Shown here: piece after piece, positions 1-64,000 of the stretch
How positions within the stretch are numbered: position 1 is the first letter of the stretch
Layout of the letters: every line of letters starts with the position of its first letter
The notes under the pieces: generated by a model
Told to the model about the DNA's origin: nothing
Databases searched by the model: none
What the model saw: the letters and a program-made list of their open reading frames with translations, nothing else
Source of the DNA: an uncultured Gammaproteobacteria bacterium
Lineage (GTDB): Bacteria > Patescibacteriota > Patescibacteriia > 2-12-FULL-57-11
Length of the DNA: 64,000 nucleotides
Assembly (NCBI GenBank): GCA_964648865.1
Contig: CAZYLV010000001.1
Span: 84,509-148,508 of the forward strand
Direction: 5' to 3'
Position numbers and translations under genes: made by a program

Positions 1-170
1 TCGCCCCATGCCTTGCTCTCGACGAGCGCCACGGCCTTTTCCGCGATCTTATGGGCGTCGGGGCGCGCCTTCACCGGACGCGCCGGCTTGCCGCTGGCAG
101 TGCGAAGCTCGATGGTCCCGCTGCCGGTACGGACCGGGACCACGAAATCGTCTTTCGGCAAATCCGCCAT
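1..170 (-). CDS. hypothetical protein, N-terminal fragment (gene continues beyond window start)
   Basis: Minus-strand ATG at 170 (cat 168-170) gives MADLPKDDFVVPVRTGSGTIELRTASGKPARPVKARPDAHKIAEKAVALVESKAWGE, which runs off the window edge. It is too short for the ORF track. No domain recognised. Confidence 0.3.
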   Translation of the reverse strand, partial: MADLPKDDFVVPVRTGSGTIELRTASGKPARPVKARPDAHKIAEKAVALVESKAWG

Positions 171-194
171 ACCCGAGAAGTGTACACAAACCCT

Positions 195-222
195 TGACAA
201 AAGGGTCCTTTCATGCTATTGT
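195..222 (+). promoter_or_regulatory. sigma70-like promoter (TTGACA-N16-TATTGT)
   Basis: TTGACA at 195-200 and TATTGT at 217-222. GGAGGAG follows at 232-238, then GTG at 248. Confidence 0.5.
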
Positions 223-247
223 AGCGCGTTCTGGAGGAGACTGCGAC

Positions 248-766
248 GTGGTGTCGCCGTCCTCGCTCCGGACACTGGGGTCCCTGACAATGGCATACCG
301 AGCTTCCACCGTCGTCCCGGCCGGGCACCTGCTGTGCGACACACACGGCATCCAACCGGTCCGCATCACCCACGACGGGAAGGAGCGGTGCCGGGTCTGC
401 CGCAGGGCGGAGGTCGTGAAGACCTGCCCGACCTGCGAAAAAGAGGTCCTGGGGTGCTGCACCGAGTGTCCGGGCAGGATCAACCTGGTCCGGACGCCGA
501 GCCGCCTCGACGGCATCATGAGCGGCCTGCGCGGGTTCCTCACCTGGGCCCTCACGGGCCTGTGGTGCGCGGGGTTCCTCGCCGTCATGCTCGTCGCCTA
601 CGTCCTCTTCAAGCTGCCGTTCATCCTGGCGGCCTCGGAGGTCGAGGCGATGGGCCACCCGGCCCACGCGCTCGCCATCATCGGCGGTCCGACCGCCGTG
701 GTCCTGCTGCTGGTCGTCGGCGGCTGGGCCGTCTACGCCGCATCCGAGTGGCTCACGAAGGACTGA
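248..766 (+). CDS. small membrane protein with N-terminal Cys-rich zinc-ribbon-like region and C-terminal TM helices
   Basis: GGAGGAG SD lies 10 nt before GTG 248; an in-frame ATG is at 290. CxxH/CxxC pairs appear (CDTHG, CRVCRR, CPTCEK, CCTECPG). Two hydrophobic helices follow (FLTWALTGLWCAGFLAVMLVAYVLF and IIGGPTAVVLLLVVGGWAVYA). Confidence 0.6.
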   Translation: MVSPSSLRTLGSLTMAYRASTVVPAGHLLCDTHGIQPVRITHDGKERCRVCRRAEVVKTCPTCEKEVLGCCTECPGRINLVRTPSRLDGIMSGLRGFLTWALTGLWCAGFLAVMLVAYVLFKLPFILAASEVEAMGHPAHALAIIGGPTAVVLLLVVGGWAVYAASEWLTKD

Positions 767-780
767 CGCCTTCGCAAGCC

Positions 781-820
781 GCACACCCCCGAGGTCCGCA
801 CGCATCGCGCGTCGCGGACC
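781..820 (+). terminator. rho-independent terminator
   Basis: GAGGTCCGC...GCGGACCTC hairpin followed by TTTCTTTT, immediately after the stop at 766. Confidence 0.55.
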
Positions 821-836
821 TCTTTCTTTTCCGCGC

Positions 837-2114
837 TTACGCCGCGGCGCGCCGCAGCGGGCTCTTCCACGCGAAGCTGCCAAGGACCTCGTCGAAGACG
901 GCCACGTCCATGAGCGACTCGTCGCCGCGCCGGCGCAGGATGTTGGCCACCTGGAGCGCCTCGCGCGCAGCCTCGGCCTCGGGCAGCTTGAGGGTCTCCT
1001 GGAGCAGGACCTGCAGGAAGAGCTTCACGAACTGCGGCGAGCCCGGGAAGACCTTGAAGGTGTCGAGGTCCACGGTGCGCTTCTCCTTTTCCAGATACGC
1101 GCGGACGACGTCCGAGAGCTCGCGGACGGAGAACAGCTCCGCCATGTCCCCTACCGCGGCGTAGGCGCGCAGCGCGGCCACGACCTGCTCCCGCGGCGGC
1201 GCCTTCTTGCCGCCCGTGAGCGCGGTCACCAACGCCTGGCGCAGGCGCGGCGGATCCTTGGCGACGTCACTGATCTTGCCGAGGGCCTCCCGCAGCGTGG
1301 CGGCGTATGCCGGCGTATCGACATAGGCCTGCTTCATGCGCTCGGCGGTCTGCTGGGCGACGTCCTTGGAGAGCGCGTCCGTGAACCGGTTCAGGTCCTC
1401 GTCGGCGCCGAGATCGCGGATGTCCCCTTCCGAGAACTCGCCGAGCCGACCATCACCCTCCACCAGCCTCCCACCCTCGTACCCGGCCATCTCCTCGGAC
1501 GACTTGCGGGTCATCTCCAGGACCGTGAACAGCCGCCGCAGGAAGGCCTTGTCCTCGGCGCTCTGGCGGGCGAAGTCGCTCTCCGTCCAGAAGCGGGCCT
1601 GCAGCAACGGCTCATCGACATCCGACCCCATGAAGGACAGGTACTCGGTCACCCAATTGCCGATGGTGCCCTGGCGCTCCAGCTTGTTGGCCACGGCGGC
1701 GAACGGTGGGGTCGCCGTCTCCTTGTTCTGGGTGAGGGCGTCGCGGATCCGGGCCTTGTACTCGTTACGCGCGCCGACGTCGAAGGACAACAGGTGGTCG
1801 CGCAACGCCAGCGTGAGGTCGAAGTCCGGCATCTGCTTGAGCACGGCCAGGCGCGTCCGGAACATGTCCATGACGTCCTTGTCGTCCTTGAGGACCGGCA
1901 GGGCCACCCACTGCGCCTTGCGGTACAGCGCGTCGTACTCCTTGGCGAAGTCCGGTTGCTCGAGCGCGAAGGTCGGGTTCTCGCGCAGGAAGATCTCATA
2001 GAACAGGCAGAACTCGTCGGCGTCCGCCACTTGGTTGGCCAAGAGGGCCTGCTCGACGCCCGATTTGGCCTGGGCGAGCGCTTCCGGGGTGTTGAGGGGG
2101 TAGGTGTACGCCAT
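837..2114 (-). CDS. hypothetical cytoplasmic protein (425 aa)
   Basis: Long clean ORF in the dominant minus-strand codon-usage frame. It abuts the stop of the upstream 914-aa gene at 2118. No motif recognised. Confidence 0.6.
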   Translation of the reverse strand: MAYTYPLNTPEALAQAKSGVEQALLANQVADADEFCLFYEIFLRENPTFALEQPDFAKEYDALYRKAQWVALPVLKDDKDVMDMFRTRLAVLKQMPDFDLTLALRDHLLSFDVGARNEYKARIRDALTQNKETATPPFAAVANKLERQGTIGNWVTEYLSFMGSDVDEPLLQARFWTESDFARQSAEDKAFLRRLFTVLEMTRKSSEEMAGYEGGRLVEGDGRLGEFSEGDIRDLGADEDLNRFTDALSKDVAQQTAERMKQAYVDTPAYAATLREALGKISDVAKDPPRLRQALVTALTGGKKAPPREQVVAALRAYAAVGDMAELFSVRELSDVVRAYLEKEKRTVDLDTFKVFPGSPQFVKLFLQVLLQETLKLPEAEAAREALQVANILRRRGDESLMDVAVFDEVLGSFAWKSPLRRAAA

Positions 2115-2117
2115 AGG

Positions 2118-4862
2118 TCAGGCGGTGCGCGATTCCCGGAGCGCCGCGACGAACTCGCTGAGCGAGGGACCCTGTGCCTCGCCGGCCTTCTGGTCGACGG
2201 CCTGCTTGAGGTCGGCGCGGATCTTCTCGGCGATGGCCTCCCCGCCGGGGTTCCTGGAGGCGACGTCAGCCATCTTTTCGATGCTCCTGCTGAGCACGGC
2301 GAGGTCCTCGGCGCTGACGCGGTTCTTCTTGATGGCGTCGACGAGCTTATCGACGTTTCCGGGCCGGCCGAGGGCGTACATCCCGGCCCGGTCGGCATTG
2401 AGCAAACCGTCGGCCCCCTTGCCGCCCAAGGAGCTGACGATGCCTTCCTTGATGGCGTCGCCGAACTTCTTGCTGAGGTTGTCGGCGCGGGACTTGGCGT
2501 ACTCCACGTCGCTCACGAAGCTCTTGGTACCGGCCGCGCCGACCTTGGTCATGTTGCTGTAGCGGTAGTCCTTGTTGCGGTTCTCGGCGGAGACGGTGTC
2601 CATGACGTCCAGCATCTGGCCCTGGGAGACGCCGGCGCTGCCCTTGAGGAAGTCGCCGAGCTTCTGGAAATCCTCGCGGGCGTTGCCGGACAGCTGGACG
2701 CCCACGGCCTTGCCGAAGTCGTCGGCCACGCCGTCGGCGAAGGCCTTCTTGAAGACCCGCACCATGGCGTCCGGATCGCCCTGCTTCTGTGCCACCTGGT
2801 ACATGCCTGCGAGCTCGTCGCCGGAGAGCCGATGCTTGGCGAGCTCCGGCGGCAGGCGGCCGCCCAAGGCGCGCGAGGAGACCGCCATCTGCTCGTAGCG
2901 CTTGGCGCTCTCGGTGACCCCTTTGACGAGCGGTGCGAGCCGGGTGAGCTCCTCCTCGGCACCGTCGATCTCCTGCTCGGCGCGGGCGCGGCGCTCGGCC
3001 TGCGCCTCGCCGTGCTCTTCCTGCGCCCGGTTGAAGCGGCCGACAAGGCTCTCCCCCGCGCCGGCAGCGGCGAGCGCGGCGACCGCCTCGGCCGTGATCG
3101 GCTGGTTGTTCTCCGCGGCGGCCAGCGCATTCGCCAGGGCCTCGGCCTTCTGCTCCCCTTCCCGTCGCGCAAGCGGAGTGCCGCCTTGCTGCGAAAGGCG
3201 CGTCGCTGCCTCGAACTCGTTGGTGAGGCCGAGCCGGAGGTCCTCGGTCATGGCCAATCCTGCGAACTCCGCTTCGGACGCCTGGACCTCGGCGCGCGCC
3301 GCCGCCAAACGCGCCTGTTGGGCCTTCTGCTGGTCCTGGAGTCCGCCGAGCTCGCCGCGTCGCTCGGCGGCGCGCTTGGCGTAGAGCTCGGGGCCGCTGC
3401 TCTCGACCCACTCCTTCCAGTTGCGCGCGTTGTGGAGGCTCTTGATCCCTCCGATGGGTGAGACCGCGGCGAGCGCGGCGGACTTGATGAGACCCTCCTT
3501 GGCGGCGAGCTCCGGCGCGCCGAAGAAACGGTTGAAGCTCGCCGCGGCGCCGCCCCGCGCGATGCGCGATTGGATGGTCGACTGCGAGCGTTCCTGCGCC
3601 GCAGCGACGCGTGCGTCCATGCCCTTGCGCCAGCCGGTGGTGTAGTGCCCGAATCCGGGGACGTGGAATCCGGTGCGCCGGGCGAAGTTGGCCTCGGCGA
3701 TCTTGGCGTAGGAGCCGGCGGTGTAGAGCGCGCCGCGACCGACGGCCCGGGCGGGTTTGCGGAAGGCGTCCACGCCGCGCTCCTGGAACCATCGGGCGGA
3801 GCCTGCCATCATGCCGCCGCCCATCACTCCGAGCTGCGAGGTCATCGTCATGCCGCCCATGAGCAGCGCGATGGCGATGATGAAGGAGGCGAACTCCTGC
3901 TGCGACCCGAGCTCCGAGACGAACAGCGAGGTCCCCTCGCCCTCGGTGCCGGCCGCACCGCTGGCGGCGACATTGAGGTCGGCGGCGATGTCGCCCGCCC
4001 CGGCGACGGCCAACGACAACCACAGGAAGAAGGCCACGAACGGGCCGACGACGACGTAATTGCCGAACATCTTCCACCACTGCGCATAGGCACCGGCGGC
4101 CGCGCCCTTGGGGAAGGCCGAGAGGAAGAAGGCCAGCGGCGAGAGCACCACGAGGAGCCACAGCATGACGATGCGGCCGATGAGGATGAGCATCATGATG
4201 GCCACCGCCACCGAGGCGATCAGCATCATCACCGCCGCGAGCACCAGCGAGCCGACGGTCGACCAGGTCTGGGTCCGGGCGTCGACAGCCGCCTCGGCGC
4301 GCTCACCGATGAGTTCCCAGGCGCCGGACACCTGGAACATCTGGACGAAGTTGCCGCCGGCGATGGCCGAGAAGCCGTTGACGAACGTCAGCATCACGAC
4401 CTGCGAGAAGTCGATGAGGAGGCCGCAGATGACCTTGGAGAAGTTGATGAGCACGGCCATGATCAAGAGCCGCGGCAGCATCCGCTTGTAGCTGTACTCC
4501 TCCACCCCGAGGATGGTGCCGAAGGCGATGACCAGCATCACCAGGATGAAGAACATGTTGGTCAGGTCGCGGACGATCACCCAGCCGCGCTCGACCGCCT
4601 CCGCGGTGGCGAACCCGTTGTAGGCGGCGATGTCGACCAGCAGCTCGACGAGGAACGTCAACAGCTGGGTGAAGACCCAACCGAAGAACTCGGCGATGGC
4701 GCCGACCATCTGCGCGAGACCGCTTTCCAGGCCGGTCAACTCCTCGGCATGCGCCACGCCGCCCACGGACAACCCGAGGGTGACGCAGCCCAACAGCACG
4801 GGCAGGCGCCAGCTGGGCCCGGTCACGAGCCATGCCGCGATGCGGGAAAATGCGGTGCGCAT
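2118..4862 (-). CDS. large polytopic membrane protein with signal peptide and C-terminal charged/coiled-coil domain (possibly TrbL/VirB6-like)
   Basis: N-terminal signal-like segment ending AHAEE. At least six hydrophobic helices sit in the first ~330 aa. A ~550-aa Ala/Glu/Arg/Lys/Gln-rich extension follows. TATATA on the minus strand lies ~15 nt upstream of the ATG. Confidence 0.65.
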   Translation of the reverse strand: MRTAFSRIAAWLVTGPSWRLPVLLGCVTLGLSVGGVAHAEELTGLESGLAQMVGAIAEFFGWVFTQLLTFLVELLVDIAAYNGFATAEAVERGWVIVRDLTNMFFILVMLVIAFGTILGVEEYSYKRMLPRLLIMAVLINFSKVICGLLIDFSQVVMLTFVNGFSAIAGGNFVQMFQVSGAWELIGERAEAAVDARTQTWSTVGSLVLAAVMMLIASVAVAIMMLILIGRIVMLWLLVVLSPLAFFLSAFPKGAAAGAYAQWWKMFGNYVVVGPFVAFFLWLSLAVAGAGDIAADLNVAASGAAGTEGEGTSLFVSELGSQQEFASFIIAIALLMGGMTMTSQLGVMGGGMMAGSARWFQERGVDAFRKPARAVGRGALYTAGSYAKIAEANFARRTGFHVPGFGHYTTGWRKGMDARVAAAQERSQSTIQSRIARGGAAASFNRFFGAPELAAKEGLIKSAALAAVSPIGGIKSLHNARNWKEWVESSGPELYAKRAAERRGELGGLQDQQKAQQARLAAARAEVQASEAEFAGLAMTEDLRLGLTNEFEAATRLSQQGGTPLARREGEQKAEALANALAAAENNQPITAEAVAALAAAGAGESLVGRFNRAQEEHGEAQAERRARAEQEIDGAEEELTRLAPLVKGVTESAKRYEQMAVSSRALGGRLPPELAKHRLSGDELAGMYQVAQKQGDPDAMVRVFKKAFADGVADDFGKAVGVQLSGNAREDFQKLGDFLKGSAGVSQGQMLDVMDTVSAENRNKDYRYSNMTKVGAAGTKSFVSDVEYAKSRADNLSKKFGDAIKEGIVSSLGGKGADGLLNADRAGMYALGRPGNVDKLVDAIKKNRVSAEDLAVLSRSIEKMADVASRNPGGEAIAEKIRADLKQAVDQKAGEAQGPSLSEFVAALRESRTA

Positions 4863-4892
4863 GGGGAGGAAATCAGCATCAGTATATAGAAG

Positions 4893-4935
4893 AAAAAAGC
4901 CCCGTACCAGTCGAGCCGAGCTCGATGGACGGGGC
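4893..4935 (-). terminator. rho-independent terminator downstream of the M23 peptidase gene
   Basis: Imperfect long hairpin gccccgtacc...tcgagccgagctcga...ggacggggc. It is followed on the minus strand by TTTTTTCTTC. Confidence 0.5.
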
Positions 4936-4945
4936 GGCCGGGGCG

Positions 4946-4965
4946 CCTGCCTGCCGGCAGGCAGG
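4946..4965. repeat. perfect 20-nt palindrome CCTGCCTGCCGGCAGGCAGG
   Basis: Read directly. It is a loop-less inverted repeat in the intergenic region between the M23 gene stop and the terminator. Confidence 0.4.
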
Positions 4966-5001
4966 GGTGATGAGCCCTCCGGCCAGCGTGCGCCTGGGGC
5001 A

Positions 5002-6921
5002 TCAGGGACACGCGCCGACGCAGAACCTGAGGTTGCAGCCGATCCCGTCCGCGATGGACGGATCGTGCCAGGCGAAGATGGTCGCGGGGAGGCCGTCCAC
5101 CCAGACCTCGGGCAGGCCGTACGGCAGCGTGAAGGTGCCGAGCGGCCACTCCTCGCACATCCAACGATCTCCGGGGAACTCGCCGTTCATCCGGTACCAT
5201 CCGTCCCCGACGCCGCTCCATGCGCGATCGACCGTCCCCGCGCTCGGCGCAAACCAGCTCGGGATGAGGTCGCCGGTGAAGGTCCAGCTGCCGGCGTATC
5301 CGGAGAACCGGATACGCACGGCATGCCCGCTCGGCGGCGGAGGCGGAGGGGGTGCACAGGCGCCGTCTTCGTCCACGAGACCGTCGCAGTCGTCGTCGAA
5401 GCCGTTGCAGGCCTCCGCGACGGGGGTGCACGTCGGCGGCGGAGGTGCACCGGCATCGGGCACGGGCATTCCGGCGTCGGAGGACGGAAGCGGGACTCCC
5501 GCGTCGCCCGGCGCGGACATGCCGGCGTCAGGCGACGAGGAGGGGGACGCGCCACCGAACCCTCCGAACACGCCCGACAGATCGTCGGGTACGCGCGGCG
5601 GCGGGACGGCGCCGGCGCAACCGACGAGATCCTCCCAGACGAGCGCAGGCAGGTCCGGATCCTGGCCGCGGGTCAGCGCGTCGATGCTGCCGGAAGGCGC
5701 TTCGAGCACGTCGTCCGGGGCGAAGCCGAGCGCCCAGAGCATCTCCGGACGCGCGGCGTAGGCGTGCCCGCCGTGCATCACGTACCAATACCGGGCGCCA
5801 TCGCGGGCGATGGTCCCGTCACGCAGATACAGACTGGCTTCCTGGAGCGGCCAACCGCAGCCCTCATGCCCCTCAACGACTTCCGACTCACGGAAGCCCC
5901 AGGAGGCGAGGAGCGTGCGGAAGAGCGCACCACCCTGGGTCCCGGGAACCCACCAGCGACGCCGGTCGCCCCGGTCGTCGACGGCCAGGTAGTGGCCGCC
6001 GTCGCCGCAACGGGTGACGCGCATGGTCACCGGCCACGTGAAGGTCGGCCCGAAGATGGCGCAGGAGAATTCCTCCTCGCCGATGGTCACCACCAGCCCG
6101 AACGGGTCCGCGAAGTCGCGGAACAGGCGCCGCGAACGCAGGTCATCCTCCGTCCGCAGCCAGCGCAGCCGACCGTCGTCATCCACCAGAAAAATCTCGG
6201 GGCGACCCACGCGCTTGACGAGGGTCCCCGGCGGATGCCGTGCGAAGCCGACGTTGTCGCTGCGCAAGCGCACGCCCTCGTGGCCGACCAGGTACCAATA
6301 TCCGGAAATCGGCTCGGGAAGGACGCCCATGCCGTCGCACATCGTCTTGAAGTGGACGTGCAATCCCGGATGCGCAGGGCAGGAGGACCCGAAGACCGTG
6401 CCGGTGTTGCCTTCGTGGCAGATGAGTTGGCCCTGGTGCACCCACTGCCCGTCCGCGACCACGACCTCGTCGCAATGCGCATAGTGCGTCTCGCAGCCGT
6501 TACCGTGGTCGATGAGCAGGTTATTGCCGTAGCCGTGGTCGCCGTTGAAGAAGACCACCCCCGAAGCCGCGGCGAGCACCGGCGCGCGCCAGGAGGAACA
6601 GCCTTCGCCCGCGAAATCGAGGGCGAAACGGTCGTCCATGTGCGGCATGCCGTAGTCGACATGGGTGCCGACCTCGTAGCCGCGCGTCAGGATACGCTCC
6701 TCGCCTGCCGGGAACGGCAGGCGCAAGCGCAGCCCGTAGGAACCTGCGGAGCGGACCGTACCGCCCGTGCCCGGCCCTCCGGTGCCGGGACCGCCGGTGG
6801 GGGGTGCGTGCATCCCGGCATCGTGCTCCGGGAGCGACGGCACCTCGCCATCGGCTTCCGGCAGCCGGATGCAGCCGGACACGCTGAAGGTGAACATGCA
6901 CAGTAGACTGATGGACCGCAT
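5002..6921 (-). CDS. M23 family metallopeptidase lipoprotein with C-terminal MopE-type Cys-rich metal-binding motif
   Basis: Signal peptide with lipobox (FSVSGC). M23 signatures are HVDYGMP...DFAG, GYGNNLLIDHGNG.ETHYAH and HPGLHVHF. C-terminal CNGFDDDCDGLVDEDGAC. GAGGAG SD 7 nt upstream of the ATG. Confidence 0.8.
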   Translation of the reverse strand: MRSISLLCMFTFSVSGCIRLPEADGEVPSLPEHDAGMHAPPTGGPGTGGPGTGGTVRSAGSYGLRLRLPFPAGEERILTRGYEVGTHVDYGMPHMDDRFALDFAGEGCSSWRAPVLAAASGVVFFNGDHGYGNNLLIDHGNGCETHYAHCDEVVVADGQWVHQGQLICHEGNTGTVFGSSCPAHPGLHVHFKTMCDGMGVLPEPISGYWYLVGHEGVRLRSDNVGFARHPPGTLVKRVGRPEIFLVDDDGRLRWLRTEDDLRSRRLFRDFADPFGLVVTIGEEEFSCAIFGPTFTWPVTMRVTRCGDGGHYLAVDDRGDRRRWWVPGTQGGALFRTLLASWGFRESEVVEGHEGCGWPLQEASLYLRDGTIARDGARYWYVMHGGHAYAARPEMLWALGFAPDDVLEAPSGSIDALTRGQDPDLPALVWEDLVGCAGAVPPPRVPDDLSGVFGGFGGASPSSSPDAGMSAPGDAGVPLPSSDAGMPVPDAGAPPPPTCTPVAEACNGFDDDCDGLVDEDGACAPPPPPPPSGHAVRIRFSGYAGSWTFTGDLIPSWFAPSAGTVDRAWSGVGDGWYRMNGEFPGDRWMCEEWPLGTFTLPYGLPEVWVDGLPATIFAWHDPSIADGIGCNLRFCVGACP

Positions 6922-7004
6922 GACGTGACTCCTCGATTGTTCAGGAACGGAGGGTTCTCTCCCCCGACGGAGGGTGCGCCGCTCTGCCGGAGGGAAAACG
7001 GATG

Positions 7005-7976
7005 TCAGCGGACGCTGCGGACGAGCGCCTCGACGTCGGAACGGATGTCCTGGTCGGCGCTGGCATTCACCATGAGGGTGGCGTACTGCGGATTGGCACG
7101 GGCGGGGAAGAGATAGGAGACCATGCGGACGTCCCCTCCATACCGGGAGGCATCGTGCGTCATGCGATAGATGCCGTCGGCGATCGGCTCCCAGGAGACG
7201 ATCCTGAAGGGTTGCGCCAAGGCCATGGCCGCGGTCTGAGCGGACGAGAAGTCGGCGGACCCCGGTCGCACCGTGAAATACATCGGCGTGCCCTCACCGA
7301 CACCTTCACTGTAGTCGACGGAAGCTGCGGTGAGGGACACGCGCTCCTCGTCCGTGAATCCCAGCGTCACCCGCTTGCCGGCATCGATGCCGACAAGCTC
7401 CCGTGACACGCGCACGTCGCCCCATCGTACCGGGTAATCGAACGAGAGCCCCACGTCCGCATCCGTGTACGTCTTCGTGGCGGAGGGCGCGCACTCGATG
7501 CAGTCCTCCTGCTCGATACGCGTTGCGATGTCCGAGACCCTGAGCAGCTCGGCGACCGGCACCGGACGGCGGAGCGTATAGCGCACGCAGGGCGCGCGCC
7601 CGTCCTCGCAGCGGTAGCCGATGCGCTCAAGCACCTCGCGGTCGGCGTCGGTCGCATCGGCGGACAGGACGACGCGCGAGGCAGCGATGTACATCGCCTC
7701 CTCTCCCCCGAAAAGCGCATCGAGCCGCGATGTCCCGCACTGGTGGGCGGTCAGCAACGCGCCGACGGTCTTGAGATGCGAGAACCGCTGCGCGACCGGC
7801 AACGTCTCGGCATCATCCGCGACGGCCACGCCGCACGCCTCGGCGTCCGAATAGACGTCCGCCTGGGACGACACTTCTGAAACGGGTGTCGACGGCTGCT
7901 CCGCGACGGGATTCACGCACCCGGCTCCGGCGAGCAGCAGGGCGGTTGCCAGACCGAGGACTGTTCGACGCTCCAT
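7005..7976 (-). CDS. hypothetical lipoprotein
   Basis: N-terminus MERRTVLGLATALLLAGAGC has a signal peptide and lipobox. No other motif recognised. Confidence 0.55.
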   Translation of the reverse strand: MERRTVLGLATALLLAGAGCVNPVAEQPSTPVSEVSSQADVYSDAEACGVAVADDAETLPVAQRFSHLKTVGALLTAHQCGTSRLDALFGGEEAMYIAASRVVLSADATDADREVLERIGYRCEDGRAPCVRYTLRRPVPVAELLRVSDIATRIEQEDCIECAPSATKTYTDADVGLSFDYPVRWGDVRVSRELVGIDAGKRVTLGFTDEERVSLTAASVDYSEGVGEGTPMYFTVRPGSADFSSAQTAAMALAQPFRIVSWEPIADGIYRMTHDASRYGGDVRMVSYLFPARANPQYATLMVNASADQDIRSDVEALVRSVR

Positions 7977-8569
7977 ACGAAGGGGTCAAGGCGTAAGATC
8001 CTGGCGTATCACGACTGCCGTACGCCTGCAAGCCCACGATGCCCCGGCGGCAGGTCTGGGAGCGGAACGGTCGAAACACCCCAGGACTGCCGCCGGTCCT
8101 TGCCGTAAGGCCGGAGCGCGGTCCCGCCGACCGCCGAGGTTGCCCGCCGCGGCACCCATCCATGGGCGCAAGCGCGGTGTGGGCGCTCGTGCGGAGCGAG
8201 GCTGCATCGCTCGCAGGAAACGGCACCGTGTCCAGTACGTCCGGGCAGGCGGATGGCGGTCCGCGGGAGGTACGTTCTCCGTCGCAAGCGACGGTCTCCC
8301 CTCCTCGCGGCATCCCTCCGGTGGTCGCACCTGTCACCCGAGGGAATCCGCCGCGCCTGCTTCTGTATCCAGCGTACGTCCCTCGCGCAGAGCGTCAATG
8401 CGCGCCCGAGTGTACACCGCCGCTGGACACGAACTGTCCCGCCGAGCGACCGACGGAGCGCCTGCAGTTAGCCTTGTCTGTGCACTTTTCGCCGATTCTA
8501 TCCACAGGAAAAACGGGTCGAGCGAAAAAAGTTTATCCCCAGGAGGAGTTGTGATAGGGTGGCCGCGAT

Positions 8570-9022
8570 ATGGAACCCTGCATCTTCTGCGCCATCATTG
8601 CGGGTAAAGCGCCCGCACATCGCATCTGGGAAGACGACCGTCACCTGGCGTTCCTCTCGATTTTCCCGAACACGCCCGGCTTCAGCGTCGTCATCACCAA
8701 AGAACACCAGCCGAGCTATGTCTTCGATCTCGCGGACGACGTGTTCCTCGCGCTCATCCGTGCTGCCCGGACCGTCGGAAAGCTGCTCGACGCCCGACTC
8801 GAGGATGTGGGCCGCACCGGCATGATCGCCGAGGGGTTCGGCGTCGACCATGCGCACATCAAGCTCTTCCCGATGCACGGCACGAAGATGAAGGACTGGC
8901 GGCCCATCACATCAGACGTCGACAAGTACTTCGAACGGTACGAGGGCTACATCTCCTCCCACGACCATAAACGCGCCGACGACGCGGAACTGGAACGGTT
9001 GGCGAAGAGGATCCGCGGATAA
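8570..9022 (+). CDS. HIT family (histidine triad) hydrolase
   Basis: Histidine triad HAHIKLFP. Overall HINT-like sequence (CIFCAII..., FPNTPGFSVVITKEH). Confidence 0.85.
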   Translation: MEPCIFCAIIAGKAPAHRIWEDDRHLAFLSIFPNTPGFSVVITKEHQPSYVFDLADDVFLALIRAARTVGKLLDARLEDVGRTGMIAEGFGVDHAHIKLFPMHGTKMKDWRPITSDVDKYFERYEGYISSHDHKRADDAELERLAKRIRG

Positions 9023-9044
9023 AAAAACCGACCCGGAGGTCGGT
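9021..9044. terminator. bidirectional rho-independent terminator between convergent genes
   Basis: AAAAAAA-ACCGACC-cgga-GGTCGGT. A T-run is present on the minus strand and an A-tract on the plus strand. Confidence 0.5.
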
Positions 9045-9050
9045 GCCGCG

Positions 9051-10091
9051 TCAGATGCGGCAGAACAGCGAGAACGCGGTGTCGTAGAAAATGCTTTCCG
9101 CGGCCCGCGTTTTCGTTTCCGGCACATGCGCCGCGAGGGCACCACCGATCGCCGCGAGCTGCTGCCAGTGGGCATGCGTCGCGCCGGCGGCGATGGCAGC
9201 CGACTCCCGCTGCTCGGCAGGGTCCGCCCAATGGTACGGATACGGCGTCGCCAGGCGCTCTCCCTTTGCCGGATGCGCGTAGATCGCGGCGCGGATCAGG
9301 TTGAGCGGTTCATCGGAGCCGAAGACGATGCGCTCCGTGCCGAAGGCCTCGAGCGCCATGCCGACGACCTCGGCCGACGGGATCATCGCCGTATCCATGT
9401 AGACCCGCTCGCGTCGGGCGACCGCCGCGTAGGCCTCGCGCAGTCCCGGCACCGGCATGTGCGGCAGGCCGAGATGCGCCAGGACCACGACAAGCCGCGG
9501 GAAGCGGTCGAGCACCCCGAGCAGCTCGTCGACGCAGCGGGTGATCATCCGCGGCAGGTGCAGGATGATCGGCACGCCCCGCGCCTGGGCCTCCTCGAGC
9601 ACCGGCTCAGGGAAGACCTCGAGGATGCGCTGCGCCGGCGGGGAGAAGTACTGGTAGTACATCTTGAGCGCGGCGACCCGCGGATGCCCCAGGAGCGCGA
9701 CCGTGTAGTCGATCTCCGTAGGGATGCCGTAGAGGGCGATGCGGTCCTGCGGCGGCGCCTGCCCGAGCAGGTAGGCGTTGGCCTCGCGATGCCGGATGCC
9801 GCGGTAGGGCATCGGGAAACGTAGGGCCGCGACCTGCCTGCCCGGGTAGAGGAGCGCCTGCAGCCCGGCCGACTGCTCCAACGTGAAGCTCGGGAAGGTC
9901 GTCATCATGTGCCCGAGCAGCGGCGCGTCGATCGTCCCGACGTGCTCGGGCAGGTTGGTGTGCACGTGGGCGTCGAAGATGCGCTCCGGCAGCCAGTCGG
10001 CAGCACGGCGGCGCAACTCCTCTTCCTCCGGCGTCAGCGCCTGCGCGTATGCCAGATACTTGTCGACAGGGATCTCCATCGTGTCCTCCAT
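9051..10091 (-). CDS. amidohydrolase-2 family metal-dependent hydrolase (TIM-barrel)
   Basis: DAHVH metal-binding start motif and a GSDEP motif late in the protein. I moved the start to ATG 10091 (MEDTMEIP); the track's upstream extension is Arg/Pro junk. Confidence 0.5.
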   Translation of the reverse strand: MEDTMEIPVDKYLAYAQALTPEEEELRRRAADWLPERIFDAHVHTNLPEHVGTIDAPLLGHMMTTFPSFTLEQSAGLQALLYPGRQVAALRFPMPYRGIRHREANAYLLGQAPPQDRIALYGIPTEIDYTVALLGHPRVAALKMYYQYFSPPAQRILEVFPEPVLEEAQARGVPIILHLPRMITRCVDELLGVLDRFPRLVVVLAHLGLPHMPVPGLREAYAAVARRERVYMDTAMIPSAEVVGMALEAFGTERIVFGSDEPLNLIRAAIYAHPAKGERLATPYPYHWADPAEQRESAAIAAGATHAHWQQLAAIGGALAAHVPETKTRAAESIFYDTAFSLFCRI

Positions 10092-10092
10092 A

Positions 10093-10122
10093 AAAAGAGG
10101 GACCAGCGTTGCCGCCGGTCCC
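10093..10122 (-). terminator. terminator-like hairpin after aspS
   Basis: GGGACC...GGTCCC stem followed by TCTTTTT on the minus strand. It sits immediately before the ATG at 10091. Confidence 0.45.
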
Positions 10123-10143
10123 GGTTCCTCCCGCCCGCGCCCG

Positions 10144-11457
10144 TCAGGGCTCGAGGCGGTTCGGCCCGCGGTAGAGGTAGGTGACCTCACGCACGTTGCT
10201 GACCCCGAGCACGGTCATCAGCAACCGCGTCAGCCCGAGACCGAAGCCTCCGTGCGGCGGGCAGCCGTAGCGGAAGCAGTTCATGTACCCGGACATCGTC
10301 TCCGGAGCGAGCCCCTTCTCGAGCGCCTGCACGTGCAGGAGCCCGTAGCGGTGCTCGCGCTGCGCCCCGGTCGTCACCTCGAGCCCCTTCCACAGGAGAT
10401 CGAAGCTCTTGGTGAGTCCCGGCGCGTCGGCGTGCCGCATGTGGTAGAACGGACGCGCACTGATCGGATAGTCCGTCACGAAGACGAACTCGTGCCCGGT
10501 CCGCTCGCGGACGTCCTGGTACGCGCGGCGCTCGCCCTCCGGATCGAGGTCGCCCTTGTGCTCGCGGGCGATCTCGTGCCCCCCGCGCGCGGCGATCCCG
10601 TACGCCTCGGCCACCGTGATCTTGGGGAACGGCAGCGTCGGCACGACGACCTCGACCCCGAAATGCTCGCGGATCGCCTCGCCGTGCCGCTCCTTGACCG
10701 CGGCGAGCGCGGCCTGAAGCAGCCCGGCCTCGAAGTCCATCACGTCGTGATGCGACGTGATCCACGACATCTCGACGTCGATGCTCGTGAACTCCGTGTC
10801 GTGACGGGCGGTGAACGAGGGATTGGCCCGGAAGACCGGGCCGATCTCGAACACCCGGTCGAACCCCGCCGCCATCGCCAGCTGCTTGTAGAACTGCGGC
10901 GACTGGGCGAGGCAGGCCATGCGGTCGAAGTACTCGACGCGGAAGAGCTCCGCGCCGGACTCGCTGGCGCTGGCCATCAGCTTCGGCGAGTGGATCTCGA
11001 CGAAGCCGTGGGTGCGCCAGTGCTCGCGCATGGCGTGCTCGAGCGTGGTCTGGACGTCGAAGACCAGCCGGTTGCGCGGGGAGCGGAGGTCGAGGAACCG
11101 CCAGTCCATGCGCAGCTCGGGGGAGGAGTTCTGGTCGATCGGCAGGTGCGGCTCGCACGCGCCGACGACCGCGACCTCCTCGGCCACCAGCTCGATCCCG
11201 CCCAGCTTGGCGTGCGGGTTCTCGACGACCTTCCCGGTGACCGTCACGGCGGACTCGTGGGTGAGTCCGGCGATGGCGACGGCGATCGGGTCCTCGCCCT
11301 CACGCTTCTGGTGGATGACCTGCAGCCTGCCGGTGTGGTCGCGCAGGACGATGAACTGCATGCGCTTCTGGTCGCGCATCCGCTCCACCCATCCGGCGAC
11401 CGTCACCGTCTTGCCCGCGGCGCCACGGATGGCGCCGATCAACGTTCTCGTTTCCAC
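10144..11457 (-). CDS. aspS: aspartate--tRNA ligase, archaeal/eukaryal-type size (class IIb)
   Basis: Motif 2 region FRANPSFTARHDTEFTSIDVEMSW matches the AspRS-type EFT.ID.E.SF pattern. Motif 3 is GGFGLGLTRLLM. GTG start at 11457 follows an AAGGAG SD. About 438 aa. Confidence 0.8.
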   Translation of the reverse strand: METRTLIGAIRGAAGKTVTVAGWVERMRDQKRMQFIVLRDHTGRLQVIHQKREGEDPIAVAIAGLTHESAVTVTGKVVENPHAKLGGIELVAEEVAVVGACEPHLPIDQNSSPELRMDWRFLDLRSPRNRLVFDVQTTLEHAMREHWRTHGFVEIHSPKLMASASESGAELFRVEYFDRMACLAQSPQFYKQLAMAAGFDRVFEIGPVFRANPSFTARHDTEFTSIDVEMSWITSHHDVMDFEAGLLQAALAAVKERHGEAIREHFGVEVVVPTLPFPKITVAEAYGIAARGGHEIAREHKGDLDPEGERRAYQDVRERTGHEFVFVTDYPISARPFYHMRHADAPGLTKSFDLLWKGLEVTTGAQREHRYGLLHVQALEKGLAPETMSGYMNCFRYGCPPHGGFGLGLTRLLMTVLGVSNVREVTYLYRGPNRLEP

Positions 11458-11479
11458 GTTGCCTTTCTCCTTCTTCGTC

Positions 11480-12871
11480 TCAGGGGTAGATCTTGCGTCG
11501 GAAGGTGCGCGGGAACGGGATGGCATCCCGCACGTGCGGGATGTTGAGCAGCCAGCGGAGGAACCGCTCGACGCCCATGCCGAACCCGCCGTGCGGCGGG
11601 CAGCCGGCCTCCCGCAACTCGCGCACCCAGTCGTAGCGGGCGTCGCCCGCCTTACCCTTCTCGGTCATGCGCTCGTCCAGCTCGGGCAGGGTGGTGACCT
11701 TCTCGGCCACGCCGAGCAGCTCCCCGAACCCGTCCGTCGCGATGAGGTCCGCCGTCATCGTCAACTCCGCATCCGTAGGGTCGACGCTGTACGGGAAGGG
11801 CTCCACGGACCGTGGATTGCCGACCACCCAGAACGGCGTATCGAAACGCCGTGCCAGCGCGGTCTCCTCGACGGAGCCGAGGCTCTCGCCGAAGACGATG
11901 GCACTCCCCTCCTTCCGGAGGATGGCCACCGCCTCTCGGTAGGTCAGGCGCGGGTAGGGCGTCCGGAGCCCCTCCGTCCGCATCCCCCGCCCGACCGCCT
12001 CCGCCAGCGGACCGCAGCGCTCGACGGCGTGCCGCGTCAGGTCGCTGATGAGCGACTCGACGTCAGCCATCAGGCCCTCGCGGTCCGTGAACATCACCTC
12101 CGCCTTGATGTGCCAGTACTCCATCAGGTGCCGTTTGCTCTTGCTCTCCTCCCCGCGGAAGCTCGGCCCGATGTTGTAGACACGGTCGAAGGCGTGCGCG
12201 GCGGCCTCCAGGTAGAAGCCGACGCACTGGGTGAGATACGCATCCTGCTCGCCGACGGTCACGGAGATGGCCGTAGGGCCGTCGTAGAGCGGGAGCGTGG
12301 TGAGCAGCGGCGCGGTGATCTCCAGGAACTCGCGCTCCCGGAACCACTGATGCACCGCGCCCATCATCTCGTGCCGGAACCGCAGGATCGCCCGCACGCG
12401 CTCGTTGCGCAGGTACAGGTGGCGGTTCCGCAGGAGATGGTCCGCGTGGCGCTCGTCGAAGATATCGATGTCCGCGCGCAGCTTGGGGCTGAACCGCTTG
12501 GTGGCGCGACTGACGACCTCGAACGTGTCCATGTGGACCTCGACGCGATGCGGCCCGGGGACGGTCCGTACCACGCCGGTGACGGCGAGCACCGACTCGA
12601 CGGGCAAGCCCGCCACGGTGCGCAACGCCTCCTTGGCCATGCGGCCGCACTCCAGGACGACCTGCAGCGTCCCGGTGGTGTCCGCGAGGGTGAGGAAGAG
12701 CACCTGGCCCAACCTCCGCTTGGACGTCAACCATCCGGTGACCCGCACGCGCGTTTCGGGCGCGAGGCCACCAAGGACAGCGGCGATACGGTACTGCTGC
12801 ATCTGCCTCTCCTTGGCCATTTCGTCGACGGGATTGTCAACGATCTCGCCCCTTGCGGAGCCGGTCAGCAT
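11480..12871 (-). CDS. asnS: asparagine--tRNA ligase (class IIb)
   Basis: FRGEESKSKRHLMEYWHIKAEVMF matches the AsnRS-type RHL.E.W...EV.F pattern. C-terminal GCPPHGGFGMGVERFLRWL...IPFPR. The start was trimmed to ATG 12871; the track's upstream extension is low-complexity junk. Confidence 0.75.
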   Translation of the reverse strand: MLTGSARGEIVDNPVDEMAKERQMQQYRIAAVLGGLAPETRVRVTGWLTSKRRLGQVLFLTLADTTGTLQVVLECGRMAKEALRTVAGLPVESVLAVTGVVRTVPGPHRVEVHMDTFEVVSRATKRFSPKLRADIDIFDERHADHLLRNRHLYLRNERVRAILRFRHEMMGAVHQWFREREFLEITAPLLTTLPLYDGPTAISVTVGEQDAYLTQCVGFYLEAAAHAFDRVYNIGPSFRGEESKSKRHLMEYWHIKAEVMFTDREGLMADVESLISDLTRHAVERCGPLAEAVGRGMRTEGLRTPYPRLTYREAVAILRKEGSAIVFGESLGSVEETALARRFDTPFWVVGNPRSVEPFPYSVDPTDAELTMTADLIATDGFGELLGVAEKVTTLPELDERMTEKGKAGDARYDWVRELREAGCPPHGGFGMGVERFLRWLLNIPHVRDAIPFPRTFRRKIYP

Positions 12872-12907
12872 GGCAAATGACCTCTTCTCTGTCAAGGACC
12901 CGCCGAA

Positions 12908-12933
12908 TAAAAAAGGGCCGTGAAAACGGACCC
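12908..12933 (-). terminator. rho-independent terminator after the methyltransferase gene
   Basis: GGGTCCG-ttttca-CGGCCC followed by TTTTTTATT on the minus strand. Confidence 0.5.
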
Positions 12934-12944
12934 GAAGGAGCGTG

Positions 12945-13727
12945 CTATGCGGGCACTCTCCCGTAGATGCCGCCGCGCGGCACCTGGATGAGGAACTTCT
13001 CGTCCGCCGGCAACTTCCGGTAGACGCGGACGAAGTACCCCAGGTGGCGACCGTTGTCGTTGAAGAGCCGCAGACGCGCCATCCAGGCATCGCGCAGCTC
13101 CGGCGGGAACGGCTCGACGTACGTCCGCATGCGCTCGGCATCCGCGGGGACGACGTCGTACCGCGACTCGTGCTCGAGTTGCAGCCGATGGCCGTCGAAC
13201 AGTCCGCTCCAGTAGGCGCGATCGTATCCGGCATCCAGGTGCGTCCCGACGTCGCGGTTGAAGGCCTCGACCAACGCCGCGGACGGCGGCGTGCGGTAGT
13301 AGTACAGCGCCGTGAGCAGGGAGCCCCACGGCCGCAGCACGCGCACGGCCTCGGCGATGTGCGCGCGCCGCACGTCCGCGGGCACGAACGGCAGATGCCC
13401 GCCGACCACGACGTGCGTGAACGCACCGTCGAGGAACCGCAACCGACCGGCGTCGGCGGGCATGAACATGACGCGGTCCGCGATGCCGGAGTCGACGTTC
13501 GCCTTGGCCGCGGCGATGCTCGCCGCGTGCCGATCGATCCCGCAGCAGGCCGCGCGCGTGTATCGCGCGAGCTCGATCGTGACGAAGCCCGTCGAGCAGC
13601 CAATCTCGAGGACCCGCGCATCCGGACCCAGGAAGGAGTGGCGGATCCACTCCTTCACCGTATCGTAGCTGCCGGGCGGCGTGTTGACCTGACCCGATCG
13701 GACCACGAGGGAGAGGTAATCGGTCAC
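12945..13727 (-). CDS. class I SAM-dependent methyltransferase
   Basis: Motif I VLEIGCSTGFVTIELA and an acidic motif II region. GTG start. Confidence 0.7.
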   Translation of the reverse strand: MTDYLSLVVRSGQVNTPPGSYDTVKEWIRHSFLGPDARVLEIGCSTGFVTIELARYTRAACCGIDRHAASIAAAKANVDSGIADRVMFMPADAGRLRFLDGAFTHVVVGGHLPFVPADVRRAHIAEAVRVLRPWGSLLTALYYYRTPPSAALVEAFNRDVGTHLDAGYDRAYWSGLFDGHRLQLEHESRYDVVPADAERMRTYVEPFPPELRDAWMARLRLFNDNGRHLGYFVRVYRKLPADEKFLIQVPRGGIYGRVPA

Positions 13728-13793
13728 TTCTTGTTTTCTCCGCAGCAGGTTGTCAGGAACCTCCTCGACCCTATACGCGGATCGAGGAGCCGG

Positions 13794-14603
13794 TCAAGGC
13801 GTGAGGTCCGTCGGCGTCCGGGGGAAAAGCGTGACCGCCACGGAGGAAGGCGCCCCCAGCAGCGCCTGCATCAGCCGCGCGGGGCTGATGCTGACGCCGC
13901 CGTGCGGGGGCATGCCGGAGCGGAACATCTCCAGATACGGGCGAAGCCGCTTCAAGGAAACGCCTGCGGCCTTGGCCTGCGCCATCAGCCGCGCGGGCCG
14001 ATGCTCGCGCAGGCCGCCGCTGCCGATCTCGACCCCGGCCAAGAGCACGTCGAAGCACTGGCTCCGTGCGGCGCGGCCGGAACCTGATCGGCGGAAGTAG
14101 AATGCGCGCTCGTGCGCCGGGAACGGCCCCGCGAACGTCAGGTCACGGACGCGACGTTCCCCACCTAGCCGTCTCTTGGCGACGGCGCGCAGCGTCTCCG
14201 TCATGACCTCGCGGACCAGGACCTCCAGCCGCCGCAGATCGGTCAGCCCAGCAATCTCCAGGTCCCATGTCGTGAACTCGGTCATCAGACCCGGGGCGCG
14301 CTTGGACGGCTTGCGCAGGTTCTCCCCGACGGCGAACACCTTGCGCAGGCCCATGCCGATGGCCAGCTGCTTGTAGGCCTGGGGCGACTGGGCGAGGTAC
14401 GCCTCTTTTCCGTAGTAGTCGACCGTGAACGCCCCGCCGTACGGTTCGAGCACCATCGCCGTGAAGATCGGGCAATGAATCTGCAAGAAACCGCGCCCTA
14501 GGAGCGCGGTACGGAACCCGTGCTCAAGCAGCGTCTGCAGCTCGATGATCTGGCGGACGTTTTTCATACAGCCACGATACCTGGCCTGCCCGGACTTGAA
14601 CAT
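13794..14603 (-). CDS. truncated class IIb aaRS catalytic-core paralog (AsnA/AS-AR-like, no anticodon-binding domain)
   Basis: AYLAQSPQAYKQLAI and EFTTWDLEIAG match the AspRS/AsnRS core. C-terminal GMPPHGGVSISPARLM...LFPRTP. It is only 269 aa, and just ~120 nt of non-coding DNA lies upstream, so an N-terminal OB domain cannot be encoded. Confidence 0.6.
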   Translation of the reverse strand: MFKSGQARYRGCMKNVRQIIELQTLLEHGFRTALLGRGFLQIHCPIFTAMVLEPYGGAFTVDYYGKEAYLAQSPQAYKQLAIGMGLRKVFAVGENLRKPSKRAPGLMTEFTTWDLEIAGLTDLRRLEVLVREVMTETLRAVAKRRLGGERRVRDLTFAGPFPAHERAFYFRRSGSGRAARSQCFDVLLAGVEIGSGGLREHRPARLMAQAKAAGVSLKRLRPYLEMFRSGMPPHGGVSISPARLMQALLGAPSSVAVTLFPRTPTDLTP

Positions 14604-14725
14604 GACCGGCGACCGACCTTCTCTGTCGAGTCCTGGTTTACAGCGGATTCCCGCCCACGGTTCAGGCCCAGCTGACTGTCACGTCTTACGCGCTCTTCCT
14701 GTTCACCCCCAGTGGACATCTTTCC

Positions 14726-14754
14726 TTGACTTCCCCCGGATTTGGGCGTATGCC
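14726..14754 (+). promoter_or_regulatory. sigma70-like promoter TTGACT-N17-TATGCC (copy A of the duplicated cassette)
   Basis: Read directly. It is followed by the conserved leader hairpin GGGGCttgGCCCC, GGAGGA and GTG 14803. Confidence 0.45.
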
Positions 14755-14802
14755 TGAGGTAGGTCTGGAACAACGTGGGGCTTGGCCCCGGAGGATAGAA
14801 CA

Positions 14803-15609
14803 GTGCGGAACATCTTCTCGATGGCCGCCCTCGGGGCGGCCGTTCTCCTGGCGAGCTGCGGCCCGCCGATCCCCCCGCCCATCGACTGCGGGCGGCCGGG
14901 GATGCCGGCCGAGGGCTGCTTCGAGCTCACGCTCACGAGCGAGCCCAGCGGTGCCTCCGTCTTCATGAACGGGGAGCCCGCCAGCGCGAGCGGCGTGACG
15001 CCGGTCGAGCAGCTTGCCGGGCTGTCGGGGCACTACACGATCGAGCTCGTGCTCGACGGCTACGAGCGGTACATGGTCGACCTCGAGCTCGACGGCATCG
15101 AAATGCACCACGCGGTGCTCGTGCCCGATGCCGCGGCCATGGGGACGCTCGACGTCTCCGCGGACGTGGCGGGCGGCATGCTCATGGTCGACGGCGCGGC
15201 CGTCGGGGTCATGGTGGACATGCCGATGTCCGTCATGGTGCCCGAGGGCAGCCACGTGGTGACGGTGCAGCTCGCCGGCTACGTGGCGACCACGCGGACC
15301 GCCGAGGTCGCCCGCGACATGACGACGATGGTCGACATCGCCGTGGGCCGGGATCTCACCGGAGCGTGGAGCTGTGACAGCGAAGTCGACGGCCGCTTCA
15401 CGGCCGACGTGACGATGAACATCGCCACGACGGTCAGCTCGATCCAGGCGCTCGGCTTCGCGGCCTGGGGCATCGAGGTCACCGGCCTGGTGCTGTCGTC
15501 ACCCATCCCCGACGTCACTGTCGCGGGGTCGGTCGCGGCCGACGGCAGCGCGCTCATGTGGACCACCACGGACCGTATGGGCTCGTACGACGCCACGTGC
15601 ACGCGCTAG
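14803..15609 (+). CDS. secreted lipoprotein with PEGA-like beta domain
   Basis: GTG start 7 nt after GGAGGA. Signal peptide VRNIFSMAALGAAVLLASCG with lipobox. A PEGA-like segment (GHYTIELVLDGYERY) is present. Confidence 0.65.
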   Translation: MRNIFSMAALGAAVLLASCGPPIPPPIDCGRPGMPAEGCFELTLTSEPSGASVFMNGEPASASGVTPVEQLAGLSGHYTIELVLDGYERYMVDLELDGIEMHHAVLVPDAAAMGTLDVSADVAGGMLMVDGAAVGVMVDMPMSVMVPEGSHVVTVQLAGYVATTRTAEVARDMTTMVDIAVGRDLTGAWSCDSEVDGRFTADVTMNIATTVSSIQALGFAAWGIEVTGLVLSSPIPDVTVAGSVAADGSALMWTTTDRMGSYDATCTR

Positions 15610-15630
15610 ACGTCCTCGCGCGACGTCGCA

Positions 15631-15660
15631 CCGATCAGCCAACGCTGGTCGGCTTTTTCT
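15631..15660 (+). terminator. rho-independent terminator
   Basis: CCGATCAGCC-aac-GCTGGTCGG followed by CTTTTTCT. Confidence 0.5.
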
Positions 15661-15670
15661 ATATCAACCC

Positions 15671-15699
15671 TTGACTTTTCCTCACCGCGAGAGTATGCA
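15671..15699 (+). promoter_or_regulatory. sigma70-like promoter TTGACT-N17-TATGCA (copy B of the duplicated cassette)
   Basis: Read directly. The -10 overlaps the track's ATG 15699, which therefore cannot be the start. The conserved leader and GTG 15747 follow. Confidence 0.45.
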
Positions 15700-15746
15700 T
15701 GAGAGACGAACCTGAACAATGGGGTCTCGCCCCGGAGGATAGATAC

Positions 15747-16415
15747 GTGAGGAACATCTTCTCGATGGCCCCGCTGAGCGGGGCGCTTCTCATCTCGCTC
15801 GCGGGAGCGACGGCGCTCGCCCAGCCGGCGACTTCGGGTGGTGGAGGCGGACACGGATGGCGTACCGGCCATGCCCCGTCCGCCGACGGCATCGACGGCT
15901 CCCTGCTGCCGTGGGTGCTCGTGGCCGTCTGCCTGGCCGTGACCATCGCTGTCTTCGTGCGCGCACGCCGCGCGAAGGTCGTGAGCTCGGCCGTCTCCTC
16001 GACCAACGAGGCGTCGCGCGTCCCGACGTTCGCGCTGCGGGCGGTTTCTGGGGTCCTGACGTGGTTGGGCGGGCTCGCCGCGGTCCTAGGGCTCCTCGCA
16101 GGCACGGTAATCATCATCGCCGGCCTCGCGGCGGAGCAGGGCGTCCTCGGCCTCCTCGGCGGGGCGGTGCCCGCGATCGTCGGCGGCGTCGTGGGCCTCG
16201 TCGTCATGGCGGTGGGGCAACTGCTCGCCTGCATCACCGCGATCGAGGCGCACGCGCGATCCGTCGCCGAACGGGTCGCCGCCAACGTGGAGGAGACCGC
16301 GCGGCTTCGCGCCGTCGTCATGGGACGGCTCCCTTCGCCCTCTGCCGGGACGGAAGCCGAAGCCACGCCTACGAATGGAGGTGCGGCATCCCAGGCGCAC
16401 CGCGCCGCGATCTGA
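15747..16415 (+). CDS. polytopic membrane protein with cleavable signal peptide
   Basis: GTG start after GGAGGA. N-terminus VRNIFSMAPLSGALLISLAGATALA. Four or more hydrophobic helices with Gly/Ala-rich packing faces. Confidence 0.6.
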   Translation: MRNIFSMAPLSGALLISLAGATALAQPATSGGGGGHGWRTGHAPSADGIDGSLLPWVLVAVCLAVTIAVFVRARRAKVVSSAVSSTNEASRVPTFALRAVSGVLTWLGGLAAVLGLLAGTVIIIAGLAAEQGVLGLLGGAVPAIVGGVVGLVVMAVGQLLACITAIEAHARSVAERVAANVEETARLRAVVMGRLPSPSAGTEAEATPTNGGAASQAHRAAI

Positions 16416-16498
16416 CCATCGACGCAACATCGATGCGGCTGCCGGTACGCGCGTAGAGCACTGCGCCCGCCAGGCGCCGACGCGAGCGGCGCCGCACA

Positions 16499-16534
16499 CC
16501 GACCAGCCCAAAGCTGGTCGGCTCTTCTTTTTTT
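16499..16534 (+). terminator. rho-independent terminator
   Basis: CCGACCAGC-ccaaa-GCTGGTCGG followed by CTCTTCTTTTTTT. It is near-identical to the terminator at 15631. Confidence 0.55.
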
Positions 16535-16542
16535 CGGGAATG

Positions 16543-16576
16543 AAAAAGCGGCTCGACCTCCAGGGAGGGAGCCGCT
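16543..16576 (-). terminator. rho-independent terminator after the second M23 peptidase gene
   Basis: AGCGGCTC...GAGCCGCT stem with TTTTT on the minus strand. Confidence 0.5.
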
Positions 16577-16581
16577 GCGTT

Positions 16582-19251
16582 TCACCGCAGGTTGAGGATG
16601 AAGACACAGGATGCGGTCGGCTCCGGCGAGTCGACCGTACAGACCACGGACATCGGGACTCCGTCCACGAGTACCTCGGGGACGACGCCGCGACGAAGTC
16701 TGCAGCCCGTTGCCGCAGTCCCCTCGCACTCGAAGTCCACACCAGTGCTCCGGGGATAGATTCCCTGGACGCGGTAGAGGTCGCGACGGACGCCGGTGAA
16801 CACGGTCCATGCGCAACTCTCGTGCGGAGGATAGGGATAGAGACTCCACCCGCTCCGGTCCGGCAGGTCCGTCTCGAGGAAGGCGGAAGCGCCCGGACAC
16901 CAGCGGACCTCGACGCGCATGCCGCCGCTGTCCGCATCTCGTCCGGGATCGATGCCACCATCCCGTGTACCGGTATCGGGAGGTCCTGCATCCCTCCCGC
17001 CGGCATCCGTTCCTGCATCAGGTGTTCCCGCATCGATGGACAGGGGCGCACAGACACCCTCGTCCACTAACCCGTCGCAGTCGTCATCGAGCCCGTTGCA
17101 TGACTCGGGGCCCGCGATGGCGCGCTCGGGATCGGTCGGCGCGCAGTCGCCGATGTCGGTGATGCCGTCGCCGTCGGTGTCCCGAAGCTGACAGCCGTAT
17201 GCCGCGGAGCAGGAATGCAGCGCGTCGCAGCGGCTGTCGTCGGGGGTATGCACGCACGAGGTCCCCACGCACCGGTCGGCGGTGCAGGCGACGTCGTAGG
17301 TGCAGTGTTCGTCCAGAGTGCAGTACCCATGAGGCATGCATCCGGACGTCGGGTGGCAGTACTGCCCCGAGGGGCAGCGCTCGTCGAGCGGACGATGTTG
17401 GCAGCGATGGCTCGCATCGCACCAGTCATGGATGCAATCATCCCTGTCGCCGCACTGAGCGTCTGCGGTGCAGCCGCCCGCGATGCATGCCCCGGAGACG
17501 CAGTGCGCGTCACCGGAACAGGCGTTGCCGCAGCGCCCGCAGTTGAGATCGTCCGACGCCAGGTCGAACGGCTCATCCACGAGCAGGTCGCAGTCGTTGT
17601 CGCGGCCGTCGCAGCGCTCCGCGGCGTCCGGCCAGCTGGCCGGATCCGCGTCGTCGCAGTCCCGTCCGCCGCAGGATGTGGAGAGGTACCCGTCGCCGTC
17701 GGCGTCCGGACAGTCGCCGCCACCACCACCGATATCCGGATCGACTTCGTCAGGATAGCTGCTCAAACCATCCACGCAATCCGCAGTGCTGACCGTCGTC
17801 ACCGGATGCGGGCCGCCAATCGGACAGACACGCAGCGAATCGACGTCAAGCGACCCACCGAACCCCCTAGCCAACACGCTCGTGGAACCGTCAGAGATCA
17901 TGATCACATCAGAGGAATCCCCCTCGAGATCAAAGCCCATCTGACGCGCCACCTCCGCGTCCAGAGTGTAGGCGATACCGCCGTTCGTGATGAGCGTGAA
18001 GTCCGACTGACCGTGTTCACGGACAAGCACGCCATCACGCAGATAGAGCTGCCCGCGCACAGGATACTCGCACCCGACGTACTCCGAGAGCACTTCGAGA
18101 TGCGAAAACCCGTAAGATCGCAGGAGCGCATGATAGGCGTGTTGGGACGACTCGAACGGAATCCGGTAACGCGAGAATTCCCCACGATCATCGATCGTAA
18201 GGAAAGTCTCAGTCACCATGCCCCAGCCAAGACGTCGATTGCAGGTCGTTACCCGCATCGTCACAGGAAGATCGATGACCGACCCATGGGCAACGCAAGA
18301 TACATCCTCCACGGGAAGGACGCGACCGAAAGGATCTCCGGGTTCAAGGTAGAGCCGACGTGAGCGCAGGTCATCCTCGGTTTCGAGCCATCGGAGCCGG
18401 CCGTCATCATCACGCAGGTAGACGCGACTGTCCACGATTGTTTCGGACCTACTGTCATCAGGAAGCTTGACGAGGATGCCGACCGGCGGATTCAGGAACG
18501 CCAAACGATGAATCACCTCGCGGGGCTCACCAAAGTCGAGCAAGCGGGAGGATCCTTCGCCAGGCCGGTTGTCGTAACCACGGAGGTAATATCCACCGTC
18601 GACTCTCCGAGCTTGTGCTTCCGACATGAGCCGGATGCCCAGATGCAAGTGGGGCAGGCCGTCCCCATTGTGGTCATCGGGGTCGGCGTAGTACGGCTCG
18701 GGACACATCGAGTCGTTGACGTACCCGATAATGTCCTGCTCCGTGACCCAATCGCCGACGCGCCAGGGGAGTTCGGGGCCATCGCGCTCACGCGACTTCC
18801 TCAGGTGTCCGTAGACCGAGAGGATGTAGCGGGTACGAACCATCCTGGTCATGGTGCCTGCACCGGCGAGGAACTCGAACTCGCGTCCTAGATCATGTTC
18901 GATGCCCACATAGAGTTCGCCATAACCGGTTCCAAGCGTGCCCTGTGCACGATAGTGCACAATCCTCCCCGGACCGATGGGACGCACCGGGGTTCCGACC
19001 GGAAGAGCGATATCCTCTCCGAGGTGGTTCCCGTCCCGATAGAAGTACCGACGCAGGTGACTGCCCGGAATATACAGCGACGGGTGTACGGGGTAACGGG
19101 CGAAGTACATAATCCTCGGTCCACGTTCAGTCACCGATCCTGAGAGCGTACTGGACGCCTCGTCATCGAGACTTCCGATACACCCAGGGATGCTCGTTGG
19201 CAGAATGAGGACGGGCAGCACGAAGCACAGAGCCTCACGAATATGACACAT
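16582..19251 (-). CDS. secreted M23 family metallopeptidase with MopE-type Cys-rich repeats, paralog of 5002..6921
   Basis: M23 signatures GNHLGEDIALPVGTPVRPIGPG, GYGELYVGIEHD and LPHLHLGIRL. A shared middle-domain motif (YLRDDDGRLRWLETEDDLRSRRLY here, FLVDDDGRLRWLRTEDDLRSRRLF in the paralog). C-terminal region with DCDDADP, CDGRDNDCDLLVDE and CNGLDDDCDGLVDE. AAGGAG SD 8 nt upstream. Confidence 0.75.
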   Translation of the reverse strand: MCHIREALCFVLPVLILPTSIPGCIGSLDDEASSTLSGSVTERGPRIMYFARYPVHPSLYIPGSHLRRYFYRDGNHLGEDIALPVGTPVRPIGPGRIVHYRAQGTLGTGYGELYVGIEHDLGREFEFLAGAGTMTRMVRTRYILSVYGHLRKSRERDGPELPWRVGDWVTEQDIIGYVNDSMCPEPYYADPDDHNGDGLPHLHLGIRLMSEAQARRVDGGYYLRGYDNRPGEGSSRLLDFGEPREVIHRLAFLNPPVGILVKLPDDSRSETIVDSRVYLRDDDGRLRWLETEDDLRSRRLYLEPGDPFGRVLPVEDVSCVAHGSVIDLPVTMRVTTCNRRLGWGMVTETFLTIDDRGEFSRYRIPFESSQHAYHALLRSYGFSHLEVLSEYVGCEYPVRGQLYLRDGVLVREHGQSDFTLITNGGIAYTLDAEVARQMGFDLEGDSSDVIMISDGSTSVLARGFGGSLDVDSLRVCPIGGPHPVTTVSTADCVDGLSSYPDEVDPDIGGGGGDCPDADGDGYLSTSCGGRDCDDADPASWPDAAERCDGRDNDCDLLVDEPFDLASDDLNCGRCGNACSGDAHCVSGACIAGGCTADAQCGDRDDCIHDWCDASHRCQHRPLDERCPSGQYCHPTSGCMPHGYCTLDEHCTYDVACTADRCVGTSCVHTPDDSRCDALHSCSAAYGCQLRDTDGDGITDIGDCAPTDPERAIAGPESCNGLDDDCDGLVDEGVCAPLSIDAGTPDAGTDAGGRDAGPPDTGTRDGGIDPGRDADSGGMRVEVRWCPGASAFLETDLPDRSGWSLYPYPPHESCAWTVFTGVRRDLYRVQGIYPRSTGVDFECEGTAATGCRLRRGVVPEVLVDGVPMSVVCTVDSPEPTASCVFILNLR

Positions 19252-19353
19252 GGATACTTCTCCTTGTTGTCAAGGTACTCCTTGACGATTCGATATCACG
19301 AAGGGAAGAAGGGATCCTTACCTCCCCTCGTAAGTCGAATCGTCTCCACTTCC

Positions 19354-19375
19354 AAAAAAACCGATTTCCCTATCG
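19354..19375 (-). terminator. weak terminator overlapping the stop of the lipoprotein gene
   Basis: CGAT-agggaa-ATCG followed by GTTTTTTT on the minus strand. Confidence 0.4.
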
Positions 19376-20044
19376 CTGAGCGATCGTCTGGGCCACGAGA
19401 TCCGTGTCTTTGGTCAACTGCTCGATGGTATCGATGGCTTCACCCACTCCAGCGATTTCCAAGTCGTACTCGGCAAAATTCAGCCAGATCCTAACGACCT
19501 TGTCCCCAACGGTCACATGAACCACACGAAGCAACCTGATCACCTTCACTTCATCTGCATCCCTGACTGCGGCAAGGACGTCGAAAAACTTTCCATCCGC
19601 GACGCCATCGATGTATGTCTCCTCCCCATCTTTCGTGAATCGAACGGTGTACTCGATTTCCTCTAGAGCCTGGCGCCCACCGATTGTCGTCAGGCGACGG
19701 AATGGACGTAGCGCACCTTCCTCAATATCGTTGGCGCGAAGCCTGTCTTGATACAATTCCCATCCAAAAAAGTTCTCACCGTCGTCAAAGTAATCGATGG
19801 TCATCGTGGCCGGAATCGTCGCGTCGGAATCAGTGATGTAGTACTGCTTCCTGCCAGCGTCATGCGCGACGGTAAAGCCTGCTGGATACTCGAAAACCAA
19901 GTCACCCTGATCAAACGAGAGCTCGGCTCCCTGATCTTTGGCGTTGGAATTCGTGCCGGGCGACTGGATCAGTCGGAACACGGAGCACCCCGTCCCGAGA
20001 AGAACGAGAGCCGCGACGAAAGCGATGGGACGGAGATAGCGCAT
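19370..20044 (-). CDS. hypothetical lipoprotein
   Basis: The start was trimmed to ATG 20044. N-terminus MRYLRPIAFVAALVLLGTGCS has a signal peptide and lipobox. The track's upstream extension is Arg/His-rich junk. TTGACA-N17-TACGCA lies upstream. Confidence 0.6.
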   Translation of the reverse strand: MRYLRPIAFVAALVLLGTGCSVFRLIQSPGTNSNAKDQGAELSFDQGDLVFEYPAGFTVAHDAGRKQYYITDSDATIPATMTIDYFDDGENFFGWELYQDRLRANDIEEGALRPFRRLTTIGGRQALEEIEYTVRFTKDGEETYIDGVADGKFFDVLAAVRDADEVKVIRLLRVVHVTVGDKVVRIWLNFAEYDLEIAGVGEAIDTIEQLTKDTDLVAQTIAQR

Positions 20045-20106
20045 ACGCCTACAGGATAGGCCTAAGGAAGCTGCGTACCAAGGCCTCCATTCCTTGTCAA
20101 GCCCCC

Positions 20107-20140
20107 TTGAAAACAGAAACCCGGGCCATGCCCGGGTTTC
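20107..20140 (-). terminator. rho-independent terminator after the giant gene
   Basis: Perfect 11-bp stem GAAACCCGGGC-cat-GCCCGGGTTTC followed by TGTTTTCAA on the minus strand. Confidence 0.6.
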
Positions 20141-20145
20141 TCGTC

Positions 20146-23100
20146 CTACTCGTGCGGGTACACGATGATGTCCCCGGCGTATTCCGTGAATGGCGTATTG
20201 ACTCTGATGTTGCCGGGGGTTAGTGCGCACTCGTTCGTCGTCACTCCACCAGAAGTGAGCGTCGAATTTGTAAGCGCGTTGTAGCAGCTGCTGGCTGCAG
20301 TTCCACCCGGAGCGTCGCACGTCCCGTTGCAGAAGCCCCAGTTGTCCTGCACCTGGACGCGGGGACGATAGACGCAGGCCTCGCGGCCGTCCGGCTGCAC
20401 GCGCACGCAATTGTTGGTGCCGTCCCAGCAGCGGGCCGTGGGGTCGCTGGAGCAGATGTAGGCGTGGTTGTAGGCGAAGGGGGCGGTGCTGTCGCAGGCG
20501 TCCGAGGACGTGCCGAAGGTCGTGCCGTCGCAGCGGGACTGCAGCTCGCGTGCCTCGGTGCCGTCGGGACGTGTCGTGACACGGTACTCGTACCCGCGGC
20601 GGTTCTTGTAGCTGGAGTTGGGGTTGTTGCCCGAGGGATTGGTGCCGTCGCCCCAGTCCACGATGACGTTGCGGATGGGCATCTGATCGTTCTGGGCGTA
20701 GGCGAAGAAGCGGACCGAGACCTGCTTGAAGCCGTTGCCGCCCACGATGTCGCCCACCGACTGTCCGTTGACCGTGATGCGGTCCGTGGCGCCCTCGAAG
20801 CACTGGTTGCTGGTGTTGCAGCCTTCCACGGCGAGCACCACCGGCGGTTGGCCGACGATGTGCGACTCGTCGTAGACGAGCGACGCGGGATCGTAGTCCA
20901 CCTCGGCCGGCAGCGGCACGCCCGGCGCGAAGACGCGGTAGTCGGCGTTGACGTTGCTGTTGACGTCGGTGCGGTGATAGAGGAAGAGGCTCTGCGTGGC
21001 GGCGAAGAGCTGCCGGAGCCGCTCGAGCACGTACTCGAGGTTCGGCAGGCCTGTGCCGGCGGCGTCCGCGCCGTAGCTGCGGCAGGTGACCCCATCGACG
21101 TCGCAGACGCGGCCGGTACCGGTGCCGCTATTCTGGCAGATGCCCGCGGTCGGCCGCTCCGGATCGGTCGGCACGCAGCGCAGGTGCGCGCAATCGCTTT
21201 CGAAGACACAGGCGCGCGAACCGATGCTGCTGTCGGCGTTGACGCAGGTGCCGACGATCTCGCGGTCGTGCGGGTCGCTGCGGCGGCGCACGCCGTCAAT
21301 CGGCCAGCGGCTGTCACAGGCGCGCGGGCTGGTGGCCCAGGTGTCCACGCCGACCGGGCCCGGATCGACCGGCGTCGTGCAGAAGCCGGCGTTCAGGTCC
21401 ACGTTGAACTCGCAGGTGCCCAGGCCCAACCCCGGGCAGGGATCGGTACCGCCTGAGGGGACGGTGCAGCGCTGCAGGCAGGCGCGCACGCGGCCGCTGC
21501 CTTGGTCGCACTGGGGCTGGGACGCTCCGGGCGCGGCCGAGCAGGCCACGTCGCCGTCCTCGCCCACGGGGCAGGTGATCCCGGTGCCGCCCGCGGTGAT
21601 GGTGGCGTAGGGACGCGATTCGGCGTTGGAGACCTCCGTGGCACCGGCCGGGCAGGTGCCGCCCACGGTCGGCAGGTTATAGGCGCGTGTGCCGTCGACA
21701 CGGCAGGTGAGATGCTCGACCGGGCTGTAGTCGACGTTGGCAGCGGTCTGCTCGTCGATATTGGCCGTCACGGCGCGGCCGTAGGGCTGCAGCGCGTCCG
21801 GCGTCTGGGCCCAGGTGTAGCGCAACTCCGGCGTCTCCGTCCTGATGCCGATGGGGTCGGTGATGGTGTAACCCGCGCCAGGGGGCGTTGTGCGGCCGTT
21901 GCCCAGCCGCCCGGTGTAGACCTTGTTGAGCACCGGCGAACCGACGGTCGCCACGGTCACCGCGGCCTCGCAACCGAGGAACGGCGTGCCCGGGGAGTTG
22001 GGGCCGTCCGGGATGGGCGTGTCGAGGGCCACGCAGTCGGCGTAGTGTCCGAGCGCGCTGTCCGGCTCGATGCCGGTCGCGGTGATGGTCACGTCATCAT
22101 CCGGATAATCGAGCCCGGCGCTCTGCTTGAGCGTCTTCCCCTCAAGGAGCCAGACCTCGGCGTAGCTGGCCGGTGCCTGGATATAGGTCGGGATCTGCGC
22201 GGGCGTCACATAGCCGATGCCGTCTTCATCGCAGTGACTGGTGGTCGCCTGGTTGTACCGCTGCATCGGGAGACCCTGTTCGCGTGGCGGTTCGCAGGGC
22301 CGCTTGAGCGGGTCGGCCATGTGGCGCGAGTTGCGGGGCACGCAGATGTAGTGGTTGCCGGACTCGTATGTGGTGCGGCGGCCGGGGCAGTCCTCGACGC
22401 CGGCCGCATCGTGGGAGCTAGAAGGAACCCCGGCCATGACCACGAAGGCCTCGTCCGCCGGGCAGTCGCGCTCCGGGTTGCCCTGTTCGTCGTCGATGAG
22501 GATCTTGGGCTCAACACAGCCGCCCGACCCCGCCCTGCAGTAGGGCGTGCATTCGGGGATGACGTCCGAAAGGGTGTTCTCCGCGCAACCCATCACCACC
22601 GTGTAAGGATCGCCGCCTACCATGATGCTGTGGCTCGTGGTGTTGAACCGGGCGTAGGGTGCGATGCGCTTGTAGGCATCCGGCACGGCGCAATAGGCGG
22701 CGCCGGAGACGTTGAACCCGGCGTTGGGGTAATTGTTGTAGACGTCGACGTTGCCGGAGAGCCGGTCGACCGGCAGCCAGGTGATGCAGGCGCGGCCCGG
22801 CTGCTCGTAGCTGTGGTCCTGCAGCCCGTTGATGGAGAAACCGAGGTCGCGCTCCAGGCAGTAGCCCTCGATGCCCTGGACGGTGTTGACCCGGGAGATG
22901 GCGTTGCAGGTGCCGCCGGTGCCGCAGCTGGTGGCCGCGGACGGATCGCAATCCTGCTTGTCGCGCGGGCCGCCTTGGCAGAGGCCCGACGGAGGTGTCA
23001 CTTCGCTCACCGCGCTGCGGTAGATGGTGCCTTGTCCGCCCGTGTACTCGATCTTCTCGTAGGTGCACTCGCAATCCTGGCCGCGCTCGCAGAGCGTGGC

Positions 23101-26100
23101 GCGGTTGAAGCTCGGCGAGACGGTCTTCGGCAGGGAGCGGAGGAAGTCCGGCGTCGAGGTGGCCTTCCACTCGCGCACCACGGAATTGGGGAACGGCGCG
23201 TTGCGCTCCGGATAGGTGCGGCAGCTCGGCGCCTCGGTGTTCTGCTCGATCCCGAACGGGGTGAGCGGCAGCGGCTCGTCGCGCAGGACGGTGGCGGTCT
23301 CGACCGGCGAGCCGTACGGCGACTGGGCGCAGAACCCGCTCCAGCAGCGGCCGGTGCCGCGCGCCGGGAAGTCCGCGTTGTCGCAGGCGTCGCCGTCGAC
23401 GGCGGTCGCGTCGCATGCGCCGATGACCCGCGCCAGACGGAAGGTCGGCACCTGGTTGCAGAGCCCGACGCCGGCGCAGTCGGCGTCGCTCTCGCAGGCC
23501 CGCGTGGCGTCGTCCGTGCAGAAGCGGCCCACGGGGATCTGCCGCAGCGACTCGACGTCGTACATGTGCGGCACGGAGTAGCCGGAGTAATCGAGCGCGC
23601 CGTAGCCGGTCTCGCGCGACGCATAAGTCTCCGCGGTGAGGATGGTGGGTTCGCGGCTGACCCACCGGGTGCAGACGGAGGTGTCCCCCGACTTCTGGTA
23701 CTCGGCGCAGCGGCCGATGGCGTCGCAGATCTCGATGAAGCGGTTGCGGCTGGGGTCCCAGACCGGCGTCGAGCTCTGGCAGGCGAGCCACTCGCCGCAG
23801 ACACGGTCGCGGGTGACCTTCATGACCACGTTGGCGTCGTCCTGCGCCGGGGCGTAGAGCGCCTGGAAGTCCCCGAGGCTGACCTCCCGGCCGCGCCCGT
23901 CCAGGAAGCGGTCGGAGCACGTGCCGCCGCCGGCGAAGCGCGGTTCGCTGGGGCTGCCGTCCGCCGCCGGCAGCACGCAGGTGCCGGTCTCCCCCGCCTC
24001 GGCGTCCAAGCAATGTTCCGTGACGCTGCACGAGCCGCCCCAGCGGGCGCTGGTGCAGGTCGTGCCGCTGATGGTCGAACGGTAGAGGCACTGGCCGCAG
24101 CCGGCCGGCCCGCAGGTGACGGGCGCCGACGCGCCGCCGCGGACTTCCGCCGCCAGGTTGGAGACGTCGGCGCTCGAGCTCAGCACCGGGCTGCTGGTGT
24201 CGTTGAACAGCACGCAGCCGTCGAGCGGGTTGACCTGGTCGCGGCAGGTGGCCAGGTCGATCTTCTGGTTCTTGAGGTACGTGTAGGGGCGGCCGAGGGG
24301 CGCGGTGATGTCCTTGTCCGTGGGGTCGAGGAACTCCGTGCAGCTCGAGAACTGCGCGGGGCAGAGCCCGGCGAATCCGGCGTAGTCGACGTCGCCGTTG
24401 CGCCAGATGCCGTACGTCGCGCCGGAGATGACGTAGCTCCCGTCGCAGGGGATGTCCGTCCCCTTGCGGAACCAGCCGTCGTACTCGCGCGTCCCCACGC
24501 GCACCGTCTTGCGGTACTCGCAGGTACGGTCTTCCGGATCCTTGAAGTAGGCCTTGCCGGTGGTGATGCCGACCTCGGTCCATTCCTGGCAGCCCACGGC
24601 CTCGATGGTGCAGAGCGACTCGCCGTAGGTCTGCGGGTTGTTGAGCACCGGGACGTCGGCGTACGCCACGGCGGTGCCGGCCGGGTAGGGCTCGCGCCAC
24701 GGCAGCGGGGCGCGGCAGGCCGTCTCTCCCGCGGCGACGCGGCAGATGAGCTCGCCACCGACCGTGCAGTCGCAGGTGGTCGCGCCCGCGCCCGGCGTGC
24801 AGGCGTCCGGCGCGCTGTCGGCGTCGGCGCCGTCGGGCATGGTGCAGGTGCGGCCCGCCGGGTTGCCGGCCAAGGTGCAGCCGGCCTCGCCTTGGTCGCA
24901 CTCGTGCTCGCCGTCGTCGACGACGTAGACCGTGCGGTCGGCAGGCACGACCACGAGGTCCTGCGGCCGGCCGACGCACGTGCCGGGCGCGCCCAAGCGC
25001 ACCGGGACGCCGGTGCCGTCGACGATGGTCACCCCGTCCACCTGGCAGGTGCCGGCCGCGGCCATGGCAAAGGAGACGGCCAGCGGGACGTCGTCGGCGA
25101 CGTAGCGGCAGGAACGGCGGTTGACGCCGACCGTGCAGACCTCACGGCCGTCGACCGTGCAGGGCGTCGGCGCGGCGGCCGGAGCGGCCAGCACGCAGAG
25201 CGCGTTCCAGGACTCACGGCCCGGCGAGAGCGACTGCTGGGTCTGGACGAAGGCCGTGCAGCCCACCGCCTTCTCGCGGCACAGCGAGCTGAAGCCGGTC
25301 AGGTATTCCGTGCGCTCGGCCTTCTCGGCGCGGTACTCGGTGCAGCCGAGCTGGGCCTGCGGCAGGAAGGCGCCGGCGGCGTTCTGGTCGCAGACCGCGG
25401 GGATGGTCCAGCTGTCCTTGACGAGCGCGATGTTGGAGGCCACGCGGGTCAGCTCCACCCGGTCGATGAATGAGGTGTCCGTGAAGCCGGTGAAGACGAG
25501 CCGCTCGTCGGCAGCGGGCACCCAGTCCACCAGGACCGGCCCGAAGCTGTAGCGGTTCCAGGTGGCGCCGAGCGTCGCCCCGGCCGTGAAGGCCTGCTCC
25601 GGCCGCGCACCGGAGAAGCGCACGCCGACGGTGCCGCGGCCCTTTGCCCAGAACGTGAGGTAGTAGGTGTCGCCCTGGACGATGCGCGGATCCGCGACGA
25701 CGCCGCGCGTGAGCTCGGTGCCGGCGTCGACGCGCAGCGAGTGGCCGCCGACGGCGGTCGACTCGGTGGAGACGGCCGTCGCGGCGTCCGGCTGCCAGCC
25801 GTCGCGGCTGCCGCCCTCGAAGTCCCAGGAGGCCAGGCGGCGGACGTTGGCGCCGGCGTTGCCGGTGTAGAGCCGGCAGCCGGCCTCCGGCGCGCCGCAG
25901 GAGCGCGACTCGGGCGCGTAGGCGTTGAAGGTGCAGCCGAGGTCCGAGACGCTCGTCGAATTCCAGGTGCCGCCGATGCCTTCGCAGACGTTGCAGCGGC
26001 CGTCGACGAAGCGTCCGCCGCCGGCGCTGCAGGACGCGGCGTCGGTCGCGGCCGGATCCGTCGGCAGCTCCGTCATGCGCAGCGGCCGGCACTCCTCGGT

Positions 26101-29100
26101 GATGACGATGGTCCGCGAGTAGAGCCGGTAGGAGACGTTACCGGCGATGTCGAAGAACTCGCGGCAGTCGGGATTGGTGCCTGCGAGGTAGATCTCGCGC
26201 GTGCAGCTGGCGAGGTCCGTGCCGCGGATGACCTCGGGCGGACGTGCGCCGCCCGGCCCCACGGCCGCGCCGGCCTTGAGCCGCCATTCCTTGAGCTGGA
26301 AGCCGGTCGTATCCGAACCCTCCCAGGTGTAGTAGACGGGCACGGTCTCCCCCACCGCGGGCTTCTCGCAGGTCCGCAGCTGGGCGTAGTACTCACGGGC
26401 CTCGCCGCCGGCCGCGGCCAGGTCGAGGTTGGTGAACTCCGTGCAGCCCGCCGAGGCCACCGAGCAGGTGTCCCCGCGCTGCGGGATGAGGTGCACCGGA
26501 TAGCGGGCGAAGGACAGCGTGCTAGCTTCTTCCTTATAGGTGGCGTAGCCCGCGCAGACCGCCGGGCAGCGGTTCTCGTCGGCGACGATGCCGGGAACGG
26601 GCGTGCCGCCGGTCGAGGGCGTGTAGGCGTCGCAGCCGACCTCGTCCTGGCGGCAGATGCCGGCGTAGTCCTCGCAGCCCGGCGGGTCGGTGTCGCCGCC
26701 GGTGCATCCCAGCCAGGCCGGCGGCAGCGTGAGGTAGTCGCGGCTCGTGGTGGCGTAGGCGGTCGCGCGGAAGCCGCTCTCGAAGCGGCCGTACTCGAGC
26801 TGCACGGCGTCCACCTGGGCGCCGCTCGAGGAGGTCAGGGAGACCTCGACGAAGGCCGCCGCGGCCGGCGCGGTGAAGCTGCAGGCGGCGCGGGAGAAGA
26901 CCACGTCCGAATCCGGCGTCGCGGCGAGCGCCATGCCGGCGCAGGAGGTGTCTGAGGCCGGCACGCTGAGCGCCGTCCCGGCGGCATCGGTCACGCGCAG
27001 CTGGGCGAAGGCCCCGCCGACCGCGGCGCCGGAGGCCCAGCGTGCGTGGTAGGAAAAGGCGTACGTCTCACCCGGGTCGATGCCGATGACCTGGAGGAAC
27101 GGTCCCGCGCCCGGCACGACCGCGGCCGAACCGTCCTGGGCGTCGAAGAGGTCGGTGACGTAGGCGGCGGGCGCGCCGACCCAGGCGTCCGGGCGCGTGG
27201 CCGTCTGCTCGCGGGACTCGAAACTCGGGTTGCGCACGAGGTTCGCCTCGAGCCCCTCGCGCCGGATGAGCTCGGTGCAGCCCGCGGCCTGCGCGTCGCA
27301 GGTACCCGCGTCGCGGTCGAGGAAGAGGCGGCCTTGATCGGCGCGCCAGTCGCCGGTGTCGCCCGCGGGATCCTGCGCGGTGGCGTACCAACGGCAGCCG
27401 GCGTTCTCCACGGAGCAGATCCCCCGGTCGACGGTCGTGGTCAGCACCGAGAGGCTCCTGCCGCCCTGGCCCGCGTAGGTCTGGCAGCCGGCGTACTGCG
27501 CCGGGCAGCTGTCCCCCTCGATGCGCCAGACGTTGCGCTCGCGGGTGCAGTAGCCGTAGCCCGTGCCGCAGGTGCCGTCCGGGTTCTCGGCGATGCAGGT
27601 GGGCGCGTCCACGCAGACCTCGGAGCGGATGTCCGAATCGGCGGTGAGCAGCGTCGGTCCGTAGACCCGCGCCCGGCACTGGGTGACGGGGTACTTGATG
27701 ATCCAGTCCGGGTCGATGAGCTTGCAGAACTCCCCGTTGGGCCCGTCGCAGTCGTTGAAGGCGGAGACGACGTCGCCGAGCGTCGTGTCGGGATCGGCCT
27801 TCTCCGCGGCCAGCTCGAATCCGATGGGGATGATGCGCGCCTTGCGGAGCTTGATGAGGTTGGAGTAGCAGTAGGCGTTGGTGAAGCAATAGGGATCGGC
27901 GTTGCGCGAGGCGCCCTCGCCGGTCGGCGGCACGAGCGGCCAGTCGGCATGGAGGTACCCTTGTTGGATGGCCTGGCGGACGGTCAGCGGCTCGCCCTGG
28001 AGCGCGACACGCACCCCGGCGGCGAAACTCGGATCCATGACGCAGTTGTTGGGGCCGCGCAGCGTGTCCGGGCAGACGGTGAATTCGGCGACGGCGTCGT
28101 AGGAGGCGACCTCGGAGACGCGCGGCGCCAGCAGCCCGGCGAAGGCGGCACGGGCCGCGGCGCGGCCGCCGCGCACCACGCTCTCGGCGTCCGAGAGGTC
28201 CGGCGGACAGTTGAGCCCGGAGAGCGCCTCGCGGGAGTCGGGCACCGCGTCGCGGAAGGCGCAGGCCAGGTCGTAGCCGGTGGTCTCGAAGAGGCCGCCC
28301 TCGAAGGCGCTCTGCAGCAGGGTCGACGCCAGGGTGTTGACGAAGGTGCCGAGCGCCACGGTCAGCACCTGGATGACGCCCTTCGAAAGCACCGGACCGA
28401 TGACGGAGGCCGTGGACTGCTGCTGCTGGCCGCTCTGGCGCGCGGTCTGCTCGAGCGCGGTCTCGCGGATCACGGCGGCCGGCGTCTTCTGGCGGCCGGT
28501 GACGATGTCGGTGACCGCCTTGAAGCCGTCGCCCTCCTCCCGCTCCAGCTTGCTGATGAGCTCCTGCGCGCTGACCTTCTCCTTGACCTTGAGCGGCGCC
28601 TGGAAGAGCGCCGACAGGCCGGTCTGTCCGGGACCCACGGAGACCTGGATGTTGCGCAGGATGGCGCCGGTCTCGAAGCTCGTCGTGAACTGGTCCCACG
28701 ACTGGGCGATGTCGCTCCACTCGCACTTCGGCTCCGGCGACTGGTACTGGGAAGCGATGCCCAGCTGGACGGCCAGGTTGATGCGCGGGGCGTCCGGTCC
28801 GGACGGTTCGCACAGGTTGAACCCCAGGAAGCCGATCTCCGAGAACGTGCCGATGGCCTCGCCGGCCGCGCCGAGCGCGACGTCCGAGAGGTAGGCGCCG
28901 AAGTCCTTATATTGGAAAAGCGTGCCCTGGCCCTTGCCGCCGGAGGCGATGTAGACGGCGGCGTCGTAGGCGATCTTCTGCGCGAAGTAGTTGATGGCGT
29001 TGATGAAGGCCATGGTCACGCCGCCGAGGAGCACCTTGTCCAGGAAGTCCTCGACGTTGTTGATGGTGGTGTTGGCGCCGGTCACCGGATCGGTGACGAC

Positions 29101-29205
29101 CATCTGGGCGCGCGCCGTGCGCGGGACGAAGAGCCCCGCCGACCCCAAGAAGAGGGTCAGCGAGAGCAGGAACGCCGCGGATGTTTTTCGCGCGCGTGGC
29201 GACAT
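20146..29205 (-). CDS. giant secreted Cys-rich cell-surface protein (3019 aa)
   Basis: N-terminal signal peptide (AFLLSLTLFLGSAGLFVPRTARAQ). Composition is rich in Gly/Thr/Cys/Asp/Pro throughout, with many CxxC and C-x-G-x-C patterns. No TM helix after the signal peptide. It is coupled to the upstream gene, with GAGG located 9 nt before the ATG. Confidence 0.7.
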   Translation of the reverse strand: MSPRARKTSAAFLLSLTLFLGSAGLFVPRTARAQMVVTDPVTGANTTINNVEDFLDKVLLGGVTMAFINAINYFAQKIAYDAAVYIASGGKGQGTLFQYKDFGAYLSDVALGAAGEAIGTFSEIGFLGFNLCEPSGPDAPRINLAVQLGIASQYQSPEPKCEWSDIAQSWDQFTTSFETGAILRNIQVSVGPGQTGLSALFQAPLKVKEKVSAQELISKLEREEGDGFKAVTDIVTGRQKTPAAVIRETALEQTARQSGQQQQSTASVIGPVLSKGVIQVLTVALGTFVNTLASTLLQSAFEGGLFETTGYDLACAFRDAVPDSREALSGLNCPPDLSDAESVVRGGRAAARAAFAGLLAPRVSEVASYDAVAEFTVCPDTLRGPNNCVMDPSFAAGVRVALQGEPLTVRQAIQQGYLHADWPLVPPTGEGASRNADPYCFTNAYCYSNLIKLRKARIIPIGFELAAEKADPDTTLGDVVSAFNDCDGPNGEFCKLIDPDWIIKYPVTQCRARVYGPTLLTADSDIRSEVCVDAPTCIAENPDGTCGTGYGYCTRERNVWRIEGDSCPAQYAGCQTYAGQGGRSLSVLTTTVDRGICSVENAGCRWYATAQDPAGDTGDWRADQGRLFLDRDAGTCDAQAAGCTELIRREGLEANLVRNPSFESREQTATRPDAWVGAPAAYVTDLFDAQDGSAAVVPGAGPFLQVIGIDPGETYAFSYHARWASGAAVGGAFAQLRVTDAAGTALSVPASDTSCAGMALAATPDSDVVFSRAACSFTAPAAAAFVEVSLTSSSGAQVDAVQLEYGRFESGFRATAYATTSRDYLTLPPAWLGCTGGDTDPPGCEDYAGICRQDEVGCDAYTPSTGGTPVPGIVADENRCPAVCAGYATYKEEASTLSFARYPVHLIPQRGDTCSVASAGCTEFTNLDLAAAGGEAREYYAQLRTCEKPAVGETVPVYYTWEGSDTTGFQLKEWRLKAGAAVGPGGARPPEVIRGTDLASCTREIYLAGTNPDCREFFDIAGNVSYRLYSRTIVITEECRPLRMTELPTDPAATDAASCSAGGGRFVDGRCNVCEGIGGTWNSTSVSDLGCTFNAYAPESRSCGAPEAGCRLYTGNAGANVRRLASWDFEGGSRDGWQPDAATAVSTESTAVGGHSLRVDAGTELTRGVVADPRIVQGDTYYLTFWAKGRGTVGVRFSGARPEQAFTAGATLGATWNRYSFGPVLVDWVPAADERLVFTGFTDTSFIDRVELTRVASNIALVKDSWTIPAVCDQNAAGAFLPQAQLGCTEYRAEKAERTEYLTGFSSLCREKAVGCTAFVQTQQSLSPGRESWNALCVLAAPAAAPTPCTVDGREVCTVGVNRRSCRYVADDVPLAVSFAMAAAGTCQVDGVTIVDGTGVPVRLGAPGTCVGRPQDLVVVPADRTVYVVDDGEHECDQGEAGCTLAGNPAGRTCTMPDGADADSAPDACTPGAGATTCDCTVGGELICRVAAGETACRAPLPWREPYPAGTAVAYADVPVLNNPQTYGESLCTIEAVGCQEWTEVGITTGKAYFKDPEDRTCEYRKTVRVGTREYDGWFRKGTDIPCDGSYVISGATYGIWRNGDVDYAGFAGLCPAQFSSCTEFLDPTDKDITAPLGRPYTYLKNQKIDLATCRDQVNPLDGCVLFNDTSSPVLSSSADVSNLAAEVRGGASAPVTCGPAGCGQCLYRSTISGTTCTSARWGGSCSVTEHCLDAEAGETGTCVLPAADGSPSEPRFAGGGTCSDRFLDGRGREVSLGDFQALYAPAQDDANVVMKVTRDRVCGEWLACQSSTPVWDPSRNRFIEICDAIGRCAEYQKSGDTSVCTRWVSREPTILTAETYASRETGYGALDYSGYSVPHMYDVESLRQIPVGRFCTDDATRACESDADCAGVGLCNQVPTFRLARVIGACDATAVDGDACDNADFPARGTGRCWSGFCAQSPYGSPVETATVLRDEPLPLTPFGIEQNTEAPSCRTYPERNAPFPNSVVREWKATSTPDFLRSLPKTVSPSFNRATLCERGQDCECTYEKIEYTGGQGTIYRSAVSEVTPPSGLCQGGPRDKQDCDPSAATSCGTGGTCNAISRVNTVQGIEGYCLERDLGFSINGLQDHSYEQPGRACITWLPVDRLSGNVDVYNNYPNAGFNVSGAAYCAVPDAYKRIAPYARFNTTSHSIMVGGDPYTVVMGCAENTLSDVIPECTPYCRAGSGGCVEPKILIDDEQGNPERDCPADEAFVVMAGVPSSSHDAAGVEDCPGRRTTYESGNHYICVPRNSRHMADPLKRPCEPPREQGLPMQRYNQATTSHCDEDGIGYVTPAQIPTYIQAPASYAEVWLLEGKTLKQSAGLDYPDDDVTITATGIEPDSALGHYADCVALDTPIPDGPNSPGTPFLGCEAAVTVATVGSPVLNKVYTGRLGNGRTTPPGAGYTITDPIGIRTETPELRYTWAQTPDALQPYGRAVTANIDEQTAANVDYSPVEHLTCRVDGTRAYNLPTVGGTCPAGATEVSNAESRPYATITAGGTGITCPVGEDGDVACSAAPGASQPQCDQGSGRVRACLQRCTVPSGGTDPCPGLGLGTCEFNVDLNAGFCTTPVDPGPVGVDTWATSPRACDSRWPIDGVRRRSDPHDREIVGTCVNADSSIGSRACVFESDCAHLRCVPTDPERPTAGICQNSGTGTGRVCDVDGVTCRSYGADAAGTGLPNLEYVLERLRQLFAATQSLFLYHRTDVNSNVNADYRVFAPGVPLPAEVDYDPASLVYDESHIVGQPPVVLAVEGCNTSNQCFEGATDRITVNGQSVGDIVGGNGFKQVSVRFFAYAQNDQMPIRNVIVDWGDGTNPSGNNPNSSYKNRRGYEYRVTTRPDGTEARELQSRCDGTTFGTSSDACDSTAPFAYNHAYICSSDPTARCWDGTNNCVRVQPDGREACVYRPRVQVQDNWGFCNGTCDAPGGTAASSCYNALTNSTLTSGGVTTNECALTPGNIRVNTPFTEYAGDIIVYPHE

Positions 29206-29214
29206 GGGGAACCT

Positions 29215-29886
29215 CTAGCGGGGCGTCGATGAGACGGCCTCGAGCGGATTGTTCTTCTCCAACGTCTGTCGGAAGAGCTGCATGAGCTGCTCGTCGGTGA
29301 AGTTCGAGAGGATGTCGTCGCCGACCCCGGCGCCGCGCAGCAGGACGCGCAGCTGCTCGGGCTCCATGTTCTCGATGAGGTCGGGGGTCAGCCCGACGAA
29401 ATCCGAGCCCGGCAGGGTGAGGGCGGTCGGCTGGCTGCCCGGCGTCGCCAGGAGGTCCGCGGGCTGCGAGCCGCGCGGCCCCACGGCGCTCGCGCCCGGT
29501 CCGCACTGCTGGCCTTGCGGGCAGTTGGGGTCCCCGCCCGCGGCGACCTCGGTGCCGTCGGCCACGCCGTCGGAGTCGGTATCGGCGATATAGGGGCTCG
29601 TGAGGTAGATGGTGAGCTCGTCGTAGTCGGACAGCCCGTCCTCATCCGTGTCGCGCTGCTTTTGGGCGGCGAGCTGCTCGGCGCGCAGCTGGTCCGCGGT
29701 CTTGTAGAGGCCGGTCGGCGCGCCGAAGGGCGCGCGGATGGTGCGGACGATCTGGGCCGCACCAAGCACGAACATCGCCGCGGTGACGACGAGCAGTCCG
29801 ACGAGGACGGTGCGGTGCTCTTGCGCCCAAGGCGCCTGACCCTCTTGCATACGAAGACCGTTCGCGCGCGACGAACGCGCCTTCAT
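29215..29886 (-). CDS. signal-anchor membrane protein with thrombospondin type 3-like calcium-binding repeats
   Basis: One TM helix (VLVGLLVVTAAMFVLGAAQIV). DTDEDGLSDYDE and DTDSDGVADGTE aspartate-rich Ca-binding-type loops. The start overlaps the rsmA stop (TAATG). Confidence 0.6.
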   Translation of the reverse strand: MKARSSRANGLRMQEGQAPWAQEHRTVLVGLLVVTAAMFVLGAAQIVRTIRAPFGAPTGLYKTADQLRAEQLAAQKQRDTDEDGLSDYDELTIYLTSPYIADTDSDGVADGTEVAAGGDPNCPQGQQCGPGASAVGPRGSQPADLLATPGSQPTALTLPGSDFVGLTPDLIENMEPEQLRVLLRGAGVGDDILSNFTDEQLMQLFRQTLEKNNPLEAVSSTPR

Positions 29887-30713
29887 TATAGTCGTTTGTC
29901 GAGCGCCGCCGCAAGCCGCATCCAGGCCGCCGCATCCAGGCGTTCCGCACGGACGTCCGCCGGCACGCCCGCGCCGCCGAGCGCCCGCTGCACCGCGGCC
30001 TTCTCGGCCACGCCCGCCGCCGCCAGGTTGGCGGCCAACGTGCGGCGCGGCGCGGTGAAACCTGCCTTGGCCAGGGCCAGGAGCGCGGCGCGGCCGGCGA
30101 GCGGCGCGGCGGCGGCGTGGACCACCGCGGAGCGCACCTTGGGCGGCGGCAGGAAGGCCGCGGGCGGGACGTCGCAGACCTTGCGCGGCGCGCCATAGGT
30201 GGCGACAAGCAGGGAGAGCAGGTTCTTCCGCGGCCTCCCGAGGATCCGCTCGGCCACCTCACGCTGCACCATGACGGTCAGGGCGCGCGGCAACCGCTCC
30301 GCCGGGACGTCCGGACCCACCAGCGCCCAGAGCAGCGGCGTCGTGATCTGGTACGGCAGGTTGGCGACGACGGAATACCCGGCAGGCAGGCGGAGGGGCA
30401 GGATCTCCAGCGCATCGCCCTCGACCAGCGTGAACCGTGCCTCACCGGAAAACCGCTCGCGCAGCAGCGCGGCCATGCGCGGGTCGAGCTCGATCGCGGT
30501 CACCTGCGCACCGGCGGCGAGCAGGCGCTCGGTCAGCACGCCCGTCCCGGGCCCGATCTCCAGCACCGCATCGCCGGGCGCGAGCGCGGCGGCGGCCAGG
30601 ATGCGGTCGAGCACGCCCTGGTCCACGAGCAGGTGCTGACCGCGCAGCTTGGAGAGCGCGAGCCCTTGGCGCGCCAGGAGCGCGCGGACTTCAGCCCTCA
30701 GGTCGCGGCTCAT
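29886..30713 (-). CDS. rsmA: 16S rRNA (adenine1518-N6/adenine1519-N6)-dimethyltransferase
   Basis: GQHLLVDQGVLDRI, SAM motif LEIGPGTGVLT and NLPYQITTPLL are characteristic of KsgA/RsmA. Confidence 0.85.
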   Translation of the reverse strand: MSRDLRAEVRALLARQGLALSKLRGQHLLVDQGVLDRILAAAALAPGDAVLEIGPGTGVLTERLLAAGAQVTAIELDPRMAALLRERFSGEARFTLVEGDALEILPLRLPAGYSVVANLPYQITTPLLWALVGPDVPAERLPRALTVMVQREVAERILGRPRKNLLSLLVATYGAPRKVCDVPPAAFLPPPKVRSAVVHAAAAPLAGRAALLALAKAGFTAPRRTLAANLAAAGVAEKAAVQRALGGAGVPADVRAERLDAAAWMRLAAALDKRL

Positions 30714-31869
30714 AGAAGGCGTAGAGCAGGGTGAAGCCGGCCGCCAACAGGAACATCAGCTCCCAGCCGGGCGGGAAGAGCGAGGCGATGATGAGGCACA
30801 GCGCCGCCGCGGTGAGCTTGCCGAGGACCACGGCGTGCTCGAGGAAGATGGCCGACTTGGTGACGGAATAGCTCCGGGCCTGGTCGTACGTCATGGTGAT
30901 GAGCGGGATGCCGACGGCCGTGCGGGCGCTGCGGTAGAGCGTGTCGGCGAGGAAGACGCCGCCCAATCCGCGCGTCACCAGGCGCATCAGCCAGGAGAGC
31001 ATCGTGTAGAGCGCCCCGAGCCGCAACACCCGGACCCGCTCCCCCGAGTCGGAGAGCCGCCCCACGGCCACGGCCACGAGCATGGTCATGAGCGTCGCCA
31101 GGGAGACGATGATCCCCAGGTCGAAGAACTCCTTGACCACCAGGTACATGAAGAGCGGCCAGACGATCATGACGACGAATTCCTCGCCGAAACCCATGTA
31201 GGCCACCAGCCGTCGGCGGTTCTCCGGCTTGAAGAGGCGCTTCCAGGCGTCCTCGTAGCTGAAGACGCGCGGCGTGAAGACCTCCGGCGTCATCAGCAAC
31301 GGGATGTTGGAGACGAGGATGAGCAGCGACACCAGCACGAAAAGCGTCGGGAAGCCGAAGGTCACGAGCACCAGCCCGCCGACCGCCGGTCCGGCGACCG
31401 CGGCCACCGAGGCCAGCAGCACCAGCACCGAGATCTCGCGGCCCGTCTGCCCGGCGACGCCGAAACGCGCGAAATCGGCATGGAACCCCGGCCAGTAGAA
31501 CATCTTCTGGATCGCGTAGGCCACGATGGCCACGCCGATGAAGACGGGCGAGTACGGGATGGCGAACAGCGACAGGTAGTAGATGATCAGGAAGGGCGTC
31601 GAGTAGATGATGCCGTGCTCATAGCCGCGCGAGCGGACGACCTTGCCGCCGATCGGCAGGATGGCGAAATAGACGAGGTAGATCCCCAGGTAGAACAGCA
31701 GGATGTGCTGCAGGGAAAAGCCCACCGTCCAGAGGTAGATGGGCTCGAAGATGAGCACGGCCGAGGCCGCGAACTGCAGGATGATGGTCGAGAGGTAGAG
31801 CTCCCGGACCTGCTGGGTGCGGTCGCCGCCGAAGAGGGCGGTGAAGGCGATGCGGAGGCGGTCGAACAT
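30691..31869 (-). CDS. MFS-type transporter
   Basis: Twelve or more hydrophobic helices in two halves with a central loop. The 3' end overlaps the rsmA start by 23 nt. Confidence 0.6.
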   Translation of the reverse strand: MFDRLRIAFTALFGGDRTQQVRELYLSTIILQFAASAVLIFEPIYLWTVGFSLQHILLFYLGIYLVYFAILPIGGKVVRSRGYEHGIIYSTPFLIIYYLSLFAIPYSPVFIGVAIVAYAIQKMFYWPGFHADFARFGVAGQTGREISVLVLLASVAAVAGPAVGGLVLVTFGFPTLFVLVSLLILVSNIPLLMTPEVFTPRVFSYEDAWKRLFKPENRRRLVAYMGFGEEFVVMIVWPLFMYLVVKEFFDLGIIVSLATLMTMLVAVAVGRLSDSGERVRVLRLGALYTMLSWLMRLVTRGLGGVFLADTLYRSARTAVGIPLITMTYDQARSYSVTKSAIFLEHAVVLGKLTAAALCLIIASLFPPGWELMFLLAAGFTLLYAFYEPRPEG

Positions 31870-31872
31870 AGG

Positions 31873-32466
31873 TCAGGGACGGACGGGTCCGGGGCGGAGG
31901 ACGACCACGCGCTCCCCATCCAGACGGACGACGGTCGAGGGGCGACGACGCGGCAGCGCACCGGCGTCGAGGAAGAGGTCCGGCATGGGGCGCCCCGCGA
32001 ACTGGGAGAGGAAGGCGCGGCGGCTGAAACAGGCGGGCCGGCCGCTGCGGTTGGCGGAGGTGGCCACGAGCGGGGCGCCGACCTGCGCGGCCACGGCGCG
32101 GACCGTCGCGGACGCCGGCACGCGCACACCGACCCTGCCGTCCGGCGCGAGCCCTGCGCGACGCACCCGGGCGTCGCGCACCGGCAGGACGACGGTCAGC
32201 GCTCCCGGCCAGTGCCGACGCACGGACCGCGCCGCCGCGGCGTCGAGGCGGAAGAAGCGGCGCACCTGCGCCTCGGACGATGCCATGAGGGCGAGAGGCC
32301 TGGGGCCGCGACCCTTGAGCCGACGGATGCGGGAGACGGCACGCCGGCGGCGGGCATCGGCCGCGAGCGCGTACGAGCTCTCGGTCGGCACCACGACGAC
32401 GCCGCCGCGGCGCAACACGTCCGCCGCGCGCCGCAGGCCAGGCACGCTCAGCGCGACGACATCCAT
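31873..32466 (-). CDS. tsaC: L-threonylcarbamoyladenylate synthase (YrdC/Sua5 domain)
   Basis: VVVPTESSYALAAD, LPGALTVVLP and PLVATSANRSGRPA match YrdC-family motifs. The start was trimmed to the M of MDVVALS. Confidence 0.75.
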   Translation of the reverse strand: MDVVALSVPGLRRAADVLRRGGVVVVPTESSYALAADARRRRAVSRIRRLKGRGPRPLALMASSEAQVRRFFRLDAAAARSVRRHWPGALTVVLPVRDARVRRAGLAPDGRVGVRVPASATVRAVAAQVGAPLVATSANRSGRPACFSRRAFLSQFAGRPMPDLFLDAGALPRRRPSTVVRLDGERVVVLRPGPVRP

Positions 32467-33368
32467 GTGACCGTCTTGGCGATGCCTCGCTGCAGGGAGA
32501 TCCGGGGCTTCCATTTCAGGACGCGCGCCGCCCGGCGCACGTCCAGCACGCTGCGACGCTCCTCGCCCGGACGCGCCGGGGCATGCACGGGCCGCGCGGC
32601 GCTGCCGGTCACCGCACGCATCTCGGCGAGCAGCTCGTTGACCGACGTCTCGACCCCCGTGCCCACGTTGAAGGTGCCGGAGGCGCCTTTGGTGAGCGCC
32701 GCCAAGAGCGCCCGCACCACATCGTCCACATAGACGAAGTCACGGGTCTGCTTGCCGTCGCCGTAGACCATCGGCCGTCGCCCGGCCAGGAGCGCCTGGG
32801 TCCAGATGGCCACGACGCCGGCTTCGGACGTGGGGCTCTGGCGGGGCCCGTAGACGTTGGCGAGCCGGAGCGAGACGTAGGGCAGCAGCCCGGTCAGCCG
32901 GTAGGCGCCGAGGTAGAGTTCCGACGCGAGCTTTGAGACCCCGTAGGGCGAGAGCGGGCGCGCCGGATACGTCTCCGGAGTCGGCAAGACGTCCGCGCCG
33001 CCGTAGATGGCACCGCCGGTCGACGTGAAGACGAACCGCTTGACCCCGCCGGCGGCGAGCGCGCCCTTCACGAGCCGCAGCAGGCCGCAGACGTTGGTGC
33101 GCGCGTCGAAGACGGGATCGGTGACGGAGAGGCGCACGTCCTTCTGCGCGGCCAGATGGTAGATGGCCTCGGGCTTGAGCCGCCTGATCAGGCGCTCGGC
33201 TCCCTCCGCAGCGACGTCGCCGCGCACGAAACGCGCCTTGGCGTTGAGGTTTCCCCGGCTGCCCGTGGAGAGGTCGTCGAGCACGGTCACGCGGTGGCCG
33301 CGCGAGACGAGCGCGTCCGTGAGATGCGAACCGATGAAGCCCGCGCCGCCGGTGACGAGGATGCGCAT
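32448..33368 (-). CDS. NAD-dependent epimerase/dehydratase (GalE-like)
   Basis: MRILVTGGAGFIGSHL Rossmann motif and a YxxxK-type segment (SPYGVSKLASE). Confidence 0.8.
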   Translation of the reverse strand: MRILVTGGAGFIGSHLTDALVSRGHRVTVLDDLSTGSRGNLNAKARFVRGDVAAEGAERLIRRLKPEAIYHLAAQKDVRLSVTDPVFDARTNVCGLLRLVKGALAAGGVKRFVFTSTGGAIYGGADVLPTPETYPARPLSPYGVSKLASELYLGAYRLTGLLPYVSLRLANVYGPRQSPTSEAGVVAIWTQALLAGRRPMVYGDGKQTRDFVYVDDVVRALLAALTKGASGTFNVGTGVETSVNELLAEMRAVTGSAARPVHAPARPGEERRSVLDVRRAARVLKWKPRISLQRGIAKTVTWMSSR

Positions 33369-33375
33369 AGCGACC

Positions 33376-34495
33376 TTATTCTACCACCTCTTTCCCCTTG
33401 CGTTTGGGGCGTCCTTCCTTGACCCAACGCAGGTAGGCCTCGACGAAGCCGTCGAGGTCGCCGTCGAGCACGCCCTGGGTGTCGGAGGTCTCATGCGCGG
33501 TGCGGTGGTCCTTGACCATCTGGTAGGGCTGCAGCACGTAGGAGCGGATCTGGTTGCCCCACTCGGCGCTGGTGTAGGCGCCGCGCAGTTCCTCGCGCTC
33601 CTTGGCGCGCTCGGCCTCGGCGATGGCCGCGAGCTTGGCGCGCAGGATCTTCATGGCGGTCTCGCGGTTCTGCAGCTGGCTGCGTTCGTTCTGGCAGGAC
33701 ACGACGATGCCCGTGGGCAAGTGGGTGATGCGCACCGCGCTGTAGGTGGTCTGCACGCTCTGGCCGCCATGGCCCGAGGAGAGGAAGGTGTCGATGCGCA
33801 GGTCCTTGGGGTCGATGGCGACTTCCTCCACCTCGCCGAGTTCGGGCAGCACCTCTATGAGCGCGAAGCTGGTGTGCCGCATCTTCTCGGCGTCGAAGGG
33901 CGAGATCCGCACCAGCCGGTGCACGCCGTGCTCGCTCCTGAGCGTCCCATAGGCATAGGCGCCTTCCACCGAGACGGTAGCGCTCTTGATGCCCGCCTCG
34001 GCGCCGCGGTGCTCGTCGATGACGCGCGTCCGGAAACCCTTCTTCTCGCAGTACCGCAGCACCATGCGCAGCAGCATGGCCGTCCAGTCCATGGCCTCGG
34101 TGCCGCCGGTGCCGGCGTGGAAGGCCAAGATGGCGTCGGTGCGGTCGTGGACGCCGGAGAAGAGCACGGTGAACTCGAGCTTCCCGTATGTCCGCTCCGC
34201 GTCCGCGAGCGCGGCTTCGATGTCGACGCGCAGCGACTCGTCGCCCTCCGCCGCGAAGCTCCGCAGGTCGGCGACGTCCGCGCGGAGCTTCTCCCAGGCC
34301 TCGATCTCCTTGCGCGACGCCGCGGCCTTGGCGGAGACGGCTTGCGCCCGGTCGGCATCCTGCCAAAAACCGGGCGCGGACATCTCCTGCTCGAGCGCAG
34401 CTACCTCGTTTTTGCGGGTATCCAGGTCAAAGTAACCTCCATGCGGAGGCGATGCGCCCGTCAAGGACAGTTGCCCGTTCGACCAGGTCCTTCAT
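33376..34495 (-). CDS. prfB: peptide chain release factor 2, with programmed +1 frameshift
   Basis: SPF tripeptide motif, GGQ motif (HGGQSVQTT) and RITHLPTGIVV. A frame-0 ORF of 22 codons runs from ATG 34495 and ends at CUU UGA C. The main ORF continues in the +1 frame from 34428. Confidence 0.85.
34427..34432 (-). promoter_or_regulatory. prfB autoregulatory +1 frameshift site CUU UGA C with upstream internal SD-like GGAGG
   Basis: Minus-strand sequence GCA UGG AGG UUA CUU UGA CCU read directly. It has the same architecture as the E. coli prfB site. Confidence 0.7.
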
Positions 34496-34499
34496 GCGA

Positions 34500-34847
34500 T
34501 TACAGGTTGACCTTCTTGGCCCAGTCGCCCACCAGCGGCAAGTCCGTCTTCTTCCCGCCCAGGGCGTTGATGATGCCCATGATCGACAGGATGAGCACCG
34601 CGATGGACCCGAAGAAGCTGATGATCCACCCGAGGATCGGGAAGATGCCGATGACCATGAGGGCGATCGCGGCGATGAACAGGACGAAGCCCTGCTTGGC
34701 GTGGTACTGCACGTACGGGCTGTCCTTCTTGCCCAGGAGACCGACCAGGCAGAGCACGGAGACGTAGCTGATCGCCGCGATCAGCTTGTTCTCTTCGACA
34801 TCCTTGTCCATGCCCCCCTGCGGCGCCGTCTTCTGCATCTCGTCCAT
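34500..34847 (-). CDS. DUF4870-like small membrane protein
   Basis: AAISYVSVLCLVGLLGKKDSPYVQYHAKQGFVLFIAAIALMVIGI pattern. The start was trimmed to MDEMQK; the track's upstream extension is unlikely to be coding. Confidence 0.5.
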   Translation of the reverse strand: MDEMQKTAPQGGMDKDVEENKLIAAISYVSVLCLVGLLGKKDSPYVQYHAKQGFVLFIAAIALMVIGIFPILGWIISFFGSIAVLILSIMGIINALGGKKTDLPLVGDWAKKVNL

Positions 34848-34984
34848 AAGGATCTGCGGGAATAATGATGATATCGGCCCCAGCATAGCATCCCGCGGCC
34901 CGGTGGACAACCGGTTTTGACGCCGCCTCGAGGCAGGAGTAGTCTCCCAGCCGACGCCTGGAAGCGGGCGTCTGGAGGTGCAGC

Positions 34985-35350
34985 ATGCCGGACTTCGGTT
35001 CGCTCTGGCCCAACCGTCGACGGTCACGGCCGCCGACCGCCGACGACCTCGTCGCCGACGCCATCCATCGCAATCCGCCGACCGAGCGCGACGCCGAGGA
35101 CACGGACTACGCCGCCCTCTTCCGTCGGCTTGCGGACCAGGCGGTCCGCGCCTATCGCGGCGGCACGTCGGTCGAGGTCGCGCTCGACGACGCGGAACGC
35201 GCGCTCGTCACGGCGGAGCTCATGCCGATCATCGCCGGCTTGCGTCGCTACCTGCAGCACGCGCTCGGCCTCTCCAGCGAGCCGCACATCGAGTGCGACC
35301 TGCGCGGCAGCCGGCTCGGCCGACCCATCCGCTTGCGCGTCACCCGGTGA
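34985..35350 (+). CDS. hypothetical protein (121 aa)
   Basis: GGAGG SD 6 nt upstream of the ATG. It has its own terminator. A lone plus-strand gene among minus-strand operons. Confidence 0.45.
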   Translation: MPDFGSLWPNRRRSRPPTADDLVADAIHRNPPTERDAEDTDYAALFRRLADQAVRAYRGGTSVEVALDDAERALVTAELMPIIAGLRRYLQHALGLSSEPHIECDLRGSRLGRPIRLRVTR

Positions 35351-35361
35351 CGCGCCGTCCC

Positions 35362-35383
35362 GGACCCCGCGCGGTCCTTTTTT
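35362..35383 (+). terminator. rho-independent terminator
   Basis: GGACC-ccgcgc-GGTCC followed by TTTTTT. Confidence 0.55.
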
Positions 35384-35427
35384 CGTATCAGAAAGCCCCG
35401 TCGGATGACGGGGCTTTCCTCTGCCGC

Positions 35428-37354
<1,927 letters not shown>

Positions 37355-37381
37355 AGACACGGAACACGTTAAGAATTCCCG

Positions 37382-37408
37382 ATTAGCACTCGAAAACGTG
37401 GAGTGCCA
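37382..37408. promoter_or_regulatory. CIRCE operator (HrcA binding site) upstream of groES
   Basis: TTAGCACTC-N9-GAGTGCCAA. One mismatch to the consensus TTAGCACTC-N9-GAGTGCTAA. Confidence 0.75.
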
Positions 37409-37459
37409 ATTCGCGCGGTATCTTAGGAAAAGGCCGGGAAGCCGTCAAGACGTGCGGAC

Positions 37460-37481
37460 AAAAAAAGCCGCTGATGCGGCT
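37460..37481 (-). terminator. rho-independent terminator
   Basis: AGCCGC-atca-GCGGCT followed by TTTTTTT on the minus strand, after the stop at 37502. Confidence 0.55.
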
Positions 37482-37501
37482 GCCGGCTGGCTGGCCGCGG
37501 T

Positions 37502-38233
37502 TCAGGGCCAGGTCAGGGTGGCGATGTCGGAATCCTCCAGGAACGCGTGGAGCGCCAGCATGTCCCGCGCGACGGCCGCGGCGGCCTTCGGCGCCATGCC
37601 TTGGCTCCTGCGGCCGAGCTGGTCCACCGCGTCCCGGGTACGCACCAGGAACGAGAAGCCCTTCCGCTCGCAGGGGCTCAGGTACTCGCTCAGGCGCGGG
37701 AACAGCAGGCAGACGTCGCCGATCGCGAGGCCGCACCGCACGCGATGCAGCCCCTCGCCCTCGCCGTCCATCTGCGCGAGATGGGCGTGGACCAGGTCGC
37801 GTTCCACGAGGATGTGGTAGGGACGCGATCCGCCCCCGCCGCTGCAGCCACGCCAGGAGTCGACGCCCATCGCAGGCATTCGCCCGTCGATGACGGGCAG
37901 CGGGCTTCCCTCGCGGAACTGCTGGGCGCACCACAGCTCGAACTGCCGCGCCGTGTTCGGCCATGGTTCCTCGCGGGACCAGGTCGGCGACCAAGTCGTC
38001 TTCTCGCCGGGCGCGAAGCGGTCCGGAAGATCGTAGCCCGTCAGCCCGACGAACGCGGTCAGGCTGCCATCGCGGCGCTGCCGGCAGTACCGGAACTCGC
38101 CCCAGTCGAAGAGCGTGTCGTCCGGGCTGTCGATCCACTCCCGACAGGGGTCAGGCACGAGCCGCTCGAGGATCGGCCACACCCGGGGCCGCGCCGCGGA
38201 AGGCGCTGATTCGGTCGTCACGTCCATTGTCAA
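37502..38233 (-). CDS. hypothetical protein (243 aa)
   Basis: Clean ORF. Trp/Cys-containing. No motif recognised. Confidence 0.5.
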   Translation of the reverse strand: MTMDVTTESAPSAARPRVWPILERLVPDPCREWIDSPDDTLFDWGEFRYCRQRRDGSLTAFVGLTGYDLPDRFAPGEKTTWSPTWSREEPWPNTARQFELWCAQQFREGSPLPVIDGRMPAMGVDSWRGCSGGGGSRPYHILVERDLVHAHLAQMDGEGEGLHRVRCGLAIGDVCLLFPRLSEYLSPCERKGFSFLVRTRDAVDQLGRRSQGMAPKAAAAVARDMLALHAFLEDSDIATLTWP

Positions 38234-38248
38234 ACCTCCAGCACCGTC

Positions 38249-39469
38249 TTACGGGACCTCCCGGTCGCGGTCAAGGACGCGGGAAAGGAGAAAGGCGCCG
38301 AGCAGCACGCCCGGCATCGTGGTCCAGAGATAGTGGTCCAGGAGCAGGAGCGGCACGGAGGCCGCGGCGAGGGCGAGCGCCACGGGCGGGAGGCGTACGG
38401 GCCGCGGCACGAGGGCGAGCAGGAACGCCAGGCCGAGAAGAAGCCCCACGACACCGAGCTCCGTGAGGAGCACGGCCGGCACGGCGTGCGGCGGCTCGAG
38501 CAGCGAGGCGCGCTGCGCGATGAGCGCCGGCACGGTGTTGCCGACCCCGACCCCGACGAGCGGGGTGTCGCGCACCAGGAAGCGCGCCTGCTGGAGCGCC
38601 AACGCGCGCTCGTCGATGGAGCGGACCTCGAGCCGACCGACGCCGGTCAACCGCGCGCCGAGGTAGGGCGCGGTGAGCACGGCAAAGACGGCGACGACCA
38701 CGCCGACCGTGGCGAGCCGCGCAAGGAGTCGCGCCCGCTGCGCCGAGACGAGGAGCAGGACGGCCGCCCCGGCCGCGGCGGCGAGCCACGCGCTGCGCGA
38801 GAAGCTCGCCATGAGCCCCGCGGCGAGAAGCGGCACCAGCCCGGTGATGATGAGCCCAGCTCTCCCCTGCCGCCGGTCGCCGAACGAGAGCACCAGCGCC
38901 CCGGCAAGCATGCCGCCCAGGACGTTGGGATGCGGGAGGGTACCGTACGCGCGCAGCAGCCTACCGGCCACGCTCTCGATGACGGAAGAGGGGCCAGCCG
39001 CGGCCTGCGCGGCCACGCCAAGCGCCGTCGAGGCACCGACCTCGTGCGCGTAGAGCTGCCAGAGGCCGAGCGCCGCCTGGAGCGCGGCAGCGAGCAGGAA
39101 GGCATCGCGGACGCGCGTCCGCTCGGGCGTGCGCACGATGAGCAGGAAGAGCAGCGCCGCGGCGAGGATGCGGACCCCGGCCTGGAGCGCCACGTCCGGA
39201 ACGGGCGCCCAGAGCGCCGAAGCGAACATCCAGCACAGGAAGGCCAGAAGGAGCGCCGCCGCGCGCGCCGGCAGCGCCAGCGGCCGCGCACCCGCCAGGA
39301 GCGCCAGGGCGACGGCAAGGAACGTGAGGACCTCGAGCGCGAACAGCGATCGGGTCAGCGCCTCGACCTCCCCCACGGAAAAGATGAGCCGCGCGCCCCA
39401 CGGCAGCAGGAAGACGATGAGGGGCGCGCTCCAGGCGTCTGCCGCGCGGATGAGCGTCCGCAGGGTCAT
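38249..39469 (-). CDS. O-antigen ligase/polymerase-like polytopic membrane protein
   Basis: Ten or more hydrophobic helices. A loop containing SFSRSAWLA resembles Wzy_C-type families. The start was trimmed to ATG 39469 (MTLRTLIR). ATGA overlap with the upstream gene. Confidence 0.5.
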   Translation of the reverse strand: MTLRTLIRAADAWSAPLIVFLLPWGARLIFSVGEVEALTRSLFALEVLTFLAVALALLAGARPLALPARAAALLLAFLCWMFASALWAPVPDVALQAGVRILAAALLFLLIVRTPERTRVRDAFLLAAALQAALGLWQLYAHEVGASTALGVAAQAAAGPSSVIESVAGRLLRAYGTLPHPNVLGGMLAGALVLSFGDRRQGRAGLIITGLVPLLAAGLMASFSRSAWLAAAAGAAVLLLVSAQRARLLARLATVGVVVAVFAVLTAPYLGARLTGVGRLEVRSIDERALALQQARFLVRDTPLVGVGVGNTVPALIAQRASLLEPPHAVPAVLLTELGVVGLLLGLAFLLALVPRPVRLPPVALALAAASVPLLLLDHYLWTTMPGVLLGAFLLSRVLDRDREVP

Positions 39470-40218
39470 AGGCCGAGCGGCGTGGCGTCGAGGACGACGA
39501 GGGTCCGCTCGCCGGGAGGCACCGCGTGCGGGACGAGCCGCAGCACGAACTTCCCGGAGAAAGCCTCGGGGAAACGGCGGACGAGCAGGTGGCGGATCGC
39601 GGGCGGCGTCAGGCGCCGCGGCACGAGCCCCCCGCCCATGAAATTGCGCTGCTCCCCGGAGACATGCAGGCCGACGTCGCCGATCAGGCGGAGCAGGTCC
39701 GCGCGGCGCAGGAAACGCACGTGGCCGTACTCCCAGGGCAAGGCGCCGTACCTGCGGTGCGACCAGTGGACGATGCCGCGCCCGGCGAGCATCTCCAGGC
39801 GGTTGCGGAGGTCGAAGTGGTTGGGATACGCGAGCAGCAGGCAACCTTGCGTGCGAAGGGCGCGCCGCGCCTCGCGGAGCACGGCGGCATGGTCCACGGT
39901 GTGCTCGAGGACGTCGAGGAGCAAGACGACGTCGAAGGACGCCGCGTCGACCGGCCACGGCCGCTCGGCGTCGCCGGCGACGGCCTCGATGCCGGCGGCA
40001 CGGGCGGCGGCGAGCGCCGTGGGGTTGGCGTCCAATCCGACGACGGCATGGCCGCCGGCCAGGAAGACGCGGCTCAGCCGACCGTCACCGCAGCCGACGT
40101 CGAGGATGCGCAGGCGCTCGCCCGGCGGGAAGAGGGCGGCGACTTTGACCGCGCCGGAATCGTGGCCGTAGGTGCGCGTCCGCTCATGCAAGCGGGCGCT
40201 CGGGGACGTCCAATCCAT
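39466..40218 (-). CDS. class I SAM-dependent methyltransferase
   Basis: Motif I ILDVGCGDGRLS. The start was trimmed to MDWTSP. Confidence 0.65.
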   Translation of the reverse strand: MDWTSPSARLHERTRTYGHDSGAVKVAALFPPGERLRILDVGCGDGRLSRVFLAGGHAVVGLDANPTALAAARAAGIEAVAGDAERPWPVDAASFDVVLLLDVLEHTVDHAAVLREARRALRTQGCLLLAYPNHFDLRNRLEMLAGRGIVHWSHRRYGALPWEYGHVRFLRRADLLRLIGDVGLHVSGEQRNFMGGGLVPRRLTPPAIRHLLVRRFPEAFSGKFVLRLVPHAVPPGERTLVVLDATPLGL

Positions 40219-41146
40219 AGCGTCGCAAGCGATGGTACCACGCCTGGGCCATCTCCTCGCGGTTGTCGCGCTCGTGGAACTTGAGCACGTCGTCGGAGAT
40301 GACCACGTCCGTGCCGCCGCGACGGCTGCGGCTCCCGGTGTTGGCGGAGAAGCGGCGCATCTGGAGTGCGCGCAACCGGTCCTCGAGGGCATCGCCCAGC
40401 CGGCCGGCCAGCAGGCGCTCGAGGGCGTCCCGCACGGGACGCGTCAGCGGCCACGGGCGGAGATCCTCCGTGGACCGGCGCAACGCGGCGTTGGGCAACG
40501 GCGCGAGCAACGCGGCGTTGGCCTCCCAGAACCGGCCGAAGATGCCGTCGCGCCCGAAGAGCACGTGCGCGTTGGCGCACCAGAACCGCAGCAGCGGGTC
40601 GTCCGGCTTCTTGGTGAGGGGCATGAGGTCGAGCGCGCGGTCGCTGACGGTGAAGGACAGGCACAGGCGATCGGCGACGAAGCGGCCGTGCCGGCGCACG
40701 CCGAAGAGCTGGGTCAGCGCGACGGTCAGGAAGCGCACCGTGAACATGCGGCCGCCGCGGGAGATGAGCAGCAGATCGATGTCCGAGTCGCGGCGGCTGG
40801 CGCCGATGGGGAGCGTGTTGACCGCCGCCGCGCCCAGCAGGAAGGGCACGCATTGCAGCAGCCGCGTCCCGCGCCGCAGGCGGCGCCACTTGCGCAGGGC
40901 ATCGGCCTCGCGCAGCAGGCGCTCGGCGGGCGGCGCGGCGTCGGGCAGGTACCAGTAACCGTCCTGCGCCCGGAGCCGTCCGGCGGCGACGAGCGTGGGA
41001 AGAGCCGCCTCGACGTCGGCGAGGGAGGGCGGCGCATCGGCGGAATCCCAAAACAGGTTCCGCCAGGCCTCGAGGGCCGTCAGCGGAACCTGGAACAACG
41101 AAAAGTAGGAGAGGGTGGCGAGCGTGGCGCGCTCGACCGGCGTCAT
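40184..41146 (-). CDS. nucleotidyltransferase-fold protein (pol-beta superfamily-like)
   Basis: GASRRDSDIDLLLI resembles the GS...D.D NTase signature. The rest is unrecognised. Confidence 0.4.
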   Translation of the reverse strand: MTPVERATLATLSYFSLFQVPLTALEAWRNLFWDSADAPPSLADVEAALPTLVAAGRLRAQDGYWYLPDAAPPAERLLREADALRKWRRLRRGTRLLQCVPFLLGAAAVNTLPIGASRRDSDIDLLLISRGGRMFTVRFLTVALTQLFGVRRHGRFVADRLCLSFTVSDRALDLMPLTKKPDDPLLRFWCANAHVLFGRDGIFGRFWEANAALLAPLPNAALRRSTEDLRPWPLTRPVRDALERLLAGRLGDALEDRLRALQMRRFSANTGSRSRRGGTDVVISDDVLKFHERDNREEMAQAWYHRLRRYGLDVPERPLA

Positions 41147-41147
41147 A

Positions 41148-41936
41148 TCAGGCGGCCGGACCGACAGGCGCCTGGGCGGATGGCGGGGACGGCGGCGTCG
41201 GCAGGGAGGGCGTCTTCGGCTCCTTCTGGAAGAACAGCCACTGCTGGCCGACCGTCAGCAGGTTCATGGTCAGCCAGTAGAGCGCGAGTCCACCCGGGAA
41301 CTGCAGGCCGATGATGAAGGTCAGGATCGGCATCAGGAAGGTCATCTGCCGGTTCATGGCGGCCAACGTGTCCTCGTCCTTGGAGCCGGGAAGCTTGGCG
41401 GCGGGCTTGGGCTGCGGCGAGAGCATCAGCGTCTGCCAGAGCTGGGTGAGGCCCGCGAGCAGGGCCAGCGGCCAGGAGCGCGCGGCCAGGTCGATGACGC
41501 CGAGGAACGTGGCGTCGATGCTGCCCGGATTGGCGACGAAGGGGTAGAGCATGTCGAAACCGCCGTTGGTCAACCCGGTCTGCAACGCCCGATAGAGCGC
41601 GATGAGGAACGGCAGCTGGATCAGCAACGGCAGGCACGAAGAGAAGGGACTGACCTTCTCCGAGGCGTAGAGCTCCATCGTGGCGCGGGCCTGCTTCTCC
41701 TTGTCGTCCTTGTACTGTTCCTGGATGGCCTTGAGCTTGGGCTGGAGCGCGGTGAGCGCACGCTGGCTCTTGAGCGACTGCAGCGAGAACGGGAAGAGGA
41801 CGATCTTGAGGATGACCGTGATCAGGATGATGGCGATGCCGATGTCCTGCCCGGGGACGACGTCGTAGAGCCAGACGAGCAGGTTGAAGATCGGCTGGTA
41901 GAAGACGGCGTTGAAGAGCTGTACGACGATGGCCAT
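41148..41936 (-). CDS. yidC: membrane protein insertase YidC, short (monoderm-type) form
   Basis: It is 262 aa with no large periplasmic domain. Five helices. Conserved LYRALQTGL and LYWLTMNLLTVGQQ regions. Pro/Ser-rich tail. Confidence 0.85.
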   Translation of the reverse strand: MAIVVQLFNAVFYQPIFNLLVWLYDVVPGQDIGIAIILITVILKIVLFPFSLQSLKSQRALTALQPKLKAIQEQYKDDKEKQARATMELYASEKVSPFSSCLPLLIQLPFLIALYRALQTGLTNGGFDMLYPFVANPGSIDATFLGVIDLAARSWPLALLAGLTQLWQTLMLSPQPKPAAKLPGSKDEDTLAAMNRQMTFLMPILTFIIGLQFPGGLALYWLTMNLLTVGQQWLFFQKEPKTPSLPTPPSPPSAQAPVGPAA

Positions 41937-41942
41937 AGGCGG

Positions 41943-43280
41943 TTATTCAGCGGCGGCATCCTCGGTCGCGGGCTCCTGCGGGGTCTCCGCCGGGACGTCC
42001 GCGGACACGGCGGACCCCGAAGCGGCCGCATCCTCCGCGGGCGCTTCGGCGGGCGTCTCGGCCGGGGCCTCGCCTTCCGCCGGCGCGCCCTCGGCTTCGA
42101 CCACGTTGATCTTCCAACCGGTGAGCCGGGCGGCGAGCCGCACGTTCTGCCCGCCGCGGCCGATGGCAAGCGAGAGCTGCTCGCGGACCACGAGCACGCG
42201 CGCCGTCTTGGTCTCCTCGTCGAGCTCGACGCCGGCGACCTGCGCGGGGGAGAGCGCGTTGCGGATGAAGACGGCCGGATCGGCGTGCCACTCGATGATG
42301 TCGACCTTCTCCCCGCCCATCTCGGCGATGACCGTCTGGATGCGGGCGCCGCGCTGACCGATGCACGAACCGATGGGATCGACGTTCTCCTGCGTCGAGG
42401 AGACGGCCACCTTGGTGCGGCTGCCGGGCTCGCGGGCGATGGCGTGGATGAGCACCGCGCCGGAGGCGACCTCGGGGATCTCGAGCGCGAAGAGCTTGCG
42501 CACCATCTCCGGATGGGTGCGGGTCAGGCGGATCTCCGGACCCTTGCTCGTCATGGCCACGGCATTGACGAACACCTTGACCCGGTCGCCGGGCGTGTAA
42601 CGCTCGGTCGGCATCTGGTCCTCGGGCAGCATCACGCCGGTGACGCGGCCCAGGTCCACGAGGACCACGCGGCCCTCGCGGCGCTGGACGACGCCCACCA
42701 GCATCTCCCCTTCCTTGCCCTTGAACTCCTCGAACAGCTTGAAGCGCTCGGCCTCGCGCAGCCGCTGGGTGATGACCTGCTTGGCGGTCTGCGCGGCCAT
42801 GCGGCCGTAGGCGGCGGGGATCTCCAGCTCGATGCGCAGCGTCTCGCCGATCTCGGCGTCCGGCTTGATGGCCCGGGCCTCGGTCAGCGAGAGGTGGAGC
42901 TTGGGGTTGTACTTCTCTTCCTCGGTAGGCTCGCCGGAAGCGACGATCTCGCCGGGGGCGACGCGCGGGATCTCCGGCTCCACGGGCTCCGGCGGCAGCT
43001 CGATGCCGGCCTCGGCCGCGGCGGCCGCGGCGGCGGCCTTCTCCTCCATCTCCTTGATGGCCTGGGCGACGAACTCGTCGGAGACGACGGTCTTCACGTC
43101 GAAGACGCGCGAGCCGCCGGTCTCCGCCTCGAACTCGACCTTGATGTTCTGGTTCTTGTTGCCGAAATCCTTGCGGTAGGCGGCGGCGAGCGCGGCCTCG
43201 ATGGTCTCGATGACGGCATCGTAGGAGATGCCTTTCTCATCGCAGATCTGCTGGATGGCTTGGACGATGGGAGACGACAT
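41943..43280 (-). CDS. nusA: transcription termination/antitermination factor NusA
   Basis: N-terminal RNAP-binding domain (VQAIQQICDEKGISYDAV), S1 and KH regions. Acidic Ala/Glu/Pro-rich C-terminal tail. The start was trimmed to MSSPIVQ. Confidence 0.85.
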   Translation of the reverse strand: MSSPIVQAIQQICDEKGISYDAVIETIEAALAAAYRKDFGNKNQNIKVEFEAETGGSRVFDVKTVVSDEFVAQAIKEMEEKAAAAAAAAEAGIELPPEPVEPEIPRVAPGEIVASGEPTEEEKYNPKLHLSLTEARAIKPDAEIGETLRIELEIPAAYGRMAAQTAKQVITQRLREAERFKLFEEFKGKEGEMLVGVVQRREGRVVLVDLGRVTGVMLPEDQMPTERYTPGDRVKVFVNAVAMTSKGPEIRLTRTHPEMVRKLFALEIPEVASGAVLIHAIAREPGSRTKVAVSSTQENVDPIGSCIGQRGARIQTVIAEMGGEKVDIIEWHADPAVFIRNALSPAQVAGVELDEETKTARVLVVREQLSLAIGRGGQNVRLAARLTGWKINVVEAEGAPAEGEAPAETPAEAPAEDAAASGSAVSADVPAETPQEPATEDAAAE

Positions 43281-43360
43281 GATGGTTCTCTTCAAGAAAA
43301 CGACCCGCGCCGTAAGGCCCAGGTCAGATGCGTATAGGATACCAACCGTCGCTCTTGTCG

Positions 43361-43675
43361 TCAAGAGGTCGCTCCTCGACGCTCGAGACGCTCATAGCTG
43401 CCGCGAAGCGCAGCGATTTCGCTCTCGTGGCGGTTCGCGAGGACCAAAAAATCATCCATCCGGTTGAACGTCCGCTCGTGCCGATGTTCCAGTGTCGTCA
43501 GCCGGCCCTCGATCCCGTCCAAGCGGTGGTCGTTATCGACCAGACGGATCTCGATCCTGTCCAGGCGCTTTTCCACGCCATCGAACCGGTTGTCGACCGC
43601 CGCGAATCCGCCCGCGACCACTAGCGCAAAATCATCGAACTTCTTGTCCAGATACCGCTTCGTCTCCGTATCCAT
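43361..43675 (-). CDS. hypothetical small coiled-coil protein
   Basis: 104 aa. Heptad-like repeats RLDRIEIRL and RLDGIEGRL. Lower GC than its neighbours. Confidence 0.45.
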   Translation of the reverse strand: MDTETKRYLDKKFDDFALVVAGGFAAVDNRFDGVEKRLDRIEIRLVDNDHRLDGIEGRLTTLEHRHERTFNRMDDFLVLANRHESEIAALRGSYERLERRGATS

Positions 43676-43753
43676 ACGTCCCTATGGTACACGAGCCGTC
43701 GACACCAAGACGACCTGCGGTGTCTTGTCAATCCCACCACCTGTGGATGACCG

Positions 43754-44242
43754 CTACGGATACCGCCTGCGGTCCAACAGGTAATCGGAGATGTACTCCT
43801 TCCACCGCGCGCGCTGGTCCCTTGTCAGGTCCTTATAGCACCCGAGCTTTCCGGTGCAGCTCGGCGCGCCGCAGGCACAGCGACGGTCCTTTGCGGAGAG
43901 TTCGTCCCCGTAGCCGTACCCCAAGAACCCGTAATGCGTGACCACCTCCTCACCAGGCGCGATGTCCCGCATTGCCACGAACCACGTACGGTAACGGATG
44001 CCGACGTTCGGCTCGCACGAGTGGCAGATGTACTGGCAGAGATTGCCCTTCGGCAAGCGGGGTTCGATCTTCAGTTCGTGGTCGACGGGAATCGTATATG
44101 CGGTCGCCTCACCGACAAGCGGACCGAAGGCGACGAACACGAGGTCACCCTTCTTGAAGGCGCGCCTGGCGAAGAGACTTTTCCCATAGGGAGGCCGATG
44201 CTTGGCGATGACGTTATCCTCGATCCGATAACGCCTAGGCAT
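43754..44242 (-). CDS. SET domain protein (putative protein lysine methyltransferase)
   Basis: Core motifs CHSCEPN (NHSCxPN-like), EEVVTHYG (ELTxDY-like) and post-SET CACGAPSCTG. N-SET-like GKSLFARRAFKKGDLVF. The start was trimmed to MPRRYRIED. It overlaps the upstream gene by 8 nt. Confidence 0.75.
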   Translation of the reverse strand: MPRRYRIEDNVIAKHRPPYGKSLFARRAFKKGDLVFVAFGPLVGEATAYTIPVDHELKIEPRLPKGNLCQYICHSCEPNVGIRYRTWFVAMRDIAPGEEVVTHYGFLGYGYGDELSAKDRRCACGAPSCTGKLGCYKDLTRDQRARWKEYISDYLLDRRRYP

Positions 44243-44999
44243 CCCAGCGGAACGTCTCAATATCGATGCGGGAGAAATCATAGAGCTTCTTCGCCACGAG
44301 GTCGTAGTAATGGTTCTGGTACACGTTGCGCGGATTCCGATACCCCAAGAAGTCCTTTTGGAACAGGTAGGTTTCCGTTCGCAACGGCCCCCCGGGATAG
44401 CACAACAGCACCCAATCTTGGCGATGCTGGATGAATTCGTTGGGGAAGGAAGCCTTCCCCTTGGCGATGAGGTAAAAGAGGACGCTCTCTTCCAGGATGA
44501 ACTGCTGATGTTGCCGCAAGGGACGTTCCGCGACCGCCATGGCATCCGCCCGCACGAACGCGCGCAGCCGCGCATCGCTCTTCATCAGTTCCCGCGCCCT
44601 CTGCATGGCCAACGGGTACTCCCGGGTCTGAAGCAAGAGTTCCCCCCACGTCATGAAGGAGAACGCCTTCCGCACGTACAAGGCGCTTTTCTCCACTGCC
44701 CGCTCGATGCCGAACTTGTGCGCGAACATCTGTCCGAGATACCGCTCACGCGCTTTCGCCGGCGGATCCTTCTCGGTGAGCATGTAGAGGTAATCGGCGT
44801 ACAGCGTCGTCAAGCCGACACCCTCCGTCCTCTTGATCTTATGGTACAGGGGTTCGAGGTGCCTCATGCAGGCTGCCGGACTCTGGGAGTTCCCGATGCG
44901 GGACATCGAGATGCCGAAGACCAGCATGCCGTGCTCTGACGGAAACTGGTTGATGTCGTAGAACTCGTTGCGTTTGAGCATATGTCCTAGGTGGCCCAC
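44235..44999 (-). CDS. hypothetical protein, possible cyclodipeptide synthase (CDPS)-like fold
   Basis: VFGIS at residues ~28-31, a YLIAK segment at ~176-180, and LLCYP with Tyr ~201 followed by Pro. These positions mirror the CDPS GxS / Y178-E182 / Y202-P203 (XYP-type) layout, but Glu182 is not evident. The start is either GTG 44999, overlapping the cysS stop, or ATG 44981. Lower GC than the surrounding genes. Confidence 0.5.
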   Translation of the reverse strand: MGHLGHMLKRNEFYDINQFPSEHGMLVFGISMSRIGNSQSPAACMRHLEPLYHKIKRTEGVGLTTLYADYLYMLTEKDPPAKARERYLGQMFAHKFGIERAVEKSALYVRKAFSFMTWGELLLQTREYPLAMQRARELMKSDARLRAFVRADAMAVAERPLRQHQQFILEESVLFYLIAKGKASFPNEFIQHRQDWVLLCYPGGPLRTETYLFQKDFLGYRNPRNVYQNHYYDLVAKKLYDFSRIDIETFRWDA

Positions 45000-46414
45000 G
45001 GATCCCGCTGCCAGACGGTGCCGCCCGGCGTGTTGCGCACCTCGATCCCCCGCTTCTGCAGGTCGGCGCGCAGTGCATCGGCCGCGGCAAAATCCTTGGC
45101 GGCCCGCGCCGCCTCCAGCTGCTCCAATAGCGCCGATTCCTCGGCCGAGAGCGGACGCTTAGCAGCGGCGCGCCACAGCGGCAGCCCGGCATCAATGACG
45201 CCGAATACTTGATCGGCCTCCGACAGAATCTGCCGCAGCACTCCTGCGTCGCCGCGCGAGAGCCCCGGACGCTCGGCGTGCTTCACGACATCAAATACCG
45301 CCGCGGCTGCGGCCGGCGTGTTGAGGTCATCATCCATGGCCGCGACGATGGCGGCACGCGCCGAGACGGCGATCTTCGCCGTCTCGGCATCATCGACCGC
45401 ATCGCTCCTGGCCTCGAGCGCCTCGAGTCGATCAGCCGCGGCGAGCAACCGCGCCAGCGCGCTCTTGGCCGCGGGCATGGAATCGTCCGTGAAGCTAAGC
45501 GGGCTGCGGTAGTGCGAACTCACGATGAGCCAACGGAAGGCCAGCGCCTCGAGATCGCTCTTGGCGACGTCAGCGAGGGTCAGGACGTTACCCACGCGCT
45601 TGGCCATCTTCTCCCCGCTCATCGTGAGGAAGCCGCGGTGGAACCAATACTTCACGAAGGGATGCTTGCCGGTGACGCCCTCGGCCTGCGCGATCTCGTT
45701 GGTGTGGTGCGGGAAGACCAGGTCGGCGGCGCCGGTATGGATGTCGATCCGGTCGCCGAGATGCCGCCGGATCATGGCCGAGCACTCGATGTGCCAACCC
45801 GGCCGCCCCTTCCCGAGCGGCGTCTCCCAATACACCGGACCGTCCTCCTCCTTCCAGCACTTCCAGAGCACGAAGTCCTCGACCGCGTCCTTGTCGTAGT
45901 CGTCGCTGTCGATGCGGTGCTTGACCGGCGCCTTCTTGCGCTTGGCGAGGCCGGCGAGCGCGCCGTAGCCCGGGAACTTCGCGATGGCGAAATACACGGA
46001 CCCGTCCTTCTCGTACGCCAAGCCCTTCTCGAGCAGCACCTGGATGTCCGCGACCATGGCCTCGATGTTCTTGGTGGCATGCACGATGGTCGGGAGCACG
46101 ACGTTCAGCCGCCGCAGGTCCTCGCGGAAGAGCGCTTCGTACGTGGCCGTGAACTCGGCAAGAGGCAATCCGGCCTCGGCAGCGCCGCGGATGGTCTTGT
46201 CGTCCACGTCGGTGATGTTCATGACGTGGTCGACGGCGAAGCCGGACGCCGTGAGCCAGCGCTTGAGCACGTCGGCCGCCAGGAAGGACGAGAGGTTGCC
46301 GATGTGGGCGACGTTATAGACCGTCGGGCCGCAGGTGTACATCGTCACGCGCTCGCCGAGCTGACGGAAGTCCTCCTTGGTGCCGGAGGCGGTGTTGAAG
46401 AGACGGAGCGGCAT
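44987..46414 (-). CDS. cysS: cysteine--tRNA ligase
   Basis: CGPTVYNVAHIGN (HIGH-type), KMAKRVGN (KMSKS-type) and a Zn-binding Cys context. GGAGG SD 9 nt upstream of ATG 46414. The track's upstream extension is junk. Confidence 0.9.
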   Translation of the reverse strand: MPLRLFNTASGTKEDFRQLGERVTMYTCGPTVYNVAHIGNLSSFLAADVLKRWLTASGFAVDHVMNITDVDDKTIRGAAEAGLPLAEFTATYEALFREDLRRLNVVLPTIVHATKNIEAMVADIQVLLEKGLAYEKDGSVYFAIAKFPGYGALAGLAKRKKAPVKHRIDSDDYDKDAVEDFVLWKCWKEEDGPVYWETPLGKGRPGWHIECSAMIRRHLGDRIDIHTGAADLVFPHHTNEIAQAEGVTGKHPFVKYWFHRGFLTMSGEKMAKRVGNVLTLADVAKSDLEALAFRWLIVSSHYRSPLSFTDDSMPAAKSALARLLAAADRLEALEARSDAVDDAETAKIAVSARAAIVAAMDDDLNTPAAAAAVFDVVKHAERPGLSRGDAGVLRQILSEADQVFGVIDAGLPLWRAAAKRPLSAEESALLEQLEAARAAKDFAAADALRADLQKRGIEVRNTPGGTVWQRDPWAT

Positions 46415-46450
46415 AGAAAAGCGCCTCCAGCGTAGCCGAGGCACCGGGCG

Positions 46451-46843
46451 TTGACAATGCGCGGCCGGGATGGTCAGGTGGCCGCGGAGGTCCTTTTGCA
46501 CGAACCGTTCTATTTCACCGGGGCCTACGTCCTCGGCATGCTCGCGGCCATCAGCTACAAGGTGCTCGTCCCGGCCCTCAAGCACCGCATGCGCCAGGAG
46601 TTCCAGCTGCGGCTCCTGGTCATCCCCTCGGTCGTGGGGGTGATGCTGGCCCTGCCGCTGGTCTTCATGGCGCTGCCGGCGCTGGGGCCGCCGCGCGGCG
46701 TCTTCGTCTCGGACTTCGCCTACGCCTTCTTCACGGCGTACACGGTCCTCGACGTGGTCTCCGACCTGTTCCGGCTGCAGGAAGAGTGGAAGCGCTACAT
46801 CGAACGCAAGACGGGCAAGCCGCCCGTCGATCCCACCGGGTGA
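46451..46843 (+). CDS. hypothetical small membrane protein
   Basis: Three hydrophobic helices. The true start is uncertain: ATG 46457, or a TTG after GGAGG at ~46490. The gene is divergent from cysS. Confidence 0.4.
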   Translation: MTMRGRDGQVAAEVLLHEPFYFTGAYVLGMLAAISYKVLVPALKHRMRQEFQLRLLVIPSVVGVMLALPLVFMALPALGPPRGVFVSDFAYAFFTAYTVLDVVSDLFRLQEEWKRYIERKTGKPPVDPTG

Positions 46844-46863
46844 CCCCACCCGTTTTTTTGTCG

Positions 46864-47235
46864 TCAGCCGAACCCCTCGCCGACGTCCTCCAGATGCCGG
46901 ATCGCCGGGCGACCGTCGGCGCCGGGCGTGATGGCGATGACGTCGATCTGCCGATCGAGGTGCTGCCAGCCGCGGCCCTCCAGGAACCGCTCGGCCACGG
47001 CGGCGATCTTGCGGAGCTTCGTCGCGGTCACGGCTTCCTCCGGCGGACCGAAGTCGGCGGACGTCCTGGTCTTCACTTCGACGAAGCGCACGCCGTGGCC
47101 GTCACGGACGATGAGGTCCACCTCGCCGTGGCGCGTACGCCAGCCGCGGGCCAGCACGGCGAACCCTTTGGCGGCCAAAAAGCGCGCCGCCAGGTCCTCG
47201 CCGGAGGAACCGAGGGAGCGGCGCGCGTCGGTCAT
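46864..47235 (-). CDS. yraN: YraN family (UPF0102) endonuclease-like protein
   Basis: GEVDLIVRDGHGVRFVEVKTR fits the UPF0102 pattern. The start was trimmed to MTDARR. Confidence 0.65.
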   Translation of the reverse strand: MTDARRSLGSSGEDLAARFLAAKGFAVLARGWRTRHGEVDLIVRDGHGVRFVEVKTRTSADFGPPEEAVTATKLRKIAAVAERFLEGRGWQHLDRQIDVIAITPGADGRPAIRHLEDVGEGFG

Positions 47236-47239
47236 GGGA

Positions 47240-47659
47240 TCAGGATTTGGCCTTCGGCAGGTAGCGCGCCAGGCGCTCGCGGTCGGCCAGGTCCTCCTTG
47301 AGCTGCGGCACCTCCTGCAGCAGGGTGCGCACGGCCAGCGCTTCCGCGACGACGAACCCGACGGCGATGCACAGGAACCAGAACCGCGCCGAGAGCACCG
47401 CCACCTGCTGGTAGGCGAAGAAGGTGAAACACAGCCCGAGCGCGCCGGCGACGATGGCGGGGCGACCGACGCCGGCCCAGGCCTTGCGCTCGAACTTGGG
47501 CAGCGCCGTGCCGCGGGCGACGAGGCGGGGCAGCAGGACGCCGGCGACGGCCAGCGCCAGGAAGGCGGCGGCCATGAGCCAGGCCGTGCCGGGCTGCAGG
47601 GGGTTCCAGCGGATGGAAAACCAGAAATCGGGCGAGAGCAACAGGCGCAGGTCGAACAT
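47240..47659 (-). CDS. hypothetical membrane protein
   Basis: Four hydrophobic helices. It lies 4 nt upstream of yraN. The start was trimmed to MFDLRLLL. Confidence 0.45.
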   Translation of the reverse strand: MFDLRLLLSPDFWFSIRWNPLQPGTAWLMAAAFLALAVAGVLLPRLVARGTALPKFERKAWAGVGRPAIVAGALGLCFTFFAYQQVAVLSARFWFLCIAVGFVVAEALAVRTLLQEVPQLKEDLADRERLARYLPKAKS

Positions 47660-47725
47660 AGGCAGCCGAAAGTGTGCAAAAAAACGCGGCACCTCGTCAA
47701 GGAGGTGCCGCGCCGCGGATGACGG

Positions 47726-48268
47726 CTACTTCTTGAACAGCAGGCCGTAGTGGTACTGCCCCGCCTGGAATTCCTTGACGAGCGTCAGCTTGAGGTCGGC
47801 GGCCATCCGCTTCACCTGTTCGGGATCGATGCGCTCCTTGCTGGCCGGACCGAACGGCGTGGCCGTGATCACCCAGTCCGCGACCACCAGCAGGCCGCCG
47901 GGTTTGAGGAGCCGCACCGATTCGCGCATCATCGCCGCGTTGGGACGGTTGTTGATGAGGGTCGCCACGTCGAGCGAGGCCTCGGGGATCTTGGTGGCGC
48001 CGTAGACCTCGAGGTCGGTCCAGACCGTCTCGACGTTGGTCAGCCCTTCGAGCTTGGCGCGGCTCTCGACGCCGGAGAGCGCGCTCTTGAGGATGTCGGC
48101 GCCGTAGGCGATGCCGTTCTTGCCGACCATGTGCGCCATCGGGAAGACGAAGTGCCCGAGCGCCCCGCACCCCAGGTCCGCGACGTGCATGCCCTCGCGC
48201 ACGCCGGCCTCGCCCAGGATGGTGACCGGGTTGAGGAGCTCGCTGCCCGTGGGGATGTAGATGCTCAT
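47726..48268 (-). CDS. class I SAM-dependent methyltransferase (180 aa)
   Basis: Motif I VADLGCGALG and post-I GADIL. Only the last 180 codons of the track ORF are coding; the rest is Arg-rich alternate-frame junk. Confidence 0.7.
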   Translation of the reverse strand: MSIYIPTGSELLNPVTILGEAGVREGMHVADLGCGALGHFVFPMAHMVGKNGIAYGADILKSALSGVESRAKLEGLTNVETVWTDLEVYGATKIPEASLDVATLINNRPNAAMMRESVRLLKPGGLLVVADWVITATPFGPASKERIDPEQVKRMAADLKLTLVKEFQAGQYHYGLLFKK

Positions 48269-48501
48269 GCGCCGGGGACGAAGATCTTGGTGAGGAAGGC
48301 CTCGACGCCCCCGGTCATGTAGAGCAAGGAGAGGAAGACGAAGAGGATGCCGATGATCTTGTACATGAGCCGGGTCCCGCCCTCGGTGCCGAGGTATCTG
48401 TCGGCGAAATCGATGCGGCCGAAGAACGTGAAGAACCACTCGGACTTGAGGACCAAGATGATGCCGAGGATGATGCCGAGGATGCCGATGACGATGCGCA
48501 T
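48265..48501 (-). CDS. small two-helix membrane protein (78 aa)
   Basis: Two hydrophobic helices. ATGA overlap with the downstream MTase. The start codon sits 3 nt from the tRNA-Val 3' end, so the start is doubtful. Confidence 0.35.
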   Translation of the reverse strand: MRIVIGILGIILGIILVLKSEWFFTFFGRIDFADRYLGTEGGTRLMYKIIGILFVFLSLLYMTGGVEAFLTKIFVPGA

Positions 48502-48503
48502 GG

Positions 48504-48580
48504 TGGTGGGCCCTCTCCGATTCGAACGGAGGACCTTCTCGGTGTAAACGAGACGCTCTGGACCGCTGAGCTAAGGGCCC
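48504..48580 (-). tRNA. tRNA-Val (anticodon TAC)
   Basis: Folded by hand. Acceptor GGGCCCT/AGGGCCC, D-stem GCTC/GAGC, anticodon stem TCTCG/CGAGA with loop TTTACAC, T-arm CTCCG-TTCGAAT-CGGAG, discriminator A and encoded CCA. 77 nt. Confidence 0.85.
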
Positions 48581-48627
48581 GGTGCGGACGTCCTCCGCAC
48601 GCAGGATACACCCCGGCGCGTCCGCCC

Positions 48628-50775
48628 TCAAGCGCCCTTCGCGCTCCGCAGCCGCACCGTGAAGGCGCTCCCCTTGCCGACGGCGCTCTCGAAGCCCACC
48701 TGGCCGCCCATGGCCTCGGTGAATTCCTTGACCGTCGCGAGCCCGAGGCCCGTGCCCGTGCCCATGGCGTTGGAGGCGCGGAAGAACTTCTCGAAGATGC
48801 GCTCCTGCTCGTCCGCGGGGATGCCGATGCCCGTGTCGCGCACGGTGACGGCGACCGTCCCGTCGTCCGCCACGGCGGAGACGGCGACCTCGCCGTCCTC
48901 CGGGGTGTAGGCGACGGCGTTGGAGAGGAGGTTGCGCAGGACCTCCTGCAGCAGGGTCGCATCGGCCATGACGCGCAGCGGCTTCGGCACGTCGACCGTC
49001 AGGCGGATGCGTTTGCCCGCGACCTGCGGCCGGAGGTCGGCGGACGTCGCGTCCACGACGCTCCGTACGGCGATGGGCGAGACGCGGAACTTGAGCCGAC
49101 CGGCGGCCAGACGCGCGATCTGCAGCAGTTGGTTGATGAGGGTCAGCGTGCGGTCCACGGTGGTCGCGATCTCCGCCAGGTACGCGGCGCGCTCGGCCGG
49201 CTTGGCCCCCTCGGCCGCCTCGACGGCCCACTTGAGCGAGGTCAACGGCGAACGCAGCTGGTGCGCCACGATGTCGGCGAACTCCGTGCGCAGGCGCTCG
49301 ACCTCGCGCTGCTTGCTGATGTCGAAGAAGGCCATCAGCACCTGGGGCCGGTCGCCGCGCGTGAACGCCAGCGGCTGCGCCGTGACGCTGTAGAAGACGG
49401 GTTTGCCGCCGAGCTGCAGCATCACGTCGTCGGCCTGCGCGGTCCTGCCGCCCGTCTTGGCCGCAAGATACGGCATCTTCGCGGCCGGATACGCGCCCCC
49501 GTCCATCCGCCGCACGCCCTTGAGGAACGCCAGGAAGTCGGTCCAATCCTTGCCGACGGTGCCGACGAGCAGGGCGCGGCCCGCAGGGTTGACCATGATG
49601 ACGTGGTCCGAAGCCTGGTCCACGACGACGATGGGCAACGGCACCGTCTCGAGCACCGTCCGCAGGAACTTCTGGCTCACCAGCAGCTGCTCCTCCGCCT
49701 GGCTGACGGCCTCGACCATGCTGTTGTAGGTCTTGGTGAGATGCTCGAACTCGTCGCCGGTACGGGCCACGGCCACGGCGGCGAGCTTGCCGCTGCGGCC
49801 GCTCTCCTCGACCTGCGCCAGGAAACGGAACAGCGGCCGGAAGACGAGGGACTCGAAGAACAGGAAGACCATGAACGCCACCGCGATCACGAGCAGCGAG
49901 ACGATGAGCGCCGTCTGCAGCAACTGGCCATAGGCGATGTGGAAGAGCGAGCGCGACTCGGTGATGCTCACCACGGGCGCATCGGCCCCGAAGAGCACTC
50001 CCGGCAACGGGAAGCTCACGGTCATGTCCTCGCCGGTGAAGGCCAGCGCGCTCCGCCCCCCCTCCGGAGCCGCCGGTGCGGATCGGCCTTCCCCGGTGTC
50101 CACGTCCACGCCGTCCGCCCGGACGCTGACCGGCGCGAGCAGGCGCGCGCCGAAGCCGGAGTCCAGGTAGGCCGCATCGAGCTTGCGGCCGATGACATAC
50201 ACGCCGCTCCACGGGCCGGTCTGGTCCGTGTCGACCGTCCGATGGATCGTGCTGGCCGCGACGAGCGCGTAGCCCTCCGCGGTCTTGAGGAAGCCGCTCA
50301 ACGCCTTCTTCTCCGTCGTCTCCCGGAAGAGGGGCGTCGGCGAGATGTCCTCGTCGACGGCGTACCCGGGCACGTCGCCGTACTGGTAGACGATCCTGCC
50401 GGAGGCATCCGTGATAACGATGAAATCGACCTGATGGAACTGCGGGACGTACTCGTCGATGTTGACCTTCCGCCACGCGACCCACTCCGGCGTCTCGGGG
50501 TCGAGCGTGAAGTCGTAGAACTCGTCCCAGATGCTCCAGCCGAGGTTGTTGGCGAGCAGCTCGCCGCGCTCGGAGTCCACCAGGCGCTCGAACCGCAGGC
50601 GCTGCTTGGAGAGCACCTCATTCTCGAGCGGCGTGACGCTGTTGAGCAGGACCCGCCCCTCGATGAAGACGACGACCACCGGGAGCAGGAGCGCGCACAA
50701 GACCACCAAGAGGATCTTGGTGCGGACCGACCCGCGGATGAGCTTGGCGACGACGCGGAATGTCCTCCCGATCAC
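48628..50775 (-). CDS. sensor histidine kinase (TM, PAS-like, HisKA, HATPase_c)
   Basis: H-box HQLRSPLTSLKW. N-box LLSNAVAYT. G-boxes DTGIGIP and GTGLGLA. N-terminal TM helix plus a second helix around residue 290. Confidence 0.8.
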   Translation of the reverse strand: MIGRTFRVVAKLIRGSVRTKILLVVLCALLLPVVVVFIEGRVLLNSVTPLENEVLSKQRLRFERLVDSERGELLANNLGWSIWDEFYDFTLDPETPEWVAWRKVNIDEYVPQFHQVDFIVITDASGRIVYQYGDVPGYAVDEDISPTPLFRETTEKKALSGFLKTAEGYALVAASTIHRTVDTDQTGPWSGVYVIGRKLDAAYLDSGFGARLLAPVSVRADGVDVDTGEGRSAPAAPEGGRSALAFTGEDMTVSFPLPGVLFGADAPVVSITESRSLFHIAYGQLLQTALIVSLLVIAVAFMVFLFFESLVFRPLFRFLAQVEESGRSGKLAAVAVARTGDEFEHLTKTYNSMVEAVSQAEEQLLVSQKFLRTVLETVPLPIVVVDQASDHVIMVNPAGRALLVGTVGKDWTDFLAFLKGVRRMDGGAYPAAKMPYLAAKTGGRTAQADDVMLQLGGKPVFYSVTAQPLAFTRGDRPQVLMAFFDISKQREVERLRTEFADIVAHQLRSPLTSLKWAVEAAEGAKPAERAAYLAEIATTVDRTLTLINQLLQIARLAAGRLKFRVSPIAVRSVVDATSADLRPQVAGKRIRLTVDVPKPLRVMADATLLQEVLRNLLSNAVAYTPEDGEVAVSAVADDGTVAVTVRDTGIGIPADEQERIFEKFFRASNAMGTGTGLGLATVKEFTEAMGGQVGFESAVGKGSAFTVRLRSAKGA

Positions 50776-50793
50776 ATGGCCCCAGTATACAAG

Positions 50794-50820
50794 AAAAGGC
50801 GCCTCGATGAGACGCCTTTT
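50794..50820 (-). terminator. rho-independent terminator after tRNA-Leu
   Basis: AAAAGGCG-[ctc-gat-gag inner stem]-CGCCTTTT. T-runs on both strands. Confidence 0.5.
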
Positions 50821-50821
50821 C

Positions 50822-50906
50822 TGGTGGGCCGAGAGGGACTCGAACCCTCAAGCCTTGCGGCACACGCCCCTCAAACGTGCGCGTATACCAGTTCCGCCAC
50901 CGGCCC
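50822..50906 (-). tRNA. tRNA-Leu (anticodon GAG), type II with long variable arm
   Basis: Folded by hand. Acceptor GGGCCGG/TCGGCCC with one G-U. Anticodon stem CACGT/GCGTG, loop TTGAGGG. Variable arm TGCCGCAAGGCTT. T-arm GAGGG-TTCGAGT-CCCTC. Discriminator A, encoded CCA. 85 nt. Confidence 0.8.
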
Positions 50907-50917
50907 GCAGGTTGTCT

Positions 50918-51691
50918 TCACGCCGGCGTCGGGACCCGGAACAGCCGGTTCCGCCCGACGATGACCTTGAGCCGCGCAGGCAGGACGTCGACCTCGGCCC
51001 GGGCGGCGGTGAGCCTGCGGCCGTCCACCGACATGGCGAACGGCTTGTCCGCCCGGATGGCCAGGCGACGCAGGTTGAGCACGGTCTTCGCGCTCCGCGC
51101 GCCGAGGATGCCGCGGCGCGGCGGGATGACCGCCTCGAGCATGCCGTCGGACGGGTCGGCCGTGTGGAACGGCTCCTCGTCCTCGTCGAGCAGCTCCTCG
51201 AGCGGCGTCATGTTGCAGACGTGCACCGGACCGTGCGCCGGCGTCGTCACGCGGTAGCGCCCTTCGCATTCCAGGACCACCGGACCCCGGGGGACGGAAA
51301 GCGCGGCGAGGAAAGTATGGCCGTTGACCCGGCCGATGTCAAGGGTCTGGGTGAGCCGCGCGGAGAGCACGTCGCAGGCCGCGAGGCCCTCGGGCACGCC
51401 GAGGAGGCGGGCGATGCGGTTGGGCTTGCCGACGGGGATGACGCCCATGGTCACCGGGAACTGGGCGACCGCGTCCATGACCTTCTTCACGGTGTCGTCG
51501 CTGCCCACGGCCACGACCGTGGTGGTGCCGCGGCGCACGCCGTCCTCGAGCGACTGGGCGACGTTCTTGAACAGCGACAAGCGCTCGATCCGGCCATGGA
51601 TGCCCAGGTCGGTCAGGCGGTTCTCGATGGCGGTGAGCAGAAGCTGATGCCGCCGGTCGGAGAGGGCGGCATCGTAGATGTACTGGTACAT
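50918..51691 (-). CDS. diacylglycerol/lipid kinase catalytic domain protein (DAGK_cat, YegS-like)
   Basis: TTVVAVGSDDTVKKVMDAV and GVIPVGKPNRIARLLG match the DAGK_cat nucleotide-binding region. The start was trimmed to MYQYIYD. Confidence 0.6.
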   Translation of the reverse strand: MYQYIYDAALSDRRHQLLLTAIENRLTDLGIHGRIERLSLFKNVAQSLEDGVRRGTTTVVAVGSDDTVKKVMDAVAQFPVTMGVIPVGKPNRIARLLGVPEGLAACDVLSARLTQTLDIGRVNGHTFLAALSVPRGPVVLECEGRYRVTTPAHGPVHVCNMTPLEELLDEDEEPFHTADPSDGMLEAVIPPRRGILGARSAKTVLNLRRLAIRADKPFAMSVDGRRLTAARAEVDVLPARLKVIVGRNRLFRVPTPA

Positions 51692-51711
51692 GGCAAGGAC
51701 GCCGCCGGAGG

Positions 51712-52134
51712 CTAGGGCTCCAGCTTGGCGGGCCGGCTGCGCAGCGCCGCGGGCGCTTCCGGCTCGGGCGCCGGACGCTCGGCGGGAGCGCCGCCCATGG
51801 CGCAGCGGCCGTTCATCACGGCGCCGGCCTCCATGACCATGACCTTGGCGCGGATGTCGCCGGTCACGCGCGCCGTCGCCGAAAGCTCGATGCGGTCCGA
51901 GGCAGTGACGTTGCCGACGACCTCGCCGGCGATGCGCGCGCTGCGCGCCGAGACGTCGGCCGTGATCTTGGCGTCCGGCCCGACGATCAGGTCCATGGCC
52001 GTCTTGAGCGTGCCGGAGACCTCGCCGTCGATGACGATGTTGCCCGCGGAGACGAAGTCGCCCTCCACCTTGACGCCGGCGGCGATGACGGTGTCGGTGC
52101 CTGCGGACTCGGTGCGTGCCGGTTGCTTGAACAT
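51712..52134 (-). CDS. bactofilin family cytoskeletal protein
   Basis: Repetitive beta-helical pattern of G/V/I triads (VKVEGDFVSAGNIVIDGEVSGT...IVGPDAKITADV...IAGEVVGNVTA). Pro/Ala-rich tail. The start was trimmed to MFKQPA. Confidence 0.7.
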   Translation of the reverse strand: MFKQPARTESAGTDTVIAAGVKVEGDFVSAGNIVIDGEVSGTLKTAMDLIVGPDAKITADVSARSARIAGEVVGNVTASDRIELSATARVTGDIRAKVMVMEAGAVMNGRCAMGGAPAERPAPEPEAPAALRSRPAKLEP

Positions 52135-52185
52135 AGCGGGGATCACAGCGTGATGCCCGCAGTATACCAACCGCCCCGGCAGGGC

Positions 52186-53793
52186 TCAAACGCGGCCGGC
52201 GGGGATGCGGAACCCGAAGGTCGAACCCTTGCCCGGCCCGGGGCTTTCCACGAAGACGCCGCCGCCGTGGGCCTCGATCAGGGTCTTGGCGATATAGAGG
52301 CCGAGCCCCGAGCCGTGGGAGATCTTGAGCCCGCCGCCGGCACGCACGAACTTGGCGAAGAGCTTGGGGACCTCCTCCTTCTCGATGCCGATGCCGGTGT
52401 CCGTGACCCGCACCTCGACCGTCCTTCCGGGCACGACCGTCGTCTTGATGGTCCCCCGCTCCGTGTACTTGAGGGCGTTCTCGACGAGGTTGAAGAGGAC
52501 GTTCCTGAGCTTCTCCTTGTCCGCCTTGAGCGGCACGCGCTTCACCGGGCAGGAGACGACGAGCCGGATGCGCTTGCGGTCCGCCGTGAGCTTGAGCTCC
52601 TTGTAGATGTCGCGGACCATCGCGCAGACGTCGACCGGCACCTTCTGGAGGTCGATCTTCCCGGCCTCGAGACGCGTCACGTTGAGGAAGGTCTCGATGA
52701 CGTGCAGCGTGTGGTTGAGCGAGTCCAGGTTGAGGTCGAGCAGGTCGTGGACCTTGTTGGGCAGCTTGCCGAAGTCGCCCTCGCGCAACATGGAGAGGTA
52801 GCCGCGCACGCCCCCGATCGGCGCCCGCAGCTGGTGGCTGGCGATGGAGACGAAGTTGGACTTCATCTCGGAGAGCTCCTCGAGCTTTTCGTTAGCAATA
52901 CTGAGGTCGTCCGCGAGCTTCTGAATCTCTTCTCGACGACGGACCTCGTCGCGAACGCTACGAATGAGTTGCAGCGCAAAGAAAACCGTGACGACCAGTC
53001 CGGAAATGCGCAACGCGAGTTCCGCGGATGTCCGAGAGGACCCTACCTCCACGACGTAAATAAGCACGACCGCCATCGCAAAGAGCTCGGCAGCTACGAT
53101 CTTCAGCGAGAGCAGGCGATGTCTGATGATTGCCACGGCTGTAAAGCCCACCATGAAGACAGTCCACGCCGGACCGACGTTCTGGAGGTCATAATTGCCG
53201 GTGAAGAACGGGATGAATATCTGCGTCGCAATGGCCAACACCACGGTGAATACCCACCCGATGGCGAAATACGAAATCTGCAATCGACGCATATCCCCCG
53301 CCGAAAGGCGGCGGTACTTCCAGACCAGTCGGAGGATGCTATACACCGCAAAAAAGACGCAATGCACGATGAAAAGCCCATAAAGTGGACCGAAGACAGT
53401 GACGCGTTCCAAACCCTTAATGATTTCCGCGCCGTCAACCAACGGGGTGAACTGCGTTAGAACGACCAACGCTGCGGTCCACAGGCTGATGAGCCAAAAC
53501 CGCCGTTGCGGGACGGCGTGGTTCTCCTCCGGAAATACCTCCACGAACAATGCGAGGAAGTAAAAAATCAGTTCCGCAAAAACGAAATTCAGTTTCCCCA
53601 GTTCATATACGACCGTGGGGTCGGTCAGCTGGTAAAAGAAATACAACGTTAGAATCCAAAACGCGATGGAAAAGACGAAGAGGACGAAGTACCGACGAAC
53701 GCGCGCTTTCGGCCGGCCAAAAAAAACGAGCACTCCCAACGCGATGTTGATCGCGAAGGAAAAGAACTGGATGACTTGAAAAACGATTTCCAT
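52186..53793 (-). CDS. sensor histidine kinase with 7TM N-terminal sensor domain
   Basis: Seven hydrophobic helices. H-box ASHQLRAPIGG. N-box LVENALKYT. G-boxes DTGIGIE and GSGLGLY. The N-terminal third is AT-rich relative to the window. Confidence 0.8.
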   Translation of the reverse strand: MEIVFQVIQFFSFAINIALGVLVFFGRPKARVRRYFVLFVFSIAFWILTLYFFYQLTDPTVVYELGKLNFVFAELIFYFLALFVEVFPEENHAVPQRRFWLISLWTAALVVLTQFTPLVDGAEIIKGLERVTVFGPLYGLFIVHCVFFAVYSILRLVWKYRRLSAGDMRRLQISYFAIGWVFTVVLAIATQIFIPFFTGNYDLQNVGPAWTVFMVGFTAVAIIRHRLLSLKIVAAELFAMAVVLIYVVEVGSSRTSAELALRISGLVVTVFFALQLIRSVRDEVRRREEIQKLADDLSIANEKLEELSEMKSNFVSIASHQLRAPIGGVRGYLSMLREGDFGKLPNKVHDLLDLNLDSLNHTLHVIETFLNVTRLEAGKIDLQKVPVDVCAMVRDIYKELKLTADRKRIRLVVSCPVKRVPLKADKEKLRNVLFNLVENALKYTERGTIKTTVVPGRTVEVRVTDTGIGIEKEEVPKLFAKFVRAGGGLKISHGSGLGLYIAKTLIEAHGGGVFVESPGPGKGSTFGFRIPAGRV

Positions 53794-53794
53794 G

Positions 53795-54589
53795 CTACGT
53801 GACTGCCGCTTCCCAGGACGCGAGATCCATGGCCTTCAGACGCTCGACGTCCTTCCCTGGCACCGCTGCGGCGGCGAGGTGGATGTACGGAAGGAAAGTG
53901 AGCGCACAGCCGGTCTGCCCCTCCTGGACGGCGTGGCTGCGCACGGCCACAAACACCTCCTTCAACCTCGACCCCTGTTGACGCGCGACGACCTGCGTGC
54001 TGCGCGCGCATTGCTTCATGAGATCCCGTTCGTCGGGCGTATTCCCGACGCCCGCCCCGACGTCCTCCATGAGAATGTTCGCGCGGTCGTTCCCCTCTTC
54101 CACGATGCCGATTGCGGCTACAGCATACACCCAACCCGGCCCGGTGTGATAGACGTCTTTGAGGGCAACGGGGGTATGCGAACCGGGAAAGATTGGGAAA
54201 CGCGGGTGGTGCACGGTCCCAAAAAGCGACCGGGTGGCGCGGAGCAGTGGGTCGGCGGAGTACACCGGAACGGGCCTCTCGGGCTGGTGAAGCAGAAACA
54301 GCGGGTCGTTCGCAGCGGACGCGCGCGCGAGGTGATACCCCCAGATCAGCCCGTTGGGTCCGCTGAACGACGACACGGTCATCGCATTCAATTGCCCCAC
54401 GTTCGTTTCCGAAACCTCGGCTGCATCAAAGGCGCAGATCCGCCTCAAATTCTCGGACGTGATGCCCTCTGCCGCAACAGACGCTGCCGCCACATGTATC
54501 GCCAGGACGTATGGTCCGCGATGCGTGTACCCCGCACAGGAACGTTCGTACGGAAGAAGAAAGTTGTCCTCCAGTCGTTCCCCCTTCAT
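53795..54589 (-). CDS. pyruvoyl-dependent decarboxylase proenzyme-like protein (HdcA family-like)
   Basis: NAMTVSSFSGPNG at residues ~68-80 resembles the Ser-Ser self-cleavage site of pyruvoyl histidine decarboxylase. The start was trimmed to MKGERLED. The stop lies 1 nt from the HK start. Confidence 0.4.
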   Translation of the reverse strand: MKGERLEDNFLLPYERSCAGYTHRGPYVLAIHVAAASVAAEGITSENLRRICAFDAAEVSETNVGQLNAMTVSSFSGPNGLIWGYHLARASAANDPLFLLHQPERPVPVYSADPLLRATRSLFGTVHHPRFPIFPGSHTPVALKDVYHTGPGWVYAVAAIGIVEEGNDRANILMEDVGAGVGNTPDERDLMKQCARSTQVVARQQGSRLKEVFVAVRSHAVQEGQTGCALTFLPYIHLAAAAVPGKDVERLKAMDLASWEAAVT

Positions 54590-54596
54590 ATGTGAG

Positions 54597-54622
54597 AAAA
54601 AAATCGGGGCGTTGCCCGCCCC
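54597..54622 (-). terminator. rho-independent terminator
   Basis: GGGGCG-ggcaa-CGCCCC followed by GATTTTTTT on the minus strand. It ends 7 nt before the ATG at 54589. Confidence 0.5.
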
Positions 54623-54627
54623 TCGGC

Positions 54628-55308
54628 TCACCTCTCCTTCTTCGCTTTCGCCTCGGCGAGCAACGAGACGGGATCGCTCGCCAACCGCTCCACGAGCCAC
54701 ATCGGCTTTCCGCCGACGACGACGATGTCCATCGAATCCTGAAATTCGTAGACGAGGTCGTACCCCACGACTTCCCGCACGATCCGCCAGAGCCTCGCCT
54801 TGCGCGACGTCCAGAGGTAGGTGTACGAGGCACCCGCAGCCGCCGCGAACCGGTAGACGGGTAACGCGGTCCGGAAGACAGCGTCGAGACCGGTCCGATA
54901 CGCAGCACGTACCCCGAACTCCCGGGCTGACATCACAGTCCCCTGCGGATCGGCACCGCACCGCACGAGAGCCGCAGCGAGACCTCTCCGATGCTCGGCG
55001 GTCGCGAGCCCCGGCGGGAACTCCCGCTCCTCCGTCGCACGGTCGATCGTGTCGACGTACCCAAGACACAGTGCCCGCACGATGCACGTGTCCCCCTCCT
55101 GATGGTAGAGGAAATGCATCAGTGCGGGATGCGGATCGAGTCGGGCTTGCGCTGTGAACTTGCGAGCGACGTCCTCGTCGGTCCACGTTTCTCCCCAGCC
55201 GCCCTCACCTGTTTCGGTAAAGAGCTCGACGTAGGCCTGCAGGAAGGTGCTGCGGAACCGCGGAGATGCAAGCACCTCAGGCAGCGTCAGAACAATCGAT
55301 TGCTCCAT
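54628..55308 (-). CDS. hypothetical protein (226 aa)
   Basis: Clean ORF. No motif recognised. An AT-richer intergenic region lies upstream. Confidence 0.5.
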   Translation of the reverse strand: MEQSIVLTLPEVLASPRFRSTFLQAYVELFTETGEGGWGETWTDEDVARKFTAQARLDPHPALMHFLYHQEGDTCIVRALCLGYVDTIDRATEEREFPPGLATAEHRRGLAAALVRCGADPQGTVMSAREFGVRAAYRTGLDAVFRTALPVYRFAAAAGASYTYLWTSRKARLWRIVREVVGYDLVYEFQDSMDIVVVGGKPMWLVERLASDPVSLLAEAKAKKER

Positions 55309-55382
55309 TCAATCCTCCTGATACAGACAATACAACAAAAAAAGAATAACCGCCATTAGTCGGTTCCTGGAGAAGGTGTCTA

Positions 55383-57128
55383 CTACATCTCCCCGACCAG
55401 GGGAATCCCCAGCAGGCCGCAGCCCGCCTCGAGCGCGGCCTTCACCTTCTTGGCGAGCGCCAAGCGCACGGCGCGCTCGGCCGGCGAGGCCGTGAGCACC
55501 GGCACCTGCTCGTAGAACGCAGCGAACAGTCTGCAGAGCTCGAAGAGTTCCTGACAGAGCGCGCTCGGCCGCCACTGCGCCGCGGCGGCGCGCACGGCCT
55601 CGGGGTAACGCAGCAGCGCCAGCGCGAGCCGATGCTCCGGCGCGGTCACGAGGACACGGCCCTTCTTGCCGGCCGCGGCGCCTGCTTTCTTCTCGAGACT
55701 CGCGATGCGCGCGTACGTATATTGGATGTAGGGGCCGGTGTAGCCGTCGAAGGACACGGCCTCCTCGACGTCGAAGACAATCTGCTTGTCCGGGTCCTGC
55801 TTGAGGAGCGCGAAGAGGATGCCGCCCAAGGCCACGGCACGCGCCGTCTTCCCGGCTTTGGCCGCGCTCCAGTCCTCATGGCGCTTGACCACCTCTTCCG
55901 TGGCGCGCTCCACCACGGCATCGCGGAAATCCGTGTAGTAGATGACGTTGCCCTTGCGCGAGCTCATCGTCCCTTCCGGCAGCGTCACGAACTCGTAGGC
56001 CAAATGACGCAGCGCCAAGTCGTGTCCCATGCGCCGGAGCGTGGCGAAGAGCTGCTTCATGGCCAGCGACTGCCGCGCGTCGATGACGTAGACCGACTCG
56101 TCCGGATGGAACTCCCGCTCCTTGATGAGGGCCAGCGCGATGTCCTTGGCGTTGTAGAGCAGCGTGCCGTCGGTCTTGCGCAGCAGGTTAGCGCCGAGCT
56201 TCTCGTCCGAGAGGTCCACGATCAGCGCACCCTCGCTGACGCGGGCGATGCCGCGCTTCTCCAGGTCGGCGACGATGGCCACCGTCTCCGCGATGAGCCC
56301 GCTCTCGAACCACTGCCTCTCGATCTCCCAGCCGAGCTCCTTGACCACCGCGTTGATGGCCGCCTTGGACCAGGCATGCGTCGTCTTCCAGGCCATCACC
56401 CAGACGCGGTCCTTGGGTGGGATGGCGGCAAGCCCCTCGGCATGGAAGCGCTCCAGCGTCTTCTGGATGTGCGTGACCTCCTCGCGCACCGCCGGGTCGG
56501 CTTCGGCCGCCGCCGTGGCCGCCACGTAGGCATGGTCCAGGAAGCGGATGCGCTCCTCCGCGGACGTCTTCTCCCAGCCCGGGGTCCGCAGCACGCCCCA
56601 CAGGCATTTGGCGACGTTGCTGCCGAGGTCGTTGATGTAGGAGACGCCGATGGCGTGATGACCGAGCGCGCGCTGCAGCCGGACGGCCGCCGCGCCGAGC
56701 GCGAAATTGCGCAGATGCCCCACGTGCACGTCCTTGTGCGTGTTGGGATTGGCGTACTCGATGAGGATCGTCCTGCGTTCGGCCTTGGGGAGCGGCGCCG
56801 GCTGCGGTTTGGCTTTGGCCGAGCAGGCATAGGCCACAAGCCGTTCGGGGTTCACGGAAAAATTCAGGTACGGACCGGCGGACGTCACGTCCGCGAGCAT
56901 CCCCTTGCCCGCCGCGAGCTTCGGCGCGAGCTCGGCCGCCAGGTCGCTGGCGATGAGGACCGGGTTCTTGCCGAGCGCCTTGGCCAGCGGAAAGCAGCCG
57001 AAGGCCAGGTCGCCGAGCGACGGATCGGGCGGATTGGAGAAGTGGTCGGCGAGGAGGTCGGCCTCCGGCAGCGCGGCGCGCAAGGCCGCGAGCGCCTCGG
57101 CGACGAGCGGCGCGGGCAACATACTCAC
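55383..57128 (-). CDS. argS: arginine--tRNA ligase
   Basis: NPNTHKDVHVGHLRN (HIGH-type) and MSSRKGN (KMSKS-type variant typical of ArgRS). DALK-like anticodon-binding C-terminus. GTGA overlap with the tyrS stop. Confidence 0.9.
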   Translation of the reverse strand: MSMLPAPLVAEALAALRAALPEADLLADHFSNPPDPSLGDLAFGCFPLAKALGKNPVLIASDLAAELAPKLAAGKGMLADVTSAGPYLNFSVNPERLVAYACSAKAKPQPAPLPKAERRTILIEYANPNTHKDVHVGHLRNFALGAAAVRLQRALGHHAIGVSYINDLGSNVAKCLWGVLRTPGWEKTSAEERIRFLDHAYVAATAAAEADPAVREEVTHIQKTLERFHAEGLAAIPPKDRVWVMAWKTTHAWSKAAINAVVKELGWEIERQWFESGLIAETVAIVADLEKRGIARVSEGALIVDLSDEKLGANLLRKTDGTLLYNAKDIALALIKEREFHPDESVYVIDARQSLAMKQLFATLRRMGHDLALRHLAYEFVTLPEGTMSSRKGNVIYYTDFRDAVVERATEEVVKRHEDWSAAKAGKTARAVALGGILFALLKQDPDKQIVFDVEEAVSFDGYTGPYIQYTYARIASLEKKAGAAAGKKGRVLVTAPEHRLALALLRYPEAVRAAAAQWRPSALCQELFELCRLFAAFYEQVPVLTASPAERAVRLALAKKVKAALEAGCGLLGIPLVGEM

Positions 57129-58324
57129 GGCAGGACGCGGATGAAGTGACGCTTGCCCTTCTGGAGGAGCACGCCCTCCTTGGGCAGGGTCACGGCGGCG
57201 GCCGGGTCTGCGGCGACGGCGCCGTCGACCTTCACGCCCTTCTGTCCGACGAGCCGACGGGCCTCGGACTTCGAGGCCGCGAGCTTGGCGGCGACAAGTA
57301 CGTCGACGAGCGGCATGCTCTTGGCTTTTATGCGGACCTCGGGTACGTCGGCAGGCGTCTCATGTTTCTGGAAGACGGACACGAAGGCGGCTTCGGCCTT
57401 CTGTGCCGCGGCGGTACCGTGATACATGCGGACGATCTCCCGGGCCAGACGCATCTTGTGGTCGCGCGGATTCTCGCCCGAGGCCACGGCCTGCTCGATG
57501 TGCGTGATGTCCTCTTCCGGGAGCTCCGTTGCGAGCCGGAAATACGCCACGAGCGCCGCGTCGGGCACCGTCATGACCTTGCCGTACATGTCCTCGGCCG
57601 CGTCCGTCAGCCCGATGGTGTTGCCGAGCGACTTGGACATCTTGTGGACGCCGTCGGTGCCCACGAGGAGCGGCACGGTGATGACGTCCTGCTCGGGAAG
57701 CTCCATCTTCTTCTGGAGCTCGCGGCCGGCCAGCATGTTGAAGGTCTGGTCCGTCCCGCCGACCTCCACGTCCGCTTTGATGGCCACCGAATCGTAGGCC
57801 TGCATCATCGGGTAGAGCAGCTCGTGCGCCGAGATGTCGACCCCGGCCTTGCTGCGCTTGGTGAAGTCGTCGCGCTCGAGGATGCGGGCCACGGTGAACT
57901 TGCCGGCGAGCCGGACCACGTCCGCGAACCCGAGCTTACCCAACCACTCCGAGTTGTGGCGGACCTCGGCCTTCTTGACGTCCAGGACCTTCCCGACCTG
58001 CGCGAAGTACGTCTTGGCGTTGGCGGCGATCTCCTTTTCCGAGAGCTGCGGGCGGGTCTTGGATTTTCCGGAGGGATCCCCGATGAGCGCCGTGGCGTCG
58101 CCGATGATGAAGACCACGGTGTGCCCGAGGTCCTGGAACCGGCGGAGCAAGCGCAAGGCCACGGCATGCCCGAGATGCAGGTCGGGAGCCGTCGGGTCCA
58201 TACCGATCTTCACGCGCAGCTTGTCCCCTTTCTTCAGGCGCGCCACGAGATGCTCGCGCACCACGGCATCCGCCACGGAGCGTCCGAAGAGCGCAGCGAC
58301 CTGGGCGTCGGTCAGGCCTTTCAT
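57125..58324 (-). CDS. tyrS: tyrosine--tRNA ligase
   Basis: DPTAPDLHLGHAV (HIGH) and KMSKSLGN. C-terminal S4-like domain. The start was trimmed to MKGLTD, 17 nt after the valS stop. Confidence 0.9.
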   Translation of the reverse strand: MKGLTDAQVAALFGRSVADAVVREHLVARLKKGDKLRVKIGMDPTAPDLHLGHAVALRLLRRFQDLGHTVVFIIGDATALIGDPSGKSKTRPQLSEKEIAANAKTYFAQVGKVLDVKKAEVRHNSEWLGKLGFADVVRLAGKFTVARILERDDFTKRSKAGVDISAHELLYPMMQAYDSVAIKADVEVGGTDQTFNMLAGRELQKKMELPEQDVITVPLLVGTDGVHKMSKSLGNTIGLTDAAEDMYGKVMTVPDAALVAYFRLATELPEEDITHIEQAVASGENPRDHKMRLAREIVRMYHGTAAAQKAEAAFVSVFQKHETPADVPEVRIKAKSMPLVDVLVAAKLAASKSEARRLVGQKGVKVDGAVAADPAAAVTLPKEGVLLQKGKRHFIRVLP

Positions 58325-58340
58325 ACGCCACCAGTGTACA

Positions 58341-61001
58341 TCATCCGAGCTGGGCGCGGACCTTCTCGAGCTCCGCGGCGGCCTCGGCGCGCTTGGCCTT
58401 CTCCTTATGGATGACGGCCTCGGGCGCTTTGGCGACGAACTCGGCATCGGCGAGCTTGCCGTCGATGAGCGCGAGGTACTTCTCGAGCTCCGCGGCGCGG
58501 GCCTCAAGTCTGGCACGGCCCCGCTCGTCCTGCCCCGGCGCGTGCTCAAGGTAGACCTCCACCGCGCCCGCGACCGTGGCGACCTCCTCCGCCTTCTTCT
58601 CGCGGTCGTCGAAACTCAGGCAGCAGAGGTTGACGAGCTCCGCGATGACCGGCGCGTTCTGGGCGTAGATGGCATAGTCCGAACCGGCGGCGATGTTGGC
58701 GCCGCGCTCTTCCTTGGATCCGATCCGGTGTTCGCTGCGCAGGTTGCGGATGGCCGTGACGACCTCCTGGATACGGCGCATCTCGTCTTCGGCGAGCGCA
58801 TCGCCCACGCCGACATGCTCCGGCCACGCGGCGACCATCAGCAGGTCCGCGCCGCCCATCTCCTTCCACAATGTCTCCGTGACGAAGGGCATGAAGGGGT
58901 GCCAGAGCCGCAGCAGCGTGCCGAGCGTGAAGCGCAGGATGGCGTCGGTCCGCGCGGCGTCACCTTCCTTCTTTTGGACCTTGGAGATCTCCAGATACCA
59001 GTCGGCGAACTCGTTCCAGGTGAAGTCGCGCAGCGCCTCGCCTGCGGCCGAGAACTCGTAGCGCTCCAGATGCGCCGTGGCCTTCTCGGCCGTGGCCGCG
59101 AGACGAGACAGGATCCATCTGTCAGCCAACGTTATCGGCGTAGGGGCGACATTCATGACGCCCCTATCGGATTGCGTCGTCGTCAGCACGTAGCGGCCGA
59201 TGTTCCAGAGCTTGTTGGTGAAGTTGCGGAAGCCGGCGATCTTCTCTTCCGAGAGGCGTGTGTCGTTGCCGGGCGTGGAGCCGACGACGAGCGAGAGCCG
59301 CACGGCGTCCGTGCCGTACGTCGCGATCATGTCGAGCGGGTCGATGATGTTGCCGAGCGACTTGGACATCTTGCGCCCCTGCTCGTCGCGCACCAGTCCG
59401 TGGAGGTAGACGTCGCGGAACGGCACTTCGCCCGTGAGCGCCACGGACATCAGGATCATGCGGGCGATCCAGAAGAAGAGGATGTCGTAGCCCGTCTCCA
59501 GCACCGAGGTGGGATGGAAGGTCTTGAAGTCGGCGCTCTCCTTGGGCCAACCGAGGGTCGAAAAGGTCCAGAGCCCCGAGGAGAACCAGGTGTCGAGCGT
59601 ATCACCGTCCTGTTCCCACCCCGGCGTCTTCGGCGCCTTGCCCACGGCGTAGGCGTCGTCGCCCTTCTTCTCCGAGTGGTACCACACCGGGATGCGGTGC
59701 CCGAACCACAACTGGCGCGAGACGCACCAGTCGCGAAGGTTGTCGATCCAGTGGAAGTAGGTCTTCTCGAAGCGCTCCGGCAGGATGCGGATCTGGCCGC
59801 TCCGCACCACGTGGCTCATCACTTCCTTGAGCGTCACCTCCTGGCCGTCCTCGAGCCCGGCGATGGGATGGCGCGTGGACTGCGTGAAGGTGAAGTGCTT
59901 GTTGACGGCGATGAACCACTGGAGCTTCGGCAGCGGCTCCACCGGCGTGCCGCAGCGGTAGCAGACGGAGAGGTTCTGCGTGACGGTCTCTTCTTTTTCG
60001 ATCAATCCGGCTTTCTTCAAGTCGGCGACGACCCGCTTGCGCGCCTCGAGCACCGGCAGGCCCGCGTACCTTCCGGCGAGCGCCGTCATCGTCCCATCCT
60101 CGCCGATGACCGTGAGCGAGGGCAGCCCGTGCTCCTGGGCGATCTGCTCGTCGATCTGGCTGTGGGCCGGCGTGACGCCGAGTGCGCCGGTGCCGAAGGC
60201 CGCGTCCACGGCGCGATGCCCGACCACGCGGATGCGGAGCGTCGTGCCCAGGAAATCGGCGTCGAACTCCTGGGCGATGAGCACCTTGTAGCGGGAGTCC
60301 TCGGGGTTGACCGCCACGGCCGTGTCGCCGAGCTTGGTCTCGGGGCGCGTCGTGGCGATGGAGATCGGGAAGCGTTTGTCGTAGCGCAACGTGTAGAGCG
60401 TCGTCTCCCCTTCCTTGTATTCGACCTCGTCGTCGGCGAGCGTCGAGCTGCAGCGCGGACACCAGTTGATGACGCGGTTGCCGCGATAGAGCAGGCCCAT
60501 CTCGTGCAGCCGCTGGAACGCTTCGTTGACTGCCGCGCCGCGCTCGGCGTCCAGCGTGTAGGCCTCGCGCGACCAATCGCAGGAGCTGCCCATCATGCGC
60601 ACCTGGTTGACGATGGTGTCGTGGCTCTCGGCGGCGAACCGCTCGACGCGCTTCAGGAATTCCTCGCGGCCGAGGTCGTGGCGCGTCTTCTTCTCCTGCT
60701 CCAGGATGAGCTTCTCGACCTTGGTCTGCGTGGCGATGGCGGCGTGGTCGGTGCCCGGGATCCAGAGGGCCTTCTTGCCGCGCATGCGCTCGAAGCGGAC
60801 CATCAGGTCCTCGACGGCGAGCATCACGGCGTGTCCGAGGTGGAGCGTGCCCGTGACGTTGGGCGGCGGCATGACGATGGTGAACGGCTCGGTGCGCTCG
60901 CCCGGGAGGTTCTCCGGCGCGAAGTAGCCGCTGGCCTCCCAGCGGTCGCGGATGGCGCCCTCATGCGCCTTGGGGTCGTAGGCTTTGGGCATCTCGGCCA
61001 T
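58341..61001 (-). CDS. valS: valine--tRNA ligase
   Basis: PPNVTGTLHLGHA and KMSKSLGN. Editing domain and C-terminal coiled coil. 886 aa. Confidence 0.95.
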   Translation of the reverse strand: MAEMPKAYDPKAHEGAIRDRWEASGYFAPENLPGERTEPFTIVMPPPNVTGTLHLGHAVMLAVEDLMVRFERMRGKKALWIPGTDHAAIATQTKVEKLILEQEKKTRHDLGREEFLKRVERFAAESHDTIVNQVRMMGSSCDWSREAYTLDAERGAAVNEAFQRLHEMGLLYRGNRVINWCPRCSSTLADDEVEYKEGETTLYTLRYDKRFPISIATTRPETKLGDTAVAVNPEDSRYKVLIAQEFDADFLGTTLRIRVVGHRAVDAAFGTGALGVTPAHSQIDEQIAQEHGLPSLTVIGEDGTMTALAGRYAGLPVLEARKRVVADLKKAGLIEKEETVTQNLSVCYRCGTPVEPLPKLQWFIAVNKHFTFTQSTRHPIAGLEDGQEVTLKEVMSHVVRSGQIRILPERFEKTYFHWIDNLRDWCVSRQLWFGHRIPVWYHSEKKGDDAYAVGKAPKTPGWEQDGDTLDTWFSSGLWTFSTLGWPKESADFKTFHPTSVLETGYDILFFWIARMILMSVALTGEVPFRDVYLHGLVRDEQGRKMSKSLGNIIDPLDMIATYGTDAVRLSLVVGSTPGNDTRLSEEKIAGFRNFTNKLWNIGRYVLTTTQSDRGVMNVAPTPITLADRWILSRLAATAEKATAHLERYEFSAAGEALRDFTWNEFADWYLEISKVQKKEGDAARTDAILRFTLGTLLRLWHPFMPFVTETLWKEMGGADLLMVAAWPEHVGVGDALAEDEMRRIQEVVTAIRNLRSEHRIGSKEERGANIAAGSDYAIYAQNAPVIAELVNLCCLSFDDREKKAEEVATVAGAVEVYLEHAPGQDERGRARLEARAAELEKYLALIDGKLADAEFVAKAPEAVIHKEKAKRAEAAAELEKVRAQLG

Positions 61002-61035
61002 AGCGCATGACAGCGTAACACGGGCTCCACTAAAG

Positions 61036-61057
61036 AAAAAAGGGTCCGCGTGGACCC
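61036..61057 (-). terminator. rho-independent terminator
   Basis: GGGTCC-acgc-GGACCC followed by TTTTTT on the minus strand. Confidence 0.55.
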
Positions 61058-61076
61058 TTGCGCGCCTCGTGCCGGT

Positions 61077-61931
61077 TCAGTCGACGCGCCGTGCCGACCA
61101 GGGGCCGATGACCTCGCTGCCGTCTTCGGAGAGCCGCAGTCCCGTGATGGAGCGCCGGTCCGCCGCGATGGCCCCCTGGATCTGGATGCCGAGCTCGGCG
61201 CCCTGCACCCCGATGCCATCGATCCACATGGGGATGTCGAACGGCATGCCGGTGAGCTCGCGGCCGGCCTGGGCGATGTCGAACGTCCCGAGGTCCTCCC
61301 CGTCCTGCTCCACGGACCACCGCCCGTCGAGCACCGGCACCGCCGCGACGATGACGCTCGGGCTGCAGACCTCCGGCTCGCAGCTGCAGGGGCTGCCGTC
61401 GGCCGCAGCAGCGGGGCACGGGTTGGTCACGCAGGCCCGCACCACGAGATGCGGCTCGCGTGACCGGCGCAGGTCGAAGGCGTCGGCCGTGGCCGTGAGC
61501 CGCAGCCGCCGCCCGCGCGGATCCGCCAGGGATTCGACGATGAACGTCGGGTCCCCTTCCGTCCGCCACTCCACCTCCCGGGCCACCGGACGCACCGAGC
61601 CAAGCGAGGTCTGCCACGGCCAGGCCGTGATCTCCGCCGGCTCGGGCGGATCGGCATGCGCCCGCACCACGACGTAGCTCTCGGCGGCGAAAAGCGCCAC
61701 GCCCTCGGCGTAGTTGCCGATGCAGCGCGGCGGCGGGCCGCCGTCCCCGATGCCCGCATCCACGGGCATCGCGAAGGCGTCCGGCATCTCCGTCGCCGCG
61801 TCGGCCATCGGCGCGGCATCATCGCCCATCCCCTCCCCGGCGTCTTCCGGGAGCGGGGCGTCGACCTGCGGCGGTCCGTCGCAGGCGGCGATGAACAGGA
61901 ACAGGAACAGGGACCGCATGGGCCTCGTCAT
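61077..61931 (-). CDS. hypothetical lipoprotein
   Basis: GGAGGA SD 9 nt upstream of ATG 61931. MTRPMRSLFLFLFIAAC has a signal peptide and lipobox. Confidence 0.55.
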   Translation of the reverse strand: MTRPMRSLFLFLFIAACDGPPQVDAPLPEDAGEGMGDDAAPMADAATEMPDAFAMPVDAGIGDGGPPPRCIGNYAEGVALFAAESYVVVRAHADPPEPAEITAWPWQTSLGSVRPVAREVEWRTEGDPTFIVESLADPRGRRLRLTATADAFDLRRSREPHLVVRACVTNPCPAAAADGSPCSCEPEVCSPSVIVAAVPVLDGRWSVEQDGEDLGTFDIAQAGRELTGMPFDIPMWIDGIGVQGAELGIQIQGAIAADRRSITGLRLSEDGSEVIGPWSARRVD

Positions 61932-62082
61932 GGCCGCATCCTCCGGGCGCGCGGTCAGGGCGCCGCGCACCGCATCTTCCGTTGGGGAACGTGCCCTGAG
62001 CTCAACGGGCGCGTTCCTTCTCCATCACTGTACCTGTCCGCGCACGGCCGCACGGACTTGTCAAGACCCCACGCCCGCCCCG

Positions 62083-62111
62083 TTGACGCCCCCGGAACGG
62101 TCGCGTACAGT
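62083..62111 (+). promoter_or_regulatory. sigma70-like promoter TTGACG-N17-TACAGT
   Basis: Read directly. The -10 ends 17 nt before ATG 62129, with no SD between them. Confidence 0.5.
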
Positions 62112-62128
62112 GCTCCCTTCTTTGATCC

Positions 62129-63265
62129 ATGGCCCTCTCGCACACCGACCAGTTCTTCGAGGCGCTCGGCCGCGCCCGGCACGTGCTCATCGCCCTGCCG
62201 GCGCGCCCGGGCGTGGACCAGCTCGCCGCCGCCACGGCGCTGCTTGCCGTCTGCGGCGCGCTGGGCAAGCCGGCCGACGCCGTGTCCGCCGGGTTCTCCG
62301 GACGCGCCCCGGATTTCCTGCCCGCGGCCGCGCGGATCAAGGGCGTCCTGCCGCCGCTGAACACGCTGGTCATCCGCCTGCCGGTCGACAAGGTCCCTCT
62401 CCACGACCTCTCCTACCGGCTCGCCGAAGGCCACCTTGAGATCGCGATCGCGCCCAAGAGCGGCGGCTGGAAGCCGGAGGAGGTCCGCGCCGAGCCAGCC
62501 GCGGCCAAGTACGACTTCGTCGTGACGCTCGGCGCCGCCGACCTCGAGGCGCTCGGCGCGCTCTCCGCGGAGCACCCCGAGCTCTTCCTGAGCGTGCCCA
62601 CGGCCAACATCGACCATGACCCGTCCAATGAGCACTTCGGCACCATGAACTACGTCGACCTCACGGCCGTCTCCGTGACCGAAGTGCTCTACCGTCTCCT
62701 CAAGGACCGCGACCGCTCGCTCATCGACGAGGACACGGCCACGGCGCTGCTCTCCGGCATCATCGCCAAGAGCCGCAGCTTCACCGTCGAGAAGATGGCG
62801 CCCGAGACGCTTTCCGCCGCGGCCGAACTCGTGGCGCTCGGGGCGGACCGCGAGCGCATCGTCCACGGGCTCTACCGCACGCGCTCCGTGCAGACGCTCC
62901 GGCTCTGGGGCCGGGCCCTCTCGCGGCTCAAGGCCGACCCGGGCCGCAAACTGGTCTGGACGGCGCTCGCCAGGAGCGACTTCGCCGCGGCCGGCGGCAG
63001 CGAGCAGGAGCTCGGCGACGTGCTCGACGAGCTGATCGCCGCCTCGCCCGAGGCGCAGGTGGCGGTGCTGCTCTACGAGGCGGCCGACGGCACCGTCTGC
63101 GGCATCGTCGACGCCAAACGGCCCTATCACGCCGCGCAGCTCACCAGACCCTTCGTGCCGGAGGGCGGCGGCCGCCGGGCGCACGTCTGCATCCGGGGCA
63201 AGGACGTGGCCGCCGCCGAGCGCGAACTCATCGCCGCGCTCACCGCGTCGCTCCCCCTCTCCTGA
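62129..63265 (+). CDS. nrnA: DHH/DHHA1 family phosphoesterase (NrnA-like oligoribonuclease/pAp phosphatase)
   Basis: ANIDHDPSNEHFGTMNYVD (DHH motif region) and a Gly-rich DHHA1-like C-terminus. Confidence 0.65.
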   Translation: MALSHTDQFFEALGRARHVLIALPARPGVDQLAAATALLAVCGALGKPADAVSAGFSGRAPDFLPAAARIKGVLPPLNTLVIRLPVDKVPLHDLSYRLAEGHLEIAIAPKSGGWKPEEVRAEPAAAKYDFVVTLGAADLEALGALSAEHPELFLSVPTANIDHDPSNEHFGTMNYVDLTAVSVTEVLYRLLKDRDRSLIDEDTATALLSGIIAKSRSFTVEKMAPETLSAAAELVALGADRERIVHGLYRTRSVQTLRLWGRALSRLKADPGRKLVWTALARSDFAAAGGSEQELGDVLDELIAASPEAQVAVLLYEAADGTVCGIVDAKRPYHAAQLTRPFVPEGGGRRAHVCIRGKDVAAAERELIAALTASLPLS

Positions 63266-63270
63266 AACCG

Positions 63271-63301
63271 AAAAGGACGGCCTCACGGCCGTCCTTTTTT
63301 C
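63271..63301. terminator. bidirectional rho-independent terminator
   Basis: AAAAGGACGGCC-tcac-GGCCGTCCTTTTTT between convergent genes. Confidence 0.6.
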
Positions 63302-63305
63302 ATGG

Positions 63306-63815
63306 TCACGGCAACGCCGGCGCCAGGGCCAGGCGCGCGTCAGCGAGCGCGCGCAGGGCGAGATCCACGCCCGAGAGCGCCTGCGACACGCCGAGGACGC
63401 CGGAGCCGTAGGCGGAAAGGGCGTCGGCGGCGGTCTGGACGACGACCGCGGCGCGGCGGGCCTCGTCCGCGGCAGCGACCACGGCGGCGCGCGCCTCCTT
63501 GCTGCGGAAGCCCCGGGCATCGCGCCGGGCGGCGGCCGCGGCATCGGCGAGCGCCCGGCCGTCGGCGGCGAGCGCGGCCAGCTGCGCCGGAAGCGCGGCG
63601 TCATCCGTCCGCGCCGCGGCAACGACCTCCTCGAGCCGGACGACGGCGTTGCCCAGCCGCGCGTCGAGCGCACCCGCCGCGACGGCGGCCGCCGGGCTCA
63701 CCGCCGGCCGGTCGGCTACGCGCACGGCCGCCGCCCCGACGAGGAAGACCAGCGCCAGGAGGCCGACGACGTGCGCGGTGCGGAAGGGAAACGCGGGGAG
63801 ACGCATGCCCATCAC
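63306..63815 (-). CDS. hypothetical membrane-anchored Ala-rich protein
   Basis: One N-terminal hydrophobic helix followed by an Ala/Arg/Asp-rich sequence. GTG/ATG start overlapping the stop of the upstream partial gene. Confidence 0.4.
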   Translation of the reverse strand: MMGMRLPAFPFRTAHVVGLLALVFLVGAAAVRVADRPAVSPAAAVAAGALDARLGNAVVRLEEVVAAARTDDAALPAQLAALAADGRALADAAAAARRDARGFRSKEARAAVVAAADEARRAAVVVQTAADALSAYGSGVLGVSQALSGVDLALRALADARLALAPALP

Positions 63816-64000
63816 TCTACGCCATCACCCGCCGTCGCGTGAAGCGGACGGATATCCCACCCGGTGCCGGTCCAGAAGGCCGCGGCGGCGTCCGGCCGGG
63901 TCGGCACCGGTTCGACGACGGCCTCATCGGCGAAGGTGCGGTAGCTGAGAGCGTAGACCTCAAAAATGAAGGGCGGAAGGACGTACCCGTACGACGTGGG
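63812..64000 (-). CDS. hypothetical protein, C-terminal fragment (gene begins beyond window end)
   Basis: Hand translation gives ...PFIFEVYALSYRTFADEAVVEPVPTRPDAAAAFWTGTGWDIRPLHATAGDGVE, ending at a TGA that overlaps the next start. Confidence 0.3.
   Translation of the reverse strand, partial: PTSYGYVLPPFIFEVYALSYRTFADEAVVEPVPTRPDAAAAFWTGTGWDIRPLHATAGDGVE

Follow-up and report, generated by a model that had tools for sequence, protein, structure and literature searches.

The cassettes of integrons have no promoter, terminate in attC sites recognized by IntI and adjoin the intI/attI/Pc region, and the chimeric upstream-homology-box (UHB) or Erp genes of Borrelia are held to stem from recombination. 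The UHB/Erp genes of Borrelia burgdorferi (OspE/OspF/Elp) encode dissimilar surface lipoproteins and have similar promoter sequences (PMC7002432); work from 1999 on these genes is cited in PMC10016077. [quoted passage not shown] Here we describe a locus from an uncultivated high-GC bacterium of the Patescibacteria (CPR; genome 68% GC), found in a 64-kb stretch of its DNA that we call the window. The locus probably comprises a pair of single-gene units, next to each other and each transcribed on its own, which carry one paralogous expression/export module and one terminator type.

The units are neighbors in direct orientation, unit A at 14726-15660 and unit B at 15671-16534, and each contains its own promoter-like element, a Shine-Dalgarno (SD) sequence, a single gene and a terminator; all features given below lie on the + strand. 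When the whole 64 kb was searched, the module and terminator elements were confined to these two units. The surroundings form a surface-protein island, and the locus itself is flanked by rearranged blocks. Fifteen independent assemblies in Logan, which stem from several series of samples, contain it in identical arrangement, and we therefore rejected an assembly artefact. Among contigs with identical flanking proteins no strain variation was seen, the arrangement being the same in all.

The promoter-like element of unit A (14726..14754) has the -35 hexamer TTGACT at 14726-14731 and the -10 hexamer TATGCC at 14749-14754, and that of unit B (15671..15699), which begins 11 nt past the terminator of unit A, has TTGACT at 15671-15676 and TATGCA at 15694-15699. 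The first-pass annotation had reported a common TTGACT-N17-TATGC promoter sequence, and both units indeed contain it. The -35 matches the sigma-70 consensus TTGACA at 5/6 positions, the spacer is 17 nt in both elements, and the hexamers are conserved between the units while just 7/17 spacer positions are identical. The pattern TTGAC-N17-20-TATGC occurs in the window only at 14726-14753 and 15671-15698, with 0.09 occurrences expected. The pattern TTGAC-N17-20-TAnnnT is matched at eight other places in the window, and the -10 hexamers TATGCC and TATGCA are without the final T present in the other promoter-like sites of the organism; a consensus promoter scanner called neither element. At the corresponding locus of a sister species (L006), homology to the window starts exactly at the -35 of unit A. 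Both elements may be active promoters, and the two genes could be co-regulated.

Downstream of the promoter-like elements, a hairpin (H1) precedes the SD in both units: GGGGC-uug-GCCCC at 14777..14789 in unit A, where it is predicted in every fold, and GGGGU-cuc-GCCCC at 15721..15733 in unit B, again by fold prediction. Of its five pairs, one shows a one-sided change between the copies (C-G to U-G in copy B), and the loop is different in each of the three versions known. Its 3' arm abuts the SD GGAGGA, at 14790..14795 in unit A and 15734..15739 in unit B, which lies outside the hairpin and is not covered by it, and a GTG start follows 7 nt after the SD in each unit. The description given previously, of a hairpin arm abutting GGAGGA and then a GTG and an identical eight-codon start (MRNIFSMA), holds for both copies. 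A 42-nt pattern that covers the 3' arm of H1, the SD, the start and eight codons has two exact matches in the window, at 14785-14826 and 15729-15770, and 0.00 are expected in shuffles. It should be considered that codon bias is strong (GC3 about 0.9), so that identical codons for N, I and F are likely anyway.

The shared leader proposed earlier is present, although its identity is 86% (44/51 in the 51-nt leader block) rather than about 88%, and an ungapped repeat extends the block to 72 nt at 79% (14776-14847 versus 15720-15791). Identity between the units is 60% in the promoter, where only the hexamers are shared, 57% from the -10 to H1, 84% from H1 to the start, 95% in codons 2-8 and 53% in codons 9-13; it is concentrated in the functional elements.

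The shared block extends past codon 8 to codon 13, and in this last part it is the structure and not the sequence that is conserved. A further hairpin (H3), from the end of codon 7 to codon 13, forms the 3' end of the module: in unit A it begins with the last base of codon 7 and is GGCCGCCC-ucg-GGGCGGCC (8 bp, 14823..14841) and in unit B GCCCCGC-uga-GCGGGGC (7 bp, 15768..15784), with an identical loop offset of +29 to +31 in the two units. All four stem differences between the copies make up two compensatory double changes, which slid controls do not give, in what is a single comparison of A with B whose observed value was reached by 63/500 shuffles. Hairpins of the H3 class number only 18 in the 64 kb. 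The comparison of structure across copies that had been suggested gave compensatory changes in H3, a one-sided change in H1, and folding energies mostly near those of shuffled sequences.

At the other end of each unit lies an intrinsic terminator, CCGATCAGC-caac-GCTGGTCGG plus a T-run at 15631..15660 in unit A and CCGACCAGC-ccaaa-GCTGGTCGG plus a T-run at 16499..16534 in unit B. The stems, called independently at 15631-15652 and 16499-16521, are each a perfect 9-bp stem with a T-run, sit 22 nt (A) and 84 nt (B) past the stop codons, and fit the Rho-independent type. The common stem pattern CCGAYCAGC/GCTGGTCGG has no further match in the window, and the near-identical terminators reported for the two genes are borne out.

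The genes enclosed by these elements encode different proteins. Gene 1 (14803..15609) encodes a 268-aa PEGA-domain lipoprotein with the signal peptide MRNIFSMAALGAAVLLAS, followed by C, and a LASC lipobox. Its NCBI match is 100% identical (P0005) and that of the sister species 85% identical (P0006). Gene 2 (15747..16415) encodes a 222-aa membrane protein of no known family, in which a signal peptide, a single transmembrane segment and a hydrophobic block of 75 residues are recognized; its GTG start is that of the NCBI call (P0001), and an alternative ATG at 15699 lies inside the -10 element and is without an SD. BLASTP similarity between the two proteins is limited to residues 1-20, and the PEGA domains of protein 1 are recognized at E = 4.9e-17, in agreement with the claim that the mature proteins are unrelated and that the first is a PEGA lipoprotein.

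The homologues of protein 2, which are about 50% identical to it, have unrelated N-termini and are encoded within operons with overlapping starts and stops, for which reasons we rejected them as carriers of the module. Their alignments with protein 2 begin at about residue 13, directly after H3. Because homology to its relatives starts there, gene 2 is, as judged from these alignments, a chimera in which the module supplies residues 1 to about 12 and the remainder belongs to a family of its own.

The sister species keeps protein 1 and the module, and likewise has two units, the second of which encodes a different, unrelated secreted protein. Homology of its locus to the window comprises unit A and the promoter/leader of the second unit, and ends at the start codon of gene 2 (15751). 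Beyond this point the sister locus encodes a 232-aa protein with a signal peptide, followed by the terminator CCGACCA..GCTGGTCGG. Its unit A copy of the module is orthologous, and its second promoter/leader is a diverged copy. These observations uphold the earlier proposals that one expression/export module and one terminator type surround unrelated exported proteins, as found in both units, and that the arrangement is modular; the module behaves as portable, given the chimeric gene 2 and the third unrelated secreted protein in the second position of the sister species.

The reading that we favor is as follows. The module is about 115 nt long, extends from the -35 to codon 13, and comprises a putative sigma-70-like promoter, TTGACT-N17-TATGC(C/A), a 5' UTR of about 40 nt in which H1 directly precedes a strong SD, a GTG start at a distance of 7 nt, the n-region of the signal peptide, MRNIFSMA, and the GC-rich, 7-8-bp H3. 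The gene of the PEGA lipoprotein would be its native owner. Duplication or recombination would have placed the module ahead of a second, unrelated membrane-protein gene, presumably by duplication or recombination of the PEGA-lipoprotein unit and subsequent replacement of the reading frame of the second unit; the junction, which is in frame, falls within the signal peptide immediately behind H3. Transfer would thus have run from gene 1 to gene 2. The second unit would act as an expression slot, whose occupant differs in the sister species, where it stands behind a diverged copy of the promoter and leader and ahead of the same terminator type, and whichever gene occupies it would be provided with the same promoter type, the same initiation region and Sec export via the same n-region.

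The similarity of the two 5' regions could instead be neutral. In this explanation, which we consider unlikely, the 5' regions are old tandem paralogs, the near-identical 45-nt core from H1 to codon 8 arose by recent, short-tract gene conversion between direct repeats separated by 944 bp, and its function is just that of an ordinary SD and start. The mosaic of identity, 84-95% in the core versus 53-60% on both sides, is in line with this, as is the sister slot-2 leader: upstream of H1, copy B is slightly nearer to it (65%) than to copy A (57%), and from H1 onward copy B is nearer to copy A (84%) than to that leader (70%). Moreover, the orthologous gene 1 also has long stretches of perfect identity (15150-15239, for example), and patchy identity is common here. 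The near-identity of the leader and codons 1-8 could reflect a recent, short gene-conversion tract instead of selection. However, the hexamers are kept amid saturated spacers, the stems still pair while their loops vary, and H3 shows compensatory changes, all of which point to selection on the elements themselves. Gene conversion also leaves unexplained why the junction with a foreign frame coincides exactly with the end of H3, and it is compatible with, rather than exclusive of, the paralogous module described above.

The module could also control translation, a possibility to which we give little credit. Codons 4-6 (AUCUUCU, 14812..14818) are complementary to the SD GGAGGAU and could form a further hairpin (H2), whose loop would contain the start codon. 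Sequestration of the SD by these codons, with two G-U pairs and with H1 and H3 as clamps, would render the translation of the two exported proteins dependent on some condition, for instance temperature or a trans-acting factor. In copy A, H2 is predicted with P of about 0.75 and the three-hairpin fold is that of minimum energy; the probability of an unpaired SD is 0.07, and the z-score of the 68-nt core versus shuffles is -2.2. A 7-nt complement of the SD within the first 40 coding nucleotides has a chance of roughly 0.03 by our own estimate for this composition, and the compensatory changes keep H3. Against this, H2 is not predicted in copy B, where the SD is unpaired with P = 0.67, nor does the sister slot-2 leader have an SD helix. 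The sequence of H2 is invariant and hence gives no covariation information, the z-scores of longer transcripts are near 0, and stretches of 71-84 nt give z = +0.2 to -1.5 versus shuffles. An Rfam search of 14000-17000 returned chance-level matches only, far below gathering scores. Nor do these results support regulation through the leader hairpin H1, raised as a possibility in the first-pass annotation, since H1 leaves the SD uncovered. H1, H2 or H3 may have some role in mRNA stability or translation.

A more far-reaching reading, which strikes us as rather speculative, is that the module and terminator serve as portable homology arms, making promoter-carrying slots into which CPR bacteria would take genes for surface or secreted proteins. 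Different genes would be recombined into the slots without a dedicated recombinase, for example after DNA uptake. The occurrence of different frames between the same kinds of flanks in two lineages fits this reading, as does the position of the junctions with the incoming frames, which are at the beginning of the coding region or close to it. If true, it would be a means of surface variation distinct from integrons and from the inversion systems of Mycoplasma. Site-specific recombination for surface variation, of the vpma/vsp/vsa or integron kind with the 5' block and the 3' hairpins as recombinase targets, would agree with the tandem units, the conserved 5' block, which as in vpma/vsp extends over the 5' UTR and the signal peptide, the hairpin-forming element after each frame and the slot-2 frame that differs between two related species, but is already disfavored and hardly credible, since a scan of 40 ORFs of the window yielded no domain of an integrase, recombinase or transposase, the repeats are direct rather than inverted, each unit has a promoter-like element, the 3' hairpins have T-runs and are without attC-like features of integrons, and the same arrangement recurs in all 15 assemblies.

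A wider family of cassettes, for whose copies the first-pass annotation had proposed a search, did not emerge from the window, species-representative genomes, JGI metagenomes or viral contigs. The copies of the module counted are two in the 64-kb window and one orthologous pair in the sister locus. The pattern of the SD plus the MRNIFSMA codons had 0 matches in 185,579 species-representative genomes, and a similar pattern 0 matches in JGI metagenomes. The promoter-to-SD pattern gave 0 matches in viral contigs and, in JGI metagenomes, four low-GC matches without hairpin or start, which we rejected as due to chance. Since the window copies fit the search patterns, the zero matches imply that neither the window genome nor the sister species is in these collections. 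According to a local test, a match to MRNIFSMA plus signal peptide is expected at E of about 44-120 at database size.

The expression signals and surface-protein evolution of Patescibacteria are almost unstudied because few such organisms have been cultivated. The locus offers a candidate set of promoter, 5' UTR, SD and terminator for a high-GC CPR lineage, a gene fusion at the level of the signal peptide with its junction marked by a covarying hairpin, and a position that is occupied by different reading frames in sister species. Should further genomes carry these flanks around other genes, this would point to a simple, recombination-based way of changing the exported proteins of these episymbionts.

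Relative to known systems, the possible SD helix is like the ROSE and fourU RNA thermometers in that it would pair the SD with a U-rich stretch via G-U pairs with the start codon nearby; unlike them, its anti-SD is part of the coding region downstream, its prediction applies to only one of the two copies, and there is no family match. The locus is integron-like in its tandem single-gene units ending in hairpin elements and in a position whose content differs between relatives, but its units have their own promoter-like element and SD and end in ordinary intrinsic terminators, with no integrase. In the Mycoplasma loci there is one promoter, and inversions at 5' UTR sites are carried out by a tyrosine recombinase (Xer1, Mbr or HvsR) encoded next to the genes, whereas here each unit has a promoter-like element, the repeats have direct orientation, the 64 kb contain no recombinase and no variants were seen. 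The locus resembles the UHB genes of Borrelia: a conserved upstream/promoter sequence precedes the two window genes and the copies in the sister locus, and a shared leader peptide is joined to unrelated mature proteins. The Borrelia genes, of which there are about a dozen copies distributed over many cp32 prophage plasmids, have known operator-binding regulators; by comparison, this locus has two tandem chromosomal copies, a shared terminator and a covarying hairpin at the end of the module. The finding is a modest one at the level of a single locus, which adds a small instance to an established design of surface-protein genes rather than a new kind of system.

The 5’ regions of gene 1 (14803..15609, in unit A, 14726-15660) and gene 2 (15747..16415, in unit B, 15671-16534) were aligned, and the stretch 14500-16800 was read. 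The elements that the first-pass annotation had described as common to both genes are all present: the promoter-like element TTGACT-N17-TATGC(C/A), a leader hairpin (GGGG..CCCC) adjoining GGAGGATAGA, a GGAGGA SD with the GTG start 7 nt downstream, identical codons for the signal-peptide start RNIFSMA, and one type of terminator, whose stem, CCGAYCAGC/GCTGGTCGG, has no other match in the window. Terminators A (15631-15652) and B (16499-16521) were called independently, each as a 9-bp stem followed by a T-rich tail. A 42-nt pattern reaching from the 3’ hairpin arm through the SD and start to codon 8 has two exact matches in the window against 0.00 expected, TTGAC-N17-20-TATGC matches only at the promoter-like elements of units A and B (0.09 expected), and a repeat finder returned an ungapped 72-nt pair of 79% identity (14776-14847 and 15720-15791). 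The locus is not an assembly artefact, since it is identical in 15 independent Logan assemblies.

The -10 elements of both units lack the final T seen at the organism's other promoter-like sites (TTGAC-N17-20-TAnnnT, 8 sites in the window against 0.57 expected), so the two promoters may be weak or dependent on a factor. In the island that holds the two units, a minus-strand terminator at 10093-10122 (GGGACCGGCGGCAACGCTGGTCCC plus a T-run) has the 11-mer CAACGCTGGTC in common with terminator A, and another at 9027-9044 (minus strand, ACCGACC-tccg-GGTCGGT plus T7) has the CCGACC/GGTCGG core of the unit terminators. Terminator stems elsewhere in the window are unrelated to these.

The shared module, which runs from the -35 to codon 13, is longer than first described and ends in a second hairpin, H3, whose loop lies at +29 to +31 in both copies of the ungapped A/B alignment: GGCCGCCC-ucg-GGGCGGCC in copy A (14823-14841) and GCCCCGC-uga-GCGGGGC in copy B (15768-15784). 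The stem differs between A and B at four positions, which in this one paralogous comparison amount to two compensatory double changes (one G-C to C-G, one C-G to G-C); in slid controls for such changes, none was obtained. The 64 kb contain only 18 hairpins with a 3-nt loop and at least 7 Watson-Crick pairs, the class to which H3 belongs, and H3 is the best-supported of the predicted structures. Pairing in the leader hairpin, H1, survives a one-sided C-to-U change, its loop is variable, and the SD lies outside it. Codons 4-6 read AUCUUCU, complementary to GGAGGAU at the SD, and the predicted minimum-energy fold of copy A consists of three hairpins with the SD mostly paired; the SD:codon 4-6 helix is not predicted for copy B. 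On these models the helix is plausible in only one copy, and, being invariant, it provides no covariation information. Folding energies are overall near those of shuffled sequences, copy A's 68-nt core (z = -2.2) being the exception, and no Rfam family matched in 14000-17000. H3 might act on mRNA stability, or on how translation is initiated or first elongated at a GTG start.

Identity between the copies varies along the module, from 60% in the promoter and 57% between the -10 and H1 to 84% from H1 to the start and 95% over codons 2-8, falling to 53% over codons 9-13. Upstream of H1, copy B is slightly closer to the leader of the second unit in the sister-species contig L006 (65%) than to copy A (57%), while from H1 onward it is closer to copy A. 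Copy B is therefore a mosaic, its nearest relative switching at H1.

That the mature proteins are unrelated, as had been proposed, was borne out by the confinement of similarity between proteins 1 and 2 to residues 1-20, and the PEGA domain and LASC lipobox of protein 1 (268 aa) agree with its earlier description as a PEGA lipoprotein. Protein 2 (222 aa) matched no Pfam or NCBIfam family; it is predicted to have a signal peptide, one transmembrane segment and a 75-residue hydrophobic block. Its three detectable homologues are about 50% identical and have N-termini unrelated to its own, and in the two whose contigs were examined (P0002 and P0003) the gene lies within an operon, with its start overlapping the upstream gene. 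The homologues align with protein 2 from about residue 13 (..ALLISLAGATALAQP versus ..ALLHALVGSPAFAQP), directly after H3, so protein 2 retains the signal-peptide h- and c-regions of its own family, while the promoter, leader, start and first ~12 codons of its gene belong to the gene 1 type. Judged from these alignments, gene 2 is a chimera. Because the sister-species gene 1, whose product is 85% identical, also carries the module, the module is most simply read as native to gene 1.

The sister-species contig has the same two-unit design. Its positions 14-2593 correspond to window 5942-8541, 2609-3630 to 14726-15751 (unit A with the promoter and leader of unit 2, ending at the gene 2 start codon), and 4404-4550 to 20146-20295. 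Its second unit has a promoter-like element, TTGACC-N18-TATGCC, a diverged leader, caaTGGGCGTCGCCGGAGGAGAGACATG, and a terminator, CCGACCA..GCTGGTCGG, and encodes an unrelated 232-aa protein with a predicted signal peptide. From this comparison, the second unit is a slot that is filled differently in the two species. At and just downstream of the unit B -10 (15698-15707) lies the 10-mer CATGAGAGAC, so that protein 2 is begun at ATG 15699 (MRDEPE..) by some gene callers; it also lies at the slot-2 start codon of L006 (3623-3632), whose protein begins MRDTPR..; this is probably a coincidence, and could otherwise be microhomology left by rearrangement.

Homology of unit A with L006 starts exactly at the -35, and the 6.2 kb upstream of it (8542-14725) are absent at the corresponding L006 position. 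This block encodes a HIT protein, an amidohydrolase, a SAM methyltransferase and, side by side, three class-II synthetase paralogues: a bona fide non-discriminating AspRS (437 aa, above the NCBIfam cutoff), a divergent AsnRS-like protein (463 aa, below cutoff) and an AspRS-like protein with the catalytic domain only (269 aa). Between the PEGA lipoprotein orthologues (window 14803-15609, L006 2686-3492) there are 41 non-synonymous and 22 synonymous codon differences, clustered in patches (codons 52-89 and 200-217) separated by 90-120-nt stretches of 100% identity, including codons 1-32, a pattern that marks the lipoprotein as a mosaic, fast-evolving surface protein.

The units lie within a cell-surface island, with an M23 peptidase-like protein and a lipoprotein upstream, and a paralogous M23/MopE protein, a further lipoprotein and the 3’ end of the gene for a 3019-aa protein downstream. 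The two flanking M23-peptidase-like/MopE-motif paralogues (5002-6921 and 16582-19251, minus strand) are 31% identical over ~420 residues, and each is preceded by a lipoprotein gene; no relatedness was detected between these two lipoproteins, and L006 has the left pair only. At 18001-20000, across the 5’ part of the 889-aa gene and the 224-aa lipoprotein gene, GC content dips to 57%, compared with 66-73% around it, and the segment may have been recently acquired. The 3019-aa protein (20146-29205, minus strand) has an N-terminal hydrophobic segment and a single weak CBM_4_9 match, and a 914-aa protein (2118-4862, minus strand) matched no family and has long hydrophobic stretches; CPR typically have large surface proteins like these.

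The window ValRS (58341-61076) is 77% identical to those of MAGs H41-bin083_1 and FW602_bin.41, labelled Patescibacteria group bacterium, and its next matches (~55%) include Uhrbacteria- and Magasanikbacteria-labelled MAGs among uncultured Gammaproteobacteria-labelled ones. With a window GC of 68%, a value unusual for CPR, these relatives indicate a high-GC CPR genome. The CysRS, ArgRS, TyrRS and ValRS genes, all on the minus strand, lie within ~16 kb (44987-61076), interspersed with two histidine kinases, a bactofilin and a pyruvoyl-type histidine decarboxylase-like protein (53795-55186), and a SET-domain protein is encoded nearby (43754-44575).

The best-supported origin is duplication or recombination of the PEGA-lipoprotein expression unit, after which the reading frame of the second unit would have been replaced in frame. 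The outcome would be two unrelated exported proteins, three across species, whose promoter, translation-initiation region, signal-peptide n-region and terminator are of one kind. Part of the core's near-identity may come from a recent short gene-conversion tract. Three features suggest selection on the module elements: the hexamers are conserved while the spacers are saturated, the stems are conserved while their loops vary, and H3 carries compensatory changes. Module patterns fitting the window's own copies had no matches in the genome or JGI metagenome collections, not even those copies, so this species and its sister are absent from them.

Integron cassettes are excluded, as attC sites and an integrase are lacking and both units carry a promoter-like element of their own; a scan of 40 window ORFs detected no recombinase, integrase or transposase domain. 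In the Mycoplasma vpma/vsp systems, genes have a 5’ UTR and signal peptide in common and depend on a single promoter and on a recombinase, encoded at the locus, whose target sites are in the 5’ UTR (PMC2268961); these last two defining features are not those of units A and B. Closest to units A and B is the Borrelia upstream-homology-box/Erp family, in which dissimilar surface lipoproteins have promoter sequences in common (PMC7002432) and, going by reference titles in PMC10016077, leader peptides as well. The two units are a new CPR example of this known design, to which they add a terminator common to both and, at the fusion point, a covarying hairpin.

Follow-up and report, generated by a model that had tools for sequence, protein, structure and literature searches.

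The window that we analysed is a stretch of 64 kb of DNA (64,000 nucleotides) from a high-GC Patescibacterium of the ABY1 group, and almost all of it is a tightly packed array of housekeeping genes on the minus strand. Within this array lies a string of genes that ends with an open reading frame for a protein of 3019 amino acids, called here the giant, directly preceded by a gene for a protein with TSP3 repeats, called here the partner. In the order of transcription, the string comprises:

34500-35027, minus strand: DUF4870 gene (open reading frame and Pfam identity)
33376-34464, minus strand: prfB, release factor RF2 (open reading frame and Pfam identity)
32448-33368, minus strand: NAD-epimerase gene (open reading frame and Pfam identity)
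31873-32514, minus strand: tsaC, Sua5/TsaC (open reading frame and Pfam identity)
30691-31869, minus strand: MFS gene (open reading frame and Pfam identity)
29886-30713, minus strand: rsmA, RsmA (open reading frame and Pfam identity)
29886-35027, minus strand: the whole upstream co-directional block of the six genes above
29215-29886, minus strand: gene of the partner, a TSP3_bac protein of 223 amino acids (Pfam, 28.1 bits against a cut-off of 25)
20146-29205, minus strand: gene of the giant (open reading frame, homologues, GC content by codon position)
20109-20141, minus strand: intrinsic terminator, directly 3' of the stop codon of the giant

An earlier note on this DNA had described the genes from DUF4870 to the giant as co-directional, and every reading frame indeed falls on the minus strand where that note had put it. 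The note had also described all junctions as overlaps or gaps of 0-10 nt. This holds for the 1-nt overlap of rsmA with the partner gene (TAATG), for the 23-nt overlap of the MFS gene with rsmA, and for the gaps of 7 nt between prfB and the epimerase gene, of 3 nt between tsaC and the MFS gene, and of 9 nt between the partner and the giant, where a Shine-Dalgarno-like GAGG precedes the start of the giant; the start of tsaC is ambiguous, and the corresponding overlap measures 67 nt or 23 nt. It fails between DUF4870 and prfB, where our reading frame calls leave a gap of 35 nt. The terminator begins just past the stop codon of the giant and consists of a GC stem of 12 bp followed by a U-run: its folding energy is -28.9 kcal/mol (z = -4.4), a value that 0 of 200 shuffled sequences equal. 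Scanning the interior of the string for terminators yielded no comparable hairpin, in agreement with the claim that the next strong terminator comes only after the giant. Many relatives also have a terminator 3' of the giant stop codon.

The open reading frame of the giant is a real coding sequence, because GC3 reaches 0.93 against a GC2 of 0.55 and because full-length homologues exist: there are 84 among the matches listed, with 24-64% identity. The protein contains 140 cysteines (4.6%) and abundant Ala, Gly, Thr, Val and Asp. The earlier note had claimed a signal peptide and no further transmembrane helix, and both parts of this claim stand up. The only strongly hydrophobic segment covers aa 8-26, and past aa 284 no hydrophobic segment was found. 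At the N-terminus, a basic n-region and a hydrophobic core lead to a predicted cleavage site between ARA and QMVV; the AxA/Q site is kept across the family, with A33 present in at least 90% of the members. The C-terminus, ...YAGDIIVYPHE, has neither an LPXTG signal nor a transmembrane segment with a charged tail, and no cell-wall or membrane anchor was found in the sequence of the giant itself.

The detection of internal repeats, suggested in the same note, was carried out: a BLASTP comparison of the giant with itself at E<=10 returns the identity match alone, and TRF finds no tandem array within the gene. The giant is thus non-repetitive, a feature absent from the earlier note. What does recur is a short Cys-hairpin motif, C-x5-7-GC-xx-[FYW], which is new and occurs 7 times against 0.16 expected.

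A domain scan, structure models built from alignments of 35 and 42 sequences, and the conservation within the family divide the giant as follows:

29104-29205, minus strand: predicted signal peptide, aa 1-34 (read from the sequence)
28171-29103, minus strand: N-terminal domain, aa 35-345, with few Cys and long helices in a low-confidence model
27526-28158, minus strand: most conserved domain, aa 350-560, about 210 residues, with a confident model
26776-27258, minus strand: first CBM-type β-sandwich, aa ~650-810 (model, Foldseek, weak CBM_4_9 match)
25426-25824, minus strand: second CBM_4_9 module, aa ~1128-1260 (Pfam match)
20956-22608, minus strand: variable region, aa ~2200-2750, a candidate specificity region
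20149-20868, minus strand: C-terminal domain, aa ~2780-3019, conserved, with the motif VDWGDG and a weak match to PKD_4

The residues 42-320 are predicted as long helices with a pLDDT of 30-60, and the first 15 or so residues of the mature protein bear a weak likeness to the N-terminus of VirB5/DUF4141. The domain at aa 350-560, present in this family alone, is modelled as a compact α/β fold for which a fold search of the PDB gave no match; its charged residues R454, E464, D498, R527 and D533 are invariant or near-invariant. The block at aa 650-810 is modelled with a pLDDT of about 76-95. The best Foldseek matches in the PDB are CBM16, CBM4, CBM22, CBM61 and CBM6 (E from 1.6e-5 to 4e-4), xylanase-linked and arabinanase-linked CBMs among them, and we place these matches on aa 650-810 by way of the weak CBM_4_9 match found there. 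According to the models, then, the giant contains a jelly-roll β-sandwich fold like that of solved CBMs. The domain scan, also suggested in the earlier note, puts CBM_4_9 (PF02018) above its cut-off at aa 1128-1192 (31.1 bits against 25.9), apart from the weak PKD-like signal at the C-terminus; at least one CBM_4_9 match is present in 13 of 16 diverse members of the family, the best with E 7e-14. In the variable region, 15-30 of the 84 listed homologues align. In other lineages of the family, NHL propeller, VWA or PKD domains appear at various positions. About 85% of the giant has no recognisable domain, which leaves room for an enzymatic or a structural role, and a comparison of the whole protein with PDB sequences gave nothing useful.

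Relatives of the giant are found in at least 582 species-level genomes, are widespread across the class and are, every one of them, annotated “hypothetical”; a profile of the conserved domain matches 1164 clusters formed at 50% identity. Members have about 3000 amino acids, the 16 sampled ones ranging from about 2700 to 3400, and the core, aa 1-2200, is strongly conserved. Among 16 diverse members with 28-53% identity, 48 cysteines are invariant and 18 nearly so. In the literature outside subscription journals we found no description of these proteins. The giant is a real secreted, Cys-rich protein of a large unannotated family of Patescibacteria.

Every locus examined has one giant gene with a fixed companion. 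In each of 83 homologous loci the partner gene lies directly upstream of the giant gene and on its strand; it is the only invariant neighbour among them, with a spacing of 6-51 nt in the other genomes. Its product has a basic N-terminus, one transmembrane segment or signal-anchor at aa ~24-46, two TSP3 repeats predicted to bind calcium and followed by DPNCPxGxxC, and then a low-complexity linker that leads to a conserved helical motif in the C-terminal part. The match to PF18884 listed above falls on two stretches within aa 79-117; every one of the 83 orthologues has one or two copies of the motif D.D.D.h.D..E, and the transmembrane segment, the two repeats and the Cys pair are conserved as well. 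The upstream protein of 223 amino acids, which the note had credited with DxDxDG-type loops and one transmembrane helix, is thus as described, and the strict pairing makes it a dedicated partner of the giant.

Another group of genes, absent from the earlier note, lies downstream of the giant in the window, at a distance of 15 kb:

2118-4862, minus strand: VirB6/TrbL-like polytopic membrane protein, 914 amino acids, with orthologues a short way 3' of the giant in many relatives
837-2114, minus strand: soluble protein of 425 amino acids, orthologue of gene 2 of a cluster resembling a type IV secretion system (T4SS), 442 amino acids in locus L005

The VirB6-like protein has a signal peptide, about 8 hydrophobic segments and a long hydrophilic tail. 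It has no match in Pfam, and its profile, compared with PDB sequences, retrieved nothing useful; its orthologues have 7-10 hydrophobic segments, and 3 of 15 match TrbL (PF04610), with a best E of 1.3e-5. The VirB6-like gene shares the strand of the giant and lies at most 6-8 kb downstream of it in 18 of 49 loci. When the search starts from the VirB6-like side, the giant is upstream in 33 of 43 metagenome loci, and genes for PrgI and a TraC-like protein are downstream of the VirB6-like gene in 30 of 37. Loci L005 and L027 have this arrangement, and a VirB4-like gene then follows in L005, where PrgI, TraC-like and VirB4 have Pfam matches. In L104, L119, L135 and L141, no more than 9-46 nt, free of terminators, separate the giant from the VirB6-like gene; most genomes have a terminator between the two. 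Linkage of the giant to a cluster of type IV secretion genes is therefore recurrent. This synteny is no stronger than the synteny with rsmA and prfB, which we do not regard as functional. A survey of the T4SS of Patescibacteria reported no adhesin (PMC12102498).

We think it on balance probable that the giant and its partner form a Sec-exported adhesin complex, a contact device for a host cell or a polymer surface. Judged by its sequence, the giant is in all likelihood an adhesin for contact with a host or a surface, in line with the surface adhesin or fibre that the earlier note had suggested: the signal peptide, the CBM-type β-sandwiches and the NHL, VWA and PKD modules swapped between lineages all point to a protein of this predicted type. 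What we infer for the pair, from surface location and anchoring by the partner to adhesion and a functional link with type IV secretion, would run as follows. The giant would leave the cell by the Sec pathway, fold outside with many disulfides, and be displayed on the surface of the ABY1-class cell together with its obligate partner. The single N-terminal membrane segment of the partner would hold the complex on the cell: since the giant has no anchor of its own, its retention depends wholly on this putative interaction. The pair would act in contact or adhesion toward a host cell or a polymer surface, with a target recognised by the two CBM4/9-type β-sandwiches and the lineage-variable region, and the conserved N-terminal half, including the family-specific domain at aa 350-560, would be the scaffold or docking part. 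Expression would probably be constitutive, by read-through from the string that contains rsmA, up to the strong terminator. Finally, since the pair stands at the 5' edge of a T4SS cluster in many relatives, it may be the adhesin of that machine.

Other readings of the same data give the giant a different role. It could be a structural extracellular part of the T4SS, a stalk or tip on the VirB6-like platform with a function like that of VirB5, which we hold to be unlikely. The giant gene is immediately 5' of the VirB6-like gene in many genomes, the order known for virB5-virB6, and the very short gaps free of terminators in the four loci cited above, the helical prediction for the N-domain and the mature N-terminus QMVVTDP (QFVVSDP in member P0010) go in the same direction, with weak matches to the NCBIfam VirB5 family (E 0.002) and to DUF4141 (E 0.005). 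However, NF010434 gives 17.9 bits, with a cut-off of 346, on aa 24-52 only, and DUF4141, which 2 of 16 members match, gives 16.6 bits with a cut-off of 30; the giant usually has a terminator directly after it; and the pair is apart from T4SS genes both in the window and in the whole clade of locus L061. A profile of 79 N-domain sequences, compared with all PDB sequences at E<=10, found no T4SS protein, and in particular no VirB5, TraC (pKM101) or TrwJ (R388). With this result, and with a motif confined to a subset of the family, we reject membership of the N-terminus in the VirB5 family. A constitutive envelope or coat protein, S-layer-like or a cell-wall scaffold with a structural housekeeping role, would agree with the conserved place at the 3' end of a housekeeping string, the size range of the 16 members with their conserved core, and the spread across the class. 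Yet S-layer proteins are usually Cys-poor and self-assembling, and we know of none that swaps CBM, VWA or NHL modules, whereas the variable block and the lineage-specific binding modules of the giant fit target recognition better; we consider this role quite improbable.

Still less probable, in our opinion, is a secreted enzyme that acts on host or environmental polymers, with aa 350-560 as a new catalytic module that the CBMs would bring to its target. In known enzymes, CBM4/9 modules are usually found together with glycoside hydrolases, and the domain at aa 350-560 has a compact fold and five conserved charged residues. But Pfam, NCBIfam, PDB sequence and fold searches yield no catalytic family in the giant, its invariant residues are mostly Cys or Gly, which points to a structural role, and 3000 residues exceed by far what any CBM-targeted enzyme would require. 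As for the coupling with translation-factor and rRNA-modification genes, which the earlier note had found unusual, the synteny behind it is real: the order prfB, epimerase, tsaC, rsmA, partner, giant is kept in most relatives, with rsmA upstream of the pair in about 65 of 83 loci. A functional or regulatory coupling of the giant to these genes, as one operon, can also call on the overlapping or very short junctions of the window and on a string interior with no hairpin like the one after the giant. We nevertheless find it hardly credible. Genes run in the same direction and close together throughout the window and genome-wide, so that the link with housekeeping genes is probably architectural; spacers of 34-187 nt between rsmA and the partner gene elsewhere leave room for a promoter; rsmA is missing upstream in about 18 of 83 loci; in one clade (L061, L064, L076) the pair sits in another housekeeping context, between Hsp20 and NusA/YidC, where it adjoins neither rsmA and prfB nor T4SS genes; and there is no plausible biochemical link.

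The preferred reading, an adhesin complex of giant and partner, concerns a group of some importance. The ABY1 Patescibacteria (Uhrbacteria, Falkowbacteria, Magasanikbacteria, Komeilibacteria and relatives) live in large numbers in groundwater and sediments; to our knowledge they are still uncultivated, and we know of no account of how they attach to a host or feed. The gene pair fills about 1% of a genome whose size is roughly 1 Mb. Its recurrent position at the edge of the T4SS cluster makes it a concrete candidate for the adhesin missing from the survey of these systems, and hosts could be sought by pull-down or labelling with the pair as marker or antigen. The domain at aa 350-560, with a confident model and no relative in the PDB, and the Cys-hairpin motif are targets for structural biology. 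One may go further, and conjecture that the pair is the missing extracellular host-contact module of the ABY1 T4SS, a disulfide-stapled stalk or adhesin of about 3000 residues placed on the VirB6-like platform by its helical N-domain and bridging to the host surface. This extension is doubtful; if true, it would give the first molecular handle on host contact in this uncultivated class, with a core fold absent from solved structures.

Several known systems invite comparison. Surface adhesins of the RTX/Bap type (FrhA, LapA, SiiE) resemble the giant system in their multi-thousand-residue size, their association with calcium and their terminal modules for ligand binding, but they have tens of tandem Ig-like repeats, are Cys-poor and use type I secretion by a C-terminal signal, whereas the giant has no detectable repeats, an N-terminal Sec signal and its many cysteines, and it is a separate polypeptide that carries the TSP3 repeats predicted to bind calcium. 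The VirB5/TrbJ minor pilins share with part of the giant family a Sec signal followed by a mature N-terminus of the type Q-[FM]-V-V-[ST]-D-P, and with the giant a predicted helical N-domain and a gene just before the VirB6-like gene; VirB5 proteins have about 220 amino acids, and the giant scores far below the threshold of their family.

A parallel in gene order and proposed role is PrgB, which together with PrgA and PrgC makes up the surface adhesins of the monoderm MPF_FATA T4SS of the Enterococcus plasmid pCF10, a class to which the T4SS of Patescibacteria is related (PMC12102498). Both PrgB and the giant are large Sec-exported proteins, both have genes located 5' of a VirB6-like/VirB3(PrgI)/VirB4 cluster, and PrgB brings cells into contact for the secretion machine, as the giant is proposed to do. 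In contrast to PrgB, the giant has no LPXTG sortase signal and no homology in sequence or domains, with no Pfam match to polymer-adhesin (GbpC-like) or Ig-like stalk domains in the giant or in 16 members of the family; it is 2-3 times larger, Cys-rich and non-repetitive, pairs with a separate TSP3 signal-anchor protein on which it may depend, and is linked to T4SS genes frequently, not universally.

In the same radiation, large Cys-rich extracellular proteins of Peribacteria (CPR) were proposed to have a role in attachment (Anantharaman et al. 2016, PMC4736985). They have a mean length of about 1650 amino acids and 7% Cys, and form a cluster of 14 genes that varies between strains (PMC4736985). 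The giant shares with them the signal peptide, the high Cys content, the large size and the lack of functional annotation. Their described features set the giant family apart as a presumably distinct one: its members have about 3000 amino acids and a core under high conservation, and each locus examined has a single such gene, always with the same partner.

The gene of the Cys-rich giant protein closes an uninterrupted run of genes, all on the minus strand, that begins with a DUF4870 gene. The run, the giant ORF and a terminator hairpin, all claimed in the earlier note, are indeed in place.

Genes of the run around the giant (ORF call and Pfam; ORF call for the giant)
34500-35027, minus strand: DUF4870 gene
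33376-34464, minus strand: RF2/prfB
32448-33368, minus strand: NAD-dependent epimerase gene
31873-32514, minus strand: Sua5/TsaC gene
30691-31869, minus strand: MFS transporter gene
29886-30713, minus strand: RsmA gene
29215-29886, minus strand: TSP3 partner gene, bacterial TSP3 repeats, 223 aa
20146-29205, minus strand: giant ORF, 3019 codons

The junctions are nearly as tight as had been described: the rsmA/TSP3 junction reads TAATG, the MFS and rsmA ORFs overlap by 23 nt, and 9 nt separate the TSP3 gene from the giant, with GAGG eight bases 5' of the giant ATG; the sole departure is a 35-nt gap behind the DUF4870 gene. The terminator is a GC-rich hairpin of 12 bp followed by a U-run, starting right behind the giant stop codon (dG -28.9 kcal/mol, z = -4.4). 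Since its GC3 is 0.93 against a GC2 of 0.55, and since a homologue search yields 84 full-length homologues, the giant ORF is a genuine coding sequence.

The strongest single result is the strict pairing of the giant with the TSP3 protein. When the proteins of the window are compared by tblastn with 87 homologous loci, each of the 83 that have upstream DNA proves to encode the TSP3 protein immediately before the giant, on the same strand: this gene is the giant's only invariant neighbour. The gap between the two genes is 6-51 nt in seven loci with gene calls. Such strict pairing supports the idea of a dedicated partner. The partner family, of median length 231 aa, conserves a basic N-terminus, one hydrophobic segment and a PF motif, then two TSP3 repeats followed by DPNCPxGxxC, and finally a low-complexity linker and a C-terminal helical motif.

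Cysteines number 140 in the giant (4.6%). Strong hydrophobicity is confined to one N-terminal segment, with a predicted cleavage site ARA|Q kept across the family as AxA|Q, in agreement with the proposed signal peptide and lack of further transmembrane helices. Homologue coverage divides the protein into a conserved core (aa 1-2200), a variable block (aa ~2200-2750) and a conserved C-terminal domain (aa ~2780-3019). Among 16 family members of 28-53% identity, 48 cysteines are invariant and 18 more nearly so. A hairpin motif, C-x5-7-GC-x-x-[FYW], is repeated along the core, in 7 strict copies against 0.16 expected from shuffles. About 11 irregularly spaced copies of a disulfide-hairpin motif C-x6-[AVS]GC-x-x-[FYW] lie at aa 567-1664 (window ~24214-27505), each with invariant Cys and preceded by a β-strand-like stretch; the motif matches no Pfam repeat.

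The only Pfam family recognised in the giant is CBM_4_9, above threshold at aa 1128-1192 and weakly at aa ~654-726; 13 of the 16 members have a match. There is a faint PKD-like signal about a VDWGDG motif close to the C-terminus, and a sequence comparison with the PDB found no relatives. The AlphaFold2 model of aa 1-1125, built on 35 sequences, is confident at aa 370-510, aa 650-810 and aa 890-1110, and has long helices of low confidence at aa 42-320. Its Foldseek matches are carbohydrate-binding modules (CBM16, 4, 22, 61, 6), assigned to the β-sandwich predicted at aa 650-810. A separate model of aa 350-560, where conservation is highest, rests on 42 sequences and reaches a pLDDT of 87.8 and a pTM of 0.82. 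Within the same scaffold, giants of other lineages carry different binding modules: an NHL β-propeller (P0071, ~1490-1700), a VWA domain (P0084, 2694-2852) or two PKD domains (P0026, 715-882). Swapped modules combined with a variable block are the hallmark of proteins that serve recognition or adhesion.

All named homologues are Patescibacteria labelled "hypothetical protein", from Uhrbacteria, Falkowbacteria, Magasanikbacteria and Komeilibacteria, which we take to be class ABY1 in the GTDB scheme. When one genome for each GTDB species is scanned with a pattern, relatives turn up in at least 582 genomes, a lower bound. An HMM built from the domain of highest conservation, run against 1.84 billion representative proteins, matches 1164 clusters, 973 of them at E<=1e-30. 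In the best 150 of the 1164 matches, the domain almost always occupies residues ~330-600, and starts earlier in a few N-terminally truncated fragments; its bearers are about 3000 residues long or are pieces of such proteins, so that among these matches it appears exclusive to the giant family. Many MAGs with the pair (L010, L016, L024, L032 and others) are titled "uncultured Gammaproteobacteria bacterium (binchicken...)"; Patescibacteria-typical neighbours flank the pair in these GTDB representatives, and the titles are evidently mislabelled.

The earlier note also coupled the giant to housekeeping genes. The conserved adjacency is real: rsmA is upstream of the giant in about 65 of the 83 loci by tblastn, and the typical order is prfB-epimerase-tsaC-(MFS)-rsmA-TSP3-giant. 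Three points speak against a functional meaning, and true regulatory coupling to translation genes is among the less likely readings. Nearly all genes of the 64-kb window are minus-strand and tightly packed, including those of GroEL, YidC, NusA, several aminoacyl-tRNA synthetases and histidine kinases, so co-directionality is not specific to the prfB-rsmA-giant string; in other genomes, 34-187 nt lie between rsmA and the TSP3 gene, space enough for a promoter; and one clade (loci L061, L064, L076) has the pair relocated among other housekeeping genes, which in L061 are SMC, VanW and Hsp20 on the upstream side and NusA and YidC on the downstream side. The giants of this clade are larger (3600-3840 aa), and a conserved ORF of ~300 aa behind them, with no Pfam match, overlaps the giant stop codon.

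Elsewhere in the window, three adjacent class-II (Asp/Asn/Lys-type) aminoacyl-tRNA-synthetase paralogues at 10144-14603 (minus strand), of 460 aa, 713 aa (with an N-terminal extension of ~290 aa) and 269 aa (the C-terminal catalytic part only), form an array that is surprising for a reduced genome. Over 18000-20100, GC falls to 0.57, from about 0.68 elsewhere; this stretch, perhaps a recent acquisition, contains a lipoprotein-like ORF of 224 aa (19370-20044, MRYLRPIAFVAALVLLGTGC...) and the beginning of an M23-peptidase/MopE-motif protein of 889 aa (16582-19251). Two sensor histidine kinases, one with CHASE4 and PAS, the other with a 7TM region, lie close together at 48628-53793 (minus strand); GC is lower, 0.60, at 52-54 kb.

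A link between the giant and a type IV secretion (T4SS) gene cluster is new relative to the earlier note. Behind the giant of the homologous locus L005 come a polytopic membrane protein of 1192 aa, two proteins without Pfam match, PrgI (VirB3-like), a TraC-like protein and a VirB4-like ATPase. Two orthologues lie in the window, 15 kb downstream of the giant and on the same strand.

Window orthologues of L005 genes
2118-4862, minus strand: first post-giant gene; VirB6/TrbL-like polytopic, 914 aa
837-2114, minus strand: second post-giant gene; soluble, 425 aa

The segment 837-4862 (minus strand) is the 5' end of a cluster resembling type IV secretion genes, whose PrgI, TraC-like and VirB4 genes probably lie past the window start, as in L005 and another locus, L027. 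The membrane family looks VirB6-like because it has 7-10 hydrophobic segments and 3 of 15 members match Pfam TrbL/VirB6 (best E 1.3e-5). The VirB6-like gene lies within 6-8 kb downstream on the same strand in 18 of the 49 loci whose giant is complete and whose downstream flank reaches 1.5 kb or more; in six it lies within 1 kb. Conversely, JGI metagenomes were scanned with the VirB6-like profile, a test biased to VirB6-like orthologues such as were initially seen beside giants. Where upstream DNA reaches 3 kb or more (43 loci), 33 have a giant upstream on the same strand, its end usually 70-2900 nt ahead of the VirB6-like match; where downstream DNA reaches 8 kb or more (37 loci), 30 have PrgI and TraC-like genes. 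The genes are commonly ordered (rsmA)-TSP3-giant-(0-2 genes)-VirB6-like-x-x-PrgI-TraC-like-VirB4; the window is a derived state, with aminoacyl-tRNA-synthetase paralogues, M23 peptidases and other genes inserted between the giant and the cluster. Two secreted Peptidase_M23 proteins (5002-6921 and 16582-19251, minus strand) lie in this interval and may serve the apparatus, since M23 and LysM domains are noted in VirB1-like wall hydrolases of Patescibacteria (PMC12102498). The same survey relates the Patescibacteria T4SS to monoderm MPF_FATA conjugation machines, and detected no adhesins such as PrgB (PMC12102498).

Is the giant an adhesin or extracellular element of this T4SS? The idea is plausible, though of fairly low probability. 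The synteny calls for caution: it is no stronger than that with rsmA, most giants are set apart from the VirB6-like gene by a terminator, one clade has no such linkage, and the reverse test carries its bias. A resemblance of the giant N-terminus to VirB5 is a lead only. The mature protein begins with QMVVTDP... (QFVVSDP in the homologue P0010), and there are weak matches to Pfam DUF4141 and NCBIfam VirB5 (E 0.002); membership of VirB5 is not supported, given a score of 17.9 bits against a cut-off of 346, the restriction of the motif to a subset of the family, and a 79-sequence N-domain profile that found no VirB5 homologue among PDB sequences.

With moderate confidence, we see the giant and its TSP3 partner as a Sec-exported, disulfide-stabilised surface complex that would mediate contact with a host or substrate surface, CBM-type modules and variable region supplying the specificity. 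Signal peptide, CBM-type modules, module swapping and variable block all support the adhesin-type protein first proposed; a coat protein or a novel secreted enzyme is less likely. The initial interpretation is supported in part: the dedicated partner stands, and the functional housekeeping coupling is weakened. The pair is a concrete, testable host-contact candidate for an uncultivated class, relevant to CPR biology and to secretion systems.

The general kind, a large Cys-rich extracellular CPR protein or giant surface adhesin, is already known, since such Cys-rich proteins were described in another CPR lineage, with a proposed role in attachment (PMC4736985). The literature outside subscription journals yielded no description of the giant family, its obligate two-gene architecture with TSP3, its non-repetitive build, its novel core domain or its T4SS neighbourhood. 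Contrary to classical giant adhesins, the giant has no detectable internal repeats, at the protein or DNA level. Its position before the VirB6-like and PrgI genes is analogous to the arrangement of pCF10, in which the adhesin genes prgA, prgB and prgC are ahead of prgH (VirB6-like), prgI and prgJ.

Follow-up and report, generated by a model that had tools for sequence, protein, structure and literature searches.

The gene directly behind cysS in the window (the whole 64,000-nucleotide stretch of DNA that was analysed) most likely encodes, judging from sequence comparison and a predicted structure, a very divergent relative of the XYP-type cyclodipeptide synthases (CDPSs), which would work as an aminoacyl-tRNA-dependent peptide-forming enzyme. 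The SET-domain methyltransferase encoded next to this protein, here called X, serves both X and canonical CDPSs as their dedicated partner. Taken together, the unannotated X and its SET point to a small-molecule pathway not yet described. The features of the region, in the order in which they are transcribed, are the following.

44987..46414, reverse strand: cysS, cysteine-tRNA ligase (TIGR00435 match, E 7.5e-119)
44982..44986, reverse strand: 5-nt spacer, gacat, from the cysS stop to the ATG of X, read from the sequence
44235..44981 (248 aa) or 44235..44999 (254 aa), reverse strand: gene X, predicted CDPS-like protein with the catalytic set Ser31, Asp69, Phe167, Glu171 and Tyr201-Pro202 and the basic helix 78-106
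44235..44242, reverse strand: overlap of the X stop and the SET start, ATGCCTAG, read directly from the sequence
43754..44242, reverse strand: SET-domain SAM-dependent methyltransferase, 162 aa, with a post-SET Cys cluster (PF00856, E 9e-12)
43361..43675, reverse strand: coiled-coil protein, 104 aa, within the low-GC stretch (weak coiled-coil matches; GC3 0.74)

The TAG stop of cysS occupies positions 44989-44987. X may begin at GTG 44999, which produces a 13-nt overlap with cysS, or at ATG 44981, 5 nt past the cysS stop; the earlier note, made from the sequence alone, had stated that X overlaps or abuts this stop, and one or the other is seen with each start. Independent gene calls choose ATG 44981 (248 aa), in agreement with the N-termini of the family; residue numbers in this text are those of the 254-aa ORF. 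The gene order and the 8-nt overlap of X with SET described in that note are borne out by the sequence, as ATGCCTAG holds both the X stop TAG (44237-44235) and the SET start ATG (44242). This overlap is consistent with translational coupling. SET ends at 43754, and 78 nt separate it from the coiled-coil ORF (43675..43361), for which only sub-threshold matches were obtained (DUF7310, EzrA and a PHROG coiled-coil match). X and SET make up a two-gene cassette of about 1.2 kb. A scan for terminators and promoters found nothing convincing inside the cassette and no convincing terminator between the genes, and the cassette, directly behind cysS, is probably co-transcribed with it.

The AF2 model of X (pLDDT 93) presents a Rossmann fold like that of class Ic synthetases, which a structure search places nearest to solved CDPSs. 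The top 43 Foldseek matches of this model are all CDPSs, with E values down to 9e-8, and the superposition covers only about 185 of the 254 residues; the earlier note had proposed comparing a model with the CDPS fold. The known proteins closest to X are XYP CDPSs, above all ParcuCDPS, the cyclo(His-Pro) synthase of Parcubacteria RAAC4_OD1_1 (PDB code 7QB8); 9GUN, 5MLQ and 5OCD are close as well. Class Ic synthetases themselves (TyrRS, TrpRS) give lower structural scores than CDPSs, and X has neither a HIGH nor a KMSKS motif, as read from the sequence, nor an anticodon-binding domain.

Profile alignment by hhalign of 62 X sequences with 112 canonical CDPSs yields a probability of 69.5% (E 4.2e-5) and pairs residues 69-153 of X with 72-153 of AlbC over the central 82 columns; helix 78-106 of X aligns with the AlbC helix 81-108. 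Against only four NYH-type CDPSs the register is sensible and the probability, 0.3%, is not significant. In global mode (probability 7%) the alignment pairs S31, N37, D69, F167 and E171 of X with S37, N40, D68, Y178 and E182 of AlbC, respectively; about 10 extra residues in X put the Y-P region out of register. PF16715, the Pfam family against which the earlier note wished X to be checked, matches neither X nor any of the 62 family members, and X is not a member by threshold. TIGR04539 matches X with 14 bits (E 0.027; cutoff 45) and gives a weak match in only 3 of the 62. Searches of PDB chains with X alone or with the 62-sequence profile retrieved no CDPS; the matches obtained, flotillin and dCTP deaminase with E values no better than 0.2, are noise, and the scattered, sub-threshold Pfam matches among the 62 members (DUF5753, DUF1959, Glypican) were ascribed to chance. 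PADLOC and PHROGs return nothing for X or SET, so nothing hints at a role in defence or in phage biology. Of the earlier reading of X as an XYP CDPS, the part that stands is the fold together with the conserved Ser31 and Tyr201-Pro202; membership by the PF16715 or TIGR04539 threshold does not.

Residues of X and CDPSs are equated by the alignments and by where they lie along the secondary-structure elements and, for Tyr201-Pro202, by the motif (vLCY-P versus vLCY-H) and the strand position. The motifs named in the earlier note are all present, VFGIS containing Ser31, LLCYP containing Tyr201-Pro202 and YLIAK containing Tyr176. In the predicted structure Ser31 follows strand 24-30 in a G-I-S motif, and Tyr201-Pro202 lies at the end of strand 196-201. 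The catalytic Glu, which the note had not found evident, is present as Glu171; the note had anchored on Tyr176. By alignment, F167-I-L-E-E171 is the equivalent of AlbC Y178-x3-E182, and it matches ParcuCDPS Y167-ILE-E171. Among 107 unique homologues, Ser31 is found in 107, Glu171 in 106, Tyr201 in 106, Pro202 in 104 and Asp69 in 100, in sequences of just 28-47% identity. Position 167 is aromatic in 107 of 107 (Phe in 104, Tyr in 3), which puts Phe at the AlbC Y178 position in 97% of the family; XYP CDPSs with a Tyr-to-Phe exchange retain activity (PMC7613923). In the 62-member alignment, His replaces Pro202 in four sequences. Helix 78-106 is basic, with Lys or Arg in at least 95% of sequences at positions 84, 86, 95 and 104 and a mean net charge of +4.2. 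In CDPSs, a long helix with a basic patch binds the tRNA acceptor arm.

X shares with XYP CDPSs the Rossmann-type, class-Ic-synthetase-like fold, a size of about 230-250 aa, a G/A-I-S motif after the first strand, an Asp after the second (compare the Ser/Asp dyad of ParcuCDPS), the aromatic-ILE-E helix motif, Y-P at a strand end and a basic helix where CDPSs bind tRNA. The ParcuCDPS motifs mirrored in X are AIS26LGN, IAD58, Y167ILEE171 and Y191P. X also has in common with XYP CDPSs its occurrence in CPR bacteria and a downstream gene of the same SET subfamily. In contrast to XYP CDPSs, with which it has only 10-20% identity, X falls below the Pfam and TIGRFAM thresholds, carries Phe at the Y178 position, and has three extra residues past G-I-S and about 10 extra between Glu and Y-P; its conserved N-terminal (FFDINKLP) and C-terminal (NPKN-YEN-YDL) motifs are missing from CDPSs.

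The X family is rare (235 representatives among 1.84 billion), and its hosts are mostly CPR bacteria and DPANN archaea, which are ultra-small symbionts. The surroundings of the cassette differ in every genome, the flanking genes being unrelated between loci, and median GC is 37% at the loci in its other hosts; for these two reasons horizontal acquisition of X and SET, as proposed in the earlier note, is plausible. The lower-GC stretch described there is confirmed by the GC and GC3 values. Positions 43361-44999 have a GC content of 59.4% versus 67.9% for the whole window and fall among the lowest 4.6% of 1640-bp windows. The GC3 of X, SET and the coiled-coil gene is 0.82, 0.79 and 0.74, respectively, against a median of 0.89 (SD 0.064) for 30 window genes. 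The dip, though real, is moderate at about 1-2 SD, and the window has two more low-GC stretches, near 17.3-21 kb and near 52-55 kb.

The SET protein has the PF00856 profile match, the SET fold, the (N/C)HSCxPN and catalytic Tyr motifs and the post-SET Cys cluster, and its gene belongs to a tight subfamily. In the 10 loci examined for this subfamily, the upstream neighbour is X in eight and a canonical PF16715 CDPS in two; the orthologues behind the canonical genes are 57-59% identical to the SET of the window. X and SET are also fused in at least five proteins (P0004, P0007, P0098, P0106 and L034). The fusions and the strict adjacency identify SET as a genuine functional partner of X, as the earlier note had supposed; that SET pairs strictly with CDPS-type genes speaks for a substrate other than protein lysine. 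Characterised SET enzymes nearly all methylate proteins. In databases the SET homologues carry the purely inferred label "protein-lysine N-methyltransferase". The window's SET has its best structural match in BurB (PDB code 9L4T), a Burkholderia SET-domain methionine S-methyltransferase that acts on free methionine (PMC12542666). Of 80 informative non-redundant groups, 19 have a GNAT acetyltransferase (PF00583) adjoining X, 3 have both SET and GNAT and 43 have neither, so X does not need a partner. A Gly29/Glu209 signature in X tracks with having one. Canonical CDPS clusters likewise place a co-transcribed modifier gene (class-I methyltransferases, P450s, cyclodipeptide oxidases) directly behind the synthase; X-SET departs from them in having a SET-domain (class V) methyltransferase, or a GNAT, as the modifier, and the pair also exists as a single fused protein. 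We found no description of SET or GNAT as a CDPS partner in the searchable literature.

On balance we lean slightly towards a model in which X and SET form a horizontally mobile two-gene cassette, X making a cyclodipeptide as XYP CDPSs do and SET methylating the product. The cassette would have happened to land directly behind cysS in a high-GC genome. The analysis shows the fold, the conserved catalytic residues and the partnership; for tRNA use, ring formation and the methylation target we infer the following course. X would bind aminoacyl-tRNA through the basic helix 78-106, and the aminoacyl group would be moved onto Ser31, polarised by Asp69, with the aromatic ring at position 167 packing against the aminoacyl moiety. 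Glu171 may help to couple a second aminoacyl-tRNA, giving the dipeptidyl-enzyme, and Tyr201 may assist cyclisation to the diketopiperazine. SET would use SAM to methylate a nucleophilic side-chain atom of this product, a role that GNAT might take over or add to in other lineages. The nature of the partners, SET and/or GNAT, suggests a free amine-type group on the product, for instance a Lys- or His-type side chain.

We consider it rather unlikely that X would use aminoacyl-tRNA and stop after one transfer, aminoacylating a non-tRNA acceptor (a protein lysine, an N-terminus or a small molecule) whose same target site or new free alpha-amine SET or GNAT would then modify; this would be protein or metabolite modification and not a diketopiperazine pathway. 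Other synthetase-like enzymes, SbzA among them, do take one aminoacyl group from tRNA and attach it to an acceptor that is not a peptide (PMC9437257). SET and GNAT (PF00583) classically modify primary amines, mostly on proteins, and the family-specific N- and C-terminal elements of X could bind a different acceptor. However, Glu171 and Tyr201-Pro202, which in CDPSs serve the second coupling and cyclisation, are almost invariant, and canonical, ParcuCDPS-like CDPSs are paired with this SET subfamily too.

Pseudoenzymes normally lose catalytic residues, and the near-invariance of the nucleophile Ser, Asp, Glu and Tyr-Pro at 28-47% identity makes it very improbable that X is catalytically dead and, binding tRNA or a ligand, serves SET or GNAT as an accessory subunit for targeting or regulation. 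The failure of X in CDPS sequence profiles and the Phe in place of Tyr178 would fit such a subunit, but over half of X genes are without a nearby partner and the Tyr-to-Phe change leaves XYP CDPSs active (PMC7613923). Least probable of all is a pathway coupled to Cys-tRNA or cysS, with a functional role for the position behind cysS, such as supplying Cys-tRNA to X: the 5 nt from the cysS stop to the X start without a terminator between them, and the tRNA-related neighbours at other loci (MetRS in L003, ProRS in L036, a GatB/E-like gene in L024, a free-standing ThrRS editing domain in L026), speak for it, whereas these neighbours are all different and occur in about 4 of 39 genome loci (by estimate roughly chance for small genomes), the cassette flanks are otherwise unrelated between loci, and cysS stands next to X in this genome only. 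Among the fetched loci, cysS lies beside X nowhere except in L040-L042, short read-assembly contigs of this genome with the same sequence; the cysS link and cysS-CDPS synteny of the earlier note find no counterpart elsewhere, and cysS was rejected as a module member since the adjacency is not conserved. The coiled-coil gene, considered as a third member, was also rejected, no homologue standing beside X in L001-L039.

CPR bacteria and DPANN archaea are thought to be almost without secondary metabolism. We raise as a tentative possibility that they carry an unrecognised branch of tRNA-dependent peptide synthases, missed by PF16715, and that tailoring of its product by SET and/or GNAT would give a diketopiperazine, methylated or acetylated and probably cationic, for symbiont-host interaction, with Gly29/Glu209 as a specificity switch. 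The cassette would be a clean example of a cross-domain mobile unit common to episymbiotic bacteria and archaea. To our knowledge, the SET fold has until now been seen to act on proteins and on a single free amino acid. The evidence for a SET devoted to CDPS-type partners lies in the adjacency, 10 of 10 loci, and in the fusions, at least five proteins; such an enzyme would carry SET chemistry over into the tailoring of natural products. Profiles of the PF16715 and TIGR04539 type find CDPSs but miss the X family, so tRNA-dependent peptide synthesis may be under-counted, notably in CPR bacteria and DPANN archaea.

The window carries X, an unannotated CDPS-like gene (CDPS, cyclodipeptide synthase), behind cysS and in front of SET, a SET-domain methyltransferase gene. 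Every gene from cysS to the coiled-coil gene lies on the minus strand.

46414..44987, minus strand: cysS (TIGR00435, E 7.5e-119; PF01406, E 5.5e-94)
ATG 44981 to TAG 44237-44235, minus strand: X, 248 aa, start MLKRNEFYDINQF
44242..43754, minus strand: SET, 162 aa, PF00856
43675..43361, minus strand: coiled-coil ORF, 104 aa, 78 nt from the end of SET

The cysS product ends in ...QRDPWAT before a TAG at 44989-44987, and five bases (gacat) separate this stop from the ATG of X. The 254-aa ORF from GTG 44999, used in the earlier note and kept here for residue numbering, overlaps cysS by 13 nt; the ATG start was chosen when genes were called independently on three short contigs of identical sequence, and it is consistent with N-termini across the X family. 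X ends in FRWDA before its TAG, and the ATG of SET at 44242 falls within ATGCCTAG, which gives the 8-nt overlap of the two genes that the earlier note had read. GC is 59.4% at 43361-44999 vs 67.9% for the window (bottom 4.6% of equal-sized windows), and GC3 is lower in X (0.82), SET (0.79) and the coiled-coil gene (0.74) than the median of 0.89 (SD 0.064, 30 window genes). From these figures and the gene layout, the earlier observation of a lower-GC stretch behind cysS is thus correct; the dip is moderate, and the window has two further low-GC stretches. Other features of the window are as follows.

16582-19251, minus strand: 889-aa ORF, MopE-type metal-binding motif, sub-threshold M23 peptidase
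20146-29205, minus strand: giant ORF, 3019 aa, weak Pfam match only, to carbohydrate-binding CBM_4_9
48504-48580: tRNA Val-TAC
50822-50906: tRNA Leu-GAG
51950-55300: third low-GC stretch, GC down to 0.52
52186-53835: histidine kinase with a 7TM sensor, in the third low-GC stretch

The 889-aa ORF sits in the second low-GC stretch and has the lowest GC3 (0.71) among the window's larger genes, and a 226-aa ORF in the third has no Pfam match. Ultra-small bacteria commonly encode very large surface-type proteins of the kind that the 3019-aa ORF would give. These two tRNA genes are the only ones found in the window, 27 of its 30 confident genes are on the minus strand, and its YidC is the short 262-aa form.

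X has no Pfam family match at threshold, and sequence and profile searches with it retrieve no PDB chain. Its sole suggestive profile match is TIGR04539, tRNA-dependent cyclodipeptide synthase (14 bits, E 0.027; cutoff 45). The homologues form 65 clusters (35-47% identity, about 245-250 aa), none with a Pfam domain over the X region, and the family is rare: out of 1.84 billion representatives, an exhaustive profile search gave 235 at E 0.001 or lower, and many of these are fragments. One homologous protein, P0067 (525 aa), has its X domain at 283-524 after about 280 residues without a Pfam match, which would be a further fusion partner or else an artefact of gene calling. The AlphaFold2 model, built from an alignment of 62 X-family sequences (pLDDT 93, pTM 0.90), predicts a cyclodipeptide synthase fold, and its best 43 Foldseek matches are all CDPS chains (E 9e-8 to 9e-4). 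About 65 residues fail to superpose on CDPSs, including the conserved N-terminal FFDINKLP and C-terminal NPKN-YEN-YDL motifs. Neither a HIGH nor a KMSKS motif could be read in the X sequence. X falls short of the curated profile and is for that reason placed outside PF16715, despite a predicted structure and catalytic residues that largely agree with those of CDPSs.

The catalytic residues were equated through alignments and secondary-structure position in the model, not coordinates. With hhalign, the 62-sequence alignment matched 112 full-length canonical CDPSs, all PF16715 (probability 69.5%, E 4.2e-5), pairing X 69-153, a long basic helix with the next strand and helices, with AlbC 72-153 (sequence checked against PDB 3OQV). 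Global alignments of X and AlbC pair G-I-S31 with G-I-S37, N37 with N40, D69 with D68, and F167-I-L-E-E171 with Y178-V-L-A-E182. The canonical ParcuCDPS has AIS26LGN, IYIAD58, Y167ILEE171 and Y191-P where X has GIS31MSRIGN, LYAD69, F167ILEE171 and Y201-P202. CDPSs conserve a Ser, a Glu and two Tyr residues, Asp58 pairs with the Ser in a dyad, and a Tyr167Phe mutant is still active (PMC7613923). Among 107 unique X sequences, Ser31 occurs in 107, Glu171 and Tyr201 in 106 each and Pro202 in 104; position 69 is Asp in 100 and Glu in six, and position 167 is Phe in 104 and Tyr in three. In the model, C-terminal strand ends hold Ser31, Asp69 and Tyr201 and helix 162-179 holds Glu171, a predicted placement that suits an active site of the Rossmann type. 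Helix 78-106, which corresponds to the tRNA-binding helix of CDPSs, has Lys or Arg at 84, 86, 95 and 104 in at least 95% of sequences and a mean net charge of +4.2.

SET is a complete SET domain of 162 aa (PF00856, E 9e-12; model pLDDT 94) with invariant H74-S75-C76-x-P78, Tyr104 and post-SET cysteines C122, C124 and C129. Its subfamily is tight (78 proteins, 45-70% identical, about 155-165 aa). The upstream gene was inspected for seven members on longer contigs. In two of the seven (the P0363 locus and locus L043) the gene immediately upstream, on the same strand, is a canonical PF16715 CDPS, that of L043 being nearest to ParcuCDPS (E 5e-28); in the other five (L044-L048) the upstream gene belongs to the X family (hmmsearch E between 1e-92 and 1e-104, varying with the run). 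Counting the window and loci L001 and L002, SET is preceded by a CDPS-type gene in 10/10, while the genes flanking the pairs differ between loci (e.g. DNA polymerase I, pyruvate kinase, HIT protein, ParB). The two are also fused, always X then SET, in P0004, P0007, P0098, P0106 and at L034 (424 aa). SET is a dedicated partner of X and also of canonical CDPSs, which bears out the methyltransferase partner proposed earlier. No match to a defence-system or phage family was found for X or SET.

By record title, the 39 species-representative genomes with X comprise 18 CPR/Patescibacteria, 16 DPANN or unclassified archaea, a Micavibrio, two uncultured Gammaproteobacteria, one Bacillota and one unclassified bacterium. 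Adding 80 further metagenome loci gave 97 non-redundant X loci; the neighbours of X in the 80 informative groups are these.

SET only: 18/80, biased upward by five groups (L044-L048) picked via the SET search
GNAT only: 16/80
SET and GNAT: 3/80
neither: 43/80

The GNAT is a distinct small acetyltransferase (PF00583). Three-gene modules, X-SET-GNAT at L088:729-2360 and GNAT-X-SET at L107:2558-4169, show that one partner does not simply replace the other and that both can work together. When X sequences are ordered by neighbour joining, those linked to SET cluster apart from those linked to GNAT, and the window X falls among the SET-linked. A canonical CDPS gene lies within about 1-1.1 kb of X in two archaeal lineages that are not redundant with each other (L008:5989-8251, same as L073, and L077:1316-3723; CDPS-profile E 3e-20 and 1e-9), both types there sharing a neighbourhood.

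The evidence best supports a mobile X-SET cassette. In this reading X would be a divergent enzyme of the CDPS type, catalytically competent, that takes aminoacyl-tRNAs as substrates and forms diketopiperazines, and SET would tailor its product, the presumed methyl acceptor, as the GNAT would elsewhere. The main rival is that X transfers a single aminoacyl group to a protein or metabolite, which SET and GNAT would modify as well. That X is a dead enzyme is unlikely. The catalytic Glu that was not evident to the earlier note (YLIAK) had been sought from Tyr176, not position 167, and Glu171, aligned to E182 and conserved, is therefore present. A functional cysS link, as proposed earlier, is also unlikely; among the loci fetched, cysS adjoins X only in this genome (L040-L042 are identical sequence). 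Other tRNA-related neighbours are few, each in a single locus and different each time (MetRS, L003:4457-6004; ProRS, L036:6773-8023; GatB/E-like, L024:4569-5963; a free-standing archaeal-type ThrRS editing domain, PF08915, L026:6440-6856). The coiled-coil gene was rejected as a module member because it has no counterpart beside X at other loci.

We found no description of the X family or of CDPS-SET pairing in full-text literature outside subscription journals. Across host loci of X, the median GC is 37% and the highest 58%; the window genome, at 68%, is the highest-GC host seen and unusually GC-rich for an X-SET carrier. This GC contrast is consistent with acquisition and later, partial amelioration. 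Gly29 with Glu209 (codons at about 44913-44915 and 44373-44375, minus strand) occurs in 35/39 partner-linked X and in 9/46 partner-less X with adequate flanks, 21 of which have Pro29 with Gln209, an association confounded by phylogeny and a lead only. From the sequences, this difference may be a specificity switch: an acidic residue just past Y-P would fit a cationic substrate, and SET and GNAT both modify amine-type nucleophiles.
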